In this document: piece by piece, positions 1 to 64,000 of the stretch
Layout: the number at the start of each line of letters is the position of its first letter
Numbering within the stretch: position 1 is the stretch's first letter
NCBI GenBank assembly: GCA_041660565.1
Contig: JBAZWC010000001.1
Location: forward strand, 430,481 to 494,480
Direction of reading: 5' to 3'
DNA: 64,000 nt
From: Patescibacteria group bacterium
Lineage (GTDB): Bacteria > Patescibacteriota > UBA1384 > CAJBMM01
The notes under the pieces: generated by a model
What the model was told of the DNA's origin: nothing
The model's input: only the letters and a program-made list of their open reading frames with translations
Database searches by the model: none
Made by a program: the position numbers and the translations under genes

Positions 1-2
1 AT

Positions 3-131
3 GCCGGCACCGGTAGTTATGCAATTCAAGTTACTATTGGAGTAATCTTTGGCGCCGGGTACGCTCTACGTTCGTTTGGCGGGCGTTTTGTCACCAAAAT
101 TAAGCACTATCTGCGTAAAAACAAAGACTAA
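3..131 (+). CDS. 3' end of an upstream gene (partial, likely membrane protein)
   Basis: Frame 3 is open from the window edge to TAA at 129-131. The translation is hydrophobic and Gly/Ala-rich (..VIFGAGYALRSFGG..). Confidence 0.3.
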   Translation, partial: AGTGSYAIQVTIGVIFGAGYALRSFGGRFVTKIKHYLRKNKD

Positions 132-136
132 ACACC

Positions 137-1894
137 GTGAATCTCAAAATGATGGATAATTTTTCCAAGCTCAAATTTAAGAAAAATTTGTACTATTTTT
201 GGTATTGCTTGATTTTGTTTGCGATTTCTTCTTTTCCGTTAATTTCAAACTGGCTATCTAATCGATATCAGGTAACCGCAGCTGATTTGGTTCTGCCGAT
301 TATTTTGAATTCAATAACCGCGCTGGTGGTTGGTGCAATTTTCTGGCGCCAATACAAACAAAACAACTTAATTGGGGTGCTAACAGGCGGATTTACCATT
401 TTGTTCTTGACGCACCAATTTGCTAATCGATTAAATGCGGCTGGCACATTAATCAAAACAATCACCCCGTTTGCTAGTTATTCCACTGGTGTTTCGTTTT
501 TTCAGTACCTGTTTTTTCTGATACTGGTAATTGCAATCATCATGTATTTCTCGCACCGCCTCATTGCATACTTCCGCAACCAAAAATGGGAATTGGTAAT
601 ATGGTATCGTTCCGTAATAATTACCGTAATTACCATCTTTATTGTTCAATCCATGTTGGTCATTAAAATTGTCATTGCAGAATGGGCGCAATTTAGCTAT
701 CGCCCACCAACCCTTTCGGCAAATTTAAATACGACAAATAAACCAGATATTTATTACATCGTTCTAGACAGATACGCCAATCAAAACGTGCTCAAAACCC
801 AATTCAATTTTGATAACGGGGATTTCTTGAATTATTTGGATAAAAACGGCTTCACAGTAAACAATGACGCGCATAGCAACTATCCTTTTACTACGATGTC
901 TATTTCATCAACGATGAATGCCAACTATCAATCCGATATCGTGCAAAAGTTCGGCGGTGCATCTGAACAAACTTTAGAGCCGTTTCACGATTCAATTAGA
1001 TACAGCTCGGTTATTCAATCGCTCAAAAGTGCGGGATACAAATTTATCCAACTAGGCAGCTGGTATGAAGCCAGTAATCAAGCACCGCTTGCAGATCAGA
1101 ATCACCAACCCGACGGCCAACTTATCATACTAAATCATACTTTTACCCTGAATGATTTTGCCAAAAACCATTTAACTAACTCGTGGATTGGGCAAATTGT
1201 CTCTCGCGGACTAAATATTGGCCATTTTTCTGTACTTGGTTACAGCCAAATTAGCGAAGCAGACGCAACATTATATAAAATCCAACACCTCAAAGATTTT
1301 GCCAGCCAGTCTGCGGGCGGACGAGTAATCTTTGCGCACTTTTTAATCCCCCATGAGCCCTATTTGTTTAACGCCGATGGATCGTATTCCACCAACCCCA
1401 CCAGTGACAGCGTGGGAAAGCCGATCAAAACAAAATATACCGACCAAATTAAATTCATCAATAGTCAGATGAAGACCGTGATCGATCAGATCAATAAATC
1501 AAGTAGCAATCAAGCGATTATTGTTCTGCAAGCAGATGAAGGTGCGTATCCGATGCAAATGAACGGTCAGCTAAACGGGCAAGCGATTGAAGAGGAGTTA
1601 TCGGCAAGTGATATGCGCAACTGGTCGGATGCAGATTTGCAAATGAAATATGGAGTTTTAGCCGCATATCACATTCCAAAAGCTTCTGCGGCCCAAATTC
1701 AAACCAGCGCCGATTCGGTTAATGTGTTTCGGTTAATTTTTAATACCTATTTTGATGCCAAAATGGATTATTTACCCAAATGTTATTATGCTTACCCAAA
1801 CGGGCGCGCACAGTCGTTTGTCTTTGCCGATATTACCAAAAGATTGACAGGTAGTGATAACTCCTCCTGCCCCACCAACAGCAATTTTAAGTAG
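137..1894 (+). CDS. polytopic membrane protein with C-terminal sulfatase/LtaS-like (alkaline-phosphatase superfamily) exodomain
   Basis: 585 aa. The N-terminus is multi-TM. The extracytoplasmic part carries YYIVLDRYAN...NYPFTTMSISS and FAHFLIPHEPY, which resemble the LtaS/sulfatase fold. Confidence 0.5.
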   Translation: MNLKMMDNFSKLKFKKNLYYFWYCLILFAISSFPLISNWLSNRYQVTAADLVLPIILNSITALVVGAIFWRQYKQNNLIGVLTGGFTILFLTHQFANRLNAAGTLIKTITPFASYSTGVSFFQYLFFLILVIAIIMYFSHRLIAYFRNQKWELVIWYRSVIITVITIFIVQSMLVIKIVIAEWAQFSYRPPTLSANLNTTNKPDIYYIVLDRYANQNVLKTQFNFDNGDFLNYLDKNGFTVNNDAHSNYPFTTMSISSTMNANYQSDIVQKFGGASEQTLEPFHDSIRYSSVIQSLKSAGYKFIQLGSWYEASNQAPLADQNHQPDGQLIILNHTFTLNDFAKNHLTNSWIGQIVSRGLNIGHFSVLGYSQISEADATLYKIQHLKDFASQSAGGRVIFAHFLIPHEPYLFNADGSYSTNPTSDSVGKPIKTKYTDQIKFINSQMKTVIDQINKSSSNQAIIVLQADEGAYPMQMNGQLNGQAIEEELSASDMRNWSDADLQMKYGVLAAYHIPKASAAQIQTSADSVNVFRLIFNTYFDAKMDYLPKCYYAYPNGRAQSFVFADITKRLTGSDNSSCPTNSNFK

Positions 1895-1916
1895 AGATTA
1901 TTGTCGATTCTATCTT

Positions 1917-1950
1917 TGTCATTCCGGGCTTGACCCGGAATCTATATAAA
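1917..1950. repeat. GTCATTCC hairpin repeat (tgtcATTCCGGGcttgaCCCGGAATctatataaa)
   Basis: Inverted repeat immediately 3' of the stop codon. Near-identical copies lie at 40572-40608 and, in reverse orientation, at 19515-19546 and 38401-38433. Confidence 0.7.
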
Positions 1951-2005
1951 GAATTAGCTCCGCACTTGGTCTAGCACGGAGCTGTTGGGGGTGACGGGTC
2001 GGCGC
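1943..2005. repeat. 63-bp direct repeat, copy 1 (tatataaagaattAGCTCCGcacttggtctagcaCGGAGCTgttgggggtgacgggtcggcgc)
   Basis: Read directly from the sequence: identical to 3076-3138. Contains the hairpin AGCTCCG/CGGAGCT. Confidence 0.85.
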
Positions 2006-2239
2006 AGCCACCACCATGCTAGTGATGCAGTCGAGTATCCGCCTCTCCTTTTTGCTGCTGACTTATAGCTGGCAGCAGATACAAGATATGTTGACCATAC
2101 AATAGCAAAGATAAATGGTTTTGACACAATGATATTTTGATCAATATGTGTAATTATGATATACTTACGCTGTTTTTCAACGATCGTTCGTTAACATACC
2201 TCTGACACTATCGTACGCCACCCGAAAGGACATACGGAT

Positions 2240-2980
2240 ATGACAGACCAGGTGTTGGACGAGCGTTTTCAGGCAATGAAAACGTTGTTCACGCAGTTGC
2301 CTGAGCTAGTGGAATACCTTGCTCGTAAAGGCAGCATACATTCACAGCAAGTCTGCCAAGCGATCACGGGGAAGCCGGACTATCGGACTGCGCTTGATAA
2401 TGCAGATGACCCATGGATGTTAGCAAGCTTCTTGCGCGTCGAGATGGACACCGAAGTCCTTAGGCTGATCAAGCAATACCTGAACGATCATCCGCAAAAG
2501 TGGCTTCTGGTCTATGCCCGTCCCGCCTGCACAACGGTGCTATGCCCGTACAAGGCAGAGAGCATGTACGCAGTGCTATATCGCAGTCTATCCGAGATGG
2601 TTGACGGTGGAGTTGTCGGTCTCGATGCTACCCAAGTCATCCGATCAATCCTGTGCGATCATGACCAACACGACGCACGACGTTCTTCTTACATGCTTGG
2701 TGCGGCGGCGGTGATCGTCGATCTAACCGAGCAATTGTGCCGTGCCAAGGCAGAACTGGCGGCGCTACGAGACACGCATGACCCAGCGGGTCAGAAACAG
2801 ACCCAATGCATGTTTTGCCCAGACACTGCTGTCTGGGAGCGACATACCCAATTCACTGGCATTCATCCGTTCTGCCAGAAGCATGCTGAGCTCGAATCCG
2901 ACTTCGGTAAGGATGGCGTCGACAACTTCTTCTGGGTGAGGGTTGAGGAGGTTTCCACGGAGGAAACGTGGTCAATCTAG
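2240..2980 (+). CDS. hypothetical protein (GC-rich; C-terminal Cys/His cluster CMFCPD...HPFCQKH)
   Basis: 246-aa ORF of roughly 58% GC in a low-GC genome. It is bounded on both sides by the 63-bp direct repeat. I recognise no fold. Confidence 0.5.
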   Translation: MTDQVLDERFQAMKTLFTQLPELVEYLARKGSIHSQQVCQAITGKPDYRTALDNADDPWMLASFLRVEMDTEVLRLIKQYLNDHPQKWLLVYARPACTTVLCPYKAESMYAVLYRSLSEMVDGGVVGLDATQVIRSILCDHDQHDARRSSYMLGAAAVIVDLTEQLCRAKAELAALRDTHDPAGQKQTQCMFCPDTAVWERHTQFTGIHPFCQKHAELESDFGKDGVDNFFWVRVEEVSTEETWSI

Positions 2981-3075
2981 GTATCGAAAGCAGATGCCAT
3001 GCCCAATAACCCAAGTGCCCATCGGATCGTCGCTTCCGATGGGCTTCGTTTTACGTCAAGAAATAAGTCTGAAAA

Positions 3076-3138
3076 ATATATAAAGAATTAGCTCCGCACT
3101 TGGTCTAGCACGGAGCTGTTGGGGGTGACGGGTCGGCG
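3076..3138. repeat. 63-bp direct repeat, copy 2
   Basis: Perfect copy of 1943-2005, lying 96 bp after the stop of the 2240..2980 gene. Confidence 0.85.
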
Positions 3139-3140
3139 CT

Positions 3141-3380
3141 TCATTGTGTCTTGTCTTCCAGGCAGAAAGGCACGCTGTTGCGCGCGATCTCTTCGTCATC
3201 GAACGGACCGAATTCATTACGATACTTGGGGGCGCGACGACGCACCGGTTTGTTGGCTACATCGTCAGGCACGTCTGGTTTTGGATCGGGTAGCTGCTTC
3301 AGCCGCGCCTTCTCCTTCATACGTGCGAGGCGGTGAACCAACCATGCAGCCACCACCACGCCAATGATGCTGTCAAGCAC
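3141..3380 (-). CDS. small membrane protein (N-terminal TM, basic/Pro-rich tail)
   Basis: 79 aa. Overlaps the upstream small membrane ORF by 8 nt, which suggests translational coupling. GC-rich. Confidence 0.4.
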   Translation of the reverse strand: MLDSIIGVVVAAWLVHRLARMKEKARLKQLPDPKPDVPDDVANKPVRRRAPKYRNEFGPFDDEEIARNSVPFCLEDKTQ

Positions 3381-3603
3381 GTGGATCTCCTTTCCGTCGC
3401 CTGGGCTCCCGGGGTGCTGGAATCCGGCGGGGTCGTTCTCCCGGTTCGTTGGTTGGTTCGCTGAGATAGGTGGTATGGGTCACGCCTCTTTTGATGATCG
3501 AGGTACCTTGTTTCGGCTTCCAAGTCACGAGCCACACACCAATGCCAGTTAGTGCAACAACGAAGGCAATCATGCCCAACGCCACAAACGCAGTCTGAAG
3601 CAT
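3373..3603 (-). CDS. small membrane protein (N-terminal TM, Arg/Pro-rich tail)
   Basis: 76 aa. Sits downstream of the repeated promoter-like box at 3692-3717. Confidence 0.4.
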   Translation of the reverse strand: MLQTAFVALGMIAFVVALTGIGVWLVTWKPKQGTSIIKRGVTHTTYLSEPTNEPGERPRRIPAPREPRRRKGDPRA

Positions 3604-3691
3604 CTCGCGCTCCTTGTCCTATCCGGTACTTATGAAAGTGCACTGCTTCAGCACCAGCTGAGATCTCCCTTCTGCGGAAGTCCTACCGTAG

Positions 3692-3717
3692 ACAGATACT
3701 ATCGTTATATCATATTT
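3692..3717 (-). promoter_or_regulatory. repeated promoter-like box cagatactatcgttatatcatatttt (copy 1)
   Basis: An identical 26-mer recurs at 4354-4379. Both copies lie 40-90 bp upstream of minus-strand genes. On the coding strand it reads aaaatatgatataacgatagtatctg. Confidence 0.45.
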
Positions 3718-3723
3718 TAATCC

Positions 3724-3781
3724 AATAAAGAATCAGCTCCGAGCGGGTGCACGGAGCTGAAAGAACCAGGAGTCGGGCGTC
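3724..3781. repeat. variant of the 63-bp boundary repeat (aataaagaatcAGCTCCGagcgggtgcaCGGAGCTgaaagaaccaggagtcgggcgtc)
   Basis: Same architecture as 1943-2005 (AGCTCCG hairpin followed by a G-rich tail). Lies between two minus-strand genes. Confidence 0.6.
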
Positions 3782-4317
3782 TACCGAGAGGGTTGGTAGT
3801 GTCCGAGCAACCACAGGAAAGCGAACACCTTGTGTTCGACGGGATCGCCCCGGATCACGGCCGTAAAGCGGCGAGCGCCTATCGCGTACTGGTCGAAGAT
3901 GAACTCGGCCGGAATGTCGTCCGGTGTCGGGTGGAGACTGGGGTCGAGTAGGCCCATGAAGTCGGCGGAAACCTCACTGGGGCTGTCAACCGAGATAATC
4001 CACTGGTCCCCGGGTTTCATCACCAGCGTCAGCCCGTCTTTCCGGATAACCTCTACTACCGGCATCATGACGCTACCAGGAATCTCGAATTCGGCAACCA
4101 CGTTCAGGCAACCATTCTCCGCCTGAGCGAACGCATCAAGGCCATTTATCCCCAGGGCATCCGGGACCGCACTCCTGACGAAGTTGAGGCATCTCCAGAA
4201 CTGGCTTCCCAGCCGTTCCAGAACCTCATCCGGCCGATTGGGGCAACTAATGCTGCCTGGAGGGTTGAGTGTCTTCCAGCCATGCAACGATCTACGATCT
4301 ATCTTGGTGCACCGCAT
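3781..4317 (-). CDS. hypothetical protein (GC-rich island)
   Basis: 178-aa ORF with no recognisable motif. Its upstream region carries copy 2 of the 26-mer box. Confidence 0.45.
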   Translation of the reverse strand: MRCTKIDRRSLHGWKTLNPPGSISCPNRPDEVLERLGSQFWRCLNFVRSAVPDALGINGLDAFAQAENGCLNVVAEFEIPGSVMMPVVEVIRKDGLTLVMKPGDQWIISVDSPSEVSADFMGLLDPSLHPTPDDIPAEFIFDQYAIGARRFTAVIRGDPVEHKVFAFLWLLGHYQPSR

Positions 4318-4353
4318 GATCGTATCCTCTCTGTGAAGGTTCTTGTCGTACGT

Positions 4354-4379
4354 CAGATACTATCGTTATATCATATTTT
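4354..4379 (-). promoter_or_regulatory. repeated promoter-like box (copy 2)
   Basis: Identical to 3692-3717. Confidence 0.45.
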
Positions 4380-4457
4380 CATAAAAAAAAGGGTTTGACG
4401 TCTACCTATTTTGTTTTTCGTGAAAAAATGTTAAAATATGAGTTAGGTGATAAATAA

Positions 4458-4534
<77 letters not shown>

Positions 4535-4704
4535 TATCGCACCATCTTGCGAAATCACTCATTTCAGGCACCCATCTTGCGGAATAACACATTTGGATAC
4601 TCGTTTCACTCGCATCCAATTACAGAATGCTCGCTTTGGTCGCATTCTGAGCGCGTTATTCTACGCAAGTGGATGCTCGCTCGGGCGACGATACGCCCTC
4701 GCTC

Positions 4705-4780
4705 GCACCCATAGCTCAACTGGCAGAGCAGCTCCCTCTTAAGGAGAAGGTTACAGGTTCGATTCCTGTTGGGTGCACCA
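4705..4780 (+). tRNA. tRNA-Lys (anticodon CTT)
   Basis: GCACCCATAGCTCAACTGGCAGAGCAG..ctcttaa..GGTTCGATTCC..GGGTGCACCA. Confidence 0.85.
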
Positions 4781-4785
4781 AAAAT

Positions 4786-4810
4786 TCGACGTTTATCGTC
4801 GTTTTTTTAA
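4786..4810 (+). terminator. intrinsic terminator after tRNA-Lys
   Basis: CGACG-tttat-CGTCG followed by a T7 run. Confidence 0.6.
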
Positions 4811-4916
4811 TCCCTAAAAAATCCCTTGTTATCCATCGTTTTCCATGAGACAAAAATATTTGACTTTAGACCAGATAAATATTAGCTTAAAGGTATAGTA
4901 ACAAAGAAAGGAAACT

Positions 4917-6065
4917 ATGAAATTTCGCATATTTGTGGTGGCGTTATTCTTGTCCGGATTTATGGCAATCCCAGCCTACGCAGCGGATTTAAAAGCACCT
5001 GAGAGCCCATCCACCAACGTAACCGTTGGCACAGACACGGTTTGGAATAACTTATATGTCGCCGGCTCTAACGTGACTGTTGACGCTCCGGTTTTGAAAG
5101 ATTTGGTTGCAGCTGGCGGCAACGTAACGGTCAATGACCCGGTTGCGCACAGCGTTTTGATCGCTGGTGGCACGGTCTCACTAAAATCAGATGTAGGCCA
5201 GAACGTGCGCGTAATGGGTGGCACGGTTGATATTACCGGCAGCATTGGCGAGGATTTGTTGGTTGCCGGAGGCACCGTTACCATAGATTCAAACACCGTA
5301 GTTAAAGGTGATCTACTAGTAGCCGGTGGCACAGTAACCGTTAACGGTAAGGTTGATGGCACACTCAGAGCAACTGGCGGCGATATCATCATCAACGGAC
5401 AAGTAGGTAAAGACGTTATTGCTAAACAAATCAGCACCCTCGAGCTGGGAAGCACATCAGTTATCGGCGGCAAACTGTCCTATTCATCACCTGTTGAAGC
5501 CACTATTGCCACCACCGCGCGAGTCGTTGGCGGCGTTGATTATCAAAAAATTAGTTACCACAACAACGGCGTGGGTGATTCTTTGGCCGGTTTGTTAGTG
5601 TTTAGCGCCCTAATGAAGGCGTTGGCGTGGCTGGTAATGGCTTTGATTTTAGTTTACGGATTTGCCCGCTCTACCGCACACGTTGTCGAACAAAACAAAA
5701 CCAAATTTGGCTTATCACTAGGCATTGGTTTTATCGCAATTATTGTTGTTCCAGTATCCATCGTCTTATTCACGGTTTCACTAATTGGCTCAAGCTTGGC
5801 CGCTGTTTTAGGATTATTGTTCATTCTTGCTTTAATTCTTTCGGGGGCATTTGCGGCAATCTGGATTGGATCAGAGATCGTACGATTAATATCAAAGTCT
5901 AAAACTGCCCGCCTTGACTGGCTATCGGCACTAATTGGCGTGATTGCATTAATGGTTTTGGGCGTCATTCCGGTGTTGGGTTGGCTTGCTTGCGGTGTAA
6001 TATTCCTATCAACCTTTGGTGTATTAGTACGAATATTATGGTCTCATTTTCCACAAAAGGCCTAA
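4917..6065 (+). CDS. secreted/membrane protein with beta-helical (bactofilin-like AGG-x-V-x-V) repeats and C-terminal TM segments
   Basis: Signal peptide, reiterated VAGGNVTV/VAGGTVTI motifs, three or more C-terminal TM helices. RBS aaaggaaa. Confidence 0.5.
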   Translation: MKFRIFVVALFLSGFMAIPAYAADLKAPESPSTNVTVGTDTVWNNLYVAGSNVTVDAPVLKDLVAAGGNVTVNDPVAHSVLIAGGTVSLKSDVGQNVRVMGGTVDITGSIGEDLLVAGGTVTIDSNTVVKGDLLVAGGTVTVNGKVDGTLRATGGDIIINGQVGKDVIAKQISTLELGSTSVIGGKLSYSSPVEATIATTARVVGGVDYQKISYHNNGVGDSLAGLLVFSALMKALAWLVMALILVYGFARSTAHVVEQNKTKFGLSLGIGFIAIIVVPVSIVLFTVSLIGSSLAAVLGLLFILALILSGAFAAIWIGSEIVRLISKSKTARLDWLSALIGVIALMVLGVIPVLGWLACGVIFLSTFGVLVRILWSHFPQKA

Positions 6066-6234
6066 CTAGCAACACATTTATAGCTCTGGTTATATTAACG
6101 TATTAACATGTAATCAGGGCAATACTGTTATCAATTAAATAAATATTCGACCTCCCAATCGGTCAAATATATCCAATTTATCCAATTGGAAGATACCATT
6201 AGTTTGAGATTAACTTACGGTTGTGCGCCGACTT

Positions 6235-6852
6235 TTATGAATGCACAATAAATCCGCGAATGATTGGAGAATTTAATAGAATCTTTCGCTTAGATACCCA
6301 TCCGGAAAAATAGTTACGCTCAATTACTTCAATAGTATTACCGTTAATCGAGGTAACCACCGCTGCGTGGCCGGGACGACTCTCGGTTGTAATCAAAACC
6401 GCACCATCTTCCGGAATATTTGAGTTCGGTTTATTCGAGATTGCAGCACCGGAAATGTTGATACCACTAACCGCTCTGGCAAATGGAACACATTGACCGG
6501 ATTCGGGGTACAATTTTACCGCATCAGTTACTGCTAGAATTAGAGAATTGATTTTTTTCGATGCCAAAGCTTTAGCTCTTGCTTCAGCCTGTCTTTTATT
6601 TACAATAGTTTGGTTTGAGTCACCCACAGTAATGGTAAGCGTTTTGGCGACACAAATAGCACCAGCAGATTTCGTTGAAATATTAATTTCACATTCTGGG
6701 TTTGAAGATGGGATATTCTCTGACTGTGCGTGAATTGCGGGCGGTGTTTGAAAAGGTAATGTGCTAATGGCAATTGCCAGTAGCCACCGCGCGGCTTTTG
6801 ACGTACAAATACAAAACTCCTTGTTATACGGAAGAAGAAAGTTAAGCCCCAC
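6235..6852 (-). CDS. secreted CHAP-domain peptidoglycan hydrolase-like protein
   Basis: C-terminal Cys...His arrangement (GQCVPFAR...GHAAVVTS..IEVIERNY) typical of CHAP amidase/peptidase. N-terminal signal sequence. Confidence 0.5.
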   Translation of the reverse strand: MGLNFLLPYNKEFCICTSKAARWLLAIAISTLPFQTPPAIHAQSENIPSSNPECEINISTKSAGAICVAKTLTITVGDSNQTIVNKRQAEARAKALASKKINSLILAVTDAVKLYPESGQCVPFARAVSGINISGAAISNKPNSNIPEDGAVLITTESRPGHAAVVTSINGNTIEVIERNYFSGWVSKRKILLNSPIIRGFIVHS

Positions 6853-7054
6853 TCACTTTGTTCTTATCAGTAAGCACAAAAAAAGTATGACATAATCATA
6901 CTTCTACTCATTTCTTACCGACCTATACATTCTACAGCACAGCGCAATAAATGTCAACCCCTTTATGAAAAAATCAGGCGATAATCGGCTCAAGATTATC
7001 TAAGTAACTTAAGTATCTTAGGTTACTTAATGTGCCCGCGAGATAGTTGTCAAA

Positions 7055-8005
7055 ATGGCTATCAATCTTTATAATGAGTTAGGAGAAAAAGTGGAAAATA
7101 TCATTACAGTCAAAAATTTGAAGAAAGCTTATGGATCGCTAAAAGCGGTTGATAATATCTCATTTGAGGTCAAAAAAGGTGAAATATTCGGTTTATTAGG
7201 CGAAAACGGCGCCGGCAAAACCACTACTTTAGAAATGATTGAGGGTTTACGAAAGCCCACCAGTGGAGAAATTAAGGTACTAAATTTTGACATTCGCCAC
7301 GATTTATCCAAGATCAAACACATTATCGGTGTCCAGCTTCAGTCTTCGGCCTATTTTGGCTTCCTTACACTGGTTGAAATATTAGATTTATTCGGCAGTT
7401 TTTACCAAAAAACCGTTAATCCGATGGAGTTGTTAGAGCTTGTAGATCTTAAAGACAAGGCAAAATCATACATCAATAACCTATCTGGCGGGCAACGTCA
7501 GCGATTTTCGATTGTGGCAAGCCTGGTAAATGACCCGCAAATTGTCTTTTTAGACGAGCCAACGACCGGCCTAGACCCAATTGCCAGACGTAATTTATGG
7601 GATTTAATCATTAAAATTAAGGCGCAAGGCAAAACTATTGTGTTAACTACCCATTATATGGAAGAGGCCGAAATTTTGTGTGATCGTATTGGCATTATGG
7701 ATTCGGGCAAAATTGTAGCGCTTGATAAAACCCACAATTTGATTGAAAAAGTAAAACATCCCTACAAAATCCACTTCATTACCCCAAACCTATCTCAAAA
7801 ATCGTTTGATGCTCTCAATAAAATTGGCATTTTAGAAGAACTGGCGGGAAAATCGCACCATTATGAGCTCAGATTACACACGAAACACGATCTAAACGAC
7901 TCTTTGTCACTAGTGCAAAAAACCGACCCCGAAAGTCTGTCTGTCGGCCGCGCCAGCTTAGAAGACGTGTTTATTGAACTTACCGGAAAAACATTGAAAG
8001 ATTAA
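7055..8005 (+). CDS. ABC transporter ATP-binding protein (ABC-2 type)
   Basis: Walker A GENGAGKTT, signature LSGGQRQR, Walker B VFLDEPT. Confidence 0.85.
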   Translation: MAINLYNELGEKVENIITVKNLKKAYGSLKAVDNISFEVKKGEIFGLLGENGAGKTTTLEMIEGLRKPTSGEIKVLNFDIRHDLSKIKHIIGVQLQSSAYFGFLTLVEILDLFGSFYQKTVNPMELLELVDLKDKAKSYINNLSGGQRQRFSIVASLVNDPQIVFLDEPTTGLDPIARRNLWDLIIKIKAQGKTIVLTTHYMEEAEILCDRIGIMDSGKIVALDKTHNLIEKVKHPYKIHFITPNLSQKSFDALNKIGILEELAGKSHHYELRLHTKHDLNDSLSLVQKTDPESLSVGRASLEDVFIELTGKTLKD

Positions 8006-8006
8006 G

Positions 8007-9089
8007 ATGATAAAACTATTTATTGCCGATATTAAATTACTTTTCCGAAACAAACAACAATTGTTTTGGTCACTAATGTTTCCGCTCATTTTCACCGTAA
8101 TATTTGGCTTTTTCTTCGGAAGCGACACCACTTCCGCCGGTACGGTAGCATTAATTAACAATGCCAATACTCCGGTAGCATCATCGCTTGAATCTGTCAT
8201 GAACAGCGCCAAAGTATTCAAGGTACAAAAAGAAACCAACATAGATGATGCCAAAAAATTGCTAAAAAACAGCAAAGTGGTGGCGGTGGTGGTAATCCCA
8301 GCCGATTTTGGGGCGCAATCGGTATCCGCTTCAAAAAATCTACAACTAATTTCCGATCCCGGCAATGCGCAGTCAAATTCGATTGTAAGCGGATTTTTGA
8401 ATCAGTTCCTAACTACCCTCAATTTTCAATCGCAAGGAATCAAACCGATCTATGGCATTGATCAACAAAACACCAGCACCAATACATTTAATTACTTCGA
8501 CTTTGTGCTGGTTGGATTGATTGGAATGGCATTAATGAACAGCTCGGTTCAGGGCGTGGCAATTTCGATGGCGCAATACAGAGACGATCAAATTTTGAAG
8601 CGAGTTACGACCACCCCGTTGCCATCGTGGAAATTTATTATCGCTCAGGTATTATCACGCTTAATTGTGAACGTTATCCAAGTTGGCTTAATTTTGGGAA
8701 TCGGCGTCTACGCTTTCAACGGGCACATTTACGGCAATTTGGGTATGATTTTTGCACTAGCGATGCTTGGTGGGATTTTATTCCAGCTGCTCGGGTTCAC
8801 CGTGGCAAGCTTAACTAAAACCACTCAAGCGGCAGAAGGCATGGCCACCGCGGTTACTATTCCAATGATGTTTTTAGCCGGTGTCTTTTTTCCGATCGAT
8901 TCATTACCAAAATGGCTAAACAGCATTGTGCAGTATCTACCGTTAGCACCGTTATTAAGAATGATCCGAACGGCAGGTTTAGAAGCGGTTTCACCATTCG
9001 AAAATCCGATCAATATAGTGATTGTCTGTGGTTGGATTGTTATCCTATTGGCTATTTCATCTCTCAAATTCAAAATGAACCCGGAATAA
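8007..9089 (+). CDS. ABC-2 family transporter permease
   Basis: Starts 2 nt after the ATPase stop. Six predicted TM helices with a large first external loop. Confidence 0.75.
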   Translation: MIKLFIADIKLLFRNKQQLFWSLMFPLIFTVIFGFFFGSDTTSAGTVALINNANTPVASSLESVMNSAKVFKVQKETNIDDAKKLLKNSKVVAVVVIPADFGAQSVSASKNLQLISDPGNAQSNSIVSGFLNQFLTTLNFQSQGIKPIYGIDQQNTSTNTFNYFDFVLVGLIGMALMNSSVQGVAISMAQYRDDQILKRVTTTPLPSWKFIIAQVLSRLIVNVIQVGLILGIGVYAFNGHIYGNLGMIFALAMLGGILFQLLGFTVASLTKTTQAAEGMATAVTIPMMFLAGVFFPIDSLPKWLNSIVQYLPLAPLLRMIRTAGLEAVSPFENPINIVIVCGWIVILLAISSLKFKMNPE

Positions 9090-9120
9090 GCAACGATCTC
9101 GAGCAAATATCGTAATGGTT

Positions 9121-11889
9121 TTATTTGAGTTTGCGCGTTCGTCGTAATCTAAAGAGTGCGTAAACTAATATTGCAATAATACACGCAGAGAAAGCATAGA
9201 CAATCCATGCCCACAGCGGCAATGGATCTTTAGCAGCTTTAACAACTACGATTTCGGCGCGGTACGTTCCCGTGTTTACGGCCGGATCGGCAACCGCAAC
9301 ACTTTTTTCATAGCCAATGCCTTGGTACGCGAAAGCTAATACATGATCACCGACCGGAATGTTATTATAAACAACCACTCCATCTTCGTCCGTACTGGCG
9401 GTTTGAGGATCCGAGTGAATTGTAACCTCTAGTTTGCTAATGGGCTTGCCATCCGCATCCACTATTTTAAATTTGACTGTTTTAATCACTTTTTGACCAT
9501 TTTCCATTAGAATTTGGGTGTCAAAGAACTGTGAATCAGTGTCTGCTGTTGGACTAACTGAGGCAACCGGTGACGCGGCGGCGGAAGGAGAAGCAGATAT
9601 GGTAGACGCCGGGGTGGCTGTTGATCGAGTAGTAGCCGCGGTTGAATTTGTAGTGGTTGACGTAGTTGCCGTTGGGGTTGATGATGCCTCAGCGGTAGAA
9701 GTTGGAGTTGGTGTTGATGTCGCGGCGGTGGTAGGAGTAGAAGTAGGAGTTGATGTTGGGGTAGGGGTTGCGGCTGGTGAATCATCAACTGAAAAGCTTA
9801 TTTCGTAGTCGCTACTGTTTGTATTGCCAGCGCTGTCTAAACATCGGACATAATAGTGATATGTATTGCCGTCGGCTAAACCAGATACGGTTGCGGTATG
9901 AGAGGTACCATTAGAGGTGGTAAAACTGCCTGTCATCACTCCGTACGCCGTTCCTGCCGAGGTGGAGTATTTACACGTTGATGAACTATCAGTGGTCACA
10001 GATAATGTAGCCGAAGTGGTAGACGCATCTAATGTTCCGGAAGGAGACCCGCCAGATAAAACCGCAACGGTTTTATCTAGATAAATGCTCACCACGCCTT
10101 CGGCGATGTTGCCAGCGTTGTCAGTAGCCTTGATAGTAACCGTGTGGGTACCATCTGCAACCGCAGAGACATCTAGAGTATACGGGCTGGTAATTGAACT
10201 ACCATATGCTCCACTGTCTAATTTTAACTTATAGTTTGCAACGTCGCTGGCTGCATCACTGGTTGAAAACGACACGCTAATGGTGTCACTGTTTGTGGTC
10301 GCCGCCGGATCTGCAACCGGAGTAAAACCAGCCGGCGCAGATTTATCTACATAAACAGATACGGTATGTTCCCTAAAGTTACCTGCCGTATCAATCGCTT
10401 TAACGGTTACGGTGTGAGTGCCATCTGCCACTGCCGCAATGTTCAGCGTGTATGGGCTGGAAACGCTATCGGTGTAGGCACCGCTATCTAGCTTGATTGA
10501 ATAGCTCGCCACACCGCTGCCCGCGTCTGTGGTAGAAAATGAGATATCAGCCGAATTAGCAGATGTCCACGACGCCGGATTAGATGTAGGAGTAAACGCC
10601 ACTGGTGCAACAGAGTCAAACCCAATGTCGGCAATTGCCTGAGCAATCTGACCGTGGCCGGCAGTGTTATAATGAACACCATCTGAATTATACGCAGTTT
10701 GGATGTCCCATAAATTGCCCGCATCACCGCCACTTCTGAATTGCCCAACATACGATGAGGCATCAACAACAATTGCCTTAGAATAGTTGTTTGCTAATGT
10801 TGTGAGCGATGCATTCCAATCATCTCTAGTTTGCATTTGAGTGGTTGTTCCGTTTGTCCAAGGTAAAACTTTAATTACAACAATTCGATCAAGCGAAGAT
10901 TCTGCTTGAGCTGCATCTAACATAGACGTCCAATTAGCCAAAAACGTAGCCTTTAAAACCCCGCCAGCGATATCGTTTACACCACCTTCAATCACAACTG
11001 CCCTCGGTTTAAGAGCAACTATGTCAGCGGCGAAACGGGCGCTAATTTGAGCTGTAGTTTGAGAGCCAATTCCCATGTTTTGATAACTATAGCCGGTCAA
11101 TACGCCAAACTGACTCTCTATCGTAGACGCAATATTTGTGGTTGCGGTAGCCTCAAGAAAACTGTAATGCGCCGGATGCCCGGCGATAATTGAATCACCA
11201 ATAAAAGCTACCTGAGGCGCCTGCATATAAAACTCAATGGGGAGAACAGCACCGGCCAAAAACTCAGATGACCCCTCCCAGTTATAATCTGTAGTAGCGA
11301 CCGCTGAATTTGTATGATAGTAACTAGTTACCCCAGTAATTGACGTCTTGGCATAAAAAAACGATCCTTTTGTAGAAAGGATGACTTGATAACCGTAATA
11401 ATCCCCTTCTTGGACACCAGCAATTGGTGAGGCTAAATCTATTGTGGAATATTGCCCGGAGCTTAAACTGCTAATCAAGTTTTCACTCGCTCCAACCAAA
11501 TCATATGTAGCGCCATCTTTACGCCAAATTTTCACATAAAACTGCGCCAGTCCGGTGGTAGAAACTGTATAAATTCTAATGCGACTAACTGTCCCGCTTT
11601 CCCTAATACGATATTTTTGACCGATGGTAATATAATCACGGGTAGATGTATCGGAGCAGATTCCTGAGGCACATCCCCAGTTAGCCGCACCGGTAGTAAT
11701 AGTATCATACGGAGCCACTAATACTTTGTCAGAGTTTGCGGGATAGTCAGGATAGGCTAATGCGGTTTTAGGATTCACATACGATGGCGCCTCAGCCAGA
11801 ACCGATATAACAAGAAGTACGGTAACCAGTATCCAGAAAAAATGTCGCTTGGTGGGTAGTATTTTTTTAATCATATATCTCTCCTTCAT
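9121..11889 (-). CDS. large cell-surface protein with an SGNH/GDSL hydrolase domain, Ig-like repeats, Thr/Pro-rich linker and C-terminal TM anchor
   Basis: GDSIIAGHP and GGVNDI blocks. Long TPTSTPTSTPTT linker. The C-terminus is a hydrophobic helix followed by RRTRKLK. Confidence 0.65.
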   Translation of the reverse strand: MKERYMIKKILPTKRHFFWILVTVLLVISVLAEAPSYVNPKTALAYPDYPANSDKVLVAPYDTITTGAANWGCASGICSDTSTRDYITIGQKYRIRESGTVSRIRIYTVSTTGLAQFYVKIWRKDGATYDLVGASENLISSLSSGQYSTIDLASPIAGVQEGDYYGYQVILSTKGSFFYAKTSITGVTSYYHTNSAVATTDYNWEGSSEFLAGAVLPIEFYMQAPQVAFIGDSIIAGHPAHYSFLEATATTNIASTIESQFGVLTGYSYQNMGIGSQTTAQISARFAADIVALKPRAVVIEGGVNDIAGGVLKATFLANWTSMLDAAQAESSLDRIVVIKVLPWTNGTTTQMQTRDDWNASLTTLANNYSKAIVVDASSYVGQFRSGGDAGNLWDIQTAYNSDGVHYNTAGHGQIAQAIADIGFDSVAPVAFTPTSNPASWTSANSADISFSTTDAGSGVASYSIKLDSGAYTDSVSSPYTLNIAAVADGTHTVTVKAIDTAGNFREHTVSVYVDKSAPAGFTPVADPAATTNSDTISVSFSTSDAASDVANYKLKLDSGAYGSSITSPYTLDVSAVADGTHTVTIKATDNAGNIAEGVVSIYLDKTVAVLSGGSPSGTLDASTTSATLSVTTDSSSTCKYSTSAGTAYGVMTGSFTTSNGTSHTATVSGLADGNTYHYYVRCLDSAGNTNSSDYEISFSVDDSPAATPTPTSTPTSTPTTAATSTPTPTSTAEASSTPTATTSTTTNSTAATTRSTATPASTISASPSAAASPVASVSPTADTDSQFFDTQILMENGQKVIKTVKFKIVDADGKPISKLEVTIHSDPQTASTDEDGVVVYNNIPVGDHVLAFAYQGIGYEKSVAVADPAVNTGTYRAEIVVVKAAKDPLPLWAWIVYAFSACIIAILVYALFRLRRTRKLK

Positions 11890-11959
11890 ATCATTATATC
11901 ATTACAAAATCTATTTTCTAGACATATGAATACCGCGCCCGTCTTGGGGCGCGGCTTGG

Positions 11960-12451
11960 TTATTCCTGGGTGGTACCCCAGTCGTACGATCTGGGACCGA
12001 CGCGAGTAGTTGGTCCGGTAAAGGCTGGTTGCTTGTCACCATTGCCGCCGTTCTTGTCGTGTTGCTGACGCACCTGGCCAGATGTGCCGGGACGATCAAT
12101 CCGTTTTGCTTTGGTCTGATGTCCACGATCGGTGGATTGCGGGGCATGTCCGTTCCCCGGATATCCGCGACTTCGCGATGAAGGAGTAGAGACGGCTTTG
12201 GCACCCTTGGTTGTGGGTGCTGCGCTAGCGCGATCCGCAAAGTCCCGAAGTACCTTGCACTTTCCCGGATCGCCCAGCATCTGACCATCCAGTCCCACGA
12301 TCTTTTCCGGGCAATCAGCGTGCTTCTGATCTCCGAGCTTTATCCGCAAAGGCAGTTCCTTCGCGTTTAGCTTCGGGTTTTCTCCCATATAGACTTTCGC
12401 CTCCCACGCCTCAAAACATACAACACAGTGCCCATCGTCTATGGTATCCAC
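11960..12451 (-). CDS. hypothetical protein (GC-rich)
   Basis: 163-aa ORF in the GC-rich block. Cys-x2-Cys at the N-terminus. No recognisable fold. Confidence 0.35.
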   Translation of the reverse strand: MDTIDDGHCVVCFEAWEAKVYMGENPKLNAKELPLRIKLGDQKHADCPEKIVGLDGQMLGDPGKCKVLRDFADRASAAPTTKGAKAVSTPSSRSRGYPGNGHAPQSTDRGHQTKAKRIDRPGTSGQVRQQHDKNGGNGDKQPAFTGPTTRVGPRSYDWGTTQE

Positions 12452-12604
12452 GGCATTCTCCTTGTGAAAGGTCGGAGGTAGTTGAATACAACAAGAGATC
12501 GTGCGTTCACGACCCCCTCTGATACCACTAAATACTTTTATCAGATGAATTACAATACAATATTTGGTATGATCGAGTTAGACAAACGGGAGGGAGATAC
12601 AACC

Positions 12605-12844
12605 ATGCCAAGGGCGCGAAAGCATCGGACACGCGCGGAAGTGCACGAAGCGATCATGGCCAAGCTTCGGGAAATGCCCCCGGAAGAAGCGGAGCGGGTA
12701 TTGGAAAGACTTACCGCCGAGCCATATCCCCAGCCAGGTCCAAAACCATGGATCACTCGTGAGGACGTCGACGCGGTGATCGAACGAATAAGGCAGATGA
12801 CCCCTGAGCAACTTGCCGAGAAGCTATTTCGTGAGCCAGTTTAA
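12605..12844 (+). CDS. hypothetical small protein (GC-rich)
   Basis: Internal ATG at 12605 preceded by a gggaggga RBS (MPRARKHRTRAEVHEAIMAKL...). Terminator hairpin GACCTG..CAGGTC plus T-run at about 12869-12897. Confidence 0.4.
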   Translation: MPRARKHRTRAEVHEAIMAKLREMPPEEAERVLERLTAEPYPQPGPKPWITREDVDAVIERIRQMTPEQLAEKLFREPV

Positions 12845-12937
12845 GCGCCTTGCAATTCAGCCACTCAGACCTGTGCAGTTGCGCAGGTCTTTTTTTGTTG
12901 CAAGGTGTGATTATTTATGTTAAAGTAATTATAGTTT

Positions 12938-13011
12938 GGCCTGTTCGTCTATCGGTAGGACATCGCCCTTTCACGGCGGCAAGAGGGGTTCGACTCCCCT
13001 ACAGGCTACCA
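12938..13011 (+). tRNA. tRNA-Glu (anticodon TTC)
   Basis: GGCCTGT acceptor pairs with ACAGGCT. Anticodon loop ctttcac. T-arm AGGGGTTCGACTCCCCT. Encoded CCA. Confidence 0.8.
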
Positions 13012-13109
13012 ATAAACTCCGCTTGCGCTTCGCTTATTTGGCGAAAAGTGGGCAAAGTTTATTTACCTTGACTGTAGGAATAGGTATTCCGAAGCCATAG
13101 CGAAGGATA

Positions 13110-13126
13110 CCCCTACAGGCTACCAA
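13110..13126 (+). repeat. 17-bp duplicate of the tRNA-Glu 3' end (att-like direct repeat cccctacaggctaccaa)
   Basis: Identical to 12996-13012, 114 bp upstream. Confidence 0.6.
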
Positions 13127-13160
13127 GCATTTGTGAATATCGTGCCTTAAGAGGAGAAAT

Positions 13161-13859
13161 ATGTCATCAGCAAATACTGGCTCAACTGATAATATCCGTT
13201 TTGCCGTTTTGGCCGCCGATACGGTGCTGCTGACTTTTCAAAATGATAAATTATTTGTCAGATTAGTGTCTGTTAATCGCCCACCACATTTCCCCGAAGG
13301 GAGTAAAGGCTTGCCAGGGGGGCTACTATTTCCCGATGAAGTCGCAGAACAATCCGCTGCCAGACATATACAAACAAAAGGCGGAATTAATCCTGATAAA
13401 GTATACTTGGAGCAACTTTACACATTTAGTGAGGTTGATCGTGATCCACGTGGCCGGGTTGTCGCAGTAGCATATTTGGCCGTAGTACCATGGGATCGAC
13501 TTGATCCAATCGAAAAACAGAATAATAACGACGCATGGTGGAGTGAGGTTAGCAAAACTGGAAATCTAGCCTACGATCACAATAAAATTTTAGATATGGC
13601 TTTAACAAGACTTCGCCATCGTATTTCTTACTCAACGATTGTATGTAAGTTATTACCAAATGAATTTAGTTTGACCGAATTGCAAGATATTTTTTCGGTT
13701 GTATTATCAAAAAAACTTGATAAAAGAAATTTCCGAAAAAAAATACTCAAATTAGATATTCTGAAACCACTCTCCCACAAACAAGATAGTCGACCATACC
13801 GACCCGCGCGGCTATATACATACAAATCTTCGGACGTTGAAGAAATAGATATCATTTAA
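13161..13859 (+). CDS. nrtR: NrtR-family transcriptional regulator (Nudix-like ADP-ribose-binding domain plus C-terminal winged helix)
   Basis: Degenerate Nudix box GLLFPDEVAEQSAARHIQTKGG (RH instead of RE). C-terminal NEFSLTELQDIFSVVLSKKLDKRNFRKKI. Immediately upstream of nadM-nadV. AT-rich, like the host genome. Confidence 0.7.
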   Translation: MSSANTGSTDNIRFAVLAADTVLLTFQNDKLFVRLVSVNRPPHFPEGSKGLPGGLLFPDEVAEQSAARHIQTKGGINPDKVYLEQLYTFSEVDRDPRGRVVAVAYLAVVPWDRLDPIEKQNNNDAWWSEVSKTGNLAYDHNKILDMALTRLRHRISYSTIVCKLLPNEFSLTELQDIFSVVLSKKLDKRNFRKKILKLDILKPLSHKQDSRPYRPARLYTYKSSDVEEIDII

Positions 13860-13931
13860 ACATCGATCTCAATTTATTTTTATCTTGAAAGACCCTGAAA
13901 AGGGTTTTTTTGTTGGGGGGGTATTGACAAC

Positions 13932-13979
13932 GTGTAATTTATACACTATCTTAGAAATAGATAGTGTGATTTTTACACT
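13932..13979 (+). promoter_or_regulatory. cluster of three palindromes (candidate NrtR operators) overlapping a TTGACA-17-TATCTT promoter upstream of nadM
   Basis: GTGTAatttaTACAC (13932-13946), TATCTtagaaaTAGATA (13947-13963), AGTGTgatttttACACT (13963-13979). TTGACA at 13924-13929. Confidence 0.4.
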
Positions 13980-14006
13980 TAGCACATTAACAACAGGAGA
14001 TATACG

Positions 14007-14909
14007 ATGCCAAATGGTCCTGCAGCTGTGGGGGTAGTCGTTGCCCGATTTCAAGTGCCCGAGCTTACCCTCGGTCATCAAGCTCTGATTGAATTCGTAG
14101 AAAGCCAAGTCAAGCAAGTCTTGCTCGTACTCGGCACATCGGAAGCCTTTGCCACCAGCCGCAATCCCCTCAGCTTTGCCGCTAGACGGGAGATGGTTCT
14201 GGCATCGTACCCCAATGTCAAGGTGGTCAGTCTGGCTGATCACCCATCCGATTCCGTCTGGTCCACTAACCTGGATCAACTGATCAAAAAGATGTTCCCG
14301 GACCAGTCGGTTTCCCTCTACGGGTCGCGCGATTCCTTTCTAACCACCTACTCCGGCACCCTGCCTGTGGTTGACTTTCCCGCCTTACCTTGCCTGTCTG
14401 GAACCGAGAACCGTGTCGCCCTTCTAGACAACCCACCAACCAGCCCCGATTTCCGCAAGGGGATTGTCTACAGCCAAGTCGCCCGAGCCGGGATCCCCTA
14501 CGCCACTGTTGATATAGCAATCGTCGATGAGAACAAGGGGCTCGTTCTCTTGGGTGGCAAGCCAACTGACGGAGACCGCTATCGTTTCATCGGCGGTTTC
14601 GTTGATGTTAACGATGAATCCCTGGAACGAGCCGCAAAACGCGAGGCTTACGAAGAAACCGGCGGTCTCGAGATAGACGATCTCCGCTACTTCGGATCAG
14701 CGAAGGTCGTTGATTGGCGCTACCAAGGAACCGGCGATGGAATCTTGACTAGCTTCTTCGCCGCAACCTACATTTTCGGTTGCGCAAAGGCCCAGGACGA
14801 CATCGCACGAGTGAAATGGGTACCGATCAAGGAAGTCAAGCAGTACCTCGTCCCGGAACATCAGATTCTGGGCAGCATGCTCCTCAAACAGCACCATCTG
14901 ACACGATAA
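14007..14909 (+). CDS. nadM: bifunctional NMN adenylyltransferase / Nudix (ADP-ribose) pyrophosphatase, NadM-Nudix type
   Basis: N-terminal nucleotidyltransferase motif (ARFQ..ELTLGH). C-terminal Nudix box GGFVDVNDESLERAAKREAYEETGG. GC-rich. Confidence 0.8.
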   Translation: MPNGPAAVGVVVARFQVPELTLGHQALIEFVESQVKQVLLVLGTSEAFATSRNPLSFAARREMVLASYPNVKVVSLADHPSDSVWSTNLDQLIKKMFPDQSVSLYGSRDSFLTTYSGTLPVVDFPALPCLSGTENRVALLDNPPTSPDFRKGIVYSQVARAGIPYATVDIAIVDENKGLVLLGGKPTDGDRYRFIGGFVDVNDESLERAAKREAYEETGGLEIDDLRYFGSAKVVDWRYQGTGDGILTSFFAATYIFGCAKAQDDIARVKWVPIKEVKQYLVPEHQILGSMLLKQHHLTR

Positions 14910-14924
14910 GAAAGGGAGACGACC

Positions 14925-16313
14925 ATGTCTGACAACATCATCCTCCTCACCGACAGCTACAAGCCAACCCACGGCCCCCAGTACCCGCCACGCACCCAGA
15001 CTATCTTCTCGTTCTACGAGAGCCGGGGCGGCCTTTTCCCTGAGACCACCTTCTTTGGCCTCCAGTACCTGATCAAGCGATATCTGCTCGGTCAAGTGGT
15101 GACCGAGGAGAAGATCGAGGAAGCCTATGAAGTTCTGGGGAGCCACTTCGGCAACTCGAATTACATGAACCGGGCTGGCTGGGAATACATCCTGAAGGCA
15201 CACGGTGGACGGTTGCCAATCCTCATCCGGGCCATACCGGAGGGGACATCGATCCCAAACCACAACGTCCTCATGACGGTGCAGAACACCGACCCCAACG
15301 GCCTGCCATGGCTCACCAACTACCTGGAGACTCTGCTCTGCCAGGTCTGGTACCCCTGCACGGTCGCCACCCAGAGCCGGGCCATGCGCCAGGAGATCCT
15401 CCGCTTCCTCGAGGAAACGGGCGATCCCAGCCAAATCGACTTCAAGCTGCATGACTTCGGTTTCCGGGGTTCCACCAGCGTGGAGTCAGCTGGTATCGGC
15501 GGGGCGGCCCACTTGGTCAACTTCAAGGGGACTGACACCCTCGAAGCCATCATGGTCGCCCGTCGTTACTACGGCGAGAACATGGCCGGCTACTCGATCC
15601 CAGCCGCCGAGCACAGCACCATCACATCCTGGGGCAAAGAGCACGAGGCTGACGCTTACGCCAACATGCTCACGGCCTACCCCACCGGCACCGTAGCCGT
15701 AGTCTCGGACAGCTACGACGTATTCAACGCTTGTCGCTCCATCTGGGGTGGACAGCTCAAGGAGCGCGTTCTGGCCCGAGACGGCGTCCTCGTCATTCGC
15801 CCCGACAGCGGTAACCCCCCGGAAGTGGTCACCCAGGTCCTCGATATTCTCGGGCAGACCTTCGGCTTCACCACCAACGACAAGCAGTACAGGGTACTGC
15901 ACCCAAAGGTCCGGGTCATTCAGGGCGACGGCATCGACTACGCCATGATCACCCAGATCCTGACCGCTATGCGGCAGGCGGGATGGTCAGCTGATAATCT
16001 CGCCTTCGGCTCCGGCGGCGGTCTGCTCCAGAAGGTCAACCGAGACACCCAGCGTTTCGCCTTCAAGTGCTCAGCCGCTCAGATCGACGGAACCTGGCGC
16101 GATGTGATGAAGGACCCTGTCACTGATCCCGGCAAGCGTTCCAAGGCGGGCCATCTGGCCCTTGTACGCAACAGCGCCGGCGACTGGAAGACCATGCGCG
16201 AGTCAGACGCCGAAGCCATGGGATTCTCCAACCAACTAGTCCCTGTCTTCAAAGACGGCGCCCTATTGGTTGATTACAACTTCCAGTCCATTCGAGATCG
16301 CGCCGCGATGTAA
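14925..16313 (+). CDS. nadV: nicotinamide phosphoribosyltransferase (NAMPT/NadV)
   Basis: LLTDSYKPTH signature and full-length similarity to NadV. GC-rich. Starts 16 nt after the nadM stop. Confidence 0.85.
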   Translation: MSDNIILLTDSYKPTHGPQYPPRTQTIFSFYESRGGLFPETTFFGLQYLIKRYLLGQVVTEEKIEEAYEVLGSHFGNSNYMNRAGWEYILKAHGGRLPILIRAIPEGTSIPNHNVLMTVQNTDPNGLPWLTNYLETLLCQVWYPCTVATQSRAMRQEILRFLEETGDPSQIDFKLHDFGFRGSTSVESAGIGGAAHLVNFKGTDTLEAIMVARRYYGENMAGYSIPAAEHSTITSWGKEHEADAYANMLTAYPTGTVAVVSDSYDVFNACRSIWGGQLKERVLARDGVLVIRPDSGNPPEVVTQVLDILGQTFGFTTNDKQYRVLHPKVRVIQGDGIDYAMITQILTAMRQAGWSADNLAFGSGGGLLQKVNRDTQRFAFKCSAAQIDGTWRDVMKDPVTDPGKRSKAGHLALVRNSAGDWKTMRESDAEAMGFSNQLVPVFKDGALLVDYNFQSIRDRAAM

Positions 16314-16379
16314 GTCGCAGCACCTTCCGGCCTCCTATCGGGGGCCGGTTTTTCTGTAAATTTTTTTATTAGCTCGTTT

Positions 16380-16790
16380 ATGATGATTTTTTGGTATAGT
16401 GGGGGTATGGAAAAATATGAACTATGGTTCCGATTAGCGTATCGGGACATAATTTTAACCAAAAAAATGACCGCTGCCGTGCGTCCGGGAGATCGTCGTG
16501 CGCCAAATAACAAAGGAACTAGCATTGGCGAAAATGTGATTATTCGGGTGATGAAACTACCGGGTAATGAAGCTGAAAACATCAACCCGATATTTACAGA
16601 TGATAATATTCCTGCCAAAATAACGGCGATTGAGGTTAAGCGCTTGCAAGATGTTACGCCAGCGGATCTGATCGGATGTTCGGCAGATTGTTCGGATTGG
16701 CACGGCGTGGCAAACCAGCTAAGCTTAATCTACAACCAGGTATTTACCGGGCCCGAAGAAGTCAGCATCGTCCGGTTCGAATACACATAG
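16380..16790 (+). CDS. hypothetical protein (possible ASCH/PUA-like small domain)
   Basis: ORF only. The likely true start is at MEKYELW (16407). Confidence 0.3.
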   Translation: MMIFWYSGGMEKYELWFRLAYRDIILTKKMTAAVRPGDRRAPNNKGTSIGENVIIRVMKLPGNEAENINPIFTDDNIPAKITAIEVKRLQDVTPADLIGCSADCSDWHGVANQLSLIYNQVFTGPEEVSIVRFEYT

Positions 16791-16800
16791 GAGGACAGCC

Positions 16801-17790
16801 ATGATAATTCAGAAGTTGATCGATTCTAAGATGCTGACAGTTGCGTCAAAAGCGCAAGATAATCCGCCTAGTCTAGAAGGGTTGGATTTCTTCGCGGTTG
16901 GATACGCAGCCAAGGATTACCCCGCCCAGACGCCTCGGCTGTGGAACGCGCTTTACGCGCAATTTGGGCTGAATGTCCGCAATATCCGACTGATTGGATC
17001 ACCGGAGGTAGCGGGTGATGTATTCGATGCCTATCGGAATGACGACCGGTTTCTGGGCGGCGACGTCGGCGCTGGCATCAAGGACAAAGCATGGGTGATT
17101 GTCGATCAAATTGACCCGCTTGCCCGTGCAATGCAAGCGATCAACGTGGTAGTGCGAACAGACCACAAACTGGTCGGCTACAATACCGACGGCCATGGAT
17201 ATGTGGCCGGCTTGCAACAGGTAATGGATGCGACAGACAAAACCATCCTGATCTTAGGGGGTGGCGGCACCGCCAATGCCATCGCCTTTGCCGCAGCGGC
17301 CGCCAGGATGAAGCTGATCATCCTCAACCGCACCGTCAGCAAAGCAAATGACCTAGCCGTGCGAGTTAACCAGTTCTGCAACAAAGCGGTAGCGGTTTCA
17401 GGTGGGCGTGAGATGATATCAGCCGAAGCGCCGAAAGCCGACGTGATCGTTAGCGTAATCGACGATCCGCATTCACCGCTCGACCAATTCTCGGCACTGG
17501 GCGAGATTGAATTACCGGCAACACCAGACAGTCTGTCTCGAAACGTCGCCACCGCTACCAAAGTAATGCGAACGCTAAAGCCGGGTGTGCTGATTTCGGA
17601 TGTTGCGTTACGTGACAAGCCAACCGCAACGTTGCAGTTAGCAGCCAGCACCGGGCTAAAGACACAGGATGGCCGGCCGATGGTGCTAGAACAGGCCATT
17701 CTGGCGTTTTGGCTCGTCAACCAGCGGCTGCTCAAACCCCGCCGCATTACCCAAGCTCAAGTTGCAAAGGCGATGCGCCAAATCGCCTAA
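16801..17790 (+). CDS. shikimate/quinate 5-dehydrogenase family protein (AroE-like)
   Basis: GGDVGAGIKDK, NTDGHG, ILILGGGGTANAIAFA and ILNRTVSKANDLA blocks match AroE catalytic and Rossmann motifs. Confidence 0.65.
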   Translation: MIIQKLIDSKMLTVASKAQDNPPSLEGLDFFAVGYAAKDYPAQTPRLWNALYAQFGLNVRNIRLIGSPEVAGDVFDAYRNDDRFLGGDVGAGIKDKAWVIVDQIDPLARAMQAINVVVRTDHKLVGYNTDGHGYVAGLQQVMDATDKTILILGGGGTANAIAFAAAAARMKLIILNRTVSKANDLAVRVNQFCNKAVAVSGGREMISAEAPKADVIVSVIDDPHSPLDQFSALGEIELPATPDSLSRNVATATKVMRTLKPGVLISDVALRDKPTATLQLAASTGLKTQDGRPMVLEQAILAFWLVNQRLLKPRRITQAQVAKAMRQIA

Positions 17791-17807
17791 GGCAAATCCG
17801 TCAACCT

Positions 17808-17842
17808 AAGCCCTGCACCTTCGGGTGCAGGGCTATTTTTTT
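17808..17842 (+). terminator. intrinsic terminator
   Basis: AAGCCCTGCACC-ttcg-GGTGCAGGGCT followed by a T7 run. Confidence 0.75.
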
Positions 17843-17922
17843 ACATTAACATTGACAGAGACTGGTATAAATGATATTTTATGACCAAGATCGTCCACTA
17901 CGTATCAAGGGGGTGAGTTGCG

Positions 17923-18177
17923 ATGCAAGTACTTGGGAAGGTTGTAAGCATCCAGGAACCCGTTGCCCTGTTGTCCGGACAGGAATCTGACGGGGTTACG
18001 ATCCTATCGGGCACGGAGTGCTTTGACGTCCTGTTCCCCAAGGGAGCGGTAACTCCGCACATGGTTGGATCGCTAATCGTGTTCGAGATGGCCGAGGAGA
18101 TCATGGTCGCCCGATATGGCAGCCAGCCAAGATGCGTCGTGAGCATCGACCCGCCCGACGCGACACTCGGACACTAG
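17923..18177 (+). CDS. hypothetical small protein (GC-rich)
   Basis: 84 aa. RBS aagggggtgag. Followed by the hairpin CAGGCGCTGTG..CACAGCGCCTG. Confidence 0.4.
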   Translation: MQVLGKVVSIQEPVALLSGQESDGVTILSGTECFDVLFPKGAVTPHMVGSLIVFEMAEEIMVARYGSQPRCVVSIDPPDATLGH

Positions 18178-18283
18178 CCATACCGCCGAACCAGGCGCTG
18201 TGCAAACCGCACAGCGCCTGAAATTGTACTTGACAGCAAAAGTGTAGGGTATATAACGGATATATAAGAAAGAAAGGATATAT

Positions 18284-18694
18284 ATGGAAAAAACACATAT
18301 CGTCCCCAAAATCTATGGATACGTGGTCTGCTTGGTAGCAGTAATTGTTACTTTGGTGGCACTGGGAAATATTGTTAACGCGATATTTGATCGCGCCAAT
18401 CCAACCAGCGTAAGCGACTACAGATACAACTTGCAAAGTCATGATGTTTCTTCGTTTGCTGCGTACAAAGCGGACTATCAATCTAACCTGAACTCAGCTG
18501 AAAACAAAACCGCCACCACAGTAGTTTTGTCTGACGACCAATTGAGAACAAATTATGAGGCTGCCCGCACCAGTCAAATTGATGCGGTAAAACTGGGCAC
18601 AGTCAAAACAATTACCGTTTTTAGCATTCTGCTGGTTGTAGCGGTAGGATTGTTCGCCAGTCACTGGATCTGGTTACGTAAATTTGAGAAATAG
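18284..18694 (+). CDS. hypothetical membrane protein (one N-terminal and one C-terminal TM)
   Basis: ORF with an aaaggatatat RBS and a hydrophobic N-terminus. Confidence 0.45.
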   Translation: MEKTHIVPKIYGYVVCLVAVIVTLVALGNIVNAIFDRANPTSVSDYRYNLQSHDVSSFAAYKADYQSNLNSAENKTATTVVLSDDQLRTNYEAARTSQIDAVKLGTVKTITVFSILLVVAVGLFASHWIWLRKFEK

Positions 18695-18791
18695 TTTCTA
18701 ACTCAATTTGAGATAAAATAACGCGCTAGCCTAGCGCGTTATTTTGTTATGGTAAAAAAGTGAGAATAACTAAAATTTATGTTATAATATA

Positions 18792-18884
18792 GCCAATGCC
18801 GATATAGCTCCCTCCTTCGCCAAGGCTTCGGAAGGGCAAGCAGCTGGTTAGTACTGCAATAAGTGCTTTCGCCTGCCCCTCGTA
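18792..18884 (+). pseudogene. tRNA-like fragment / partial duplicate of the tRNA-Thr 5' end with an inserted hairpin
   Basis: gccaatgccgatatagctc (18792-18810) duplicates gccaatgccgacatagctc (18885-18903). A D-arm-like agctggttagtactgca and an anticodon-stem-like tgctttcg are present. The T-arm is absent. Confidence 0.5.
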
Positions 18885-18890
18885 GCCAAT

Positions 18891-18966
18891 GCCGACATAG
18901 CTCAGCTGGTAGAGCAGTGCTTTCGTAAAGCAAAGGTCATCGGTTCGATTCCGATTGTCGGCTCCA
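18891..18966 (+). tRNA. tRNA-Thr (anticodon CGT)
   Basis: GCCGACATAGCTCAGCTGGTAGAGCAGTGCTttcgtaaAGCAAAGGTCATCGGTTCGATTCCGATTGTCGGCTCCA. Confidence 0.8.
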
Positions 18967-19050
18967 GATTTTTGCAATCTATCGCCGCGTTTTCAACGAC
19001 CGGATCCAGATTTTTGCAATCTATCGCCGCGTTTTCAACGACCGGCTCCA
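18967..19050 (+). repeat. 2 x 42-bp tandem repeat abutting the tRNA-Thr 3' end, each unit ending in a tRNA-end-like CGG(A/C)TCCA
   Basis: gatttttgcaatctatcgccgcgttttcaacgaccggatcca repeated twice. The tRNA itself ends ..gtcggctcca. Confidence 0.7.
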
Positions 19051-19085
19051 AAAAAATTCTCCGCCAGGGAGAATTTTTGTTTGTC
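19051..19085. terminator. bidirectional intrinsic terminator
   Basis: aaaaaaaTTCTCCgccaGGGAGAAttttt, with T/A runs on both sides. Confidence 0.65.
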
Positions 19086-19305
19086 TTAAATATTAGTAGA
19101 CCGGTCCCGAAAGCGATGCCATCGGGACCGGGTTGTGCACGACCATCGCGCCCGTTGCCTAACCAAGGGATGGAAAGCGCTCTGCTTCCCAAGCCCCGCC
19201 GTGACGGGTTAGGTAACGAGCGGGGTCGCTGGTGTTACGAGGACCTTCATGTGAGTCCTCCTGGGTGAGCGCGGTGGTGGCTTTGGACATCTAGCCTGGC
19301 GCTCA
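19086..19305 (-). ncRNA. candidate GC-rich structured small RNA (about 220 nt), unknown class
   Basis: Minus-strand promoter TTGACA (19334-19339), 17 nt, TATTTT (19311-19316). GC-rich hairpins (GACCGGTCCCGA..TCGGGACCGG and GCCTAACC..GGTTAGG). Ends at the bidirectional terminator. Contains a 12-codon ORF with a perfect AGGAGG SD (MKVLVTPATPLVT). Confidence 0.35.
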
Positions 19306-19514
19306 TCAGTAAAATATCAAAAACGATTTTCGCTGTCAACAAAAAATAGAGCGCACGCTGATTTGCCAAATCCGTTGCCACCCTTAAATATCCCTAGTAA
19401 TCCTTAGCGATTCGAAAATCGCCTCTCCATTTTTAAATAAATTCGAGATTCCAAAAGTTTAAAAATTAAAAAACTATTTGACATTTGTCATTAGAAATTA
19501 GTCATTAGACATTT

Positions 19515-19546
19515 TCTATATAGATTCCGGATCAAGTCCGGAATGA
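19515..19546. repeat. GTCATTCC hairpin repeat (reverse orientation) abutting the gap stop codon
   Basis: tatagATTCCGGatcaagtCCGGAATgacat. Confidence 0.6.
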
Positions 19547-19548
19547 CA

Positions 19549-20556
19549 TCAGAGTTTTTGACCCACCAGTACTGCTTCTTCAACCAATCTGTTGGCATAG
19601 CCCCATTCGTTGTCGTACCACGCCACCACTTTAACCAAATCGCCATCTACCACCTGCGTTAACGACAGATCAACAATCGACGAAAAGTGGCTCCCAATAA
19701 AGTCCGACGATACCAGTGGCTCTTCGGTATAGGACAAAATCCCCTCATAGCGCTTCATTTTATCCACCGCTTTTTTGAACACCTCGTTTACCTGCTTGAC
19801 GGTGGTTTTTTTCTTCAACAAAAAGGTAAAATCAGCCAATGACACCACCGAAGTTGGTACCCGAATTGCCAATCCATCAAACAAGCCCTTTAGTTCCGGC
19901 ACTACTTGATGAGCAGCGCTGGCGGCTCCGGTAGATGTTGGCACAATGTTCATACCAGCACTTCTGGCGCGGCGCAAATCTTTGTGCGGCCCGTCTTGCA
20001 GATTTTGGTCGGCAGTGTACGAGTGGATAGTGGTCATCATCGCCTTTTTCACTCCAAACTCGGACACAATAATTTGGGCAACCGGTGTAATACAGTTGGT
20101 GGTGCATGAAGCATTTGAAATAATTTCTTCTTTATTGTATTTGTTGTCGTTGACCCCCATCACCAGCGTAACCGCACCGTCTCCCTTTGCCGGAGCAGAG
20201 ATAATTACTCGCTTTGCTCCTGCACTAATATGCGCATGGGCGTCTTTTGGATCGGTAAATCGCCCGGTGCACTCTAGCACAATATCGACATTTTCTTTTT
20301 TCCACGGCAATGCTTTGGGATCTTTTTCGGCGTGAACTTTAATCTTGTGACCATCGACCACCAAATTGTCCCCTTCAACGCCAATATTGGCATCGTATTT
20401 GCCATAGTTTGTATCATATGATAGTAGATGCGCCAGCGTGGCAGGATCGGTTAGATCATTAACCGAGGCGATGTTAAGCATTGGTTTGGTAAGGGCAATT
20501 TTCAAGGCGTTTCGCCCAATTCGACCAAATCCATTTATCGCGATATTGATAGACAT
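19549..20556 (-). CDS. gap: glyceraldehyde-3-phosphate dehydrogenase
   Basis: INGFGRIGR NAD-binding N-terminus, active site SCTTNC, full-length GAPDH similarity. Confidence 0.95.
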   Translation of the reverse strand: MSINIAINGFGRIGRNALKIALTKPMLNIASVNDLTDPATLAHLLSYDTNYGKYDANIGVEGDNLVVDGHKIKVHAEKDPKALPWKKENVDIVLECTGRFTDPKDAHAHISAGAKRVIISAPAKGDGAVTLVMGVNDNKYNKEEIISNASCTTNCITPVAQIIVSEFGVKKAMMTTIHSYTADQNLQDGPHKDLRRARSAGMNIVPTSTGAASAAHQVVPELKGLFDGLAIRVPTSVVSLADFTFLLKKKTTVKQVNEVFKKAVDKMKRYEGILSYTEEPLVSSDFIGSHFSSIVDLSLTQVVDGDLVKVVAWYDNEWGYANRLVEEAVLVGQKL

Positions 20557-20680
20557 AGTACTCCTTAATTTGAAATTTGAAATTTTTAATTTGAAATGTA
20601 GACCACGCTTTAGCGTGCTTGAGGAAAACAGACTAAAGTCTGGACTACGTATATTAGGTTACAAATTTAAAATTCGTCAT

Positions 20681-21625
20681 TTATTTATACATTATGCCAG
20701 TTTTGGCGCCAACTTTCATCACCACGCTCTCGGAATTAGCCAGCCCGTGCTCGAGCGCGTTTTTGAAGGTCATGCCGTGCATCAACCCGGCCACTGCGCC
20801 ACTACCCAGTGCGTCTCCGGCACCGGTGCTGTCAACCGCTTTAATATGATGAGGCGTTAGCGAGACAGTATTCTGATGATCAAATGCCCATATTGGATTT
20901 GCGCCATCTGACACAATCGCTTGAACAACTTTCATTTTTTTCAATTCCTTAACCGCATTTTCAGAAGTAATATTTTGCTGAAAAATCATCCCCGCTTCTT
21001 CTCGATTGATAATTAGCAGGCTTATTTGTTTAAACCAACGCTCCAAGTGCATATAATCAATTTTAAGATCTAGTTTGCCCGGATTCCACGCGATTTTAAT
21101 ATTATTTTTATTGGCCCATTGCCACACGTGTTCAATGCTAGGGGCAAGCCCGTTAAGCGATGTAACATACACCCAGCGAGACTTTAGATTATCCAAAACC
21201 GCCAGATCGTCTGTGGTTAAATGCCCGGCCGACCCACGATCGGTTAAAACAGTGCGCTCGGCATTTGGATCAATCAAAATAACCGATTGACCGGTTTTGC
21301 CGCCCTTGGCTACGATTATATGGTCGATTGGAATATTATCTTGGCGTAAATCGTTTTTAACCAAATCCCCGGCATGATCTGAGCCAACTTTGCCAATAAC
21401 AGTAGCCAAAAGACCCTGACGCTTAAAAGTAACCGCAGAATTGGTGGCGCCGCCGCCGCTTTGCTGGATAATGGATTCAACATCGGTTTTTGTACCCAAC
21501 GCAAAACATTCATCCACCCCAGATGGCGAAGCCGTGTCATTATGCTGATGCGCGTTCTTTAGCTTAACTAAAGTATCAAGCAATGAAGCACCAATCGAAA
21601 TACAGTCAAAATCTTTACTCATCAC
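20681..21625 (-). CDS. PfkB-family carbohydrate kinase (ribokinase/fructokinase-like)
   Basis: GGGATNSA and DSTGAGDA motifs. Confidence 0.8.
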   Translation of the reverse strand: MMSKDFDCISIGASLLDTLVKLKNAHQHNDTASPSGVDECFALGTKTDVESIIQQSGGGATNSAVTFKRQGLLATVIGKVGSDHAGDLVKNDLRQDNIPIDHIIVAKGGKTGQSVILIDPNAERTVLTDRGSAGHLTTDDLAVLDNLKSRWVYVTSLNGLAPSIEHVWQWANKNNIKIAWNPGKLDLKIDYMHLERWFKQISLLIINREEAGMIFQQNITSENAVKELKKMKVVQAIVSDGANPIWAFDHQNTVSLTPHHIKAVDSTGAGDALGSGAVAGLMHGMTFKNALEHGLANSESVVMKVGAKTGIMYK

Positions 21626-22479
21626 GCCTTCCCCACGCTGCCAAACATCACCATTTTCTGCTTGACTACTTTATTGATTGAGTCTCTGCCGGCACCAATA
21701 ATCTCTCGGATATCATAAGCCTCGCTATTTGATCTTAAAAACTGCCGCACCGCTGAGCTGAAAGCTAAACGCAAATCGGTATCGATATTAATTTTGACTA
21801 CTCCGTTTCGAATAGCGATATGGATATCTTTAAGCGAATTTCCCGAAGCACCGTGCAACACTAACGGAAAATTACAGGCTTCTTGAATCTGTTTCAACAG
21901 ATCAAAATCGAGTTTTTCTTCGGCAGTGGTGATGCCATGAGCGTTACCAATCCCAACCGCCAGCACGTTTACCCCGGCTTCACGCGTAAACTTTACCGCT
22001 TCCGCTACATTGGTCTTAATTGGTTCTTTGTTTTCGATGTAATCTTCGCGTCCCATCACCGCACCCAGCTCGGCTTCAACCGAAGCGCCATGCTTTTTGG
22101 CCATCGCCACCACTTTGATAGTCTTGGATAAATTATCCTCAAAACTATCATGATTAAAATCTACCATTACCGAAGTGTATCCAACTTCAAGGCATTTTTG
22201 GGCGATATCTACAGTGCGGCCATGATCCAAATGGATTACAATCGGTACTGTTGATTTTTTAGCCATCTGTAAAATAACACCAGTAAGATTGTCGAACCCG
22301 GCATAATCAAGCGCTTTTTCGCTGGTTTGTACAATCGCCGGCGATTTTAGTTCCTCAGCCGCTAAAATTACCGCCTGCGCAGATTCAATATTGGTTACAT
22401 TAAACGCGCCGATTGCATATTTACCGGCAAATGCATGCGGAACTATCGCATCTAGTGATACTAGTATATTCCCCTCCAA
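21622..22479 (-). CDS. fba: class II fructose-bisphosphate aldolase
   Basis: KYAIGAFNV..HLDHG..class II aldolase motifs. Overlaps pfkB by 4 nt. Confidence 0.9.
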   Translation of the reverse strand: MEGNILVSLDAIVPHAFAGKYAIGAFNVTNIESAQAVILAAEELKSPAIVQTSEKALDYAGFDNLTGVILQMAKKSTVPIVIHLDHGRTVDIAQKCLEVGYTSVMVDFNHDSFEDNLSKTIKVVAMAKKHGASVEAELGAVMGREDYIENKEPIKTNVAEAVKFTREAGVNVLAVGIGNAHGITTAEEKLDFDLLKQIQEACNFPLVLHGASGNSLKDIHIAIRNGVVKINIDTDLRLAFSSAVRQFLRSNSEAYDIREIIGAGRDSINKVVKQKMVMFGSVGKA

Positions 22480-22537
22480 CTACTATTATTTTAGCAGAAA
22501 GATCGTAGTAATACGAAATGCAGCTTACAGTATTCGA

Positions 22538-23158
22538 CTAGTTGCTCTGTCCTTGTAACGATAATAGACTTTCTTCCGGATTTGGTTTATTAAAAATAGC
22601 ACTGTGAATCACGGCTGCATCTGCGTGACCAATTAATTCGAACTTTGACTGCTCTATCCCACCATCTACTGCCACAAATAAATCTGAATTAATGTTTTTA
22701 ACTTCGGTGATTTTCCCAATCATATCTTCTTGAAACGGACGCCCGCTTTCACCCGGACTAACCGTTAAAATTAGCACACTCGAAATTGAATCAAGATACG
22801 GCCTAATTAATTCAACCGGGTCTTCGGGCGACAGTGCAACACCTGCTTTTAGGTTGAGAATTTTGGTTTGCTCTAAAAAAACACCAAAAGTTGCCGCTTT
22901 AGGATGAGCATAAATATAACGCACTTTTTCAGCCTTAATACCATCCAGATATCGCGCCGGGTCCATTACCATCAAATGCACATCACAAATATTGTGCTGA
23001 ACAATGTTAAGCTGATCGCTTACGCTAGGCGTTGCACCCGGCACCAAAGTGCCATCACACACATCCAAATGCACCACGTTGGCCACCAATTTAACCAAAT
23101 CAACCTGGTTTCGAACTTCTTCAAGATTACGAGCTAAAATGGACGGGATAATCTCCAT
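22538..23158 (-). CDS. rpe: ribulose-phosphate 3-epimerase
   Basis: IIPSILA..HLDVCDG..HLMV RPE motifs. Confidence 0.85.
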   Translation of the reverse strand: MEIIPSILARNLEEVRNQVDLVKLVANVVHLDVCDGTLVPGATPSVSDQLNIVQHNICDVHLMVMDPARYLDGIKAEKVRYIYAHPKAATFGVFLEQTKILNLKAGVALSPEDPVELIRPYLDSISSVLILTVSPGESGRPFQEDMIGKITEVKNINSDLFVAVDGGIEQSKFELIGHADAAVIHSAIFNKPNPEESLLSLQGQSN

Positions 23159-23162
23159 TACG

Positions 23163-23603
23163 TCAATCCAAATCGGTAATTTTTTTTAACCGACGTATAT
23201 GACGTTCCTCGGCAGAAAATGGGGTGTTCAACCAGTTATCCACAATTTCAATAGCCGAATCCTCGCTTAAATAAGCCGCACCCAAGCACAAAACGTTAAT
23301 ATTATCATCAGATTTGACCCGCTCGGCCATTGCCGGTAACGCCACCGTACCCGCTAAAACACCTTTAACTCTATTTGCCGCCATACACATTCCCACACCG
23401 GTGGCGCAAATTAAAATTCCAAGATGACTTTTTGGATCTTTGCTTATCTCTTTTGCCACTTTAATGGCTAAGTCGGGATAATCCACTGGATCTGCGGTAT
23501 CGGTGCCAAAATCTGTTACCTTAATTCCCCGACCTTTCAAAAACTTTACCACGCTTTTTTTTAATTCCACCCCAACGTGATCATTAGCGATAAAAATGTC
23601 CAT
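23163..23603 (-). CDS. rpiB: ribose-5-phosphate isomerase B
   Basis: RpiB/LacAB family over the full length, 146 aa. Confidence 0.85.
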   Translation of the reverse strand: MDIFIANDHVGVELKKSVVKFLKGRGIKVTDFGTDTADPVDYPDLAIKVAKEISKDPKSHLGILICATGVGMCMAANRVKGVLAGTVALPAMAERVKSDDNINVLCLGAAYLSEDSAIEIVDNWLNTPFSAEERHIRRLKKITDLD

Positions 23604-23674
23604 AATTCCCCTAATTTTAAATTTTCAATTTTTAATTTCAAATGAAAGGCAACCAATTTTAAATATCTAAATAA

Positions 23675-23745
23675 GGAACCTTTTTAAATTTTATCATTCG
23701 GTACTTATTCATTTAAAATTTTGCCTTTAAAATTTTAAAATTGTT
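23675..23745. repeat. AT-rich ~70-bp repeat (ggaacctttttaaattttatcattcggtacttattcatttaaaattttgcctttaaaattttaaaattg)
   Basis: The reverse complement recurs at about 55905-55980. Confidence 0.6.
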
Positions 23746-23805
23746 AGTGAGATATTTCTCAGTTTTTTTAAGCCAATTTTACGAAATTAAAATTACGCTC
23801 GAATA

Positions 23806-25596
23806 CTAGCTTCCCACCACTCCAACTTGGTTACTATTTGTCTCCACAATCTTCCTCACCGCGCCACCGGCAATACCCACAATGTTAGTGGTTTTTGCCC
23901 CATTGAGCGATGTCCCCACAATCACGTAATTTTGATCCGGTGTCAACATAATGCTAGCTGCGCTGCCGGTACTGGTCAATTGCGTCTCATTTTTGCCATT
24001 ACTATCCGCCACAAAAACGTCAGTTTGGCCGTTTCTAGTATCAATGTAAACCCAACGCCCAGACGAAGTCTTTAACGTCACACTATCCAAACTACCCGGA
24101 TCGTAAATAGTACGAGTATAAATACGATCGCGTACCGTAGGCGTGGCGGTTGAATCGGTCTGATTAGGCGTAGTGTTGGACAAATTAATATCCAATGTTT
24201 TGTAGTTATAACTGGAATCGCGATAGCTGTACCGCACCGACGTACTAGTCAAAAAATACAAATCTTGACCCGAGTTAATCTCGGCGTTACTAATACGGCG
24301 CAAATTAGAACCATCAATCTTAACACTAAAAATACCCTTGGCATCGCTTAAACCAGGCGTACCGTCGGCTACGCCGTAGGCATCTTGAGTGTAAACCACC
24401 GTCCCGCCATCACTACTAACACTCATGGTCACAATACTTGTCAAAATGTTGGTAGATGTGGCTGGCAAAACATTCAACTGAATTCGAGCCTTGGTATCAG
24501 TCCGATACGCCATAATTGCAGTTTGGCTTGGCGATGCGCTACTGGTGTAAACATACACGATGGTGTTATTCGAAGCCCAGCGAATGTACTTTGGATCATT
24601 GTCGTCGGTTGCTTTGGTAATGTTCCCGGCCGTGTCTTTTAGATACAGCTTTGTGGCCGCCTGACCGCTTTGAACCACTCCATCACGATCAGATAGAAAG
24701 GCGAGAGTTTTTTGATTTGGTGATAACAACGGCGCAGTATTACTACCCGTATATTTATCGGAAAAGAGATTTTTCGGCGTAGCGCCCGTTACATCGGTAG
24801 TCAACAAATCAATCTTACCACCCTTTTCCTGCTCAAAAATAACCGATAACTTTGGCTGCATTTCTGCCTTAATAGCACCAAAGGTTTTGTCTGATTTGAT
24901 GGTAAAACTCTGCTGCCAATCAATATAACCGGTCTTTGTAACCTTAATTTGGGTTACATCAGCTTTAATCATAAGTGTAAACGCGCCACTGGCATCGGTA
25001 TCCCCCGCCACCGTACCGGCCAACAATTTTGCCTCAGCAATGCCCTTACCGGAAACGTAATCTACCACTGTTCCGGTTAAACTAAACGTTTTGTCGGGCG
25101 CTTTTTCCAAAATAATGTCAGGCAACGGGTTAAGCCCGCGATAAAGCGTGGCATCAAAGGTTTGCGGTGAATAATCGGTCTTAGTGGCGGTAACAGTAAT
25201 TTTTCCGCTAATCAAGCCGGACATGTTGGCCACTCCATCACTATTAGTGGTAGCAGAGACGCTGTCGATCATCACCACCGCACCGGCAAGCGGTTTATTA
25301 GTGTCTTTTTCCATCACCCGCACCGAAACTTGAGCGGCATTGTACCAATTGCTAAATTTGGTAAATAAATCAAATTGCCACACGCAAAAGCCGGCAACAA
25401 TCAAAATAATGGTCACTAATACTGAGATGACGATTTTACGATTAAACGAGATTTTTAGCTCTACGTTAGATGGTTTTACTTTGTGCTTTGAGTTTGACTG
25501 ATCGGGCTGATCGTCTTTTTCCTCGGCACTCGCGGCTTTCTGATCGTTGGCTTGTGCTTCTTGGTTGTCATCCGAATTGTCAAAAGTCAGATGCAT
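23806..25596 (-). CDS. membrane-anchored exported protein with carboxypeptidase-regulatory-like domains and TolB-like (PD40) beta-propeller
   Basis: N-terminal TM after an acidic/low-complexity leader. Repeated DG..G...Y.. propeller-like blades. Confidence 0.5.
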   Translation of the reverse strand: MHLTFDNSDDNQEAQANDQKAASAEEKDDQPDQSNSKHKVKPSNVELKISFNRKIVISVLVTIILIVAGFCVWQFDLFTKFSNWYNAAQVSVRVMEKDTNKPLAGAVVMIDSVSATTNSDGVANMSGLISGKITVTATKTDYSPQTFDATLYRGLNPLPDIILEKAPDKTFSLTGTVVDYVSGKGIAEAKLLAGTVAGDTDASGAFTLMIKADVTQIKVTKTGYIDWQQSFTIKSDKTFGAIKAEMQPKLSVIFEQEKGGKIDLLTTDVTGATPKNLFSDKYTGSNTAPLLSPNQKTLAFLSDRDGVVQSGQAATKLYLKDTAGNITKATDDNDPKYIRWASNNTIVYVYTSSASPSQTAIMAYRTDTKARIQLNVLPATSTNILTSIVTMSVSSDGGTVVYTQDAYGVADGTPGLSDAKGIFSVKIDGSNLRRISNAEINSGQDLYFLTSTSVRYSYRDSSYNYKTLDINLSNTTPNQTDSTATPTVRDRIYTRTIYDPGSLDSVTLKTSSGRWVYIDTRNGQTDVFVADSNGKNETQLTSTGSAASIMLTPDQNYVIVGTSLNGAKTTNIVGIAGGAVRKIVETNSNQVGVVGS

Positions 25597-25692
25597 ATTC
25601 TGCCCCTTTTATTTAAGATTAAGCGATCGGACCAAAATATGCAACAAATCCTTCGACAAAACCAGGAATCTAATCCTGAGCTTGTCGAAGGA

Positions 25693-25769
25693 TGGCGCGA
25701 GCGACCGGACTTGAACCGGCGACCTCCACAGTGACAGTGTGGCGTTCTAACCAACTGAACTACGCCCGC
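25693..25769 (-). tRNA. tRNA-Asp (anticodon GTC)
   Basis: The reverse complement reads GCGGGCGTAGTTCAGTTGGTTAGAACGCCACActgtcacTGTGGAGGTCGCCGGTTCAAGTCCGGTCGCTCGCGCCA. Confidence 0.85.
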
Positions 25770-25842
25770 ATTTACCCCGTTCTGCGGGGTTAGTATTACT
25801 ATAACACATTTGGAGGATAGAAAATAGAGGGGATCACGACCT

Positions 25843-25910
25843 GTCATCCCCGCCCCGCTAAGCGGGGCTAAGGAACGCTTAGCGTCCCGACATTTTATTC
25901 GGGGATCCAG
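25843..25910. repeat. GTCATCCC/ACGCTTAGCGTCCC hairpin module
   Basis: CCCCGCcccgctaaGCGGGG and the ACGCTTAGCGT palindrome. The related GGGACGCTAAGCGTCCC recurs at 30775-30810. Confidence 0.5.
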
Positions 25911-25933
25911 AAAAAAACCTAGAAGTATTTTTC

Positions 25934-26020
25934 ATAGACTGCCCCGAAGTAAGTTCGGGATGGCTGGCGCCAGATTCCCACCGAAGTCTACCCCGAGCTT
26001 TGCCTCGGGGCGGGAATGAC
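25934..26020. repeat. 87-bp repeat, left copy (inverted relative to 30161-30248)
   Basis: atagactgccccgaag..cgggatggctggcgccagattccc..ctaccccgagctttgcctcggggcgggaatgac. Its reverse complement is about 90% identical to 30161-30248. Confidence 0.8.
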
Positions 26021-26029
26021 AACCTGCTC

Positions 26030-26057
26030 TTGACTCACACCACTGTTTTTGCCATAA
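26030..26057 (+). promoter_or_regulatory. sigma70-type promoter TTGACT-17-CATAAT
   Basis: ttgactcacaccactgtttttgccataat. The downstream leader ggcgttgatcttgaacaactt is shared with the unit starting at 26752. Confidence 0.6.
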
Positions 26058-26063
26058 TCGAGG

Positions 26064-26640
26064 TGTTAAGACGCATAGGGCGTTGATCTTGAACAACTTG
26101 CCCCATCGCAACCGTGGATACTGCTTACCTCTCGGAAGCGATGGCATCTCCTGCAAAAGTATTCAAGGAAGCCCTGTGCGCGTCGCCCCCACTCCCGAGC
26201 CCGGTCAAATGGGGCTCAAGTCCCGTTCAAAAAACGGAGAAGCGTATGAAGCAGTTCGTCGCCTAACCTATCAGCGGGGTGGTCTCGGCAACACGCACCT
26301 GTTGGATAGGTTGCGCGCCCGGACCATTAGATGTCCACTCTCGGTCGGCGTTGAGCGGATTAGATACCCGCTTCAGGTCGACCACGTCTGTTAGGATGTC
26401 GTTGTTTGTTGAACAGAGGCGCGGTGGGTGGGCGAACCCACCTCGCCTCTGGCCTCATCGTCACACATCATCCGCCAGCCGCGCAGGAAACCGCGCATCC
26501 AGCCCCACCTTTCTTCCTACATCCCTTTAAGCGAGGTTCGCCTCGTGTCCCAAGTCGCGCCCCCTCCCAGCCCGGGAGTGGGGCGCTTCTCATTTCCGTC
26601 GCCTTTTCACACCTCCGAGGTGTTTGCCGTTGCCACGGTT
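26064..26640 (+). ncRNA. candidate large GC-rich non-coding transcript, unit 1 (about 0.6 kb)
   Basis: About 62% GC. No ORF above 110 aa, and the small ORFs overlap in all frames. Strong promoter. Ends near the hairpin CACCTCCGAGGTG. Confidence 0.4.
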
Positions 26641-26704
26641 TCACCTCTGAGGAGTGAAATGTCTCTGTCCTCCGTCATCAGTCATCTGTTTTCCGACAGG
26701 GGTA

Positions 26705-26732
26705 TTGACAACCATTTTTATTCTGCTATAAT
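26705..26732 (+). promoter_or_regulatory. consensus sigma70 promoter TTGACA-16-TATAAT
   Basis: ttgacaaccatttttattctgctataat, followed by the leader ggcgttgaccttgaacaact. Confidence 0.7.
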
Positions 26733-26738
26733 GGATCA

Positions 26739-27874
26739 TGTACGCCGATAAAGGCGTTGACCTTGAACAACTGAAAATCCATATCCTCGTCCGGTTAGAG
26801 TCTGGTTAAACCGGCTTGTGGACAGGGTCCACCAGTGGTTCGGGATTGACGCCTTTTCGGCGTTTTGACAAGTTATTAGTCGTTTTTGCCCTAAAATCCA
26901 GCACGTCGAAAGGAAGCACGTCCATGAGGGTGCACGAGCCGTTCGTGAACTTGGAGAAGAACATATGCACGTTCGACGGCAGCACCGGCAACTCGATCAG
27001 CCCGGACGCCGGCCTCAGCGCGTGACCGCCTCCGGCGCCGCCTAGGCCACGGGCCTCGGCGCGCCCAACACGGCGCGTAGCGTGGTGCACGGGGCGCGGT
27101 GCGGCGAGGAGCGTCCTCCCCACCGCGCGCCCGTGGTCTCACAGCTGTTATCTTCCTTGAAGGGAGGCGTCGAGATGAGAGTCGCGACGTCGGGATTCAC
27201 CTAGCGGAAGCTAGGTCGGCCTACCCCGCGGTGTTCGGGCCAACCGGTTGGCAGAGGCACACCCTCTCGCCGGCTGGCGACACTGTGGGTCACTCCCTCC
27301 CCCGGCAGATCCGCCGGGAAAGGAGACACCCCCATGAACCTGCACCAAACCCTGGCCGCCATCAACGGCGGAGGGTAGCACGCGCTCGGCGGTTCGCGTC
27401 TGAGAGTCCGGGTACACCCCGGTTAAGATGAGGGGATCCGACACATAACGCGGATCGTGATCTAGTCGCACCTGTGAGAGTAAGAAGCTGTCCGTGGGCG
27501 GCTAACCCACGGAGCGCATCGATGGAATCTGCGCGAGCAGCGTCGCTGGCATAGGCCGGCGGTCATCTCTGCCGCAAAGCAGGTTCCGTCCTCGGGGCGG
27601 GCGTCGCACAGAGGGCCGTGATTCACTGGCCCCGTATGACACGCCTGGCCCGTCGCGACGCGGAGGGGAACTCGGCTGAACCAACCCCCTCCGCCTCGCC
27701 GTACGAAGTACAAACCGGCGCGTAGCGCGCCACACTACCAAATCGATCCTGGGCGGGACTCCTTCTCGCCCAACATGCCCGCAGCTTTGCATCCTGCGAC
27801 CATGGCTCGGCCGCTTCCCATCATCGGGGGGCGGCCGTTCTACTTTTTATACACCTTTTAGAGGTGTTTTTTTG
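26739..27874 (+). ncRNA. candidate large GC-rich non-coding transcript, unit 2 (about 1.1 kb, roughly 67% GC)
   Basis: Only short overlapping ORFs in all six frames. Two internal small ORFs carry strong SDs (gaaaggaag..ATG, 33 aa; aaaggaga..ATG MNLHQTLAAINGGG). Double terminator: GGCCGC..GCGGCC plus T-run, then ACACCTtttaGAGGTGT plus T7 (27852-27874). Confidence 0.4.
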
Positions 27875-27925
27875 ATTGAAAGAACGTAGCCCAAGCTTCT
27901 TGAACGTGAATTGGGAAACTATAAT

Positions 27926-28074
27926 GTCATTTCGACCCTAGGAGATTGTCAAATCGACTATGTTGGAGAAATCTGAGAAAGAATCCCTTCCCGTCTTTTC
28001 TTGAGATTTCTCCACCCTCGAGACAACGCTCGAGGCTCTGCCCGTAGGCTACGCCCGGAGGGAGTCGAAATGAC
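27926..28074. repeat. ~150-bp composite hairpin of the GTCATTTCGAC subfamily
   Basis: gtcatttcgaccct...agggagtcgaaatgac outer stem. Inner pair ggagaaatctgagaaagaa / ttcttgagatttctcc. Related to 55843-55908 and 56091-56137. Confidence 0.7.
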
Positions 28075-28167
28075 AGATTGTGGTCGATGGTTTGCAACAC
28101 ATAAGATGATCTAGTATTTTTGTTAAAAACGTCTTAGAATAATAATCGACAACATAAAGGAGTTTAT

Positions 28168-29457
28168 ATGGAAGTACTACGCAATATGTGGCGACGCAAG
28201 TTTCGCTCATTTTTAACCATTATGGGCATTTCTATCGGAATTTTTGCCTTTACGGTGATGGGATCGCTGGCCCTAAAATTTAACAAAATGATTTCAGGTG
28301 GCAAGGATTACGTTACCGGGCAAATTACCATTATGCCTAAAGGCACTAGCTTTTCCACCGGCGCCACCACCAGCACCTTGCCGGTTTCGGTGCTTGATAA
28401 CATCGCCAAAGTAGATGGTGTAGAAGCGGTAATGCCAACAGTGCAGCTAGCACTATCAGATCCAGATCCAGACAATCCGGCCGCCAGCAGCGCTTCTTTC
28501 GGTACGCCACCCACCATTGTTGGATCAGACTATTCATCCGCCTTCAAAAACAAAAACTGGGATAAATTGGCTATGAAAGAAGGGCACAATATTATCGCCA
28601 GTGAAGGTGATGATAAAGTTGCTATTGGCATTAGTATTTCGGCCGATAAAAAACTACACGTTGGCGATAAAATGACCATTCGTGGAAAAGATTTTACGGT
28701 GGTTGGGGTAGCTGACCGCACCAATACCGGCCCGGATTCGTACATTTTTATGAACATTAAACCGGCGCGCGAAATGTTAATTGAGTCTAATCCATTCTTA
28801 AAATCGCTTAAAGATCAGGCAGACAAAGCCAACGCTATTTCCGCTGCCGCTCTGGCGCAGTTGCCGGCAGATACCCAAGCCCAATTGGCACAGGCAAAAA
28901 CGTTTAAGGTTGAAGACGTCAATTCCATGGCTGCGGCTTCGTGGAAAGACGGTTACGACCCAGAGACAGTGGTCAAAAACATCAAAGATAAATACAAAAA
29001 TGAAGTGTTGGTAATGTCGCCAAAAGAGTTAGGTGATCAGATAGATAAAGCATCAGTGCTACTAAATGCGGTAATTTTAGGATCAGCGTTAATTGCCTTA
29101 ATTGTAGGTGGTTTTTCGGTGATCAATACTATGATTATGTCGGTTTCCGAGCGCACCAAAGAAATTGGGGTCAAAAAAGCCATCGGCGCTAGCGGTTGGA
29201 CCATCGCCAAGGAGTACACATTTGAAGCGGGCGTAATTGGCATTTTAGGTGGTTTGATTGGAATGGGGTTGGGGCTGCTAATGATTACCATCGTCAATCA
29301 TAATTTGGCCGACAAAGGCGCGGAGATCTTTTTGGTACAAAACAGCTTTTTGGCCGAAGTGGTGCTGTTTAGCTTTTGTTTGGGCATTGTGGCCGGCATT
29401 ATTCCGGCGTGGCGTGCTAGTAGGTTAAAGGTGGTTGACGCCATCAGAGAGCTATAA
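28168..29457 (+). CDS. ABC transporter permease, FtsX/MacB-like
   Basis: N-terminal TM, large extracytoplasmic MacB_PCD-like domain, C-terminal FtsX four-TM bundle. Confidence 0.8.
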   Translation: MEVLRNMWRRKFRSFLTIMGISIGIFAFTVMGSLALKFNKMISGGKDYVTGQITIMPKGTSFSTGATTSTLPVSVLDNIAKVDGVEAVMPTVQLALSDPDPDNPAASSASFGTPPTIVGSDYSSAFKNKNWDKLAMKEGHNIIASEGDDKVAIGISISADKKLHVGDKMTIRGKDFTVVGVADRTNTGPDSYIFMNIKPAREMLIESNPFLKSLKDQADKANAISAAALAQLPADTQAQLAQAKTFKVEDVNSMAAASWKDGYDPETVVKNIKDKYKNEVLVMSPKELGDQIDKASVLLNAVILGSALIALIVGGFSVINTMIMSVSERTKEIGVKKAIGASGWTIAKEYTFEAGVIGILGGLIGMGLGLLMITIVNHNLADKGAEIFLVQNSFLAEVVLFSFCLGIVAGIIPAWRASRLKVVDAIREL

Positions 29458-29466
29458 GGAGATAAA

Positions 29467-30144
29467 ATGAGTGAAGTAATAATTTCAGCCAAAAACATCC
29501 AAAAATCGTACCGAATGTCCAAAAAGAACCTGGTGCAAGCATTACAAGGCGCAAATATTGAGGTTCATAAAGGTGATTTTACTGCGATTGTGGGGCCATC
29601 GGGTGGCGGAAAATCAACCATGATGCATATTTTGGGGTTGCTTGATCGAGCCGATGCAGGTGAATTGACTATTGATGGTGCCTCGGTCGGTTCGTTGAAA
29701 GAGAAACAAGCGGTTAAATTTAGATCAAAAAAAATTGGCTTTATTTTTCAAGGATTTAACTTATTGCCATCGTTGACCGCTTTGGAGAATGTGATGTTGG
29801 CTGGACGATACGGCGGAATGAAAAAAGGCCAAAGCAAAGCTCGCGCACTGGAATTGTTGAAATTGGTCGGATTAATTGAGCGAGCAGGGCATCGCCCCGC
29901 CGAACTATCGGGAGGACAGCAACAACGCGTCGCCATTGCCCGAGCATTAATGAATAATCCGGCGATTATCTTAGCCGACGAACCAACCGGTGAGCTGGAT
30001 TCCAAGACATCTATCGAAATAATTGAGATGTTAAAGAAATTGAATCGAGATAATAATCAGACATTTGTAATCGTTACGCATAATCCCGAAGTAGCCGCGG
30101 CATGTAAAAAAACCATTGTGCTAAAGGATGGAAGAAACGCGTAA
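29467..30144 (+). CDS. ABC transporter ATP-binding protein (MacB/LolD-like)
   Basis: GPSGGGKST Walker A, LSGGQQQRVAIARAL signature. Confidence 0.9.
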   Translation: MSEVIISAKNIQKSYRMSKKNLVQALQGANIEVHKGDFTAIVGPSGGGKSTMMHILGLLDRADAGELTIDGASVGSLKEKQAVKFRSKKIGFIFQGFNLLPSLTALENVMLAGRYGGMKKGQSKARALELLKLVGLIERAGHRPAELSGGQQQRVAIARALMNNPAIILADEPTGELDSKTSIEIIEMLKKLNRDNNQTFVIVTHNPEVAAACKKTIVLKDGRNA

Positions 30145-30160
30145 CTGACACTCGCCCGAT

Positions 30161-30248
30161 GTCATTCCCGCCCCGAGGCAAAGCTCGGGGTAGACTTTGA
30201 CGGGAATCTGGCGCCAGCCATCCCGAACATGCTTCGGGGACAGTCTAT
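30161..30248. repeat. 87-bp repeat, right copy (inverted relative to 25934-26020)
   Basis: gtcattcccgccccgaggcaaagctcggggtagac..gggaatctggcgccagccatcccg..cttcggggacagtctat. Confidence 0.8.
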
Positions 30249-30363
30249 AACAAACTGTTTCTACTCAAGGGATCGCAAAGGATATATTAAGGGTGGCCAG
30301 GGATTGGGCAACATTTTTGCGTAACCAGCGTCAGACATTATTGTACAAACGAAAGGAAAATGT

Positions 30364-30567
30364 ATGGTAATGAAGAAACGGGCGTTTCTGGTAGCAACTG
30401 CCACAGCCATCAGCGGAAGTTTCGCGGTGATTAAGACACCGCATGCGCTAGCCGCCACCAAGCAAAATCCGGTCGTTCTAAAGGCTCCGAGGAATAATCA
30501 GGTCAAACGAATAACTAACGTTCGAAAATATAAACAAACACTAAAACATACTCACGTTTTCAAATAA
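30364..30567 (+). CDS. hypothetical small secreted protein
   Basis: 67 aa with a signal-peptide-like N-terminus and basic C-terminus. Followed by the terminator AAAGACCTAA..TTAGGTCTTTTTG. Confidence 0.3.
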   Translation: MVMKKRAFLVATATAISGSFAVIKTPHALAATKQNPVVLKAPRNNQVKRITNVRKYKQTLKHTHVFK

Positions 30568-30612
30568 GGATTCACAAAAAGACCTAAAAGAATTAGGTCT
30601 TTTTGTCTTTTT

Positions 30613-30688
30613 GTGGGGAGACTAAAGGGAGTCGAACCCTTGATGACAGAGCCACAATCTGTCGTGATACCGCTTCACCATAGTCTCC
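30613..30688 (-). tRNA. tRNA-His (anticodon GTG) with G-1
   Basis: The reverse complement reads G-GAGACTATGGTGAAGCGGTATCACGACAGAttgtggcTCTGTCATCAAGGGTTCGACTCCCTTTAGTCTC-C-CCA. The extra 5' G pairs with discriminator C. Confidence 0.8.
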
Positions 30689-30808
30689 ATAAATTCAGAA
30701 GATGGAAGATAGAGGATGGAGGATGGACCGAATATTCTATCTTCTATTTTCCATTTTCTATCCTCCAGATTGGTGGGACGCTAAGCGTCCCGTTTACCAC
30801 GCTTAGCG

Positions 30809-30884
30809 TGGTGCGCCTGGAAGGAATCGAACCTTCGACCCACTGCTTAGAAGGCAATTGCTCTATCCACTGAGCTACAGGCGC
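30809..30884 (-). tRNA. tRNA-Arg (anticodon TCT)
   Basis: The reverse complement reads GCGCCTGTAGCTCAGTGGATAGAGCAATTGCcttctaaGCAGTGGGTCGAAGGTTCGATTCCTTCCAGGCGCACCA. Confidence 0.8.
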
Positions 30885-31058
30885 AAATCGGAAGATAGAG
30901 GACGGAAGATCGAGGATAGAAAGATCCACTATCCAATATATATTTTAACATAATTTGACAAAAAATTCCACTCCATCTTCTATTTTCTATCTTCTATAAT
31001 TGCCACTAGCAATTTCGAAACTATGCGAGCTATGCTTGCTAGTTTCATCCTCCGATTT

Positions 31059-31132
31059 TGGAGCGAGTGAGGAGAATCGAACTCCCGTTTTATCCTTGGG
31101 AAGGACACGTTCTACCATTGAACCACACTCGC
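31059..31132 (-). tRNA. tRNA-Gly (anticodon CCC)
   Basis: The reverse complement reads GCGAGTGTGGTTCAATGGTAGAACGTGTCCttcccaaGGATAAAACGGGAGTTCGATTCTCCTCACTCGCTCCA. Confidence 0.75.
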
Positions 31133-31258
31133 AAGTCGGATGACCTAGGACAGAACCATATCAATTTTATCGAATTTTTACCACAAATACCATGACCTAA
31201 GATTATAATTATAAGAATGGGTCGCGAGCGTATTGCCCGCAACCCATTTGCGTACCGG

Positions 31259-31741
31259 TTAGCCGATCTTGACTCGACGCCGCAAGCGATTGACCTGACC
31301 ATGTGCTGTTCGATGAGCAACAACAGCCGCGATCGACTTGGCCAAGCCCACTTTGAGATCTGCTGTGAAGGCCATCATCGCATCGAGATCCTGTTCCTTG
31401 GTTAGGTTATGCCAGTTTCCGTCTGGCATCAGTACCTCGAATCTCAGCGCACGCCCTTGATGTGGCCACTCGCCAGTGATGCTCGAATTGCAGCTAAGTC
31501 GGTAGCGGTGGCCAATTCCTTGCCGTGTTATTCGCAGCTCCCACGGCAGCTGTTGGCGACAGGCAGCTAGCGGAACTGCAAGGCTACTTGAGATCTTCGT
31601 TGCCTCAAATCGAAGCGCAGCCCGAGCAGACCGTAGAAGAGTCGACTCCACACCTTCTGGGTTGGTTACCAGATTTGCCGCCATCTCAAGCTTACGCGTA
31701 TCAATGTACATCCAGGCCTCCTTTTGGACATTGGTGATCAA
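31259..31741 (-). CDS. hypothetical protein (GC-rich, adjacent to the tRNA cluster)
   Basis: 160-aa ORF of roughly 55% GC. No recognisable domain. Confidence 0.35.
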   Translation of the reverse strand: MITNVQKEAWMYIDTRKLEMAANLVTNPEGVESTLLRSARAALRFEATKISSSLAVPLAACRQQLPWELRITRQGIGHRYRLSCNSSITGEWPHQGRALRFEVLMPDGNWHNLTKEQDLDAMMAFTADLKVGLAKSIAAVVAHRTAHGQVNRLRRRVKIG

Positions 31742-31921
31742 TCAAAGCATGTTGCCGGCTTAAATCAGCCCTAAATCAGTAGAGCTAATTACAACCGGCA
31801 ACGCTGTTAAGATGCAATTACGGCAATATAATAACACTTTTTTACCAAAATTCCTACACTTGAGTGTTTCAGTTCAACCAAATTATTGCCAAAATGCCAA
31901 GAATGGGTGTAAGATGCGACT

Positions 31922-32248
31922 ATGTTTGATGAAACAAGGTCTTGGCTTAGCGGTTTGAAGCAAAATATAATCTGGTGGCTGATAGTTTTGGCGTTGGTGA
32001 TGTTTGGCATCACTTTATTTTTATGGCTAAAATTAATCATCCCCAACGAAAAAGGGCTGTATTCGCCGTTTGAAAATGGTTTGTCACTTATTAAATACGT
32101 TGCCCTAATCTGTGGAGTTAATTTGGCAATCACCATTAGCTCACTGAAACGTCAGAAAATTTGGGTGGTCATGCCCATCGCCGCCACATTGTTTATTTTA
32201 GGATTGACACTATTTTACTTAATTACGCTTTGGAAATTGAATGTTTAG
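31922..32248 (+). CDS. small membrane protein (three TM)
   Basis: 108-aa hydrophobic ORF. Confidence 0.4.
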   Translation: MFDETRSWLSGLKQNIIWWLIVLALVMFGITLFLWLKLIIPNEKGLYSPFENGLSLIKYVALICGVNLAITISSLKRQKIWVVMPIAATLFILGLTLFYLITLWKLNV

Positions 32249-32350
32249 TAACAAACTCCAATTTATCCAATCGATCCAATTAGACCAATTAGCAACGACA
32301 ATTCGAACCAACAAAATTACAATTCGATAATTTAATGTTAATATATAACC

Positions 32351-33895
32351 ATGCATAAAAATTTTCCGCCTGCTGCAAAGCGATTTTTTGAAATACTACC
32401 CGGAGCCTTAACTTGGTCTGCGCTATTGTTACCAGCATTACTCGCTATTTGGTATCCAATACCAGTGGCTATTTTTGTGATCTGTTTTGATTTGTATTGG
32501 TTGTATCGTTCGGTCGAGCTATCTAACAACATCATTAGAGTTTACAACCGAATGCGCTCAGCTGCTAAAACAAACTGGCATCAGAAATTAGCTAGTCTAG
32601 GCAATACCATCACCCCGTGCGGATACAAACTTGATGAAGTGTATCAAGCTATCATCATTGTGGCGTACAAAGAACCGGCCGAGTTGCTGGAAGCCTCAAT
32701 AAATAGCTACGTAAATTCTAATTTCGATGTCAAAAAGCGCACCATTTTAGTCTTAGGCACCGAAGAGCGCGCTGGCGAACATAGTGATCATCTTAACCAA
32801 TATTTGTCGGAGCGATTTAAAGATAAATTTTTACGATTTGAACACACCATTCACCCTAAAAACATTCCGGGGGAGATTAAATGTAAAAGCGCTAACGCCA
32901 CGTGGGCTGCCAAGCATCTGTACAAAATTTGTGAAGAAATGCGTATTTCGCCAAAACAGGTTTTGTTACACAATTTCGACGCAGACACCCGAACGCACAA
33001 AGAATACTTTGCTTACGTACAGTGGAACTTTATGCACACACCACCAGACCAGCACACCTGCTATCAGCCAATCCACATTTATAACAACAACATCTGGGAC
33101 ACCGGCGCGCCAATGCGCGTTATCGCCATCAGCTCTACCTTCATTTTTATGCACAATACCATGCGCCCAACTCATTTTTACAACTTTTCCAGCCGCAGCG
33201 ACTGTTTTCAAACAGTGGTGGACATTGGCTACTGGACGGTGAACGCCATCCCCGAAGACTCACGCGAATATTACGACGCCTACTTTCGCTATAACGGCAA
33301 ATTGACCATCCAACCGCAATACATCCCGCTGTATATGGACGCGGTACTGTCTGAAGGATATTGGGGCAGCTTAATGAATCAGTACCGACAGCTGCGCCGA
33401 TGGGCGTGGGGTGTAATTGATTTGGCATATTTAGCCGAAAAATCTTGGAAAGACACTAAAATTCCATGGACATCTAAACTGGGACGCATTTTAGAACACA
33501 CCGAAAGCAACTTTTCCAGATCTACCACCGCGCTGTTTTTGGGATTTTTTGGCTGGATTCCGTTGATTGTAAACAATAGATTTCACGACACAATGATTGG
33601 TTATCATATGCTAAGCGTTACCCAAATTATTTTGACCTTGGCGATTGTGGGAACATTAACTTCGTTATACCTGTCGTATTTATTGCTTCCGCCGCGCCCA
33701 CCACATCACAAACCAATTAAATATATTGGCTTTTTGCTGCAATGGGTGTTGGTACCGTTTGTGTCGATATTCTTAGGCTCATTCTCGGCCATCGATGCCC
33801 AAACGCGGTTGATGTTTGGAAAATATCTAGAGTATCAAGTAACCGAAAAAGCGGTGGGGCAATCTACCAAAGCAGAGCTTGGGGCAAAATCTTAA
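32351..33895 (+). CDS. membrane GT2-family processive glycosyltransferase (cellulose/chitin synthase-like; QxxRW motif)
   Basis: N- and C-terminal TM bundles. Cytoplasmic GT-A domain with DAD and QYRQLRRWAWG. Confidence 0.65.
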   Translation: MHKNFPPAAKRFFEILPGALTWSALLLPALLAIWYPIPVAIFVICFDLYWLYRSVELSNNIIRVYNRMRSAAKTNWHQKLASLGNTITPCGYKLDEVYQAIIIVAYKEPAELLEASINSYVNSNFDVKKRTILVLGTEERAGEHSDHLNQYLSERFKDKFLRFEHTIHPKNIPGEIKCKSANATWAAKHLYKICEEMRISPKQVLLHNFDADTRTHKEYFAYVQWNFMHTPPDQHTCYQPIHIYNNNIWDTGAPMRVIAISSTFIFMHNTMRPTHFYNFSSRSDCFQTVVDIGYWTVNAIPEDSREYYDAYFRYNGKLTIQPQYIPLYMDAVLSEGYWGSLMNQYRQLRRWAWGVIDLAYLAEKSWKDTKIPWTSKLGRILEHTESNFSRSTTALFLGFFGWIPLIVNNRFHDTMIGYHMLSVTQIILTLAIVGTLTSLYLSYLLLPPRPPHHKPIKYIGFLLQWVLVPFVSIFLGSFSAIDAQTRLMFGKYLEYQVTEKAVGQSTKAELGAKS

Positions 33896-33902
33896 TTATT
33901 CC

Positions 33903-33946
33903 TTGTCATTCACGGAAAGACCTAAGAATCTATATAAAAAAAGTAG
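33903..33946. repeat. GTCATTC hairpin variant plus tctatataaaaaaag
   Basis: ccttgtcattcacggaaagacctaagaatctatataaaaaaag, directly after the GT2 stop. Confidence 0.5.
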
Positions 33947-33996
33947 CCCAGACTTCAGTCTGTTTCTTAAACATACTAAAGTATGATCTACAAGTT

Positions 33997-34026
33997 TGGA
34001 GCGGGTGAAGGGAATCGGACCCTCGT
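33997..34026 (-). pseudogene. tRNA-like 3' half (T-arm plus acceptor plus CCA)
   Basis: The reverse complement reads ACGAGGGTCCGATTCCCTTCACCCGCTCCA. There is no matching 5' half within 40 nt. It pairs with the 5' half at 34164-34191. Confidence 0.5.
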
Positions 34027-34060
34027 GTCAGAGTTTGCCCGTCCTCCGCAGTAGCAAATT

Positions 34061-34134
34061 TGGAGCGGGTAACGGGAGTCGAACCCGTATCTTCACCTTG
34101 GAAGGGTGTCATAATACCGCTATACTATACCCGC
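34061..34134 (-). tRNA. tRNA-Gly (anticodon TCC)
   Basis: The reverse complement reads GCGGGTATAGTATAGCGGTATTATGACACCcttccaaGGTGAAGATACGGGTTCGACTCCCGTTACCCGCTCCA. Confidence 0.8.
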
Positions 34135-34163
34135 AAAAAACTGCTACGGAGGATGGAGAAAAC

Positions 34164-34191
34164 TCGCGCTCTACCATTGAGCTACACCCGC
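34164..34191 (-). pseudogene. tRNA-like 5' half (acceptor plus D-arm)
   Basis: The reverse complement reads GCGGGTGTAGCTCAATGGTAGAGCGCGAG. Its acceptor GCGGGTG is perfectly complementary to CACCCGC of the 3' half at 33997-34026. Confidence 0.5.
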
Positions 34192-34234
34192 TTCAGTAGA
34201 GATGGCTGTGCCATCCGTAACCTTGGCGAAGGAT

Positions 34235-34310
34235 GGTCGGGGTGGTCGGACTTGAACCGACGGCCTCATCGTCCCAAACGACGCGCGCTAGCCAACTGCG
34301 CCACACCCCG
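34235..34310 (-). tRNA. tRNA-Pro (anticodon TGG)
   Basis: The reverse complement reads CGGGGTGTGGCGCAGTTGGCTAGCGCGCGTCGtttgggaCGATGAGGCCGTCGGTTCAAGTCCGACCACCCCGACCA. Confidence 0.8.
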
Positions 34311-34323
34311 AAATATATTCTCC

Positions 34324-34358
34324 TGTCATTCCCGCGAAGACGGGAATCCAGTCTATGA
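34324..34358. repeat. GTCATTCC hairpin repeat (gtcATTCCCGcgaagaCGGGAATccagtctat)
   Basis: Inverted repeat read directly from the sequence. Confidence 0.6.
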
Positions 34359-34443
34359 ACAAATTTCCTAACGAATCACTTATAAATCATAGCATAAAAA
34401 TGGATTTTGGGCAATAAAAAATATTAAATTATAAGCGCCGGGC

Positions 34444-34701
34444 TTAGTGCCCGACGCTATGATCGTGTCCTACAGCTTCTTGCTGGACTTGCGCGAGTTT
34501 ACCCTCGAGTTCGCGGATTGGCTCCGCCAGTGCTCCGGCGATAGACTTGCTTACTTCCGCTTCCAGCGCCTCGAGTTCGCGCCCCTCTGCCTCTGTGATG
34601 GTTCCGTCCGCCCTCTTGCGGATCAGCTCTAACCGCAGAGGATTCCTCTTCACCCAAGACGGGTGCTTGCGTCTGCCCAACTTGTCTACAAAGTCGTTCA
34701 T
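34444..34701 (-). CDS. hypothetical small protein (GC-rich, coiled-coil-like)
   Basis: 85-aa ORF with a charged helical repeat (EAEGRELEALEAEVSK). Confidence 0.3.
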   Translation of the reverse strand: MNDFVDKLGRRKHPSWVKRNPLRLELIRKRADGTITEAEGRELEALEAEVSKSIAGALAEPIRELEGKLAQVQQEAVGHDHSVGH

Positions 34702-34814
34702 CGCACGCTCCTACACGGCGTAGTGTATACGAAATCTGCCCATACAATATCAATTCGCTAAATAAAAATCAATCCGCCCTTTCAACAGCGAATATTTTTT
34801 GCCATAATGGATTA

Positions 34815-36506
34815 ATGATTAAACGACTAAAGAGCCTTAAACCATGGCAAATTGTGCTGCCAATAATTGTTGCACTGCTGGTAGCGCAATTTATTTTGCA
34901 AGTTGATTTAGCTAAAAAAGACTCTCAAACTATCGATGAAGCGGTGCACATTGGCGCCGGTTATACCTATTTAACCAAGGGTGATTATCGTTTTAACGCC
35001 GAACATCCCCCTTTGGTCAAAGAAATCGCCGCGTTTCCCCTACTATTTCTTAATCTAGACCCAAACCAAGATCCAACCGATTGGAACAACGCCGGCCATT
35101 ATTATTTGGACCCGTACGGGTATTCGGGTAACTGGGGCCACAATTTGCTCTACTACTCAAACGTGGCCGTAGACACCATTCTTTTTTACGCCCGCATTGG
35201 CCCAATGCTGTTGACCACGTTGCTGGGAGCGGTAATTGCGCTGGTAGCTATTTTGGCTTTTGGCTGGTGGGCCGGCTTAATTGCCACTGTGCTTTACGTA
35301 CTAGACCCGGCGTTTACCGGTCATGGCCATTTAGCCACCACCGATATTGGCGCCACTTTGGGATACATCGCCGGAATTGCCTCACTTTGGTATCTAATCA
35401 AAAAACCATCATATAAGTCTGCCGCCATTTTTGGCGTCGCCTTAGGCATTGCCAATTTACTCAAATTTACCATGCTGGCGCTAGGTCCAATATCTATTAT
35501 GCTGCTTGGCGGGTATATCATCTACAACATTGAGGCAAAAAAAGACAAAGCAAAGCGATGGTGGCTGCTTTTCGTCTCATTTATTGTTGCCACAGTGGTG
35601 ATATGGGCGGGATATGGTTTTCACCGCACCACGCTACCGATGGACACCGGATACGATGCTTATGGGCAGGTAATAGCCGAACCGTTTAACGGCGCTTTAA
35701 GGCAATTATACGATTTTGACAACATCGCCAAATGGGTTCCACTGCCAACCGATTATCTAAAAGGCGCGGCAATGGTGCTTAATCACACCGGCGGCGGACA
35801 TCCATCATTCTTGTTTGGCGAGTCAAAGGACTCGGGTTGGTGGTACTATTTCCCGGTCATTATTACCATAAAAACCCCAATTATCAGCCTGTTTTTGATG
35901 ATTTTTAGCCTGGCGGTGGTGATTAAGCAACGCAAAAAAAATCAGTTTGCGGTATTTTTGATCGCATCATCGTTAATTTATCTGACTATCAGCATGCTTT
36001 CCCACGCCAATCTGGGTATTCGACACATTTTGCCATTCTACCCTTCTTTGTTTATTGTAGTCGGATATGTTTTTACGTTATTGAGCAAGAAACTTAAGAT
36101 TGTATTTTCGGTACTACTAGCCGTTTTAGCTATCCAATTTGCGTTGATGTATCCATTTTATCTATCATATTTTAACCAATTCGTGGGTGGATCTTACAAC
36201 GGCTATAAATATGCCACTGACTCCAATTTAGACTGGGCACAAGATTTGCATCGCATAAAAACATACACCGATACTCACAACTTAGGTGTGCCGTACGTTT
36301 TCTACAACTGGGACGGTGACGATGCGATAGATATGTACGGCATCCCGCGCCGACCAAACGCCAATCTTGCCACAGACAGATCCGGCTATATGATAATTGG
36401 TGCTTCCACATTACAATCACCGGAAATGCGCTGGTTGTTCAGCTATCAATTAGTTGATAAAATTACCCCCGGAGTTCTAGTATTTAATTTGGACAAATTA
36501 AAATGA
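34815..36506 (+). CDS. GT-C family glycosyltransferase (ArnT/PMT-like, polyprenyl-phosphate-sugar dependent)
   Basis: DEAVHIGAGYTYL..HPPL N-terminal loop motif, at least 11 TM helices, C-terminal extracytoplasmic domain. Confidence 0.65.
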   Translation: MIKRLKSLKPWQIVLPIIVALLVAQFILQVDLAKKDSQTIDEAVHIGAGYTYLTKGDYRFNAEHPPLVKEIAAFPLLFLNLDPNQDPTDWNNAGHYYLDPYGYSGNWGHNLLYYSNVAVDTILFYARIGPMLLTTLLGAVIALVAILAFGWWAGLIATVLYVLDPAFTGHGHLATTDIGATLGYIAGIASLWYLIKKPSYKSAAIFGVALGIANLLKFTMLALGPISIMLLGGYIIYNIEAKKDKAKRWWLLFVSFIVATVVIWAGYGFHRTTLPMDTGYDAYGQVIAEPFNGALRQLYDFDNIAKWVPLPTDYLKGAAMVLNHTGGGHPSFLFGESKDSGWWYYFPVIITIKTPIISLFLMIFSLAVVIKQRKKNQFAVFLIASSLIYLTISMLSHANLGIRHILPFYPSLFIVVGYVFTLLSKKLKIVFSVLLAVLAIQFALMYPFYLSYFNQFVGGSYNGYKYATDSNLDWAQDLHRIKTYTDTHNLGVPYVFYNWDGDDAIDMYGIPRRPNANLATDRSGYMIIGASTLQSPEMRWLFSYQLVDKITPGVLVFNLDKLK

Positions 36507-37219
36507 CAGAATCAATATATCTGAGTGTTATCGTTCCGGCCTACAACGAGTCCAAACGCATCGCTAAAACTGTTAAAGAAATTGACGATTATTTAAAATC
36601 GCAAAAATACAGCTACGAAATTGTGGTGGTAGATGATGGTAGCAAAGATAATACGTTTGATGTGGTATCTGGGCTCAAACTACCGCACGTTAGACCAATA
36701 AAACAGGCTAAAAATACCGGTAAAGGTGGAGCGGTCAAAACCGGCATGCTCAGCGCTGTTGGCGAATATCGACTAATGTGCGATGCCGATAACGCCACAC
36801 CGATTAGCGAAATAACCAAACTTTTGGCTTTTGCCAATGAATTCCCGGTGGTAATTGGTTCGCGCTATATGAAAGGATCCAACATCCGCATCAAGCAACC
36901 GTTAACGCGCATCATTGGATCACGCCTGTTTAACACCTTGGTTCAGCTACTACTTTTACCCGGTTTTCCGGACACTCAATGTGGCTTCAAACTATTTCGC
37001 GCCAATGTAGTAGATAAATTATTTGGCAAACTTGAAACCAATCGGTGGGGTTTTGATTTAGAGATTTTGGTTCGAGCGCGAAAAAGCTTCCTTTACATTA
37101 AACAAGTGCCAGTCGAATGGTGTGATCAGGAAGGTTCAAGTGTTAATGGGGTTAGCGTATTTATCAGTGCGGTAAAAGAGTTAATTAATATTAAAAAGCA
37201 ATCAAAAAAGTGGAAGTAG
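36503..37219 (+). CDS. GT2 polyprenyl-phosphate glycosyltransferase (GtrB/DPM1-like)
   Basis: LSVIVPAYNE..VVDDGSKDNT..DAD motifs. Overlaps the GT-C gene by 4 nt. Confidence 0.8.
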   Translation: MTESIYLSVIVPAYNESKRIAKTVKEIDDYLKSQKYSYEIVVVDDGSKDNTFDVVSGLKLPHVRPIKQAKNTGKGGAVKTGMLSAVGEYRLMCDADNATPISEITKLLAFANEFPVVIGSRYMKGSNIRIKQPLTRIIGSRLFNTLVQLLLLPGFPDTQCGFKLFRANVVDKLFGKLETNRWGFDLEILVRARKSFLYIKQVPVEWCDQEGSSVNGVSVFISAVKELINIKKQSKKWK

Positions 37220-37231
37220 AAAGGAGTTCGG

Positions 37232-37381
37232 ATGTGTGATTCAGATGGTAACTGTGAAATGTGCCGTGGAGCTTGCGCTTGCCCGGGTAAAACTGTCAAG
37301 GAAGAGTGCAAGTGCGAAATGGTTTGCAAATGCAATGAGTGCAAAGAAGAGGACAGCCTAGAGGGTCAATCCGAAGAATAA
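37232..37381 (+). CDS. Cys-rich 49-aa protein, metallothionein-like (below the ORF-track cutoff)
   Basis: MCDSDGNCEMCRGACACPGKTVKEECKCEMVCKCNECKEEDSLEGQSEE has 12 Cys in the first 38 aa. RBS gaaaggag sits 8 nt upstream. A terminator hairpin follows. Confidence 0.5.
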   Translation: MCDSDGNCEMCRGACACPGKTVKEECKCEMVCKCNECKEEDSLEGQSEE

Positions 37382-37546
37382 AATCGATATTTACTAAAAA
37401 CAGAGGGCGGATATGAAATATATTCGGCCTCTGTTTTGTTATTGACAAATATAATTCGGTATGATATAATATAACTATCTACCGTACCTTAACGTAGCTA
37501 TCAGCTGAGCAGGTAAGCTCAAACCAAAAACTAGGGGGATACTCCC

Positions 37547-38284
37547 ATGCTGTACGTCAGTTTGGCGTTGATAATCGCCGCGCTCGCCAGTTGGATCATT
37601 AGGCTGATTTTTGCGAACGCACGCCTACGCCGTAAGTCGGCTTACGACTGGCTAACCGGACTATTGTCTAAGCCAGGTATCATCGAGATTGGACAGAGAA
37701 TCGTTTCAAGTTCGGTTCGATATTCGGAATCAGACCCGCCGGTAGTTGTAATGTTGGCAGACCTGGATGGGTTCAAACGCCTCAACGACAAGTGCGGTCA
37801 CCACGCCGGAGACGAAATGCTGCGCAGCGTCGCTGGCAACGTCTTTGGCCACTTGCGTGAGTCCGACGGTGTCGGGCGCGTGGGCGGTGACGAATTCGTG
37901 CTTGTTGCTCGGGGCGACGCGCTGAGTTTAGCGCAAAAGATCGAGTCGTCCATGAACGCGATTAACACTTGGGGCGCTGGCCGTGGATTCCCCGAGGTCG
38001 GGATGAGCATTGGCATTGCGGTGCTAAACCACGAAAAAGTGGGACTGTTCTGCTTTGCCACCGGCCGCAGCTGGAAAGCGCTGCGCCCACTCGGGGAGAT
38101 CGGGGTGTACCATTCCAAGCACCGGAAGGTGTTTGGAAAGTTTGTGGCTGGGGCGTCTCGGACTAAGCTGTTGGAGAGCCACCTAAACAAAGTCCGAGAG
38201 CTGGCCACACACCCCGTGACTTTTGACGGAATGACTGCGGCGGCGGATGCCGCAATGTACTCCGCTAAGACAGGGGAAAGATGA
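37547..38284 (+). CDS. GGDEF-domain diguanylate cyclase with N-terminal TM helix
   Basis: ADLDGFKRLNDKCGH and RVGGDEFVL motifs. GC-rich. Confidence 0.8.
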   Translation: MLYVSLALIIAALASWIIRLIFANARLRRKSAYDWLTGLLSKPGIIEIGQRIVSSSVRYSESDPPVVVMLADLDGFKRLNDKCGHHAGDEMLRSVAGNVFGHLRESDGVGRVGGDEFVLVARGDALSLAQKIESSMNAINTWGAGRGFPEVGMSIGIAVLNHEKVGLFCFATGRSWKALRPLGEIGVYHSKHRKVFGKFVAGASRTKLLESHLNKVRELATHPVTFDGMTAAADAAMYSAKTGER

Positions 38285-38400
38285 CACACCAGGTCGGTGA
38301 GCGCGAAGCGCTTGCCGGCCTTATTTTTTTTACCATAATTCAAATGCGGGTTAGTATATTCTGTCACTCTGGGCAAGACCTAAGAGTCCAGCCGTTCTTT

Positions 38401-38433
38401 CATATAGATTCCGGATCTGTGTCCGGAATGACA
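38401..38433. repeat. GTCATTCC hairpin repeat (reverse orientation)
   Basis: catatagATTCCGGAtctgtgTCCGGAATgacaag. Confidence 0.6.
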
Positions 38434-38612
38434 AGAGATAATTCTCGGCTACGCCTCGAACAAGAAAGTCAATCCTCCATCTTCCATTCTCCACCCTCCG
38501 AATTGTTTGACAGAATCTGTAAAAAAAAGTATGCTGTAAGCAGGATGGACGAAGTAGTAACTCAAATAAATCCATCCGATTAAAGAAAGTTTTGCAATGA
38601 AAGGATGTACTC

Positions 38613-40133
38613 ATGTCAGCTGTTATAATAGCTGCCCTGTCTGGGGTAGCCGGACTTGTGATTGGAATTATCGTTATTCGAACCTTAACTGCACGCCAAT
38701 TAGAGCAGTATAAAAATAAGGCGCAAAAAACCGCCGATGAACTCGAAAATAAGCACAAGGATATCATCTTTCAAGCTAAAGATGAGGCCTTAAAAATTAA
38801 AGATGATGCCAAAAAAGAAGAAGAGCATCGCTTAAAAGAAGTTAAGGAATTAGAGCAAAATGTGCGCCGCCGCGAAGAAGCAATAGAGACGCGCGTTTTA
38901 GAGATAGACAAAGAGCGTAAATTGGTGCAGCAATCAACCGCCGAAGTATCCGAAATGAAAGATAAATTACGCGAAATTCGCACTCAGCAAGAGCAATCGT
39001 TAGAGCGAATTTCTAAATTAACTAAAGATGATGCCAAAAAAGTGTTGTTAGAGTTAGTGGAAAAAGAAAACCGAGACGAGCTGGTTCAACGCATTAAACA
39101 GGTTGAGCAAGCCGCCAAAGACGAAGCCGAATCACGCGCCCGTAAGATTGTAGCTACCACCATTTCACGCATCTCTTCGGATATGACCGCCGAACAAACT
39201 GTTTCGGCCATTACTATTCCAAACGAAGAAATGAAGGGGCGAATTATTGGCAAAGAAGGCCGCAACATTCAGGTTTTTGAAAAAGAAACCGGAGTGGATG
39301 TAATTATCGACGATACTCCCGACAGCGTCATTTTATCGTCATTTGATCCGGTACGCCGTCAAATTGCCCGTGTGGCGCTAGAAAAATTGATCCAAGATGG
39401 CCGCATCCATCCTACCCGCATTGAAGAGTTGGTTAAAAAAGCCACCGACGAAGTTGGCGAAGAAGTTAAAAAAGCCGGTGAAGACGCCGCTTATGAGGCC
39501 GGAGTATCTGGATTGCCGGTTGAATTATTAAAGATTTTTGGCCGATTAAAGTTTCGTACCAGTTACGGCCAAAATATGTTGCGTCATGCCATTGAAGTGT
39601 CGCACATTGCGGGCGTTTTAGCCGCAGAAATTGGCGCTAACGTAGATATTTCTAAAAAAGCTGCTTTACTGCATGATATTGGAAAAACAGTGTCGCAAGA
39701 GGTTTCGGGTAGCCACGCATTAATTTCGGGTGATATTATGCGTAAATATGGCATTCCAGAAGACGTTGTACACGCCGCAGAGGCCCATCATGAGGATGTG
39801 GAGATCAAATCTACCGAAGCGTTCGTGGTGCAGGCTGCAGACGCCATATCGGGCGCCAGACCGGGTGCCAGACGTGAAAGCTTAGATCAGTATATCAAAC
39901 GCTTGACCGAGCTTGAAAACATTGCCAATTCATTCAAAGGTGTGGAAAAATCGTTTGCTATTCAGGCCGGGCGTGAAGTGCGAATTATCGTTAATCCTTC
40001 GGACATCGATGATTTAGCAATGCATAAGCTAGCCAAAGACGTGGCCAACAAGGTTTCCGCCACTATGCAGTTCCCGGGTCAAATTAAGGTCAACGTTATC
40101 CGCGAAATGCGATCAGTTGAATACGCCAAATAA
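38613..40133 (+). CDS. rny: ribonuclease Y
   Basis: N-terminal TM, coiled coil, KH domain (GRIIGKEGRNIQ), HD domain (LLHDIGK). Confidence 0.9.
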   Translation: MSAVIIAALSGVAGLVIGIIVIRTLTARQLEQYKNKAQKTADELENKHKDIIFQAKDEALKIKDDAKKEEEHRLKEVKELEQNVRRREEAIETRVLEIDKERKLVQQSTAEVSEMKDKLREIRTQQEQSLERISKLTKDDAKKVLLELVEKENRDELVQRIKQVEQAAKDEAESRARKIVATTISRISSDMTAEQTVSAITIPNEEMKGRIIGKEGRNIQVFEKETGVDVIIDDTPDSVILSSFDPVRRQIARVALEKLIQDGRIHPTRIEELVKKATDEVGEEVKKAGEDAAYEAGVSGLPVELLKIFGRLKFRTSYGQNMLRHAIEVSHIAGVLAAEIGANVDISKKAALLHDIGKTVSQEVSGSHALISGDIMRKYGIPEDVVHAAEAHHEDVEIKSTEAFVVQAADAISGARPGARRESLDQYIKRLTELENIANSFKGVEKSFAIQAGREVRIIVNPSDIDDLAMHKLAKDVANKVSATMQFPGQIKVNVIREMRSVEYAK

Positions 40134-40158
40134 AATTACATTTTAGAATTTTTAAAAT

Positions 40159-40566
40159 ATGAAACGCTTCAAAAAAATATTTAAACTAGGATTGTCAGTT
40201 GTCGTTTATCCTCTAATTAGCCTGGCGATTGTTTACGGGTTATTTATGTTGATGGACAAAAACATCAACCGCGTTGCGTTTGAAACACTGGCGGTTTTTG
40301 CCCTGGCACTACCAGGAGTCACGCTGGCATTAGGAATATATCATTTAACAAGCAAGCATCGGCTGATTATGTCCGTTATCGCTTCGGCACTGTCGGCCTT
40401 AATCTGGGTAATTGTGGCTTACTTAATGCGTAGCAACGGTTTATTCGATCCGCTCACCCCCACTAACGCGTTCTGGCTCTGGCTGGTTTACGCCCCCTAC
40501 ATTTTCAGTTTATTGGTAATTATTGAAATGGTCCGCTTGGCATTCCGACTTAAACGGAAGGATTAA
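40159..40566 (+). CDS. hypothetical membrane protein (four TM)
   Basis: 135-aa hydrophobic ORF between rny and ymdB. Confidence 0.45.
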   Translation: MKRFKKIFKLGLSVVVYPLISLAIVYGLFMLMDKNINRVAFETLAVFALALPGVTLALGIYHLTSKHRLIMSVIASALSALIWVIVAYLMRSNGLFDPLTPTNAFWLWLVYAPYIFSLLVIIEMVRLAFRLKRKD

Positions 40567-40571
40567 TCCCT

Positions 40572-40608
40572 TGTCATTCCGGGCTAGACCCGGAATCTAT
40601 ATAAAAAA
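40572..40608. repeat. GTCATTCC hairpin repeat (near-identical to 1917-1950)
   Basis: ttgtcATTCCGGGctagaCCCGGAATctatataaaaaaag. Confidence 0.7.
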
Positions 40609-40620
40609 AGAAGGTTAAAT

Positions 40621-41391
40621 ATGAATATTCTCTTTATCGGTGATATTTCGGGCAGGCTCGGGCGCCGAGCAGTAACCGAGGTTTTACCGGAAATAATCAA
40701 GAAACATAAGGTAGATTTAGTTATCGCCAACATTGAAAACGCATCGAGTGGTGATGGCGTCAGTGTGAAAGCGTATGATGAATTACGCGCTTTGCCAATC
40801 GATATTTTTACCTCTGGCAATCATATCTGGCAAAAAAGAGAAATCTATCCGACATTAGAAGATAAAAACGAACTAATTTTACGCCCAATAAACTATCCCG
40901 ACGGCACCATCGGACGCGGAGTTTGGACAAAAGAAATTGGCACTACCAAAGTGGCAGTGGTAAATGTGATCGGCCGCATTTTTATGAAAGAGGGCATAGA
41001 TGATCCGTTTAGAGCAACCGAAAAAGTGCTGAGTGAGTTAAAAAACCATGTAGTGATTGTCGATTTTCACGCCGAAGCAACATCCGAAAAACGGGCGTTT
41101 GGATTCTTTCTGGATGGCAAAGTGGCCGCCGTTTTAGGCACTCACACTCACGTACCAACCGCCGATGAGCAAATTTTGCCCGAAGGCACCGCTTATATTT
41201 CTGATGTTGGATTTGTGGGAGCTCATCAATCCGTACTTGGAGTTGATAAAGATATTATTGTCCATAATTTTATGGTCAAGCCAAATGAGATTTACGAGAT
41301 GGGTAAAGGCGAGGCCGAATTTAACGCTGTTCTAATCGAGACCAACGGCCTCAAAGCCAAGTCAATATCTCGTATTCGCGAAATGGTTTAA
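40621..41391 (+). CDS. ymdB: YmdB-family 2',3'-cyclic-nucleotide phosphodiesterase (metallophosphoesterase)
   Basis: MNILFIGDISG..GNHIW..motifs. The rny-ymdB arrangement is the canonical one. Confidence 0.8.
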   Translation: MNILFIGDISGRLGRRAVTEVLPEIIKKHKVDLVIANIENASSGDGVSVKAYDELRALPIDIFTSGNHIWQKREIYPTLEDKNELILRPINYPDGTIGRGVWTKEIGTTKVAVVNVIGRIFMKEGIDDPFRATEKVLSELKNHVVIVDFHAEATSEKRAFGFFLDGKVAAVLGTHTHVPTADEQILPEGTAYISDVGFVGAHQSVLGVDKDIIVHNFMVKPNEIYEMGKGEAEFNAVLIETNGLKAKSISRIREMV

Positions 41392-41439
41392 ATTAGGTGA
41401 TTAGGTTATTAGGGGTTTGTCCGTCACTTTGATCAGAAC

Positions 41440-41853
41440 CTATTTAATCTTTCTTAAATCACCGTCTATAACAATGGGCTTCATCGCCTCGATCTCGGTT
41501 TTGTAGTACTTATTCTCTGGAATTGGATTAAGTAAGAATATCTTTTGATTTAAAACGTGGGCAAAACCTATTTCCAAGAAGGTGTTGCCGCCAATATAAT
41601 TTTTCTCGCCATATTTATCAAAATTTGCCGCCAGAACCGCATCAGCCCCTTGCATCTGACTCCAAAATTTCCTAATAGCGTCCATATTATTTTTTTGGTG
41701 CAATTTTATAACTTCTTTTTCATCATCGGATTTGCCAATCATAGATTGCGCCAAAGTTGTAACAAATGCCTCGTTGCCTAGACTTATTAGCTCATCTCTG
41801 AGCACGATCATTTTTTCAGTATGCTGCATACTTCCGACAACACCAATTTTCAT
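41440..41853 (-). CDS. hypothetical protein (Rossmann-like; possibly nucleoside 2-deoxyribosyltransferase-like)
   Basis: ORF only. The functional suggestion rests on a weak motif resemblance. Confidence 0.3.
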   Translation of the reverse strand: MKIGVVGSMQHTEKMIVLRDELISLGNEAFVTTLAQSMIGKSDDEKEVIKLHQKNNMDAIRKFWSQMQGADAVLAANFDKYGEKNYIGGNTFLEIGFAHVLNQKIFLLNPIPENKYYKTEIEAMKPIVIDGDLRKIK

Positions 41854-41870
41854 ACAATCCTTTCAAACAC

Positions 41871-42242
41871 TCAGTTTCGGTGAAATAGGCGGCTGAACCA
41901 AGAACTATTTGTTCTAGTTGGCTCGGTTGCCATCGCAGCTTCCTGATTTCCCGGTTTTAGTGATTCGGTGGGTGTGTCTTTGTACGAATTTACGTCCAAC
42001 GGGTTTTTATTTGGATTAAATGGGACAGGGGGATTATCTTTTGCGTTTAAATTTCCAGATGATTGTGGCACAACCGACGCACTTTCGGCTGACCCTTGTC
42101 CCCAATGGTCCTTTTCGGATTGTGGTACCGGTTGAGGTATAAACTGCGGAGTTGTTGGCTCTGCTACCGGCGGTTCGTTTCCGCGTTCCCACGGATTGAC
42201 ATGCTTCGCTTCGATTTGGACGTCCTCTTCTCCGGGTGTCAT
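41871..42242 (-). CDS. hypothetical Pro-rich protein
   Basis: The ORF as given overlaps a tRNA, so I trimmed it to the internal Met MTPGEED. Confidence 0.3.
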   Translation of the reverse strand: MTPGEEDVQIEAKHVNPWERGNEPPVAEPTTPQFIPQPVPQSEKDHWGQGSAESASVVPQSSGNLNAKDNPPVPFNPNKNPLDVNSYKDTPTESLKPGNQEAAMATEPTRTNSSWFSRLFHRN

Positions 42243-42281
42243 AGTTTCTGGCACATTCCCTCCAAATTTTTTTGATTTGAT

Positions 42282-42357
42282 TGGTACCCTTGGTAGGAGT
42301 TGCACCTACGACCTTTCCCTTAGGACGGGACTGCTCTATCTACTGAGCTACAAGGGC
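42282..42357 (-). tRNA. tRNA-Arg (anticodon CCT)
   Basis: The reverse complement reads GCCCTTGTAGCTCAGTAGATAGAGCAGTCCCgtcctaaGGGAAAGGTCGTAGGTGCAACTCCTACCAAGGGTACCA. Confidence 0.75.
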
Positions 42358-42454
42358 GAATGATTTGTCATCCATGGTCCTAGTGGCAGAGATGGCTGTG
42401 CCATCCGTAGCTTTCTTGACCTTCCGAAGCTTTAGCGTAGGAGGTAGCGAAGGA

Positions 42455-42531
42455 TGGTCGGAGTGCTGGGATTTGAACCCAGGACCTCATCGTCCCGAAC
42501 GATGCGCGCTACCGAGCTGCGCTACACTCCG
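42455..42531 (-). tRNA. tRNA-Pro (anticodon CGG)
   Basis: The reverse complement reads CGGAGTGTAGCGCAGCTCGGTAGCGCGCATCGttcgggaCGATGAGGTCCTGGGTTCAAATCCCAGCACTCCGACCA. Its 3' flank shares tccttcgc..and the palindrome GGATGGCACAGCCATCC with the tRNA-Pro(TGG) flank. Confidence 0.8.
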
Positions 42532-42662
42532 ATTATCAAATTATAACACGTTTTCGATCGTTTTCATATCAGAAAACCCTCTCCTCACGAGGAGAAGAAT
42601 AACCTAAGTAAATGAGAAGCGCCTCCCAACTAGTGTCGGGAGGCGCGCATGGAAACGTCGCG

Positions 42663-44030
42663 TTACTGCGACGCAAGGACCATGGTCTTCTTGACGGCCA
42701 CCGTTGCGGCGGTGATCGTCACCGGTTCGGCCACAGAGATCGTCTTGACGTTCAACTTGGCCCAGGCGGACTTGGTGCCGGCTGGGATTGTAACCGTGTA
42801 CGGCACAATCACGCCTGCCGAGGAACTGCTGAGGGTGATTACGATGCCCTCCGCCGGAGCCACCGTGTCTACACTAACCAGCACGGATGGAGTTGTCCCC
42901 GCCTTGACCACCGGTGGCAACGAGGCCAATCCGGTGATGCGGATGGGGGTAAGAACAAACGGTCGGAAGGAGTTGCTAATGGTGGCGTCTAGGAAACCAT
43001 TGGCGGCAATCCGTCCGTCCTCGCTGATACCCTTCCCAGCACAGATCAACACTGCGCTCTTAGGAATAAGATCATTGAGGTTGTACGCCTCGCCGTTTGC
43101 CCACAACATACCGGTGTCCGTGGGGGAATAGAACCTGGCGCCAACGATCAGATCATCGTTGTTGATAGCGAAGGGCCAACCCGGACCCAATACAAGATGA
43201 GCTGGAAGATCGTGCACCCCAGCTTCGTCCCAAAATGCGGGACCAAGACTGGTACGACCAACCACATGCCCACGGTCGTTTAGCGCTTCGCCGTGACACC
43301 GCTCATCCGGGGCGTGCCCGGGCAATCGTACCCAGCTGCCATTGGTGCTATCTGGGCCAGACGGGGTCCACACCGCATCGAACGTGACCCAGTTGGTCCA
43401 AAGCGTCCAATACCCGCCTGTTCCGAGCACTTGGCCTACAGCGTTGATCTGCTTCGCTGAGCTTGTATGTTCGCCGATATTCGAGTGAATGTTGAACGGT
43501 TGCCCGTCCTTCCTCCAGATGGTCGCAACAGTGTTGGGTGGAGTACCGTCCGGGGTATGATAGATGACAGACTCCCCGACGATGAACATCCTCGAGTTTA
43601 GGTCATATGCATAGCTACCAGAGATATTTCCTGATAGCACCCCCATCACTTTCTGTACAGTCCCGTCCCATGTGGAAGCTTGACTAGGGTAATAGCTGTA
43701 GCCGGCAATGACGCCCGCATCATTCACCCCTCTTCCGGATGAATAATGAATCGGGGATGTAGCATCAAGCACCCCCCTTCTCCAGACCAACAGCTTGTTG
43801 TTGTAGCTTTGGTTCCAGTACCCAACGATGGTATCTCCACTGGGGCTCATCCCAGTGATACTGTAAAACGGGCTACTATAGATTGGGTTGACATATGGAG
43901 TGGGCAACACCTTGGCGGTGTAGCTAACCCCAACTACCGGAGGAGTAGAAGCGTGTGCCGCAATGGCCAAAGCGGCAACGACAACGATGCCAACCACAAC
44001 CGAAACGAACCGAGAAAGCTTGCCGCTCAT
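42663..44030 (-). CDS. secreted HAF-family extracellular-repeat protein (GC-rich)
   Basis: Signal peptide from MSGKLSRF (ATG at 44030, RBS aaagga). Repeated G..NDxG.VxG motifs (GVNDAGVIAGYSY, INAVGQVLGTGG, ALNDRGHVVGRTS). About 60% GC. Confidence 0.6.
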   Translation of the reverse strand: MSGKLSRFVSVVVGIVVVAALAIAAHASTPPVVGVSYTAKVLPTPYVNPIYSSPFYSITGMSPSGDTIVGYWNQSYNNKLLVWRRGVLDATSPIHYSSGRGVNDAGVIAGYSYYPSQASTWDGTVQKVMGVLSGNISGSYAYDLNSRMFIVGESVIYHTPDGTPPNTVATIWRKDGQPFNIHSNIGEHTSSAKQINAVGQVLGTGGYWTLWTNWVTFDAVWTPSGPDSTNGSWVRLPGHAPDERCHGEALNDRGHVVGRTSLGPAFWDEAGVHDLPAHLVLGPGWPFAINNDDLIVGARFYSPTDTGMLWANGEAYNLNDLIPKSAVLICAGKGISEDGRIAANGFLDATISNSFRPFVLTPIRITGLASLPPVVKAGTTPSVLVSVDTVAPAEGIVITLSSSSAGVIVPYTVTIPAGTKSAWAKLNVKTISVAEPVTITAATVAVKKTMVLASQ

Positions 44031-44308
44031 CGTACTCGTCCTTTCTGTAGCACTAGCAGAGACGTGTTTCGACAGCCAAAACGCAAACTTGCGCGGGCGG
44101 GGTGCCCGCAGCACTTCTACATCGTGTTTTGACCCTTTCGATAGCGCGTAGTGTGGGTGTCCACAGGAAAAACGTACGCGCGAATAGTAGAACGGCATCC
44201 CCCGTAGTCGATTGTTAACGTTCGACCCGAGTATTTGCCTGATTATACCACATTTTGTCAAATGTATCTAGTTTGTAATTTATTTGCAAACCAACTACAT
44301 TTATTTCT

Positions 44309-44971
44309 ATGACAGAATATATTATTGTGCGGGCAAAACGCCGTAGTGTGCAAATCAAAATTGATCACGATGGTAAAGTGATAGTGCGGGCGCCGTTTTG
44401 GGTTTCCTTACGTCAAATTGATCAATTTGTGCATCAAAACGAGGCGTGGATTGCTAAAAGACTCGATGTACACCAACAGCAACCACACCGCCAATCGCAT
44501 CATTTTAATGATGGCGATATGTTTTGGTATTTGGGAAAAGAATATCCACTAAAGATTTCAGGTGAGATCAGTGGCAAGGTGAGATTTGAGAATGCGCTAA
44601 TTATTCCCAATACCAAACCGGAACTAGCTAGAACAATGATACTGAAATGGTACAAAAACGAGGCAGACATGTTTTTACGACAGCGGCTAGATCAATTTGC
44701 TACCTTAATGGATATTAAATATCATGCAGTCAAAATTACCTCAGCAACTAGCCGCTGGGGATCGTGCAATCACCTTAACTCAATTAGCCTGAATTGGAAG
44801 CTAATTCAAGTTCCAAAAGACGTTATTGATTACGTGGTGGTGCACGAGCTGGCGCACATTTTACAACATAACCATAGTAAACTGTTTTGGGCTGAGGTTG
44901 AAAAAGTACTACCCGATTATAAAATCAGGCGTAAATGGCTGAAAGACCACGGCTTTCTGTTGCAATTTTAA
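44309..44971 (+). CDS. DUF45/YgjP-like zinc metallopeptidase (M48-related HExxH)
   Basis: VVHELAHILQHNHS motif with a YgjP-like N-terminal region. Confidence 0.6.
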   Translation: MTEYIIVRAKRRSVQIKIDHDGKVIVRAPFWVSLRQIDQFVHQNEAWIAKRLDVHQQQPHRQSHHFNDGDMFWYLGKEYPLKISGEISGKVRFENALIIPNTKPELARTMILKWYKNEADMFLRQRLDQFATLMDIKYHAVKITSATSRWGSCNHLNSISLNWKLIQVPKDVIDYVVVHELAHILQHNHSKLFWAEVEKVLPDYKIRRKWLKDHGFLLQF

Positions 44972-44979
44972 CTCATCTA

Positions 44980-45009
44980 TTGACATTAAGATTCAGTTGG
45001 AGTATATAT
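44980..45009 (+). promoter_or_regulatory. sigma70 promoter TTGACA-18-TATATA
   Basis: ttgacattaagattcagttggagtatatata. Confidence 0.6.
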
Positions 45010-45015
45010 ATTAAT

Positions 45016-45432
45016 GTCAGGCCGAGAAAGTCCTGCGTCTCGCTGATCAGCGAGAAAGCAGGCCTTTCAAGCGACTAGCTAGATGGCGACCGAGTCCCAT
45101 CTAAGCCTGGCGCCACCAGTGGGTACCGCACCGAATTGCAAGTAGGGCAGTGCCCCAAAAACCAAATAAAGACAACCGAATATTGCCGATGGCGGCAGGG
45201 CAAGAAGTGTTCGGGAGTCGCGGAGGATCCTGCGGATTGCTCTGGTGAGCATGCACATGGAAGTCAATGGCGGGGACGTGCGTACGCCTTGCACTTCACC
45301 ATTAACGATCCCAAAGCGAGGATCAGCAGCCACCCGAGTACCCCTAAGGATCTCAGCCTTACCCGAACCAGGGGGTCGGCGCATTCGCGCCGGCCCCTCC
45401 CTATTTTTTTCAACCCTTGTGGTTGTTTTTTT
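45016..45432 (+). ncRNA. candidate GC-rich non-coding transcript, unit A (about 0.4 kb)
   Basis: About 60% GC and ORF-poor. Double terminator: GGTCGGCGCattcGCGCCGGCC plus T8, then CAACCcttgtGGTTG plus T7. Confidence 0.4.
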
Positions 45433-45459
45433 ATCTATAATTCAAGCAGTAATTCACTA

Positions 45460-45489
45460 TTGACATAAGTTTGTTACAAGAGTATATTC
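45460..45489 (+). promoter_or_regulatory. sigma70 promoter TTGACA-18-TATATT
   Basis: ttgacataagtttgttacaagagtatattc. Confidence 0.6.
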
Positions 45490-45495
45490 ATTGAT

Positions 45496-45898
45496 GTTGG
45501 GAGATAGCAGACGCGACGTCGCCATCTTCAATGCAGTTCGCCGGAAACTGCGGCGGTTGTGCGAGAGATTTCTCGCCAATCCAACACTGGTCACAAGGTG
45601 CTCGTGGGAGTTTCAACCAAGTGGCCAGGCTCCGACACAGCCTACGACGATCTGGGGGTCTGCATGGAGGTAACTCCACCGAAGAGAGTCGTATGGGATA
45701 TGTAACCGGATTCAAGCTCCAAGCCCATGGATACGGGCCACGCCGCTCTTAAGCGGATACCGAACCTCCGCACGGAGGACCATGGGATACAGCTCATATC
45801 TGTTTACAAACTCCCAAACCGCACACGCCTAACGGGGGCCGGTCGCCAGTTGATCGGCTCCCCCCCATTTTTTTCAACCCAAGTGGTTGTTTTTTTGT
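45496..45898 (+). ncRNA. candidate GC-rich non-coding transcript, unit B (about 0.4 kb)
   Basis: Same architecture as unit A, including the double terminator: GGGGGCCG..CGGCTCCCCC plus T7, then CAACCcaagtGGTTG plus T7. Confidence 0.4.
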
Positions 45899-45960
45899 CT
45901 CTAAATTTGCTAAAAATCGCAATTTATGGTTATGATAAGGTAGAGAACAAAGGGGATAAA

Positions 45961-47031
45961 ATGGAACAACCAGCGGTTCAACGCGTCAAATTTGACATTT
46001 CAACCAGTGCCATCATCAAAATTCTAGTGGTGATCTTTGGCATCTTCTTTTTGCAAAAAATTCAAAGCATATTGCTGTTATTATTAATTGTTTTGATCTT
46101 GGTAACCGCCCTTTCTCCGATTGTCGACTCGCTGGTTAAACGCTTGCAGATCAAGCGCTGGCTGGCTGTTACCTTAATTTTTAGCTCCATTGCCGTATTA
46201 CTGATTCTGGTTACATGGCTGATTGTGCCGTTGCTGTTTAGCCAGACAATCGACTTATTGCAACTACCACAAATCAAGAATTTATTTGGTATCACCGAAT
46301 CCAGCTCGGCGCTTGAAGAGTTGCAAATGTTATATGCCAAAATTCCCGGATTACCGACGGATAGCACCGGTTTTGTCAACTTTTTCTCGGCCATTTTTGG
46401 CGGCATCGCTAGCGCATTTACCATTCTGGTATTATCGCTATATCTTTTGCTTGATGAGGATGGCATTCGCAAATACATTCTGACTGTATTACCAACAACA
46501 CATAAAGAACAAATTGTTTCGGTGATACACAAAATTAGCGTCAAATTAGGATACTGGTTACGCGGTCAACTTTCCTTGGGATTGATTATCGGATTGATTG
46601 ATTTGGTTATTTTGCTTAGTTTCGGCGTACCTTATGCTTTGACTCTGGCAATTTTCGCCGGAGTAACCGAATTAATCCCGTATCTTGGACCATTTTTGGG
46701 GTACGGCGCCGCATTGTTTGTCGCACTAACCTCTGACTCGTCATTTCATATTAGCAAACTAGTAGTAGTAGTTGGCATTTCGATTGGATATCTAGTGGTA
46801 CAGCAACTGGAAGGTAATTTCTTGGTACCAAAAGTGATGCAAAAGTCAGTCGGGCTTTCGCCTGTAATAATAATTGTGGCAATTTTGATTGGCGCAAAAT
46901 TATTCGGATTAGTTGGTGTAATCCTATCCGTACCAATTGCGGCTGGTATTTCGGTTATTGCCGATGAATGGCCTGCCATTCAGCAAGCTTATCATAATAA
47001 TAAAGCCGGCATCTCTAAATCACTAGAATAA
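45961..47031 (+). CDS. AI-2E family transporter (PerM/YhhT-like)
   Basis: Eight TM helices with the conserved block GNFLVPKVMQKSVGLSPV. Start reset to the ATG at 45961 (RBS aaagggga), because the longer ORF runs back into GC-rich unit B. Confidence 0.75.
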   Translation: MEQPAVQRVKFDISTSAIIKILVVIFGIFFLQKIQSILLLLLIVLILVTALSPIVDSLVKRLQIKRWLAVTLIFSSIAVLLILVTWLIVPLLFSQTIDLLQLPQIKNLFGITESSSALEELQMLYAKIPGLPTDSTGFVNFFSAIFGGIASAFTILVLSLYLLLDEDGIRKYILTVLPTTHKEQIVSVIHKISVKLGYWLRGQLSLGLIIGLIDLVILLSFGVPYALTLAIFAGVTELIPYLGPFLGYGAALFVALTSDSSFHISKLVVVVGISIGYLVVQQLEGNFLVPKVMQKSVGLSPVIIIVAILIGAKLFGLVGVILSVPIAAGISVIADEWPAIQQAYHNNKAGISKSLE

Positions 47032-47042
47032 TATCGGTTAGC

Positions 47043-47090
47043 TTGTCATTTCGACCCCCTGTCCGCCAGCTGGCGGATCCGATAGGGTGG
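47043..47090. repeat. GTCATTTCGAC hairpin variant
   Basis: cttgtcatttcgaccccctgtCCGCCAGCTGGCGGatccgatagggtgg. Confidence 0.5.
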
Positions 47091-47143
47091 TTGTGTGATA
47101 ATTTGAAATTTGAAATTTACAATTTGAAATGATGGAAATTTTT

Positions 47144-48382
47144 TTATTTTTTTGAATGATTAGTAATTCGCTTTATTGCCACCATGTATGCGGCATCTCT
47201 TAGTGTGGTCTTTTCTTGTACCGACAAATTATAAACCGCCAAGCTGGCTTTATTCATTTGGGCTTTAAGTTTGGCAAAAACTTTCTCTTTACTCCACGAT
47301 TGCTTGTGGATGTTTTGATACCATTCGTAGTAAGAAACCGCCACACCACCTGAATTGGCTAGAATATCCGGAATAACCATTATTCCTTTTGTTTTTAGTA
47401 CTTGATCCGCATCGGCGGTAGTGGGGCCATTGGCCAGTTCTAAAACGTATTTGGCTTTAATCTGAGATGCATTTTCGGCCACTATCACATTTTCTAGCGC
47501 CGCTGGAACTATCACATCTACCGGCAGCGTCAATATCTTATCCGGAGAAATAATTTGCGATTTTTCCGCCATATCCGATAGTAATTTGCCGCTGTTTTTT
47601 GCTTCAATTAACGCATCAATATTAGTGATACCAAGCGGATTGTAAATGCCGGTTTTGGAATCGGATATCGCCACCACCTTTACTCCCAGCTCAACCAAGA
47701 ATTTGGCCACGTACTGCCCCACGTTACCGAATCCTTGTACAGATGCGGTAAGATTGGTGATATCGATCTTTGCGGCCTTCATGATCGCCTCAAAGGCGTA
47801 CGCGCCCCCTAGACCGGTGGCTTCGGTGCGTCCCAATGATCCACCTAGAGTTAGCGGCTTACCGGTAACCACCGCCAGCGACTTCTTGCCGGTCGATTTG
47901 GCAAATTGGTCAACCACCCACTCCATTATTTGCCCGTTAGTGTTCACATCTGGCGCCGGCACGTCTTTGTGCGGCCCAATATTATCGGCAATCGCGCTAA
48001 TGTATTGCCTGGTCAATCTTTCTAACTCATTGGTCGATAAATCTTTAGGGTTAACATTAACACCACCTTTGCCACCGCCAAATGGCACGTCTATCACGGC
48101 ATTCTTCATTGTCATCCACAATGACAGCGCTTTTACCTCATCTACGTTAACTTGGGGATGATAACGAATACCACCCTTGTATGGCCCGAGGGCGTTATTA
48201 TGCTGAGATCGATATCCGGTGTAAACCACCACGTTGCCATCATCCTTTAACAACGGCAAATTTAGCTCGATTACTTTGTCTGGATTAGATAATTTGGCCA
48301 CCCACAATCGGTCAAGGTTAACTTTCTTGGCGATGCTTTGAATTTGTAGCTGCGCACGCAACCACGGGTTATTATCTGCCAT
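47144..48382 (-). CDS. gdhA: NAD(P)-dependent glutamate dehydrogenase
   Basis: Glu/Leu/Phe/Val dehydrogenase family. K..GGGKGG catalytic loop. C-terminal Rossmann fold. Confidence 0.9.
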   Translation of the reverse strand: MADNNPWLRAQLQIQSIAKKVNLDRLWVAKLSNPDKVIELNLPLLKDDGNVVVYTGYRSQHNNALGPYKGGIRYHPQVNVDEVKALSLWMTMKNAVIDVPFGGGKGGVNVNPKDLSTNELERLTRQYISAIADNIGPHKDVPAPDVNTNGQIMEWVVDQFAKSTGKKSLAVVTGKPLTLGGSLGRTEATGLGGAYAFEAIMKAAKIDITNLTASVQGFGNVGQYVAKFLVELGVKVVAISDSKTGIYNPLGITNIDALIEAKNSGKLLSDMAEKSQIISPDKILTLPVDVIVPAALENVIVAENASQIKAKYVLELANGPTTADADQVLKTKGIMVIPDILANSGGVAVSYYEWYQNIHKQSWSKEKVFAKLKAQMNKASLAVYNLSVQEKTTLRDAAYMVAIKRITNHSKK

Positions 48383-48419
48383 ATCAGCCTCCGCTATTAA
48401 GACATATTAAGTATTAAAT

Positions 48420-49373
48420 TTAGATCCCGATGAATGTGTGAACCTTAGCCGCATTTTTCCAAATCACAAAGTCGTTATCACCGCGAATATCTTCTATTAA
48501 GATTAAATGCCAACCATAGGTGGTACGAATCGGTCCCAGAATATCACCTTTTTTAACCGAACTGGCAAAAATTGCGTCGTCAAACTCAGCAACAGACTGG
48601 CCGCGGCTTAGATATCCAAGCTCGCCAGAGTTATTATTACTGGCCGTGTCTTCACTATATTGCTTGGCCATATCGGCAAACGGCTTACCGCCATTTATCT
48701 GCTTTAGATAGTCCTTAGCTTTTACCTGAGCGGCATCAATGGTTTTTTGGTCAGCGCCGGAATCTACTTTAACTAACAGATGACGAACCTGAACTTCGCG
48801 CCACTGTTTTTTATCTTGATACCAAGCCTGTACTTTATTTTTGAGTAGCTGCTTGGCAATTAAATTTTTGAATTGATCCTCGTTTAGCCCGTATAGATCG
48901 GTCAGAACTTTAGCAAGCTCCTCTTTACCACTTTTTTCTTGCAGTTTTTGATAAGCCTGATTTACTTCGTCTTGGCTAACCTTGATCTTGTTCTTGGTAG
49001 CTTGATTCGCAGTCAGCTGATCGGTAATTAGTAGGTCAATCACCTGCTTTTTGACCGTAGTAACATCGTAGCTGGTTTTGCTGGCATCATAAAAATGCTT
49101 AGTATAATCGTAGGTAAAGTTGTAATCCGAGATCGGGATAAGTGACCAATTTACTTTAACCGCAGGGTACGGAATGATTCTGGCCATAAATTTGGCAGAT
49201 GAATTGTTGACGTTAAACCCATAAATTGCAATCGCAAACGCAATAATTAAGGCCACAAACAAACCAACCAAACTAAAGAATATTGATCTCGCTGAGCGTC
49301 TTTTAAACTCAAATCGTGAGAAAAACCGAGCAATGGATTTTGTGAATTGTTTTATTTTTTCAAGTATTTTCAT
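48420..49373 (-). CDS. membrane-anchored parvulin-type peptidyl-prolyl isomerase (PrsA/SurA-like foldase)
   Basis: N-terminal TM, chaperone-like middle region, PpiC domain (..FDDAIF.., GWHLILIED). Confidence 0.75.
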   Translation of the reverse strand: MKILEKIKQFTKSIARFFSRFEFKRRSARSIFFSLVGLFVALIIAFAIAIYGFNVNNSSAKFMARIIPYPAVKVNWSLIPISDYNFTYDYTKHFYDASKTSYDVTTVKKQVIDLLITDQLTANQATKNKIKVSQDEVNQAYQKLQEKSGKEELAKVLTDLYGLNEDQFKNLIAKQLLKNKVQAWYQDKKQWREVQVRHLLVKVDSGADQKTIDAAQVKAKDYLKQINGGKPFADMAKQYSEDTASNNNSGELGYLSRGQSVAEFDDAIFASSVKKGDILGPIRTTYGWHLILIEDIRGDNDFVIWKNAAKVHTFIGI

Positions 49374-49375
49374 AT

Positions 49376-50008
49376 TTACCTAACGCTGCCTAGAAGTACC
49401 GGTTTAATTGTAGCAAGAACAAAAACGACTAGCAACAAGCACATCACTGCATCACCCCACAATTTGTTCCACGAAAATTCCTTTTTTGCGTCCGCTTCTA
49501 GAAAACTCCACAGTAGATAGACAAAAAAGGTGCTTAGTAGGGCTTCGCTAAGTACATCATCATATATCACCCAATACATTAAGTAGGTAATAATTTGGGC
49601 GGTGATAAAACCAACTAAATAGGAATGGCGCCACAGTACCGATTTTGGGAAAAGATGGTGTCCGCGCCAAATTGTCAGAATCACCATTACAACAGTAGAT
49701 GCGCCAAGTAGCGTCCAAATTGGCCATATTTCTAAATGATTAAAGGAATAAACCATACTAAAGTTGATGTAGGTAAACAACAGCAACAGCGCGTCGATGT
49801 TTTGGCGCCAAAACGATTGCCATAGGGCATAAATGGCGAAAACGACGATCACCGTGTATTGAAAAGAGGAAATGTGAACCTTGCTAAAATAATATTGCAA
49901 AATAACCACTAAAACTACACTCGCGATGGCTAAAATTGGTTTAGCGGTGCGATTCGGAAAAATCTTGTTCCAAATATCGGTATAAGTTGGAGAATTGGGC
50001 ATAATCAT
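49376..50008 (-). CDS. hypothetical polytopic membrane protein
   Basis: 210 aa with at least 6 TM helices. Starts 3 nt after the prsA-like stop. Confidence 0.45.
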   Translation of the reverse strand: MIMPNSPTYTDIWNKIFPNRTAKPILAIASVVLVVILQYYFSKVHISSFQYTVIVVFAIYALWQSFWRQNIDALLLLFTYINFSMVYSFNHLEIWPIWTLLGASTVVMVILTIWRGHHLFPKSVLWRHSYLVGFITAQIITYLMYWVIYDDVLSEALLSTFFVYLLWSFLEADAKKEFSWNKLWGDAVMCLLLVVFVLATIKPVLLGSVR

Positions 50009-50158
50009 TCCAAAATTCGAAGCACTAAATCCAAAATCCGAAACATTTATGATTAGAAATTTGGAATATATTTCGTATTTCGAGTTTCGAGTTTCGTGCT
50101 TTTTACTTATTGTGTGTGCACAACAACATGATCGCGCGGAATATCGACTTAATAGACG

Positions 50159-51493
50159 CTATTTGCTTGTCGAATAGTCTGCGCCTAATATTAGCACAAT
50201 GTCCGCTGTTTCGCTACTAGCAGAAGAATCTTGGCGGGCTTTTAGTCCGAATCTTTTTTCTAAAAATGATATAGTGAATGGATTTTTGCCACCACTCCGA
50301 TCGATCAACTGCGTGAACTGCTCTTTTGTAGTGCTATTTGTAACACTTACAACATTGTATCCCAAATTTTTAAGTGTTTTGGATACGGTTGCGCCAAGTC
50401 CAGAGGTGCTGGTAGCGTTTTGAATAGCAATAGTTGAGTCTTCTTTTGCCAAAAATGGATTGGTGAAAATGGTATGAGCAATGTCTTTAACTGCTTGATA
50501 GGTGTAATCGCCATCGCGTGGGACCAATACGTCTGCACCACCAATATTTTGCCCCACCAACGGACCACTGGCTGAGCTGTCAATTACCTGGGTAATAATT
50601 TGGCTGCCAGTTAAATCTTTAACCTCGGTGATGAGTGTTTGCATTTCGCTAACCTGTAAGTCAGTACGAATATGATTACCCACAATATTCATTATTTGAG
50701 TCAATTTAACCGGATTAGTTAAGACGCCTGCCGACAGGGCTTTTTGTTTAATCGCTAACATTACTTCTTGCTGTCGGCGCGATCGATCAAAATCGGATGT
50801 GGTTTTACGTGATCTGGCATACTTTAAGGCAGTTTCCCCATCCATTGTTTGTGTTCCGGCTTTAATATGCACCGGAGAGTAACGAATCATATCTGCCGCC
50901 GGATAAAACGGATCATCAAGTGGCGTATCCACCGTGACCGTTATACCCCCCAAAGAGTCCACAATCTCCTTAAAGGCCTGAAAATCCAGTAACACATAAT
51001 AATGAATCGGTATGCCTAATAGATCACTAATGGTCTGCTTTGCCGCGGCTGTGCCATTGCCTTTTTGTTTCAATTCACCACGATAATACATCTCATTTAT
51101 ACGAGCGTATGTGTTACTGGAATATTTATAATACAGATCCCTTGGCACAGATAGGAAACCAGCTTTGTGATTTTGAGTATCTAACGATAAAACTTGGATA
51201 GTGTCTGTCAATGTACCGCCCGGATGATCTTCTCCACCCATGCCCATCAATAGAATATTTACCCGACCATCCGAATCACCGGATAAATCGGACGGTTTAA
51301 CATCTTTTGCGTTTTTAGTCAGCAAAACGCTACCCCCGTTAGAGTTAGCCGTAATGACCTTATTTTTATTTTTTATGATGGTGTAGCCGAACCAGCTAGA
51401 TAATCCTATTATCAGGACGACAAAAAATAAGCCGACCCACTTTGCCGTTCGTTTAACTTTTGATCCGGATGCACCAAATTTAATAAATCGCAT
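50159..51493 (-). CDS. LCP-family (LytR-CpsA-Psr) cell-wall glycopolymer ligase
   Basis: N-terminal TM, LCP core (ILLMGMGGED..TDTIQVLSLD..FLSVPRDLYY), C-terminal LytR_C-like domain. Confidence 0.85.
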   Translation of the reverse strand: MRFIKFGASGSKVKRTAKWVGLFFVVLIIGLSSWFGYTIIKNKNKVITANSNGGSVLLTKNAKDVKPSDLSGDSDGRVNILLMGMGGEDHPGGTLTDTIQVLSLDTQNHKAGFLSVPRDLYYKYSSNTYARINEMYYRGELKQKGNGTAAAKQTISDLLGIPIHYYVLLDFQAFKEIVDSLGGITVTVDTPLDDPFYPAADMIRYSPVHIKAGTQTMDGETALKYARSRKTTSDFDRSRRQQEVMLAIKQKALSAGVLTNPVKLTQIMNIVGNHIRTDLQVSEMQTLITEVKDLTGSQIITQVIDSSASGPLVGQNIGGADVLVPRDGDYTYQAVKDIAHTIFTNPFLAKEDSTIAIQNATSTSGLGATVSKTLKNLGYNVVSVTNSTTKEQFTQLIDRSGGKNPFTISFLEKRFGLKARQDSSASSETADIVLILGADYSTSK

Positions 51494-51744
51494 TTATCTT
51501 ATTTTATCTGATTGTCGTGTTTGGAGCAAGGCGCTGTTTTCTTGTTCGAGGCATGGCCGAGAACTACCCATTTAGTAAAGGGATAATTCTCACTTCGTCC
51601 TCCGAGCGTAACTCTACGGAGTGGAGCTTCGAACAAGAAATACATCGTGTGCAAATTTAAACTTTGCTACACTTAATATTCCTAATTGATACTAATAAGC
51701 GATCCCCACCAGTTTAGCCAATTACGCTGAAAATTGTCTTAGAG

Positions 51745-51948
51745 TTATTCGGCTTTCTCGGCTTTTTCAACTGGTTTGCATTTGTGGGCCACGCCTACAA
51801 TGCTTTGCGCCAAAGTAAAGGCGAACAATATCAGGGTTATAAACCCAATCCCCACCTCAGTATCCGTTGCACCACCCGTCATAAATGACAAAGCGAAAAA
51901 CAACCCGATTGCCGAAACCAGTATTCCAATGACTGACATAACTTTCAT
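51745..51948 (-). CDS. small membrane protein (two TM)
   Basis: 67-aa hydrophobic ORF. Confidence 0.35.
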   Translation of the reverse strand: MKVMSVIGILVSAIGLFFALSFMTGGATDTEVGIGFITLILFAFTLAQSIVGVAHKCKPVEKAEKAE

Positions 51949-51969
51949 TATGCTCCTTTTTTTTATTTT

Positions 51970-52386
51970 CTATTGAACCGCGATAACGGTAAAATCTCTA
52001 ACCGGATTAGTCTCATCTATATTGTAACAGACTTGTTGCTCAAAGGAATCTGCTAGTTGATATTTCCCCAGTGTTCTTTTGGTCTTATCTAAAAAGTTGA
52101 CGTCTAAACAACCACTTTCTTCGGTGGTCAACGAATACGAACCATCAGTACCAACAGAGGCACCAATTGATCCGATAATTACTTGCTGGGTGCTGGCTGG
52201 GCCAACCACTTTGCCTGTGCTATCCACAATGGTTACTTTACCGGTAACGTAATGAAAATATGGACTAGCGGGGACAGTGCTGGCATCACTGCTAATATAG
52301 TGGATGTATGTAGATACGCCAACCAAAATTATCAGGATACCCAAAACAATAAATTGGTATCGTTTAAAAATCATTTTATTATTCAT
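51970..52386 (-). CDS. hypothetical exported protein
   Basis: 138 aa with an N-terminal TM/signal anchor. Confidence 0.4.
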   Translation of the reverse strand: MNNKMIFKRYQFIVLGILIILVGVSTYIHYISSDASTVPASPYFHYVTGKVTIVDSTGKVVGPASTQQVIIGSIGASVGTDGSYSLTTEESGCLDVNFLDKTKRTLGKYQLADSFEQQVCYNIDETNPVRDFTVIAVQ

Positions 52387-52403
52387 CTTCTTTCTTTCCG
52401 ATA

Positions 52404-54176
52404 TTATGGCTGCAACGACAGATCAACGGTTTTCATTAGAATATCGTTGATAATCTGACCGGTATCATTAGCATTTTTTGAATAATCATTCATATGTACG
52501 ATACCGTCATGGAAAGCCGAAGCGTATGTTTCAGTGTTGCCGTCTTTTGGATGTCCAAAGCTTTTCCACGCATTGTCATACGTACTGTCTTTTATGACGG
52601 TAAAATATGGTGGATCCAAAAATCTACCCAAAGCACGAACAGTGGCAAAAAGACCGGTATCGGAAGAAAAAGTATCGCAAGTGCCGCTCTTACGCAAGTC
52701 TATGCCGTGCCCAAATTCATGAATGACGGCGTGAACAGTAACATCTGTGCCATATTTTTGAACCACACTAGCTGTGATTTCAAAACGTTCAGCAAATAAA
52801 TTTGGACCATTAGTATTTGGGTGCGGCAGCGCAGACATACATTTAACATTGGGAGGGCTTGACTCATTATGCCCATATTCACTGTATTCGTAGCCAACGC
52901 TGGGATTCCCGTCTGAGTTAACAACCACTTGCAGGGGTAGCATATTATATTTTGGATACGCTGCTCTTAGCTTGCCAATCTGCTCGTCCACCGCTTTCCA
53001 CGTTGCCAGCATACTGGTATACGTAGTTTTGGCTTGGTACCCACAGAACCAAAATTCTTTTACATTTGTTTGAGGATATTTATAACATTTACCGTCCGTT
53101 GAAACCGAATTTGGTGTCATGGCAACATGAATTATGTCAGCGGTATTATCAGGGACATTATACAATACCGCAGTTGTGGTATATGTTTTATAGCCTGATG
53201 CGGAAACAGTAACGGTATAAACGCCCGAAAGCACTTTTTTAAAACTAGCTATACCTTTTTTATTTGTTTTAGCGGAAAGATGTGTTTTTGGATAAAGATC
53301 TAGCTTAACTGTTGCATTACTAACTAATTTTTCTGTCGGACCGTAATCAAAGTAATCTACCACCACTACATCTACTTTATGAACATTATCTACTGCCACA
53401 TTATCAACTTGCAAACTTACACTTATTGTCTGATTATTCGTCGCGGAAAACTTGACCGTAGCCGGTGTACCAATTAATTTTGTATCACCTAGCCACGGCT
53501 CAACCGAGAAATCGACACCAGGAACAAGTGCGTCTGACACATATTCAAAATTGATCCCTTGTGGGCCAATGATTGTTTTGCCAATTAATTTTCTACTCTT
53601 AACCTCGAATATCTTTATTATCACCCCGGGTTTCTTATATAATAATTCGCCTGATATTTTATTCGAAGAAACCACTTCAAGTTTAATATCATATACATTT
53701 TTACCCGGACGAAGCCACGGAATAGTTTTGATTGGGAAAACAACAAAATCACCTTGTGCTTTTAGACTAGCTGATTCAGGATAGACCGACGGAAAGATGT
53801 AATGCCCGGTCAGGTCTGTTTTGACTGTGACGCCGGTATTGCCATTTTGGTAGAGAGTAACGTTCACATTCGGAATACCCACTTTGGAGGTTGAAAGATA
53901 GGCAAAACCTTCTAGCCATGTGCGAACGCCGGAAGATGGATTTGATGATGGCTGTCCGGAAGCGTTAGCAGTTGGAGTAGGTGTTTTGGTGGGGGTAGCA
54001 GTAGGGGTTGCGTTTGGAGTTGGAGTGAAATTGGCTGTGGGAGACATTGTGGGTGTGGCTGAGGTGGCAGAAGATGGATTACTCGACGGCCCAATAGCCA
54101 TAGCAGGGACGGAAAGCAATCCAATATTTATTATCATCGCCAAACCAATCACCAAAAAACGTGCGATTTTTTTCAT
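52404..54176 (-). CDS. secreted multi-domain protein with HExxH zinc-metallopeptidase-like C-terminal domain and Thr/Pro linker
   Basis: Signal peptide from MKKIARFLVIGLA (ATG at 54176). TPTATPTKTPTPTA linker. Carboxypeptidase-regulatory-like beta domains. VHAVIHEFGHGIDL motif. Confidence 0.55.
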   Translation of the reverse strand: MKKIARFLVIGLAMIINIGLLSVPAMAIGPSSNPSSATSATPTMSPTANFTPTPNATPTATPTKTPTPTANASGQPSSNPSSGVRTWLEGFAYLSTSKVGIPNVNVTLYQNGNTGVTVKTDLTGHYIFPSVYPESASLKAQGDFVVFPIKTIPWLRPGKNVYDIKLEVVSSNKISGELLYKKPGVIIKIFEVKSRKLIGKTIIGPQGINFEYVSDALVPGVDFSVEPWLGDTKLIGTPATVKFSATNNQTISVSLQVDNVAVDNVHKVDVVVVDYFDYGPTEKLVSNATVKLDLYPKTHLSAKTNKKGIASFKKVLSGVYTVTVSASGYKTYTTTAVLYNVPDNTADIIHVAMTPNSVSTDGKCYKYPQTNVKEFWFCGYQAKTTYTSMLATWKAVDEQIGKLRAAYPKYNMLPLQVVVNSDGNPSVGYEYSEYGHNESSPPNVKCMSALPHPNTNGPNLFAERFEITASVVQKYGTDVTVHAVIHEFGHGIDLRKSGTCDTFSSDTGLFATVRALGRFLDPPYFTVIKDSTYDNAWKSFGHPKDGNTETYASAFHDGIVHMNDYSKNANDTGQIINDILMKTVDLSLQP

Positions 54177-54235
54177 GCAATCCTCATCCTTATTGTACCT
54201 TAATTGTTGCAAAAAATATCCCGTACCGCAACTAT

Positions 54236-55300
54236 TTATCTGTCTTTGTCAACTATCACAGGGTTATCCGGTAATTTTACTACCGCTTCTTCGCCTACCG
54301 AACTTAAACGAAGCTCAATTTTGTTTATCTGCTTTTCGGTTTCCAAGTATTTTGTCTGCGCGCCTTGAATATGGCTACCCAAACCGGAATAGCTCTTGGA
54401 AAACTTCTCAAAATCATGCGCCAGTGTTTGTAAATTGGTCAAAATGTGATGAGCTTGCTCTTCAATTTTTAGCCCCTTAAGTCCGAGCAATATAGCCTGT
54501 AAGTAAATATAAAGAGTGTTTGGTGAAACCGGAATCACTTTTTTGGCAAAAGCATAAGATAAAACCGAATCGTCTTTATCATCTTTTAGCACCGTTTCGT
54601 AATATAAATTTTCGGCCGGTACATACATTAAGGCAAAATCAAAAGTTCCTTCTGCGGGTAAAATGTATTTCTTGGCAATATCGTCGATGTGTTTTTTAAC
54701 GTCGGATTTAAACGCCTTGCTCATTTGTTCTTTTTCCAAATCGTTTTTACTATCAACCAACCGGCGGAAGTTTTCCATTGGAAACTTGGCGTCAATTGGC
54801 ACCAGTAAACCATCGTGCAATTTAACCACCGCATCTACCCGTTCGCCGCTCTTAAAATTGTATTGCAATTTATATTGATCCTTGGGCAGCAGCTGCGCCA
54901 GCATATCACCCAAAAACAACTCGCCCAAATTGCCACGTAGTTTAGGAGTTTTAAGGATGTCTTGAAGCGAGGTCAAATCTTTGCCAATAGCTAAAATTTG
55001 TTTCGAGCCTTCGTCCAAATGGGCGAGTCGTTCGGTAACCTGATTAAACAAGGTGGTAGTTTGATCTAATTTTTGGCCTACCGAAGCGCCGGATTTATCC
55101 AATGTTTCGCGATGTTCTTGTAATTGAGTTTGCAACAATAGCTGAAATTGCTGCATCTGCTGCAGCATGCCGGTGTTTAGGGCGTCCATGCGCTGATGCA
55201 ATAACGCGTTATCGGTTGATTTACCCCGACGCAAAAAAATGGCAACCATGGCACCAACAGTCAACCCACCGAGTAAAAATAAAATTGATTCAGCGTTCAT
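54236..55300 (-). CDS. rmuC: DNA recombination protein RmuC
   Basis: N-terminal TM, long coiled coil, C-terminal RmuC nuclease-like domain. Confidence 0.75.
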   Translation of the reverse strand: MNAESILFLLGGLTVGAMVAIFLRRGKSTDNALLHQRMDALNTGMLQQMQQFQLLLQTQLQEHRETLDKSGASVGQKLDQTTTLFNQVTERLAHLDEGSKQILAIGKDLTSLQDILKTPKLRGNLGELFLGDMLAQLLPKDQYKLQYNFKSGERVDAVVKLHDGLLVPIDAKFPMENFRRLVDSKNDLEKEQMSKAFKSDVKKHIDDIAKKYILPAEGTFDFALMYVPAENLYYETVLKDDKDDSVLSYAFAKKVIPVSPNTLYIYLQAILLGLKGLKIEEQAHHILTNLQTLAHDFEKFSKSYSGLGSHIQGAQTKYLETEKQINKIELRLSSVGEEAVVKLPDNPVIVDKDR

Positions 55301-55316
55301 TTAGTTCCGTTTTCTG

Positions 55317-55817
55317 TCATCGGACTTTCTTTCGTTCGAACAACGATAAGCCGACCAAGATTACCACTAAAGCGTAAAAATACTGGGCGTAATGCAAGTT
55401 ATACAATAGCCAAAATCCGCTAACTAGGAAGAATATCAGGCCTATATCAAACATCCATTTTTTTTGCCATCTTAGCCACGCCAACAACATCGGTATAGTT
55501 AAAGTTAGTGGCAGGACAAAATTGATCAAATCGTAGTAAAACCAACCGGTAAACTGATTAAAGAACAAAAATAGTGAGAAAATTATCAAAAATAGACCAA
55601 AAATATATTCATATGGTTTTTTTTGCGATGGGTGAGATTCCACAAAGTGAAGCATTATATAAATTCCGGGAATTAAGATTAAAAGCGGCCAAAAACCGGC
55701 CCACACCGCAACCTGGGGAGCAAGATTCTGCACCAAAATGATTAAACCAATAATGATAATATACGACGCAAACAACACCCGCCAAAGACTAACTTTGTGC
55801 ATACAATCTCCTGACAT
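55317..55817 (-). CDS. hypothetical membrane protein (five TM)
   Basis: 166-aa hydrophobic ORF. Confidence 0.4.
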   Translation of the reverse strand: MSGDCMHKVSLWRVLFASYIIIIGLIILVQNLAPQVAVWAGFWPLLILIPGIYIMLHFVESHPSQKKPYEYIFGLFLIIFSLFLFFNQFTGWFYYDLINFVLPLTLTIPMLLAWLRWQKKWMFDIGLIFFLVSGFWLLYNLHYAQYFYALVVILVGLSLFERKKVR

Positions 55818-55842
55818 AGATTATACCGCGATTCCTACCCCT

Positions 55843-55908
55843 TGTCATTTCGACCCTGCGAGAATGTCAATTCGAGCGTGTTGGAGAAATCTAAGGAAGA
55901 ATCCCATC
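55843..55908. repeat. GTCATTTCGAC subfamily repeat
   Basis: cttgtcatttcgaccctgcgagaatgtcaattcgagcgtgttggagaaatctaaggaagaatccc. Related to 27926-28074. Confidence 0.6.
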
Positions 55909-56090
55909 CACAATTTTAAATTTTAAAGGCAAAATTTTAAATGAATAAGTACCGAATGATTAAATTTTAAATGGTTCCTTATTAAGTCATTAAAAATTGG
56001 CAACCATTCATTTGATAATCTCGAGCGTTCCGCGAGTGATTTCGATGCTAAGCATCTAATTAAAAATTAATAATTTATAATTCTTTTTTT

Positions 56091-56137
56091 GCAGATTTCT
56101 CCACCCTCGACTTGAATATCGAGGAGTCGAAATGACA
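56091..56137. repeat. GTCATTTCGAC subfamily repeat (reverse orientation)
   Basis: cagatttctccaccctcgacttgaatatcgaggagtcgaaatgac. Confidence 0.6.
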
Positions 56138-56166
56138 ACTTGTGACGTATACCTTGAACCAACGTT

Positions 56167-56910
56167 TTAGTGCAAGCTGGATAAACTGGATTTTTGGAAA
56201 ATTTTATACGTATTATTATCGCAATTACCGTTATTCACTGGATAAGTAGCATCTCGCCACTGATTAAACGGGGCTGCAACAGGATTTGAGAAATATCCGG
56301 TATTTGCAGCGTTATAACCTTCCGTGCACGGGGTAGCTTGATTCTCTAAAGCCACTCGCAGCACATAGTATTTTTGCTGTGCCCGATAACTAATCGCTCC
56401 CGCCCTCCAAACAGCTGAAGCGTCGGCACTACTATCCCAAACCGGGAAACCGCCGGCAGCCGTAAATGACCCTGTAACGGCCTTGGGTTTAGAAAGTAGT
56501 GGTAATAAATAAGCACTGGCAGCAATAGTAGCGGCGTTTGTATTGTCTGTATTAAACATCGGGTCAGCATACGCATATTGCGCTGCAACGTAACTGCTAA
56601 TAGAAGGATCTAAGCTGACCACTAAATTACAATCGCCCAAACCGGTAAAGTCGGCACCGGCATTACGATTTCCTTGGCACATAGCCCCCGCTCTGGCACT
56701 AGACCAGTTTGGCGCATACACATTATTGACCGATTTGTATTGCTCCAAAGCAGATTGAATGGCCAAAACCGACGTTTTTCGGGTTGTGTCTCGTGAACGC
56801 ATTTGCGCCCGAGAATAGCTACCAACAGAAATGGCAGTTAAAATCCCAATAATCGTCAAAACAATCATCAATTCAATCAAAGTAAAAGAACGACGTCTAA
56901 GTATAATCAC
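56167..56910 (-). CDS. type IV pilin-like protein (prepilin-type N-terminal cleavage/methylation domain)
   Basis: N-terminus RRRSFTLIELMIVLTIIGIL, followed by a variable beta-rich domain. Confidence 0.8.
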   Translation of the reverse strand: MIILRRRSFTLIELMIVLTIIGILTAISVGSYSRAQMRSRDTTRKTSVLAIQSALEQYKSVNNVYAPNWSSARAGAMCQGNRNAGADFTGLGDCNLVVSLDPSISSYVAAQYAYADPMFNTDNTNAATIAASAYLLPLLSKPKAVTGSFTAAGGFPVWDSSADASAVWRAGAISYRAQQKYYVLRVALENQATPCTEGYNAANTGYFSNPVAAPFNQWRDATYPVNNGNCDNNTYKIFQKSSLSSLH

Positions 56911-56969
56911 AGATTACCTCTCTACAATTTTAGTCGGTAGCGCGCTTATACACGCTACCTTAAAAACTA

Positions 56970-57182
56970 TTATTCTTTTTTGCTAAACGCCATTACTAAT
57001 AGATATAGCGCTCCCAAACCCACTAAATCGTAAACGACACGAGATACCGTGCTCATATCGCCAAAGATTTTAGCGACAAGATCATATTTGAAAAGACCGA
57101 CTAATCCCCAGTTCAATGCACCGACGATTACTAATACAAAAGCTACCCAATCTAACGTACCCATCTTTTTCATTTCAATCAC
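56970..57182 (-). CDS. DUF378-like small membrane protein
   Basis: MGTLDWVAFVLVIVGALNWGLVGLF. Confidence 0.55.
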   Translation of the reverse strand: MIEMKKMGTLDWVAFVLVIVGALNWGLVGLFKYDLVAKIFGDMSTVSRVVYDLVGLGALYLLVMAFSKKE

Positions 57183-57303
57183 CTCCCCTCGCTATAAATA
57201 AAGATCTACTACCATTATACACAATGGTGATTATATGCAACAATTTATCACAAAAAAAGACCTTTCGGTCAAAGTGGCTTGAGTTTCGAGTTAATTACAA
57301 AGG

Positions 57304-57379
57304 ATGGCTGGGGAGGAGGGACTCGAACCCCCGAATGCCAGGACCAAAACCTGGTGCCTTACCACTTGGCGACTCCCCA
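57304..57379 (-). tRNA. tRNA-Gln (anticodon TTG)
   Basis: The reverse complement reads TGGGGAGTCGCCAAGTGGTAAGGCACCAGGttttggtCCTGGCATTCGGGGGTTCGAGTCCCTCCTCCCCAGCCA. Confidence 0.8.
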
Positions 57380-57437
57380 ATTAGTTATATCCTACCACAA
57401 AATCATATTCTAAGCAATCATAATCGGCAATTATTTA

Positions 57438-57465
57438 TTGCAAATTGTCTCTTTTCTGATAGAAT
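57438..57465 (+). promoter_or_regulatory. promoter TTGCAA-16-TAGAAT, copy 1 of a duplicated about 45-bp promoter module
   Basis: ttgcaaattgtctcttttctgatagaataatgacatcaca. A near-identical copy lies at 57743-57785. Confidence 0.6.
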
Positions 57466-57495
57466 AATGACATCACATGTACGGAGGCACGACGA

Positions 57496-57690
57496 ATGCC
57501 AGGTCAAACCGGTCTTACCTTCGACGAGCTTGTGCACGCGCTGATTTCCGCTTCCATTGCACTCGGCAAGATGGAAAAGCAACACCAGATTCGCCATACC
57601 CCACCCGACGAGACGGAACGTTTGCTCGCGCCACTTCGTTCTCGAGTAGAAGAGATCCGAAACGAAATCGTGTGCGCACATTATGCGTGA
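57496..57690 (+). CDS. small helical protein, paralog 1 (64 aa, GC-rich)
   Basis: MPGQTGLTFDELVHALISASIALGKMEKQH.. Its own promoter and terminator are duplicated around the next gene. Confidence 0.5.
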   Translation: MPGQTGLTFDELVHALISASIALGKMEKQHQIRHTPPDETERLLAPLRSRVEEIRNEIVCAHYA

Positions 57691-57709
57691 ACCGGACATC
57701 ATCATGCCA

Positions 57710-57741
57710 CGCCGCGGGTCAAGACAGACCGCGGCTTTTTT
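57710..57741 (+). terminator. intrinsic terminator, copy 1
   Basis: GCCGCGGgtcaagacagaCCGCGGC plus T7. Confidence 0.7.
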
Positions 57742-57742
57742 T

Positions 57743-57771
57743 GTTGCAAATTGTCTATTTTCTGATACAAT
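57743..57771 (+). promoter_or_regulatory. promoter TTGCAA-17-TACAAT, copy 2
   Basis: ttgcaaattgtctattttctgatacaataatggcatcaca. Confidence 0.6.
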
Positions 57772-57801
57772 AATGGCATCACAGCGACACAGAGGTGTGC
57801 C

Positions 57802-57996
57802 ATGAACGTAACACGGATGAGTGCAGCTCAGTTGGTGGACAGCCTCATCGACAAGACGGCTGAGCTCACAGAACTACGCCACGACAAGGACGTAACTTCA
57901 GTGGCAGCTAGGAATGCTCAGGACATTTGCACAGCCGAGCGAGACCAGTGCCGCGCTGAGATTCTCCGGCGGCTTGGAGCCAAGAAAGCCGAGTAG
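57802..57996 (+). CDS. small helical protein, paralog 2 (64 aa, GC-rich)
   Basis: MNVTRMSAAQLVDSLIDKTAELTELRHDKD.. The L-V-x-[AS]-L-I register is shared with paralog 1. Confidence 0.5.
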   Translation: MNVTRMSAAQLVDSLIDKTAELTELRHDKDVTSVAARNAQDICTAERDQCRAEILRRLGAKKAE

Positions 57997-58030
57997 CCCG
58001 CCATCCCCACCACCTCACCCTCCCCACCAC

Positions 58031-58065
58031 GCCGCGGGTCAAGACCGACCGCGGCTATTTATTTT
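58031..58065 (+). terminator. intrinsic terminator, copy 2
   Basis: GCCGCGGgtcaagaccgaCCGCGGC followed by tatttatttt. Confidence 0.65.
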
Positions 58066-58678
58066 GGGAATACGACTGAATTACTTTAACAATCGCCTCG
58101 TGAACTTCATCAACAGTCCCAGATGCATCAACCACCTTTATTCGATCAGGATTATTTTTTGCCAAATCCAAATACGCCTGACGAATTTTTTGATGAAATT
58201 CTAAACCCTCTTTTTCAAAACGATTCTGATCTTCTTGCCGCGACAACCCGATCTTTGGGTCAATGTCTAACAATATCGTCAAATCTGGTTTGATATTACC
58301 AGTGGCAAATAGATTCAGATTATTCACCTCTCCAAGTTCAATCCCGCGAACATATCCTTGATACACCGCGGATGAATCGATAAATCGATCACAAATAACC
58401 ACAGAACCTTTGTGTAAATGCGGCTTGATTAGTTTCTCACAAACTTGCGACCTAGACGCTAAAAATAGAAGCAGTTCGGCGTTGGTCGTTAGTGGTGACG
58501 GTGGATCTAAAATAATCTGGCGAATTTTTTCGGCTGTCTCTTCACCACCTGGCTCTCGCAGGGTAAAAACATCATGCTTAGCCTCGGTTAACCACTCGGC
58601 GAGCAATTTTACTTGCGTCGATTTACCGGTGCCTTCGCCACCCTCAAAAGTAATAAAAATGCCGTTTAGATTTGCCAT
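58055..58678 (-). CDS. tmk: thymidylate kinase
   Basis: FITFEGGEGTGKSTQ P-loop, DR(F/Y) motif, lid region. Confidence 0.9.
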   Translation of the reverse strand: MANLNGIFITFEGGEGTGKSTQVKLLAEWLTEAKHDVFTLREPGGEETAEKIRQIILDPPSPLTTNAELLLFLASRSQVCEKLIKPHLHKGSVVICDRFIDSSAVYQGYVRGIELGEVNNLNLFATGNIKPDLTILLDIDPKIGLSRQEDQNRFEKEGLEFHQKIRQAYLDLAKNNPDRIKVVDASGTVDEVHEAIVKVIQSYSQNK

Positions 58679-58687
58679 TCGATTATC

Positions 58688-60217
58688 CTATCGTAATGTA
58701 AAATGTTTATCCACAATCAACGGTTTGTCTTGATTATACGGAATGTTTAATTGCAGAGCCAGCTCGGCTTTAATTAACTCTAGCGTTATATCCACATAAT
58801 GATCACCGCGCGACAGTAAATTACGTTTGGCTAAACGTAGCGCAATTTCACGCGCTTTTGTGCCAATTTCTTCGGCAATTTCGGTACCTGACAAACTAAT
58901 TAGCTTTAAGATGATTTTGCCACCATCAACCTGTATTCGCACAATTCCACGTGGATCTAAATCTGCAGACTCATCAAATTGCGCTTTCACCCGCCCGCGC
59001 AACGCACAATCCACCAACTTTTTGGCATTCTCCCAATCTTCTTCGTACATATGCGCGGAGTGCGAGGTGATGGCCAAAGATCCAATTGGCAAATTAGTCT
59101 CTTCGGCAACGTATTTTTGTAAATTTAGCAGCGCAAAAGCGTTGGGTAACGCCGCCTTAAAGATATCATGTGATCTGAATGTGGCGATTAAGTTTAGTTT
59201 ACCTTCAACGGTCGTCAAAAACTGAATCAAGCACAAACACGGTGGTGAGTGATGTTTCATATCAAACGGCGGGTACAACGTGGTGCCAAAAGCGCGGCGA
59301 GTGATAGGTGATGATTTTAGATGACGTACAATCTCATCAACTTGATCTAAATCACCCGGGTAATTGCGCAAACGGCTCCCATAGGTGTACACCGTGCCCT
59401 CGGGCAGCTTTGCATCCAAAAACGCCGTGGCGTATTCTTTAAGCATATCTTTGTGCATCCCAACTGCTTTCAACAGCTCCTCCGGCCAATCCGGAATAGC
59501 AAACTTGGCTAAATCTTCTTGATGAATCACCCAAGTAACCACCTGCAACTCTTTCTGCAAATTGCCATATTCGGTTTTTTTGATGCCACCGTAAAGCAAA
59601 ATGCGATCAACCACCTGCGCCCATGCGCCAGCCAGAGTAGGATGATGCACTGCAAACCCAATTTCTTCCGATGGCGCCGAGGCGTCAACATCGCGCTTGG
59701 TTTCGGGAAAAGAAGTGGGCTTCATATATGGCTTAGTGTCTGAGGTTAGATTTTTCACTTTGGAGATCATTTTGTCGTAGTCTAGGTCAGATAAATCGAG
59801 CAATTTAACATTTTGGCGCACTTTTTCTAACACGTCCGGATCAATTTCAGGATGCAGCCTGTCTGATGTTCCGTTTACTAGGTTATCTTTGCCTATGCTA
59901 CTATCGAAAAAAGTTTTGAGTAAATTGCGGCCGGCAATGCCAAATTGAGTGTTTGATAGTGGCGCGTTGCCCCAAACCACCATCGTTTTAATGGTTGGAT
60001 TCAAGCACAAATTACGCAAAATCACCGAAACGCCTTCTTTGCTGTAAAGCGTACCCATCAGCCCAATGTGCTTGGTAATGGTCGGATCTTTTTTGAGCAG
60101 CAAATTTGGGTCGGACCAACACGTTGCCAAACCAACCGAGGCGTTTTCACCGGTCACCACCGGATATTTTTCAGGTAAATAAAGTTGGTATTTCATTAAA
60201 TCCCTTGTTCGAATCAA
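58688..60217 (-). CDS. thymidylate-synthase-fold protein (ThyA-like C-terminal domain) with an about 250-aa N-terminal extension
   Basis: The C-terminal half aligns with the ThyA core: SPPCLCLIQF....GKLNLIATFRSHDIF...PNAFALLNLQKYVAE...SLAITSHSAHMYE. The N-terminal half has no recognisable motif. Lies in an operon with tmk. Confidence 0.6.
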   Translation of the reverse strand: MIRTRDLMKYQLYLPEKYPVVTGENASVGLATCWSDPNLLLKKDPTITKHIGLMGTLYSKEGVSVILRNLCLNPTIKTMVVWGNAPLSNTQFGIAGRNLLKTFFDSSIGKDNLVNGTSDRLHPEIDPDVLEKVRQNVKLLDLSDLDYDKMISKVKNLTSDTKPYMKPTSFPETKRDVDASAPSEEIGFAVHHPTLAGAWAQVVDRILLYGGIKKTEYGNLQKELQVVTWVIHQEDLAKFAIPDWPEELLKAVGMHKDMLKEYATAFLDAKLPEGTVYTYGSRLRNYPGDLDQVDEIVRHLKSSPITRRAFGTTLYPPFDMKHHSPPCLCLIQFLTTVEGKLNLIATFRSHDIFKAALPNAFALLNLQKYVAEETNLPIGSLAITSHSAHMYEEDWENAKKLVDCALRGRVKAQFDESADLDPRGIVRIQVDGGKIILKLISLSGTEIAEEIGTKAREIALRLAKRNLLSRGDHYVDITLELIKAELALQLNIPYNQDKPLIVDKHFTLR

Positions 60218-60222
60218 TCCAA

Positions 60223-60789
60223 TTAGTCCAATTCGGCCAATTGGATCTTTTTTACCGGCCTAAACGACATGCGGTGATGCTGTGACGGCCCATATTTCTG
60301 CAACCGCTCTTGGTGCAATTTGGTACCGTAACCAACGTGCAATTTGAAACCGTAGCGGTCGTCCGTATCTAACCCATACATTAACCTATCCCGATAGACC
60401 TTGGCAACTATGGAGGCGGCACTAATCTGTGGCACCAATAAATCACCGTGAATTATTACCTCTTCTGGAATGTCGGTTTGGCATGAAAAGCCATCAATTT
60501 TAACCAAATTCGGCCTTGTTTTAAGTCCTGCAAGCGCCAAACGCATTACCAACCGGTTTGCCTCGGCTAGGCCTAGCCGATCGATTTCAGAAGCGCTGAC
60601 TTCAGCGATAAATAAATCTAAAGCGACCTGACGGATTATTTGGTCTAGCTGCTCGCGCTTAGTTTTAGATAACAGCTTTGAATCGGTTAACCCGTCTATT
60701 TCGGTATCGAGAATGACGGCGGCGGCCACTATTGGCCCCGCCCACGCCCCTCTACCAACCTCATCAATCCCGGCGATTATTGTATTCAT
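60223..60789 (-). CDS. rnhB: ribonuclease HII
   Basis: IIAGIDEVGRGAWAGPIVAAAV active-site N-terminus. Start set at MNTIIAG (ATG 60789); the longer ORF is an upstream extension. Confidence 0.85.
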   Translation of the reverse strand: MNTIIAGIDEVGRGAWAGPIVAAAVILDTEIDGLTDSKLLSKTKREQLDQIIRQVALDLFIAEVSASEIDRLGLAEANRLVMRLALAGLKTRPNLVKIDGFSCQTDIPEEVIIHGDLLVPQISAASIVAKVYRDRLMYGLDTDDRYGFKLHVGYGTKLHQERLQKYGPSQHHRMSFRPVKKIQLAELD

Positions 60790-61011
60790 TGGCTTTATCT
60801 TATCATAACTCGTCGACCTCCGTAGGGGCGGACTCATACTTGTCCTTCCGTAGCTCAGAGAGCGAAGGGGGATGTCCGCCCGTTTGAGGGATAACAATGG
60901 ATAGCAAAGGATGACGAGGGATTTTTGGCACAAAAAAAAGACCGTATTGGTCTTAAAAAAGTTCTGGGCGGCGGGGATTGTCTCCCCGTCGCCCATTCCA
61001 TGTCGTGTGCG

Positions 61012-61350
61012 TCACGCCTCGCAAGTCGCGTCAGAAGCAGCCTTGGTCTCCGTCTTGAGCAATGCCAAACACATCTTTGTGAACTCGTCACGGATGTCCG
61101 CAGGCATATTCCACGGTCTATCACCGAGCGTCTTGAGCACGCTCGAGACATACTCGGCCGCGAACTTGCGCATCTCGTCGAAAGACATAGCCAGCACCGC
61201 TAGGAGCTGCATGTCGGCGACGAAAGATCCCCATACCTCACCCCATTCCACGGCATTAGAAGGAGTGAGAGCCGGAATGATCGCGAAGTAAATGTTGATC
61301 TTTGCCGTCAGCTTAACCTTGATCGAAGCCACGTCCATCATAGTGTCCAT
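61012..61350 (-). CDS. hypothetical protein (GC-rich)
   Basis: 112-aa ORF of roughly 55% GC. Confidence 0.35.
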   Translation of the reverse strand: MDTMMDVASIKVKLTAKINIYFAIIPALTPSNAVEWGEVWGSFVADMQLLAVLAMSFDEMRKFAAEYVSSVLKTLGDRPWNMPADIRDEFTKMCLALLKTETKAASDATCEA

Positions 61351-61503
61351 TTCGTGCTCCTATAGCCTACCATTCGGCTGCGGCCGAGTACGTGTGTCAA
61401 AGGACTCAACGACTTGTCCTGCCGTGATACCACTATATTATCATATATTTTAATAAATGTCAAGGTAGATATGGACAAATTAAAGATGTTATGCTATAAT
61501 ATA

Positions 61504-61998
61504 GTAGTCTAAATCTTTTCGGATCATCGCCCCTAACGGGGAGGAAAGTCCGGGCACCTGATAAGCGTTGTACTGACGCATCTGCTAGCATTAGTTAGCA
61601 GCGAAGTCTAGCTGCCCCGTCATTCGACAGGGCAAGGGAATAGTGCAACAGAAAATACACAGCCAGCCAATGCGTTGCATTGGAAATTCGAAATTCTAAA
61701 TTCCAATTTATAAACATAAGGAAATTTGTTTATAGGCTGGATTCCCGCCTGCGCGGGAATGACGCCTCGAGTTTCTAGTGCAGCGCGTCGGGGGCAAAGG
61801 TGAAAACGTGTGGTAAGAGCGCACGCGCTTTAGCAGCAATGCTAATTTGTGAAAACCCTGCATGGTGCAAGTCTGGTGGACCATTCGCTTCAATTGTGCT
61901 TATCCAAGAAGCGGGTTTGGCCCAGACGCGTAGATAGATGATGGTCAAGTATTTGTTTACAAATACTACAGAACCCGGCTTATAGAAACGGTTTAGAC
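61504..61998 (+). ncRNA. rnpB: RNase P RNA (bacterial type A) with an enlarged P12 region
   Basis: Promoter -10 TATAAT at 61494-61499. P4 5' strand GGAGGAAAGTCCGGGC (61539-61554). AGTGCAACAGAAA. GGTAAGAGCGCAC (61815-61827). P4 3' strand ACAGAACCCGGCTTA (61965-61979). P1 pairing GTCTAAA/TTTAGAC. Terminator AATGACGCtgttAGCGTCATT plus T-run at 62001-62030. Confidence 0.85.
61739..61763. repeat. GTCATTCC-family hairpin inside the rnpB P12 expansion
   Basis: ggATTCCCGCctgcGCGGGAATgac, preceded by an about 55-nt AT-rich insert (aaattcgaaattctaaattccaatttataaacataaggaaatttgtttatag). Confidence 0.7.
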
Positions 61999-62020
61999 AT
62001 AAAAAATGACGCTGTTAGCG

Positions 62021-62338
62021 TCATTTTTTGTCATTTTTATTTAGATCAATTACTAATGAAACATGAGATGAGGGCGGATTTTGAGATAACGATCGATTTT
62101 CTTCTATTGAATCAAAAACTATTTTCGCATCATTTTCAGCAGATTCGGTGATGCTTTTCATCTCTTCTTCGCTTAAATTGTATTCAGATGGATCAAAATC
62201 TTGGTCGTCTTCTACCATCGTTTCTAACTCACGTACTCGTTTTTGCAACCGATCAAGCTGATTTTCCAACAGATCTATCCGGGCGTTAACGGTAGCAAAT
62301 TTTTTTTCAATTTTAGCAATAATTTGTTCTTGGTCCAT
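62021..62338 (-). CDS. hypothetical acidic coiled-coil protein
   Basis: 105-aa ORF with heptad-like repeats at the N-terminus. Confidence 0.4.
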   Translation of the reverse strand: MDQEQIIAKIEKKFATVNARIDLLENQLDRLQKRVRELETMVEDDQDFDPSEYNLSEEEMKSITESAENDAKIVFDSIEENRSLSQNPPSSHVSLVIDLNKNDKK

Positions 62339-62415
62339 TGTTACTCCTATGTAATTATCAGGATAAACTAGCCGGTGATTTTGTCAACCAAATTTCCCCA
62401 ATTGGGCAAATTGGA

Positions 62416-64000
62416 TTAATTTGATTTTAGAACATTTTTCAGATACTGCCCTGTCGATGATTTTTCCACCTTAGCCACTTCTTCCGGTGTACCCGAAGCA
62501 ATTAGCAATCCTCCAGCTACACCGCCCTCTGGGCCTAGATCAATAACATAATCAGCCGATTTAATTACGTCTAAATTATGCTCAATCACTAGTACTGAAT
62601 TTCCTTTATCAACTAAAGCCTGCAACACACTAATTAGATGTTTAACATCTTCAAAGTGCAAACCGGTGGTTGGTTCGTCTAGAATATAAAATGTTTTGCC
62701 GGTACCACGACGCGACAGCTCGGTGGCTAATTTGACTCGCTGAGCTTCTCCACCCGACAAAGTGGTCGCGGGCTGGCCAAGGTGAATGTAGCCCAACCCA
62801 ACATCAAACAACGTTTGTAGTTTGGTTTTGGCGGCTGGCACGGCGTCAAAAAACTCTAACGCTTGCTCAACCGTCATATCTAGCACTTCCGAAATGTTTT
62901 TGCCCTTATATTTGATCTCTAGCGCCTCGTGGTTGTAACGTTTACCGTGACATTCTTCACATGTTACATAGACATCGGGCAAGAAATGCATTTCAATTTT
63001 CAGCACTCCATCGCCATGACAAGTTTCGCATCGCCCACCTTTAACATTGAATGAGAATCTGCCCGCTTTGTATCCGCGCATTCGGGCGTCTGAGGTAAGC
63101 GAAAACAAATCGCGAATAAAGGTGAATAAACCGGTGTAAGTGGCGGGATTTGAGCGTGGTGTGCGACCGATTGGTGATTGATCAATAGTAATAACTTTAT
63201 CAAGATAAGATAGACCCAAAATCTCTTTGTGCTTGCCCGGATTTGTGCGAGCGTGATGGAATTTCTGTTCCAAAGTTTTGGCCAGAATATCGTTAATTAA
63301 AGTGGATTTTCCTGATCCGGAAACACCGCTGACACAAACAAACACGCCTAGTGGAATTTTAACGTCAATATTTTGCAGATTGTTCTGGGTAGCGCCCACA
63401 ATGGTTAGCGCACGATCAGTAATTTCTCGACGTAATTTTGGCGTCGCAATCTCTTTTTTACCAGATAGGTATTGCCCGGTAACCGAGTTTTCGTTCTTTT
63501 TGACCTCGGTTGGTGTACCAATGGCTACCACATTTCCACCATTTTCTCCCGCACCAGGGCCAATATCGATTAAGAAATCTGCTTGTTCCATTGTTTCTTG
63601 ATCGTGCTCAACCACAATAACCGAGTTACCTAGATCACGTAGTTTCTTTAGCGCATCTAATAGTTTGGCGTTGTCGCGTTGATGCAGGCCGATTGACGGT
63701 TCATCCAAAATATACAAAACCCCCATCAACGACGAGCCAATTTGGGTGGCTAAACGAATACGTTGCGCTTCTCCGCCCGACAACGTGGTGGCAGAACGAT
63801 CTAAGTTTAGATAAGCCAAACCGACGTTTTGCAAAAAATTCAAGCGCGATTTAGCTTCTTTCACAATTTGCTTGGCGATAACCGTGTTGCGGTCTGTTAG
63901 TTTAAGATTAGATACAAAATCATGAGCTTCATCTATGGATAAACTGGTTACTTCGGCAATCGATTTTTGATTAATCTTGACCGCCAGTGCCTCTGGTTTT
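62416..64000 (-). CDS. uvrA: excinuclease ABC subunit A (C-terminal roughly 60%; gene continues past the window end)
   Basis: Two ABC ATPase modules with LSGGEAQR signatures and a zinc-finger CxxC pair. UvrA-specific insertion domains. The open frame continues beyond 63864 to the window edge. Confidence 0.9.

Follow-up and report, generated by a model that had tools for sequence, protein, structure and literature searches.

Two GC-rich units, which we refer to as A (45014-45432) and B (45494-45898), lie in tandem on the + strand between two ordinary genes, ygjP and perM, of the 64-kb stretch of DNA that was analyzed as a whole (hereafter, the window). The surrounding chromosome carries housekeeping genes, including those for glycolysis, RNase Y, and transporters, and no recognizable prophage was found around the units. 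The features of the locus are listed in Table 1. As an earlier note made from the sequence alone had proposed, both units resemble autonomous transcription units, each with its own promoter and terminator and with a payload unrelated to that of the other.

Table 1. Features of the ygjP-perM interval, with the diverged terminator found elsewhere in the window.
Feature	Position	Strand	Description
Upstream backbone gene	44309..44971	+	YgjP-like / SprT-family metalloprotease
Unit A promoter module	44977..45017	+	CTATTGACAT, 17-nt spacer, GAGTATATA, then ATTAATGT; ATG at 45014 is the predicted +1
Unit A body	45014..45370	+	357 nt, 57% GC, non-coding, predicted highly structured
Unit A two-step terminator	45371..45432	+	hairpin 1, then CCCTA-T7; hairpin 2, then T7
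Unit B promoter module	45457..45497	+	CTATTGACAT, 17-nt spacer, GAGTATATT, then CATTGATGT; ATG at 45494 is the predicted +1
Unit B body	45494..45833	+	340 nt, 56% GC, non-coding, predicted structured
Unit B two-step terminator	45834..45898	+	hairpin 1, then CCCCA-T7; hairpin 2, then T7
Downstream backbone gene	45961..47031	+	AI-2E family transporter (PerM)
Promoter module pattern common to A and B			CTATTGACAT-N16-GAGTATAT
Diverged third copy of the two-step terminator design	27805..27881	+	ends a ~1-kb GC-rich unit at 26.9-27.87 kb

Judged by their match to consensus, the promoters of A and B are ordinary sigma-70-type elements. TTGACA (44980-44985 in A, 45460-45465 in B) is followed by putative -10 boxes reading TATATA (45003-45008) and TATATT (45483-45488), with 11 of 12 hexamer positions agreeing with the consensus in each unit; the boxes are present where the earlier note had located them, but the spacer is 17 nt and not 18. 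Perfect TTGACA-N17-TATA sites number three in the 64 kb, two of them supplied by A and B, and allowing up to one mismatch raises the count to 12, compared with 4.6+/-2.0 expected. The promoter module of unit A additionally lies within a 9/9-bp inverted repeat (TGACATTAA at 44981-44989, TTAATGTCA at 45011-45019).

At their 3' ends, both units carry the two-step terminator that had been described for them, a GC hairpin with a T-run followed by CAACC-N5-GGTTG and T7. Hairpin 1 has a 12-bp stem in each (45371-45398, -27 kcal/mol in A; 45834-45862, -21.6 kcal/mol in B), separated from its T7 run by 4-5 nt, and hairpin 2 consists of CAACC-CTTGT-GGTTG plus T7 in A (45411-45432, 5 bp) and CAACC-CAAGT-GGTTG plus T7 in B (45875-45896), at -4.3 kcal/mol in both cases. 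Given the offset of hairpin 1 from the U-run and the weakness of hairpin 2, the efficiency of termination is assumed. Exactly two instances of CAACC-N5-GGTTGTTTTT are present in the window, where 0.01 would be expected, and the 3' flanks of the two units are homologous (86% identity over 50 nt between 45855-45904 and 45391-45440). No exact copy of the module was found elsewhere in the window; the terminator at 27.8 kb (hairpin at 27808-27837, then ACACC...GGTGT plus T7 at 27851-27874), which had been taken for the same design, has identical geometry, but it is only 60% identical and its second stem differs. A search for the A/B module among GTDB species representatives returned 15 chance matches in unrelated phyla and a search of JGI metagenome contigs returned 0, the source genome being evidently absent from both collections.

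The modules had been interpreted as a dedicated system for expressing structured RNAs, and this interpretation is not supported on comparison with the rest of the window. The promoter/double-terminator design does appear again at 27.8 kb, but the same layout also wraps protein genes: one tandem pair (57431-58071) contains two 64-aa ORFs with SD sites and another (3077-4391, - strand) contains ORFs of 108 and 178 aa, in both cases with near-identical promoter and terminator modules within the pair and unrelated payloads. A GC-rich secreted-protein gene (42663-44030, - strand) also closes with two tandem hairpin terminators. The architecture is not RNA-specific, and A and B represent no special expression system; ordinary modules shared with protein genes, which the earlier note had named as the observation that would count against its proposal, are very nearly what we find. 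Each module family is limited to one local pair, with none shared window-wide, and the conserved positions in the flanks of A and B are the promoter hexamers, terminator stems, and T-runs, while spacers and loops have diverged. Such restriction of conservation to regulatory elements is consistent with an old tandem duplication followed by selection on ordinary regulation.

A more elaborate reading is that the flanks are recombination handles of a dedicated cassette system with swappable payloads, similar to an integron but with a promoter in every cassette. The presence of three tandem pairs in 64 kb with near-identical flanks, sharp homology boundaries, and unrelated payloads fits such a system, as do the diverged third A/B-type terminator at 27.8 kb and the fact that the units between ygjP and perM differ in each relative. 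Integron gene cassettes likewise have unrelated payloads between repeated junctions, at a locus that varies among relatives. In A and B, however, there is one promoter per unit, the repeated junctions coincide with promoter and terminator elements rather than attC, and the array holds two units. No integrase, recombinase, or attC-associated protein was found among the Pfam-scanned ORFs (several ORFs at 51-64 kb were outside the scan), and no repeated junctions were found in the small-gene arrays of relatives. Together with the local confinement of the module families and the purely regulatory pattern of flank conservation, these observations make recombination handles an improbable explanation.

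The payloads themselves are non-coding. Codon-position GC spread is 0.08-0.11 in A and B, as against 0.22-0.36 in protein-coding sequences and 0.08 in RNase P RNA. A codon log-likelihood model trained on the GC-rich coding sequences of the window, which themselves score 6.6-11.5, gave 3.4 for A (p = 0.73) and 6.9 for B (p = 0.055, in one + frame). Translated-frame searches against Pfam and PHROGs returned nothing credible, with 10 of 12 frames covered per library and all 12 between them. The statement that only short ORFs are present needs amending in that ORFs of up to 101 aa (- strand) and 110 aa (+ strand, crossing the terminators) exist; none of them shows a coding signal. In an exhaustive HMMER search, the 101-aa ORF of unit A found itself alone among 1.84 billion representative proteins, and it matches no Pfam family; a word-index protein search found no relative of the 75-aa ORF of B. 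A protein gene or recent pseudogene was rejected on the combined negative results for periodicity, codon model, Pfam/PHROGs, HMMER, and the word-index search. Public gene calls place a spurious ORF over unit A, the 101-aa frame on the - strand, and give perM 78 additional codons that reach into unit B.

The positions of the predicted start sites raise the possibility that the units instead encode small proteins or peptides, either leaderless from an AUG at +1 or from the 101-aa - strand ORF. An ATG lies exactly 6 nt past the -10 box in both units, a 59/60-aa ORF begins at the +1 ATG of B, and the 101-aa ORF is predicted by public gene calling. The leaderless ORFs are nevertheless unrelated and of discordant length (10 aa in A, MSGRESPASR, versus 59 aa in B); codon periodicity is absent, and the translations are rich in Arg, Pro, and Ser, as is typical of out-of-frame GC-rich DNA. 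The 101-aa ORF, for its part, runs opposite to the promoter and terminators. Other genes of the window use SD sites, and no credible SD-led ORF of at least 20 aa was found on the + strand of either unit, with unit A having none at all. In unit B, the longest ORF with an SD-like leader is a 43-aa GTG ORF at 45621 preceded only by a weak GGAG, and the sole ORF with a full GGAGG is 16 aa long, has 3-nt spacing, and lies inside a stem; as controls, the same scan recovered the genes at 57.5 kb and 57.8 kb and perM, and missed the one at 17.9 kb. We consider small peptides, which the earlier note had offered as an alternative to structured RNAs, to be very unlikely products of A and B.

The base composition of the bodies sets them apart from their flanks, at 56-57% GC against 43% at 44-45 kb and 41% at 46-47 kb; they are GC-rich as had been claimed, if slightly below the ~60% originally given. 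In the fold predicted for unit A, a multi-branched domain on the 5' side (45016-45111) and a 3' domain are connected by a single-stranded linker rich in A and C (~45155-45185); the elements predicted for unit B include a rod of 126 nt (45693-45818) that ends in a three-way tip. When the bodies without their terminators were compared with shuffled sequences, folding z-scores on the transcribed strand were -4.35 for A and -3.62 for B, with weaker values on the antisense strand (-3.4 and -2.5, respectively); among the controls, GC-rich coding sequences ranged from +1.1 to -2.2 and RNase P RNA reached -5.7. The bodies fold better than random, and both are probably structured RNA, although single-sequence z-scores, with one coding-sequence control at -2.2, are suggestive rather than conclusive. 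The proposal that the payloads are non-coding is supported, and both fold beyond shuffled expectation.

These measurements also bear on the idea that A and B are decayed GC-rich small-protein cassettes, with eroded reading frames and promoters that drive functionless transcripts. Intact protein cassettes that resemble A and B in size, GC content, and architecture occur at 17.9 kb and 57.4-58.1 kb, the two units are without conserved relatives, and the codon model gives the borderline signal for one frame of B noted above. We nonetheless regard decay as unlikely: residual period-3 signal is lacking (A shows none at all), the frames have no Pfam or PHROG similarity, folding exceeds that of the GC-rich coding controls and does so more strongly on the transcribed strand, the promoters of both units still match the consensus perfectly and their two-step terminators are intact, and their GC content has not relaxed to the AT-rich intergenic level.

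The lack of shared primary sequence between the two payloads, as originally reported, is apparent from alignment: the bodies are unalignable, with a global score below the shuffle mean (z = -1.0), and the view that they are diverged paralogues was rejected on global and local alignment z-scores of <=0. Single-sequence covariance models of the A 5' domain and the B rod, run over the window and 86 kb from relatives, matched nothing but themselves. Within the window, we found no second copy of either body and no significant complementarity of A or B to other parts that would indicate RNA targets; the units contain no tandem repeats, and neither a partner protein nor a conserved motif was found for them. 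Pairing between the A and B RNAs was rejected as well (complementary k-mer statistic, p ~0.1; duplex energy, p = 0.83); the lead behind that idea was a set of complementary repeated words, UGGCG/CGCCA, together with a perfect 10-nt match. Repeated 6-mers (AUGGCG and AGGAUC three times each in A, UCGCCA and GGAUAC three times each in B) are within multiple-testing expectation. An 11-nt tetraloop receptor, considered for the CCUAAG words in A and in the units of two relatives (L019u and L017u), was discarded, as no UAUGG partner geometry is present and CCTAAG occurs at 16 sites in the window.

Covariance-model searches, carried out as the earlier note had advised, place neither unit in a described family. 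With Rfam 15 run over the whole window, nothing was found at the gathering score or at E<=1, and relaxing the threshold to E<=10 over 44900-46000 yielded three chance-level snoRNA/sRNA matches far under the gathering score. No match was obtained among the models for tmRNA, 6S, SRP, RNase P, OLE, GOLLD, ROOL, raiA, and HEARO, nor among group I/II introns, riboswitches, and ribozymes. The idea of a tmRNA had arisen from smpB adjoining perM in relatives; it was rejected, ARAGORN and Rfam being negative here, while the tmRNAs of relatives are readily detected elsewhere in their genomes. A retron msr-msd, a diversity-generating (DGR) template, and a CRISPR array were likewise set aside, given the neighbors YgjP and PerM, the lack of a near-identical copy, and the lack of repeats. 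Searching for payload homologs in phages, another suggestion made at the outset, proved empty by blastn, PHROGs, and exact matching to IMG/VR: blastn found no match in 50,697 phage or 72,556 plasmid records, and no exact 20-23-mers were found in IMG/VR or the JGI metagenomes, so that a phage, plasmid, or donor origin was rejected. Neither the source genome nor any close relative of it is contained in the DNA collections searched, and the orphan status of A and B therefore rests on sparse sampling.

Relatives whose PerM is 60-68% identical retain the order RNaseY-YmdB-...-YgjP-[variable]-PerM, and A and B are thus an insertion into a conserved backbone. The content of the ygjP-perM interval differs from A and B in the relatives L017, L019, L021, L023, and L025, and L019, L017, L021, and L025 have other non-coding promoter/terminator units there, which are unalignable with A, with B, or with each other (all |z|<2). 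Orthology with these syntenic units was rejected, since blastn, nhmmer, MAFFT, k-mer motif search, and local z-scores were all at chance level; as a control at the same distance, the tmRNAs of two relatives align at 69% identity with z = 74.

The same comparison informs the question of whether A and/or B might be a cis-acting leader or attenuator that governs perM by regulated termination. Unit B does end only 63 nt before perM, on the same strand. However, perM has a promoter-like site of its own (45907-45936) and is preceded by two serial terminators with a T7 run, its counterparts in relatives follow unrelated genes at short gaps with no such leader, and no riboswitch or leader family matches. 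A role as perM leader can hardly be entertained on these grounds.

Several known systems provide points of reference. Phage 'morons', a concept due to Hendrix and Juhala, are independent promoter-gene-terminator units, atypical in base composition, that lie between conserved genes. Like A and B, they have their own sigma-70-type promoter, their own factor-independent terminator, and a composition unlike that of their neighbors, and they sit between genes that are neighbors or near-neighbors in relatives and turn over rapidly across related genomes. By sequence, A and B appear to share the independent promoter and terminator, the odd composition, and the absence from this position in relatives, but not the residence in a phage; they differ from morons in lying in an ordinary chromosomal region, in their non-coding RNA payload, and in occurring in tandem pairs whose regulatory modules are duplicated.

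Among RNAs, lineage-specific sRNAs have in common with A and B a free-standing promoter and intrinsic terminator, a 5' stem-loop, the lack of an ORF, and a narrow distribution. The 3' module of Hfq-type sRNAs reportedly consists of one or more hairpins flanked by U-rich tracts, as Otaka in 2011 and Ishikawa in 2012 are said to have described, and the 3' ends of A and B, with a GC hairpin, U7, a short hairpin (CAACC..GGUUG), and again U7, are similar. At ~400 nt, A and B exceed the usual length of base-pairing sRNAs by a factor of 2-4, and they lack target complementarity in the window. Sponge RNAs of the CsrB/RsmZ type are of comparable length (~350-400 nt), have their own promoter and terminator, are poorly conserved in sequence, and occur in paralogous copies; a CsrA sponge was rejected, as GGA is not enriched (8 against 7.4 expected in A, 11 against 8.1 in B) and no loop motif is significant. 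Examination of GC-rich intergenic regions in AT-rich genomes is an approach that finds large structured ncRNAs such as OLE, GOLLD, ROOL, raiA, and HEARO (PMC8723152, PMC6429828, PMC11109978). Like A and B, those classes form long islands of high GC between the genes of a genome with lower GC, are predicted to be strongly structured, and show no sign of coding, but they are defined by conservation and covariation over many genomes, whereas A and B have no Rfam match at E<=10 and no detectable homolog.

Taken together, we favor, as the probable though by no means certain reading, that A and B are moron-like autonomous accessory cassettes whose orphan payloads are probably structured non-coding RNAs and whose modules are ordinary and locally duplicated. 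With GC-rich, protein-free bodies of ~350 nt that probably fold as RNA, both are candidate lineage-specific RNA genes. In this model, each unit in the variable ygjP-perM interval of an otherwise ordinary Patescibacteria chromosome would consist of a payload with foreign base composition, flanked by a sigma-70 promoter and an intrinsic terminator of its own, and would give rise to one discrete RNA of a predicted ~390-420 nt, starting at or near the ATG downstream of the -10 box and ending at the first or second terminator. The RNAs would encode no protein and would each comprise a 5' stem-loop domain and a well-folding body, and the 3' end (U7-hairpin-U7 behind a GC clamp) would confer stability or serve as a chaperone handle. 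The promoter and terminator modules would have spread locally, through tandem duplication or flank-to-flank recombination, around payloads that are unrelated. We infer that the RNAs may be expressed and functional, in which case their most likely role would be that of lineage-specific trans-acting RNAs, either regulatory or protein-binding.

A bolder version, to which we assign very little probability, is that the lineage keeps fast-turnover promoter-payload-terminator cassettes with flanks acting as recombination handles, and that A, B, and the units at 26-27.9 kb are highly expressed, structured, GC-rich effector RNAs, possibly decoys, sponges, or antisense RNAs directed against phage or against the high-GC host of an episymbiont. 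If true, it would account for the foreign composition, for payloads that have diverged to saturation, and for the conservation of position rather than sequence in the ygjP-perM interval.

To our knowledge, almost nothing is known about the ncRNAs of the ultra-small, mostly uncultured Patescibacteria (CPR), and our literature searches turned up no description of RNAs like A and B in this group. The A/B locus offers a clear target for metatranscriptome read mapping, and an identical contig of 4.6 kb exists in run SRR18595301. The finding would be an ordinary one if the units are merely transcribed junk. Should A and B prove to be expressed and stable, they would be new lineage-specific RNA genes, and together with the other GC-rich units they would suggest that a sizeable share of the accessory genome consists of small autonomous RNA or small-protein cassettes that are quickly gained and lost between genes of the conserved backbone.

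Between ygjP and perM, the window carries two autonomous promoter–body–terminator units in tandem, A and B. Each promoter consists of TTGACA (at 44980 in A and 45460 in B), a 17-nt spacer, and TATATA (A) or TATATT (B). Only three sites in the window match TTGACA-N17-TATA perfectly, two of them these; 12 sites match with at most one mismatch (4.6 ± 2.0 expected). Each unit has an ATG exactly 6 nt past the −10 box (45014 in A, 45494 in B), and these ATGs are likely the transcription starts. At the 3′ end, a 12-bp GC stem (−27.0 kcal/mol in A, −21.6 kcal/mol in B) is followed after 4–5 nt by T7, and then by a 5-bp hairpin, CAACC-N5-GGTTG (−4.3 kcal/mol), with a T7 of its own; the 64 kb contain this second hairpin pattern just two times, with 0.01 occurrences expected. 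The promoter and two-step terminator features that an earlier note described are all present in the sequence, with 17 nt where the note gave a spacer of 18. The unit ending at 27.87 kb, said there to have the same terminator design, has its geometry and just 60% sequence identity.

The 3′ modules of A and B are 86% identical across 50 nt, and the 5′ modules have in common CTATTGACAT, GAGTATAT, and ATTRATGT. Conserved within these modules are the promoter hexamers, the terminator stems, and the T-runs; the promoter spacer and the second hairpin's loop (CTTGT vs CAAGT) have diverged, as expected of modules duplicated long ago and then selected for regulatory function. The flanks of A and B are ordinary regulatory elements. 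An inverted repeat of 9 perfectly matching bp, TGACATTAA ... TTAATGTCA (44981–45019), encloses the A promoter and overlaps the −35 box and +1; it is partly retained in unit B and may be a repressor operator. Searches for the terminator module gave chance matches only in GTDB representatives and no match in JGI contigs, both collections apparently lacking the source genome; run SRR18595301 holds an identical 4.6-kb contig.

Coordinates of units A and B, of the tandem pairs with protein payloads, and of the non-coding units of relatives (each on its own contig)
Feature	Coordinates	Details
Unit A	45014-45432	+ strand; body 45014-45370
Unit B	45494-45898	+ strand; body 45494-45833
ygjP-like gene	44309-44971	directly upstream of unit A
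perM	45961-47031	
Pair 57431-58071 (+), promoter modules	57431-57477 / 57737-57783	89% identity
Pair 57431-58071 (+), terminator modules	57707-57751 / 58027-58071	87% identity
Pair 57431-58071 (+), payloads	57496-57690, 57802-57996	SD-led ORFs, exactly 64 aa each
Pair 3077-4391 (-), promoter modules	3693-3730 / 4354-4391	38 nt, 89% identity
Pair 3077-4391 (-), terminator modules	1943-2005 / 3077-3139	63 nt, 100% identity; diverged third copy ~3728-3760
Pair 3077-4391 (-), payloads	3317-3643, 3781-4317	108 aa, 178 aa
Non-coding unit, relative L019	1590-2010	
Non-coding unit, relative L017	4200-4760	
Non-coding unit, relative L021	3185-3380	
Non-coding unit, relative L025	985-1215	

A repeat census of the window found two further tandem pairs with flanks in common and unrelated payloads, here proteins (see table), each module family being restricted to its own local pair. 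Because modules also surround protein payloads, we regard the cassette design as this genome's general packaging of small accessory genes, and the dedicated system for structured RNAs proposed in the earlier note is not supported. Sharing of modules with protein genes, which the note had named as evidence against such a system, holds for the design (both protein pairs) and fails for the exact A and B modules, which are local. Common flanks around unrelated payloads might also be read as the recombination handles of an exchangeable-cassette system, a reading whose support is restricted to local pairs and which we consider unlikely. BLASTP could not align the two 64-aa ORFs, whose equal length and saturated divergence hint at rapidly diversifying paralogues. 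Around the other pair, 1916–4391 (mostly − strand) holds GC-rich protein cassettes including a 246-aa ORF at 2240–2980; neither it nor the 108- and 178-aa ORFs has a Pfam family, and 2004–2051 is a truncated copy of the start of the 108-aa gene. The protein gene at 42.6 kb has two terminator hairpins in tandem, and the RNase P RNA only one terminator.

The bodies of A and B are non-coding, with small residual doubt. They are GC-rich as the note had it, at 56–57% rather than about 60%, and show no primary similarity in a global alignment (score under the shuffle mean, z = −1.0), again as claimed. The GC spread across codon positions is 0.08 in A and 0.11 in B, compared with 0.08 in RNase P RNA and 0.22–0.36 in real genes, including GC-rich genes and the 84-aa gene at 17.9 kb. 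Codon log-likelihoods under a model built from GC-rich CDSs of the window (leave-one-out for CDSs, p from shuffles) are 3.4 in A (p = 0.73), 6.9 in B (p = 0.055), and 6.6–11.5 in CDSs. The transcribed strand of A and B holds no SD-led ORF of meaningful length by a scan that recovers the SD-led starts of the 57.5-kb gene, the 57.8-kb gene, and perM; with codon periodicity also absent, small peptides as the product, the note's other suggestion, are disfavored. Frame translations gave nothing credible against Pfam (E ≤ 1) or PHROGs (E ≤ 0.1), searched with 10 of 12 frames per library and all 12 between both. The 101-aa minus-strand ORF of unit A is its own sole match among 1.84 billion representative proteins, and a search of 5.8 billion clusters turned up no relative of unit B's 75-aa ORF; the Arg/Pro/Ser-rich translations are those expected of GC-rich non-coding DNA. 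The residual doubt concerns leaderless translation from the +1 AUG, which would give 10 aa in A and 59 aa in B. The main rival, that A and B are eroded protein cassettes still transcribed, draws on the intact protein cassettes of the window and on the borderline codon score of B, and is opposed by the absence of codon periodicity; we judge it unlikely. Public gene calls contain two annotation artefacts here: perM starts 78 codons too early, inside unit B (434 aa in place of 356 aa; 45727–45960), and the 101-aa ORF is placed antisense on unit A (45079–45384).

Against dinucleotide shuffles, the plus-strand bodies without terminators fold with z = −4.35 (A) and −3.62 (B), and their minus strands with −3.4 and −2.5; controls span +1.1 to −2.2 for five GC-rich CDS segments and −5.7 for RNase P RNA, and other GC-rich non-coding units of the window and relatives −2.8 to −4.9. 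This is suggestive of structured RNA bodies, each z-score coming from a single sequence. In Rfam 15, no family matches the A/B region even at E ≤ 10, apart from three chance-level snoRNA/sRNA matches well under the gathering cutoff; at E ≤ 1, the window's remaining GC-rich non-coding units are without a match as well. Single-sequence covariance models (the 5′ domain of A; a 126-nt rod in B) returned self-matches only in the window and 86 kb of relatives. No target, partner, or motif was found by GGA counts (no enrichment), A–B pairing (no significance), or complementarity to other parts of the window. We considered tmRNA because smpB follows perM in relatives; ARAGORN was negative, and the relatives' tmRNAs were detected elsewhere. 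Elsewhere in the window, 19050–19339 (−) holds a further ncRNA candidate, a unit of about 240 nt (63% GC; TTGACA-17-TATTTT promoter; hairpin terminators; fold z −4.5; no Rfam match). The 2.4 kb at 25780–28167, up to 73% GC and without a convincing gene, contain three or more units with promoters of their own, at 26030 (TTGACT), 26705 (TTGACA-16-TATAAT, a perfect match), and 26866 (TTGACA); fold z is −3.2 to −4.9, and Rfam is negative. The motif GCGTTGAYCTTGAACAACT recurs there at ~26080 and ~26755, and the 26705 unit opens with a possible leaderless 23-aa ORF.

A and B are accessory and insertion-like in origin. Relatives found via PerM (60–68% identity in seven aligned; contigs compared from five of the seven) keep the order RNase Y–YmdB–...–YgjP–[variable]–PerM–SmpB, and the ygjP–perM interval differs in each genome compared. 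In four, a non-coding unit equipped with a TTGAC-type promoter and a hairpin terminator of its own lies there, between ygjP/DUF456 on one side and an MBL-fold gene or perM on the other, position being kept and sequence not. These units resemble neither A, nor B, nor each other by blastn, nhmmer, or MAFFT, with shared k-mers no better than shuffles and local-alignment |z| < 2 throughout. tmRNA serves as calibration: the sequences from two relatives are alignable, with z = 74 and 69% identity across 392 columns, and the missing similarity therefore reflects non-orthology or turnover, not mere distance. Phage homologues, which the note had envisaged, did not appear: A and B have no blastn match in phage and plasmid collections, no credible PHROGs match, and no exact 20–23-mer in IMG/VR or JGI metagenome contigs.

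The window as a whole is 45.7% GC, with ordinary chromosomal backbone genes (RNase Y, YmdB, glutamate dehydrogenase, a PpiC/SurA-type rotamase, GAPDH, aldolase, Rpe, RpiB, ABC transporters, scattered tRNAs) and about 20 GC-rich islands (53–66% GC). Compared with L017, the contig of one relative, a GC-rich secreted-protein gene (42663–44030) is inserted between tRNAs and ygjP. At 13161–17842, an AT-rich NrtR-type regulator gene (13161–13859) adjoins a GC-rich (55–60%) operon with its own TTGACA promoter and strong terminator, encoding NUDIX, NAMPT, a 136-aa ORF, and a shikimate-DH-like protein, which looks like an acquired NAD-salvage module. An element repeated at 27925–28021 and 55843–56110 (67 nt at 85% identity, 26 nt at 88%), with the long hairpin TGTCATTTCGACCC ... 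GGGAGTCGAAATGACA, resembles a MITE or REP element. Around tRNA-Thr (18891–18966), 19 nt across its 5′ boundary are duplicated at 18792–18810, and its 3′ end lies within the first of two 42-nt direct repeats (18959–19042); these repeats may be integration or excision scars. A tRNA fragment at 33991–34022, 64 nt away from the intact tRNA-Gly (34061–34134), is 84% identical to 34055–34086, the 3′ part of that tRNA plus 6 nt downstream. The 33-nt AT-rich repeat TAATTTGAAATTTGAAATTTTTAATTTGAAATG has five copies (20566, 23612, 47099, 55911, 61677), and one degenerate copy sits in an AT-rich insertion within the RNase P RNA gene (488 nt vs a 367-position model).

We propose that A and B would give stable RNAs of ~390–420 nt, each with a stem-loop domain at the 5′ end and, at the 3′ end, a GC clamp and then U7–hairpin–U7, whose two T-runs would yield two 3′ isoforms. 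Enterobacterial sRNAs carry an Hfq-binding 3′ module, which the predicted 3′ arrangement would resemble. Their most likely role would be trans-acting, as regulatory or protein-binding molecules specific to the lineage. As a concept, phage "morons" come closest: of their four defining features, A and B share three (a promoter of their own, a terminator of their own, and foreign composition with placement between conserved genes) but lack the prophage context. Named RNA classes are defined by conservation, which A and B do not have; they are orphan RNA gene candidates of the kind that screens of GC-rich intergenic regions yield. The finding is real and cleanly delimited, with RNA expression and function predicted, and it comes from an under-explored organism.

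Follow-up and report, generated by a model that had tools for sequence, protein, structure and literature searches.

Morons are autonomous promoter-gene-terminator units that are inserted between phage genes (PMC2920897, citing Hendrix et al.). The twin small-gene units analyzed here, located in a 64-kb stretch of Patescibacteria DNA (hereafter the window), resemble them in that each carries a promoter and a factor-independent terminator of its own, the units sit between two genes that need no separation, and the G+C content of the payloads (54 and 59%) differs from that of their surroundings (window mean 45.7%), though the window is itself heterogeneous (standard deviation 7% per 200 nt). Unlike morons, they have no phage or prophage context, nothing in phage records or in viral contigs matched them, and the regulatory modules are common to both units, a feature not known from morons. 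The similarity is one of architecture only, not of membership. A further similarity is to integron gene cassettes, which form arrays of short ORFs with an imperfect inverted repeat recurring at the boundary of every ORF. However, integron cassettes are promoterless and end in attC sites that are recognized by the IntI integrase, with attI nearby, whereas each twin unit is equipped with a promoter, and neither attC nor, within ~7 kb, an integrase is present; moreover, the inverted repeat of the units forms a G+C hairpin with a T-run behind it, i.e., a terminator. On these grounds, an assignment to integron gene cassettes was rejected.

At the protein level, the closest described systems are small helical hairpins. 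The WXG100 proteins EsxA and EsxB and the ColE1 Rop homodimer (63 aa) are alpha-hairpins that form four-helix bundles, and tandem paralogous hairpin pairs such as EsxA/EsxB are encoded by adjacent genes, the partners being almost devoid of sequence similarity. The locus shares with them the side-by-side arrangement of small helix-turn-helix hairpins, of nearly the same size as Rop. In contrast to WXG100 proteins, however, the two ORFs encode 64 rather than about 100 aa, lack the WXG motif and any tryptophan, and have no type VII secretion context; neither WXG100 nor Rop was matched in Pfam at E ≤ 10, and the twin genes are not co-transcribed. A WXG100/Esx pair was therefore rejected as an assignment, on account of size, missing tryptophan and missing Pfam match. 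No literature was found on the sequencing run SRR18595301 or on tandem small proteins of Patescibacteria.

The locus consists of two head-to-tail units on the plus strand (57438–57735 and 57744–58055), each built from a sigma-70 promoter with an extended −10 element, a Shine-Dalgarno sequence, a 64-codon ORF and a terminator hairpin (Table 1). All features marked in the initial annotation, namely the promoter blocks, the terminator blocks, the two 64-aa ORFs and the tRNA-Gln, were found where it had placed them, and its description of two small-gene cassettes with separate signals, the promoter and terminator modules being duplicated, was borne out. In an independent Logan assembly of SRR18595301 the cassettes were identical, with a single SNP (position 61261) in 4.4 kb compared to the window, and an assembly artifact could hence be ruled out.

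Table 1. Positions of the twin small-gene units and of the features bordering them, numbered along the 64-kb window.
Feature	Position	Strand	Composition	Source and remarks
tRNA-Gln (anticodon UUG)	57305..57379	−		ARAGORN; Rfam tRNA, 60.5 bits
Promoter block 1	57431..57477	+		D1 repeat, promoter scan, register plot
Promoter 1 elements	57438–57443; 57457–57458; 57460–57465	+	−35 TTGCAA; 16-nt spacer; TG; −10 TAGAAT	
Shine-Dalgarno 1	57483..57487	+	GGAGG	Read from sequence; 8 nt upstream of ORF1 ATG
ORF1 (64 aa)	57496..57690	+		ORF list; NCBI MFA6082244.1, hypothetical protein
Terminator block 1	57707..57751	+	CCAC, hairpin 57711–57735 (loop AAGACA), then TTTTTTTGTT; terminator part 57707..57745	
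Promoter block 2	57737..57783	+		Repeat analysis, promoter scan
Promoter 2 elements	57744–57749 (−35); 57766–57771 (−10)	+	−35 TTGCAA; 16-nt spacer; TG; −10 TACAAT	
Shine-Dalgarno 2	57792..57795	+	GAGG (inside GAGGTG)	Read from sequence; 6 nt upstream of ORF2 ATG
ORF2 (64 aa)	57802..57996	+		ORF list; JGI-only call "hypothetical protein", unannotated by NCBI
C-rich 3′ UTR of ORF2	57997..58026	+		14 nt longer than that of ORF1; repeat family D6
Terminator block 2	58027..58071	+	Hairpin 58031–58055 (loop AAGACC), then TATTTATTTT; terminator part 58027..58065	
tmk (dTMP kinase)	58055..58678	−		Pfam Thymidylate_kin; dTMP kinase per NCBI and JGI; convergent, right boundary

The promoter blocks of the two units (repeat family D1) were 89% identical over 47 nt, including 15 of the 16 spacer positions. 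Transcription was inferred to start near 57472 in unit 1 and near 57778 in unit 2, giving a leader of ~24 nt in each, and the homology between the units stopped ~5 nt past these starts, at ...CATCACA (57477/57783). It restarted only 4 nt upstream of the hairpins (57707/58027), where the terminator blocks (repeat family D3) shared 87% identity over 45 nt. Both hairpins have the layout GCCGCGG(G)TC / loop AAGACn / GACCGCGGC, with five of the six loop positions alike, and each is followed by a T-rich run. Both fold at −16.5 kcal/mol with a z-score of about −3.6 (−3.61 for terminator 1); a simple scanner overlooked them because the stem has a bulged G. The strings representing the promoter and terminator modules were TTGCAAATTGTCTNTTTTCTGATANAATAATGNCATCACA and CCACGCCGCGGGTCAAGACNGACCGCGGC.

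The distances from ATG to ATG, from stop to stop and from promoter to promoter were all 306 nt, indicating that there was no net insertion or deletion over leader and ORF. Between the terminators the distance was 320 nt, owing to a C-rich stretch in the 3′ UTR of unit 2 that is longer by 14 nt. The T-run of terminator 1 passes directly into the −35 region of promoter 2, as expected of a head-to-tail duplication. At the right border, the terminator 2 hairpin shares its last base with the stop codon of the convergent tmk (58055–58057, minus strand), and the T-run of this terminator encodes the last codons of tmk, i.e., those for the Tmk C-terminus. Two further observations concern the 3′ UTR of ORF2: it contains a 13-nt direct repeat (58001–58013 and 58018–58030), and its CACCTC is the exact complement of the Shine-Dalgarno sequence GAGGTG of the same unit.

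The coding character of the ORFs was assessed with a codon log-likelihood model trained on 27 long ORFs of the window. In the annotated frame, both ORFs scored +8.0 bits, the best of six frames in either case, and the other five frames were all negative (−3 to −40; for ORF2, −21 to −40). For reference, 64-codon windows of host genes scored 17.5 ± 7.3 bits and off-frames −44.6 ± 19, which places both ORFs ~1.3 standard deviations below typical host genes. The G+C content by codon position followed the order GC1 > GC3 > GC2 in both. In dinucleotide-preserving shuffles, an ATG-initiated ORF of at least 60 codons with a Shine-Dalgarno sequence, closing ahead of the terminator, arose in 0.2% (unit 1) and 0.5% (unit 2) of the cases; when the observed log-likelihood was also required, these frequencies dropped to 0.02 and 0%, respectively. 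RNA folding of the payloads was no better than that of shuffles (z = +0.31 and −0.33), and Rfam gave no match at gathering level, the best being a sub-threshold one to BcKCsr2 (21.9 bits vs. a cutoff of 40). The near-zero fold scores and the absence of a significant Rfam match argue against structured RNAs, which were rejected as an assignment. Together, the data favor both ORFs being genuine coding sequence. ORF1 has been deposited as [quoted passage not shown]. The term GC-rich, used initially for the two ORFs, holds relative to the window mean only, since the window is patchy and several of its other stretches are richer in G+C than the payloads. The lower log-likelihood and higher G+C content fit a foreign origin or an Ala/Arg-rich composition, in a window that is patchy in any case.

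Whether the two proteins are related was addressed at several levels. BLASTP of ORF1 against ORF2 gave no match at E ≤ 100, and local Smith-Waterman alignment was no better than chance (z = 0.4, p = 0.32). The same was seen at the DNA level: in-register identity was 25.6% vs. a shuffle mean of 25.4%, identity at third codon positions was 18.5%, at or below chance, and alignment of the payload DNA yielded z-scores of −1.1 and 0.3, at or below shuffle level. The payloads had no RNA sequence or structure in common. In contrast, global alignment of the proteins gave z = 2.7 (p ~ 0.01), and their hydropathy profiles were correlated (r = 0.45, p ~ 0.003) at an offset of +1 only, a correlation reached by 0.28% of shuffles and by none of 47 rotations. 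The weak paralogy proposed at the outset thus found faint agreement in global alignment, hydropathy, geometry and fold class, but not in BLASTP, local alignment or DNA identity. The L-V-x-[AS]-L-I motif on which the proposal drew is present in both proteins (ORF1 residues 12–17, ORF2 residues 11–16), but with a shift of one residue, and alone it is not statistically significant. Deep paralogy of ORF1 and ORF2 is therefore probable but unproven. As to other sources of paired sequences, a target of a diversity-generating retroelement was rejected, since the payload identity is that of chance and not that of near-identical repeats differing mainly at template adenines.

AlphaFold2 (AF2) models were obtained for both products. 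ORF1 was modeled as an alpha-hairpin with helices at residues 9–32 and 37–63 (pLDDT 87.7), and ORF2 as an alpha-hairpin with helices at residues 8–27 and 34–63 (pLDDT 68.3). The structure prediction that had been suggested for both peptides hence yielded two hairpins of two helices each, whose loops coincide in position. This shared architecture is weak evidence of common ancestry, because the helical-hairpin fold is so common. Foldseek searches against PDB and BFVD gave no match at E ≤ 0.001, and the ORF2 model had no PDB match at all. Among two-helix hairpins of similar size, the type VI secretion system (T6SS) immunity protein Tsi2 and the ribosomal protein uL29 aligned to the ORF1 model with TM-scores of 0.71–0.75, but the Foldseek E-values of about 1–2 were not significant and neither a T6SS nor a ribosomal operon context exists at the twin units. 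ORF2 scored below threshold against Pfam Ribosomal_L29 (E = 0.086; 13.3 bits vs. a cutoff of 24.5), with no such match for ORF1, and BLASTP of both ORFs against a Bacillus subtilis L29 sequence returned nothing; paralogs of uL29 were rejected based on these two results. In a sequence search of the PDB, ORF2 retrieved only idealized-helix matches, from de novo designed TIM barrels, and ORF1 gave noise. The products are accordingly predicted by modeling to be cytosolic 64-aa helix-loop-helix hairpins, which may pair into four-helix bundles or clamp a partner, as such proteins usually do.

In a word-indexed search of 5.8 billion protein clusters, both proteins were orphans, with self matches only. 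A full HMMER search with ORF2 against 1.84 billion representatives returned the protein itself and one coiled-coil-type match to a 1334-aa protein (E = 3.6e-4). Nothing significant was retrieved for either ORF from Pfam, PHROGs, NCBIfam or PADLOC. With two members only and no homolog found, the earlier view of a diversifying family was not upheld. The promoter and terminator patterns each occurred exactly twice in the window, vs. 0.00 expected from shuffles, and a fuzzy search allowing up to nine mismatches detected no third copy there. Outside the window, the promoter pattern had no match in metagenome or viral contigs and the terminator pattern none in genome, metagenome (relaxed pattern) or viral contigs, in collections from which the source contig was absent. 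Against phages and plasmids, blastn gave chance matches of 27–43 nt only. The search for further copies that had been proposed initially thus established that, in the window and the public collections scanned, the modules are not ubiquitous and number no more than two. The lineage is sparsely covered: the closest homolog of the neighboring Tmk was 55% identical, the best Tmk homologs (52–55%) were found in non-syntenic contexts, and a Tmk-based search for the locus in GTDB genomes gave only matches of 44–45% identity in unrelated phyla. Because no relative with a Tmk identity above 55% is available and the organism is effectively unsampled, the absence of homologs and modules carries little weight.

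The cassettes are surrounded by genes on the minus strand. To the left lie genes for a LytR-CpsA-Psr protein, RmuC, a LiaF-TM protein, a type IV pilin-like protein, a DUF378 protein and tRNA-Gln, and to the right tmk, a thymidylate-synthase-like (thyA-like) fusion, RNase HII (rnhB) and uvrA, the latter two separated by RNase P RNA, which is encoded on the plus strand. Apart from RNase P RNA, the cassettes are the only plus-strand genes in ~16 kb (about 48 to 64 kb). The 5′ end of tRNA-Gln faces the cassettes at 58 nt from the −35 element of promoter 1. No integrase-type Pfam domain was present among the genes scanned within ~7 kb on either side, nor was a transposase, recombinase, phage gene, toxin partner or defense gene detected nearby. 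The sole tRNA-like repeat, a 14/16 match to the anticodon-arm region at 57493–57508, spans the start of ORF1 and is probably due to chance. Of the initial description as a tRNA-proximal insert, the proximity to tRNA-Gln was confirmed, but not an integrated island: the pair is located on the 5′ side of the tRNA, without integrase or att-type repeat, and a tRNA-targeted island was rejected for these reasons, including the missing direct repeat of the tRNA 3′ end. Judging from strand and composition, it is plausible to regard the pair as an insert.

The reading that we prefer, with a probability of roughly 0.6, is that the units are real small-protein genes, each monocistronic and self-contained, and that a tandem duplication of a single promoter-gene-terminator unit gave rise to them. 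In each, a strong sigma-70-type promoter (TTGCAA, 16 nt, TG-n-TAnAAT) would start a leader of ~24 nt carrying the Shine-Dalgarno sequence, the 64-codon ORF would be read, and the 9-bp G+C hairpin with its U-run would end the transcript, at about 57742 in unit 1 and 58062 in unit 2. After the duplication, the coding parts would have diverged beyond recognition with start offset, length and helix layout kept, and the expression signals would have been held near-identical by purifying selection and/or short-tract gene conversion. Alternatively, the identity of the flanks could be explained if the whole region from −35 to +5 and the hairpin were bound by something and thereby under selection. Plain duplication and drift leave one difficulty, as they do not explain conserved neutral positions in spacer and loop beside randomized coding DNA. 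Because each unit is a complete monocistronic gene and the signals are alike, both proteins should be under the same, probably strong, control, and they possibly constitute a matched pair or heterodimer. The data show the anatomy, the duplicated signals, the coding character and the orphan status; common descent of the ORFs, the way in which the flanks were preserved and any function, for which the fold is the only guide, are inferred.

A rather unlikely alternative is that the conserved flanks act as the docking or homology arms of a portable expression module, between which small ORFs, either unrelated or very old alleles, are swapped by recombination, with an unequal crossover of two alleles producing the tandem pair. 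Such exchange would account for the sharp homology boundaries with random identity between them (57477/57783 to 57707/58027) and for the conserved neutral flank positions, and a payload G+C content above the host average and a plus-strand pair among minus-strand neighbors are in line with it. However, there are two copies only, with none elsewhere in the 64 kb or in genome, metagenome and viral collections, and the vicinity is devoid of recombinase, integrase and transposase genes. Arms of 45 nt are, furthermore, short for homologous exchange, which counts against this scenario, and identical leader, ORF length and hairpin layout are unexpected of unrelated payloads. Descent under strong structural constraint is instead favored over the capture of unrelated payloads by the collinear hydropathy and by leaders and ORFs of identical length. 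It is also conceivable, though decidedly improbable, that the 47-nt and 45-nt blocks are a portable chassis of this lineage that hosts, through recombination at the blocks, interchangeable, fast-evolving 64-aa hairpins, of which more copies or alleles would exist in the genome or population, possibly for use in episymbiont-host or anti-phage conflict. If true, this chassis would correspond to a cassette array whose members carry promoters.

The immunity, anti-defense or toxin-like role raised in the initial annotation would imply a pair of immunity, antitoxin, anti-defense or toxin-like genes caught in an arms race on an insert at tRNA-Gln, which we consider very unlikely. The extreme divergence of the coding parts vs. 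the conserved signals would be expected of such a pair, the ORF1 model resembles Tsi2 among many hairpins (TM-score 0.71–0.73, E about 2), the tRNA adjoins, and the G+C content exceeds that of the neighbors. Yet PADLOC, Pfam, PHROG and NCBIfam were all null, no toxin, effector or other partner ORF accompanies the pair, the neighbors are all housekeeping genes, and phages and plasmids yielded no match. The Foldseek matches were non-significant generic hairpins (uL29, designed proteins), and the position 5′ of the tRNA with neither integrase nor att repeat does not fit an insertion of this kind. A recognizable toxin-antitoxin, immunity or defense component was consequently rejected, for want of a family match (PADLOC, Pfam, NCBIfam) and of a partner ORF, and the proposed roles found no support. 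Lowest in probability we place non-coding payloads, i.e., two small RNAs of ~265 to 285 nt with ORFs that arose by chance in G+C-rich sequence. Spurious long ORFs are indeed present at the locus (98 and 95 aa over unit 1, 96 aa over unit 2), protein homologs are absent, ORF2 was not called by NCBI, and a weak Rfam match to BcKCsr2 exists below threshold. Against this, Shine-Dalgarno sequence, ATG, 64 codons and stop are placed alike in both units, an arrangement found in 0.2–0.5% of shuffles per unit, no other frame of the six scores as well as the annotated one in either unit, and the payloads, with fold z-scores near zero, share no RNA sequence or structure. The pair is hence best filed as lineage-private tandem small-protein genes, and not as a known or mobile system.

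If the duplication reading is right, one lineage-private helical pair is added to the large pool of uncharacterized small proteins of Patescibacteria, with one member (ORF2) not annotated by NCBI. That the signals are conserved and the coding sequence is randomized is a contrast worth noting, but it stays an anecdote, seen in just two copies from a single unsampled genome. Unusually, conservation is much higher in the signals than in the coding parts, and the lengths of leader and ORF as well as the helix layout are kept exactly. This pattern would make the locus a compact natural test case for the concerted evolution of regulatory DNA or for cassette-style exchange of small genes.

The second 64-aa ORF of the cassette pair (ORF2) was present in the JGI annotation but missing from that of NCBI. 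Since the accessions of the first cassette's ORF1 (MFA6082244.1) and of the dTMP kinase Tmk (MFA6082245.1) run consecutively, this absence was regarded as a gap in the NCBI annotation, and ORF2 is probably a real small gene. Within its C-rich 3' UTR, a stretch of 13 nt occurred twice as a direct repeat (CCATCCCCACCAC / CCCTCCCCACCAC), and the motif CACCTC formed the exact complement of the ORF2 unit's own Shine-Dalgarno sequence (GAGGTG); no counterpart of these features was found in the cassette carrying ORF1. There, the 16-mer CGAATGCCAGGTCAAA, which covers the ORF1 start codon, agreed at 14 of 16 positions, 11 of them contiguous, with the neighbouring tRNA-Gln read in antisense across its anticodon arm and variable loop. 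This likeness is probably due to chance (rough estimate ~1-2%); pairing of the ORF1 mRNA with tRNA-Gln could in principle occur.

The thymidylate-synthase-like gene adjoining tmk encodes a long product (502-509 aa) and joins Thymidylat_synt to a weak match for PterinBD-DUF4346, an unusual fusion. The RNase P RNA measured 488 nt vs. the 367 positions of the model, and thus carries sizeable insertions.

Features by window position
Feature	Position	Strand	Basis or details
NUDIX protein and NAMPT-type nicotinamide phosphoribosyltransferase	14007-16313	+	NAMPT_N plus NAPRTase
GC-rich region, two promoter-led units	25800-28150	+	composition, promoters, folds
First inverted-arm element	25842-26021		closed by long inverted arms
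Unit A promoter	26030-26058	+	near-consensus
Unit A	26065-26700		
Shared leader	26079-26098; 26753-26772		20 nt
Unit B promoter	26705-26732	+	TTGACA, 16 nt, TATAAT; 12/12 with TG
Unit B	26740-27700		
Terminator-like hairpins	27808-27837; 27851-27867	+	
Second inverted-arm element	~27928-28075		closed by long inverted arms
tRNA-Gln segment (antisense)	57332-57347		
16-mer at ORF1 start	57493-57508		
ORF2	57802-57996	+	
ORF2 3' UTR, C-rich	57997-58030		read from sequence, repeat search
Thymidylate-synthase-like gene	58688-60217	-	Thymidylat_synt, weak PterinBD-DUF4346
RNase P RNA, class A	61511-61998	+	125.5 bits

The initial annotation had described both cassette ORFs as GC-rich. As a sign that the cassettes are foreign, this is weakened by the strongly patchy base composition of the genome. 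The stretch with the NUDIX and NAMPT-type genes reached ~60-65% GC, far exceeding the 45.7% average of the window. In all, 13 tRNA genes were present in the window.

Another GC-rich region (58-73% GC) extended over ~2.2 kb without any credible ORF. Its two units, A and B, were each led by a near-consensus promoter, followed on the 3' side by the common leader GGCGTTGAYCTTGAACAACT, and folded at -254 kcal/mol (z=-6.4) and -470 kcal/mol (z=-7.4), respectively. No Rfam family was matched by the region at E<=1. Each of the two units is a candidate for a large, structured non-coding RNA whose class is unknown. The region was flanked by two inverted-arm elements of ~150-180 nt, with arms TGTCATCCCCGCCCCG / CGGGGCGGGAATGACA (16 nt, 94% complementary) in the first and TCATTTCGAC...GTCGAAATGA in the second, which may be further small structured RNAs. 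Units A and B are probably of greater interest than the 64-aa cassettes.
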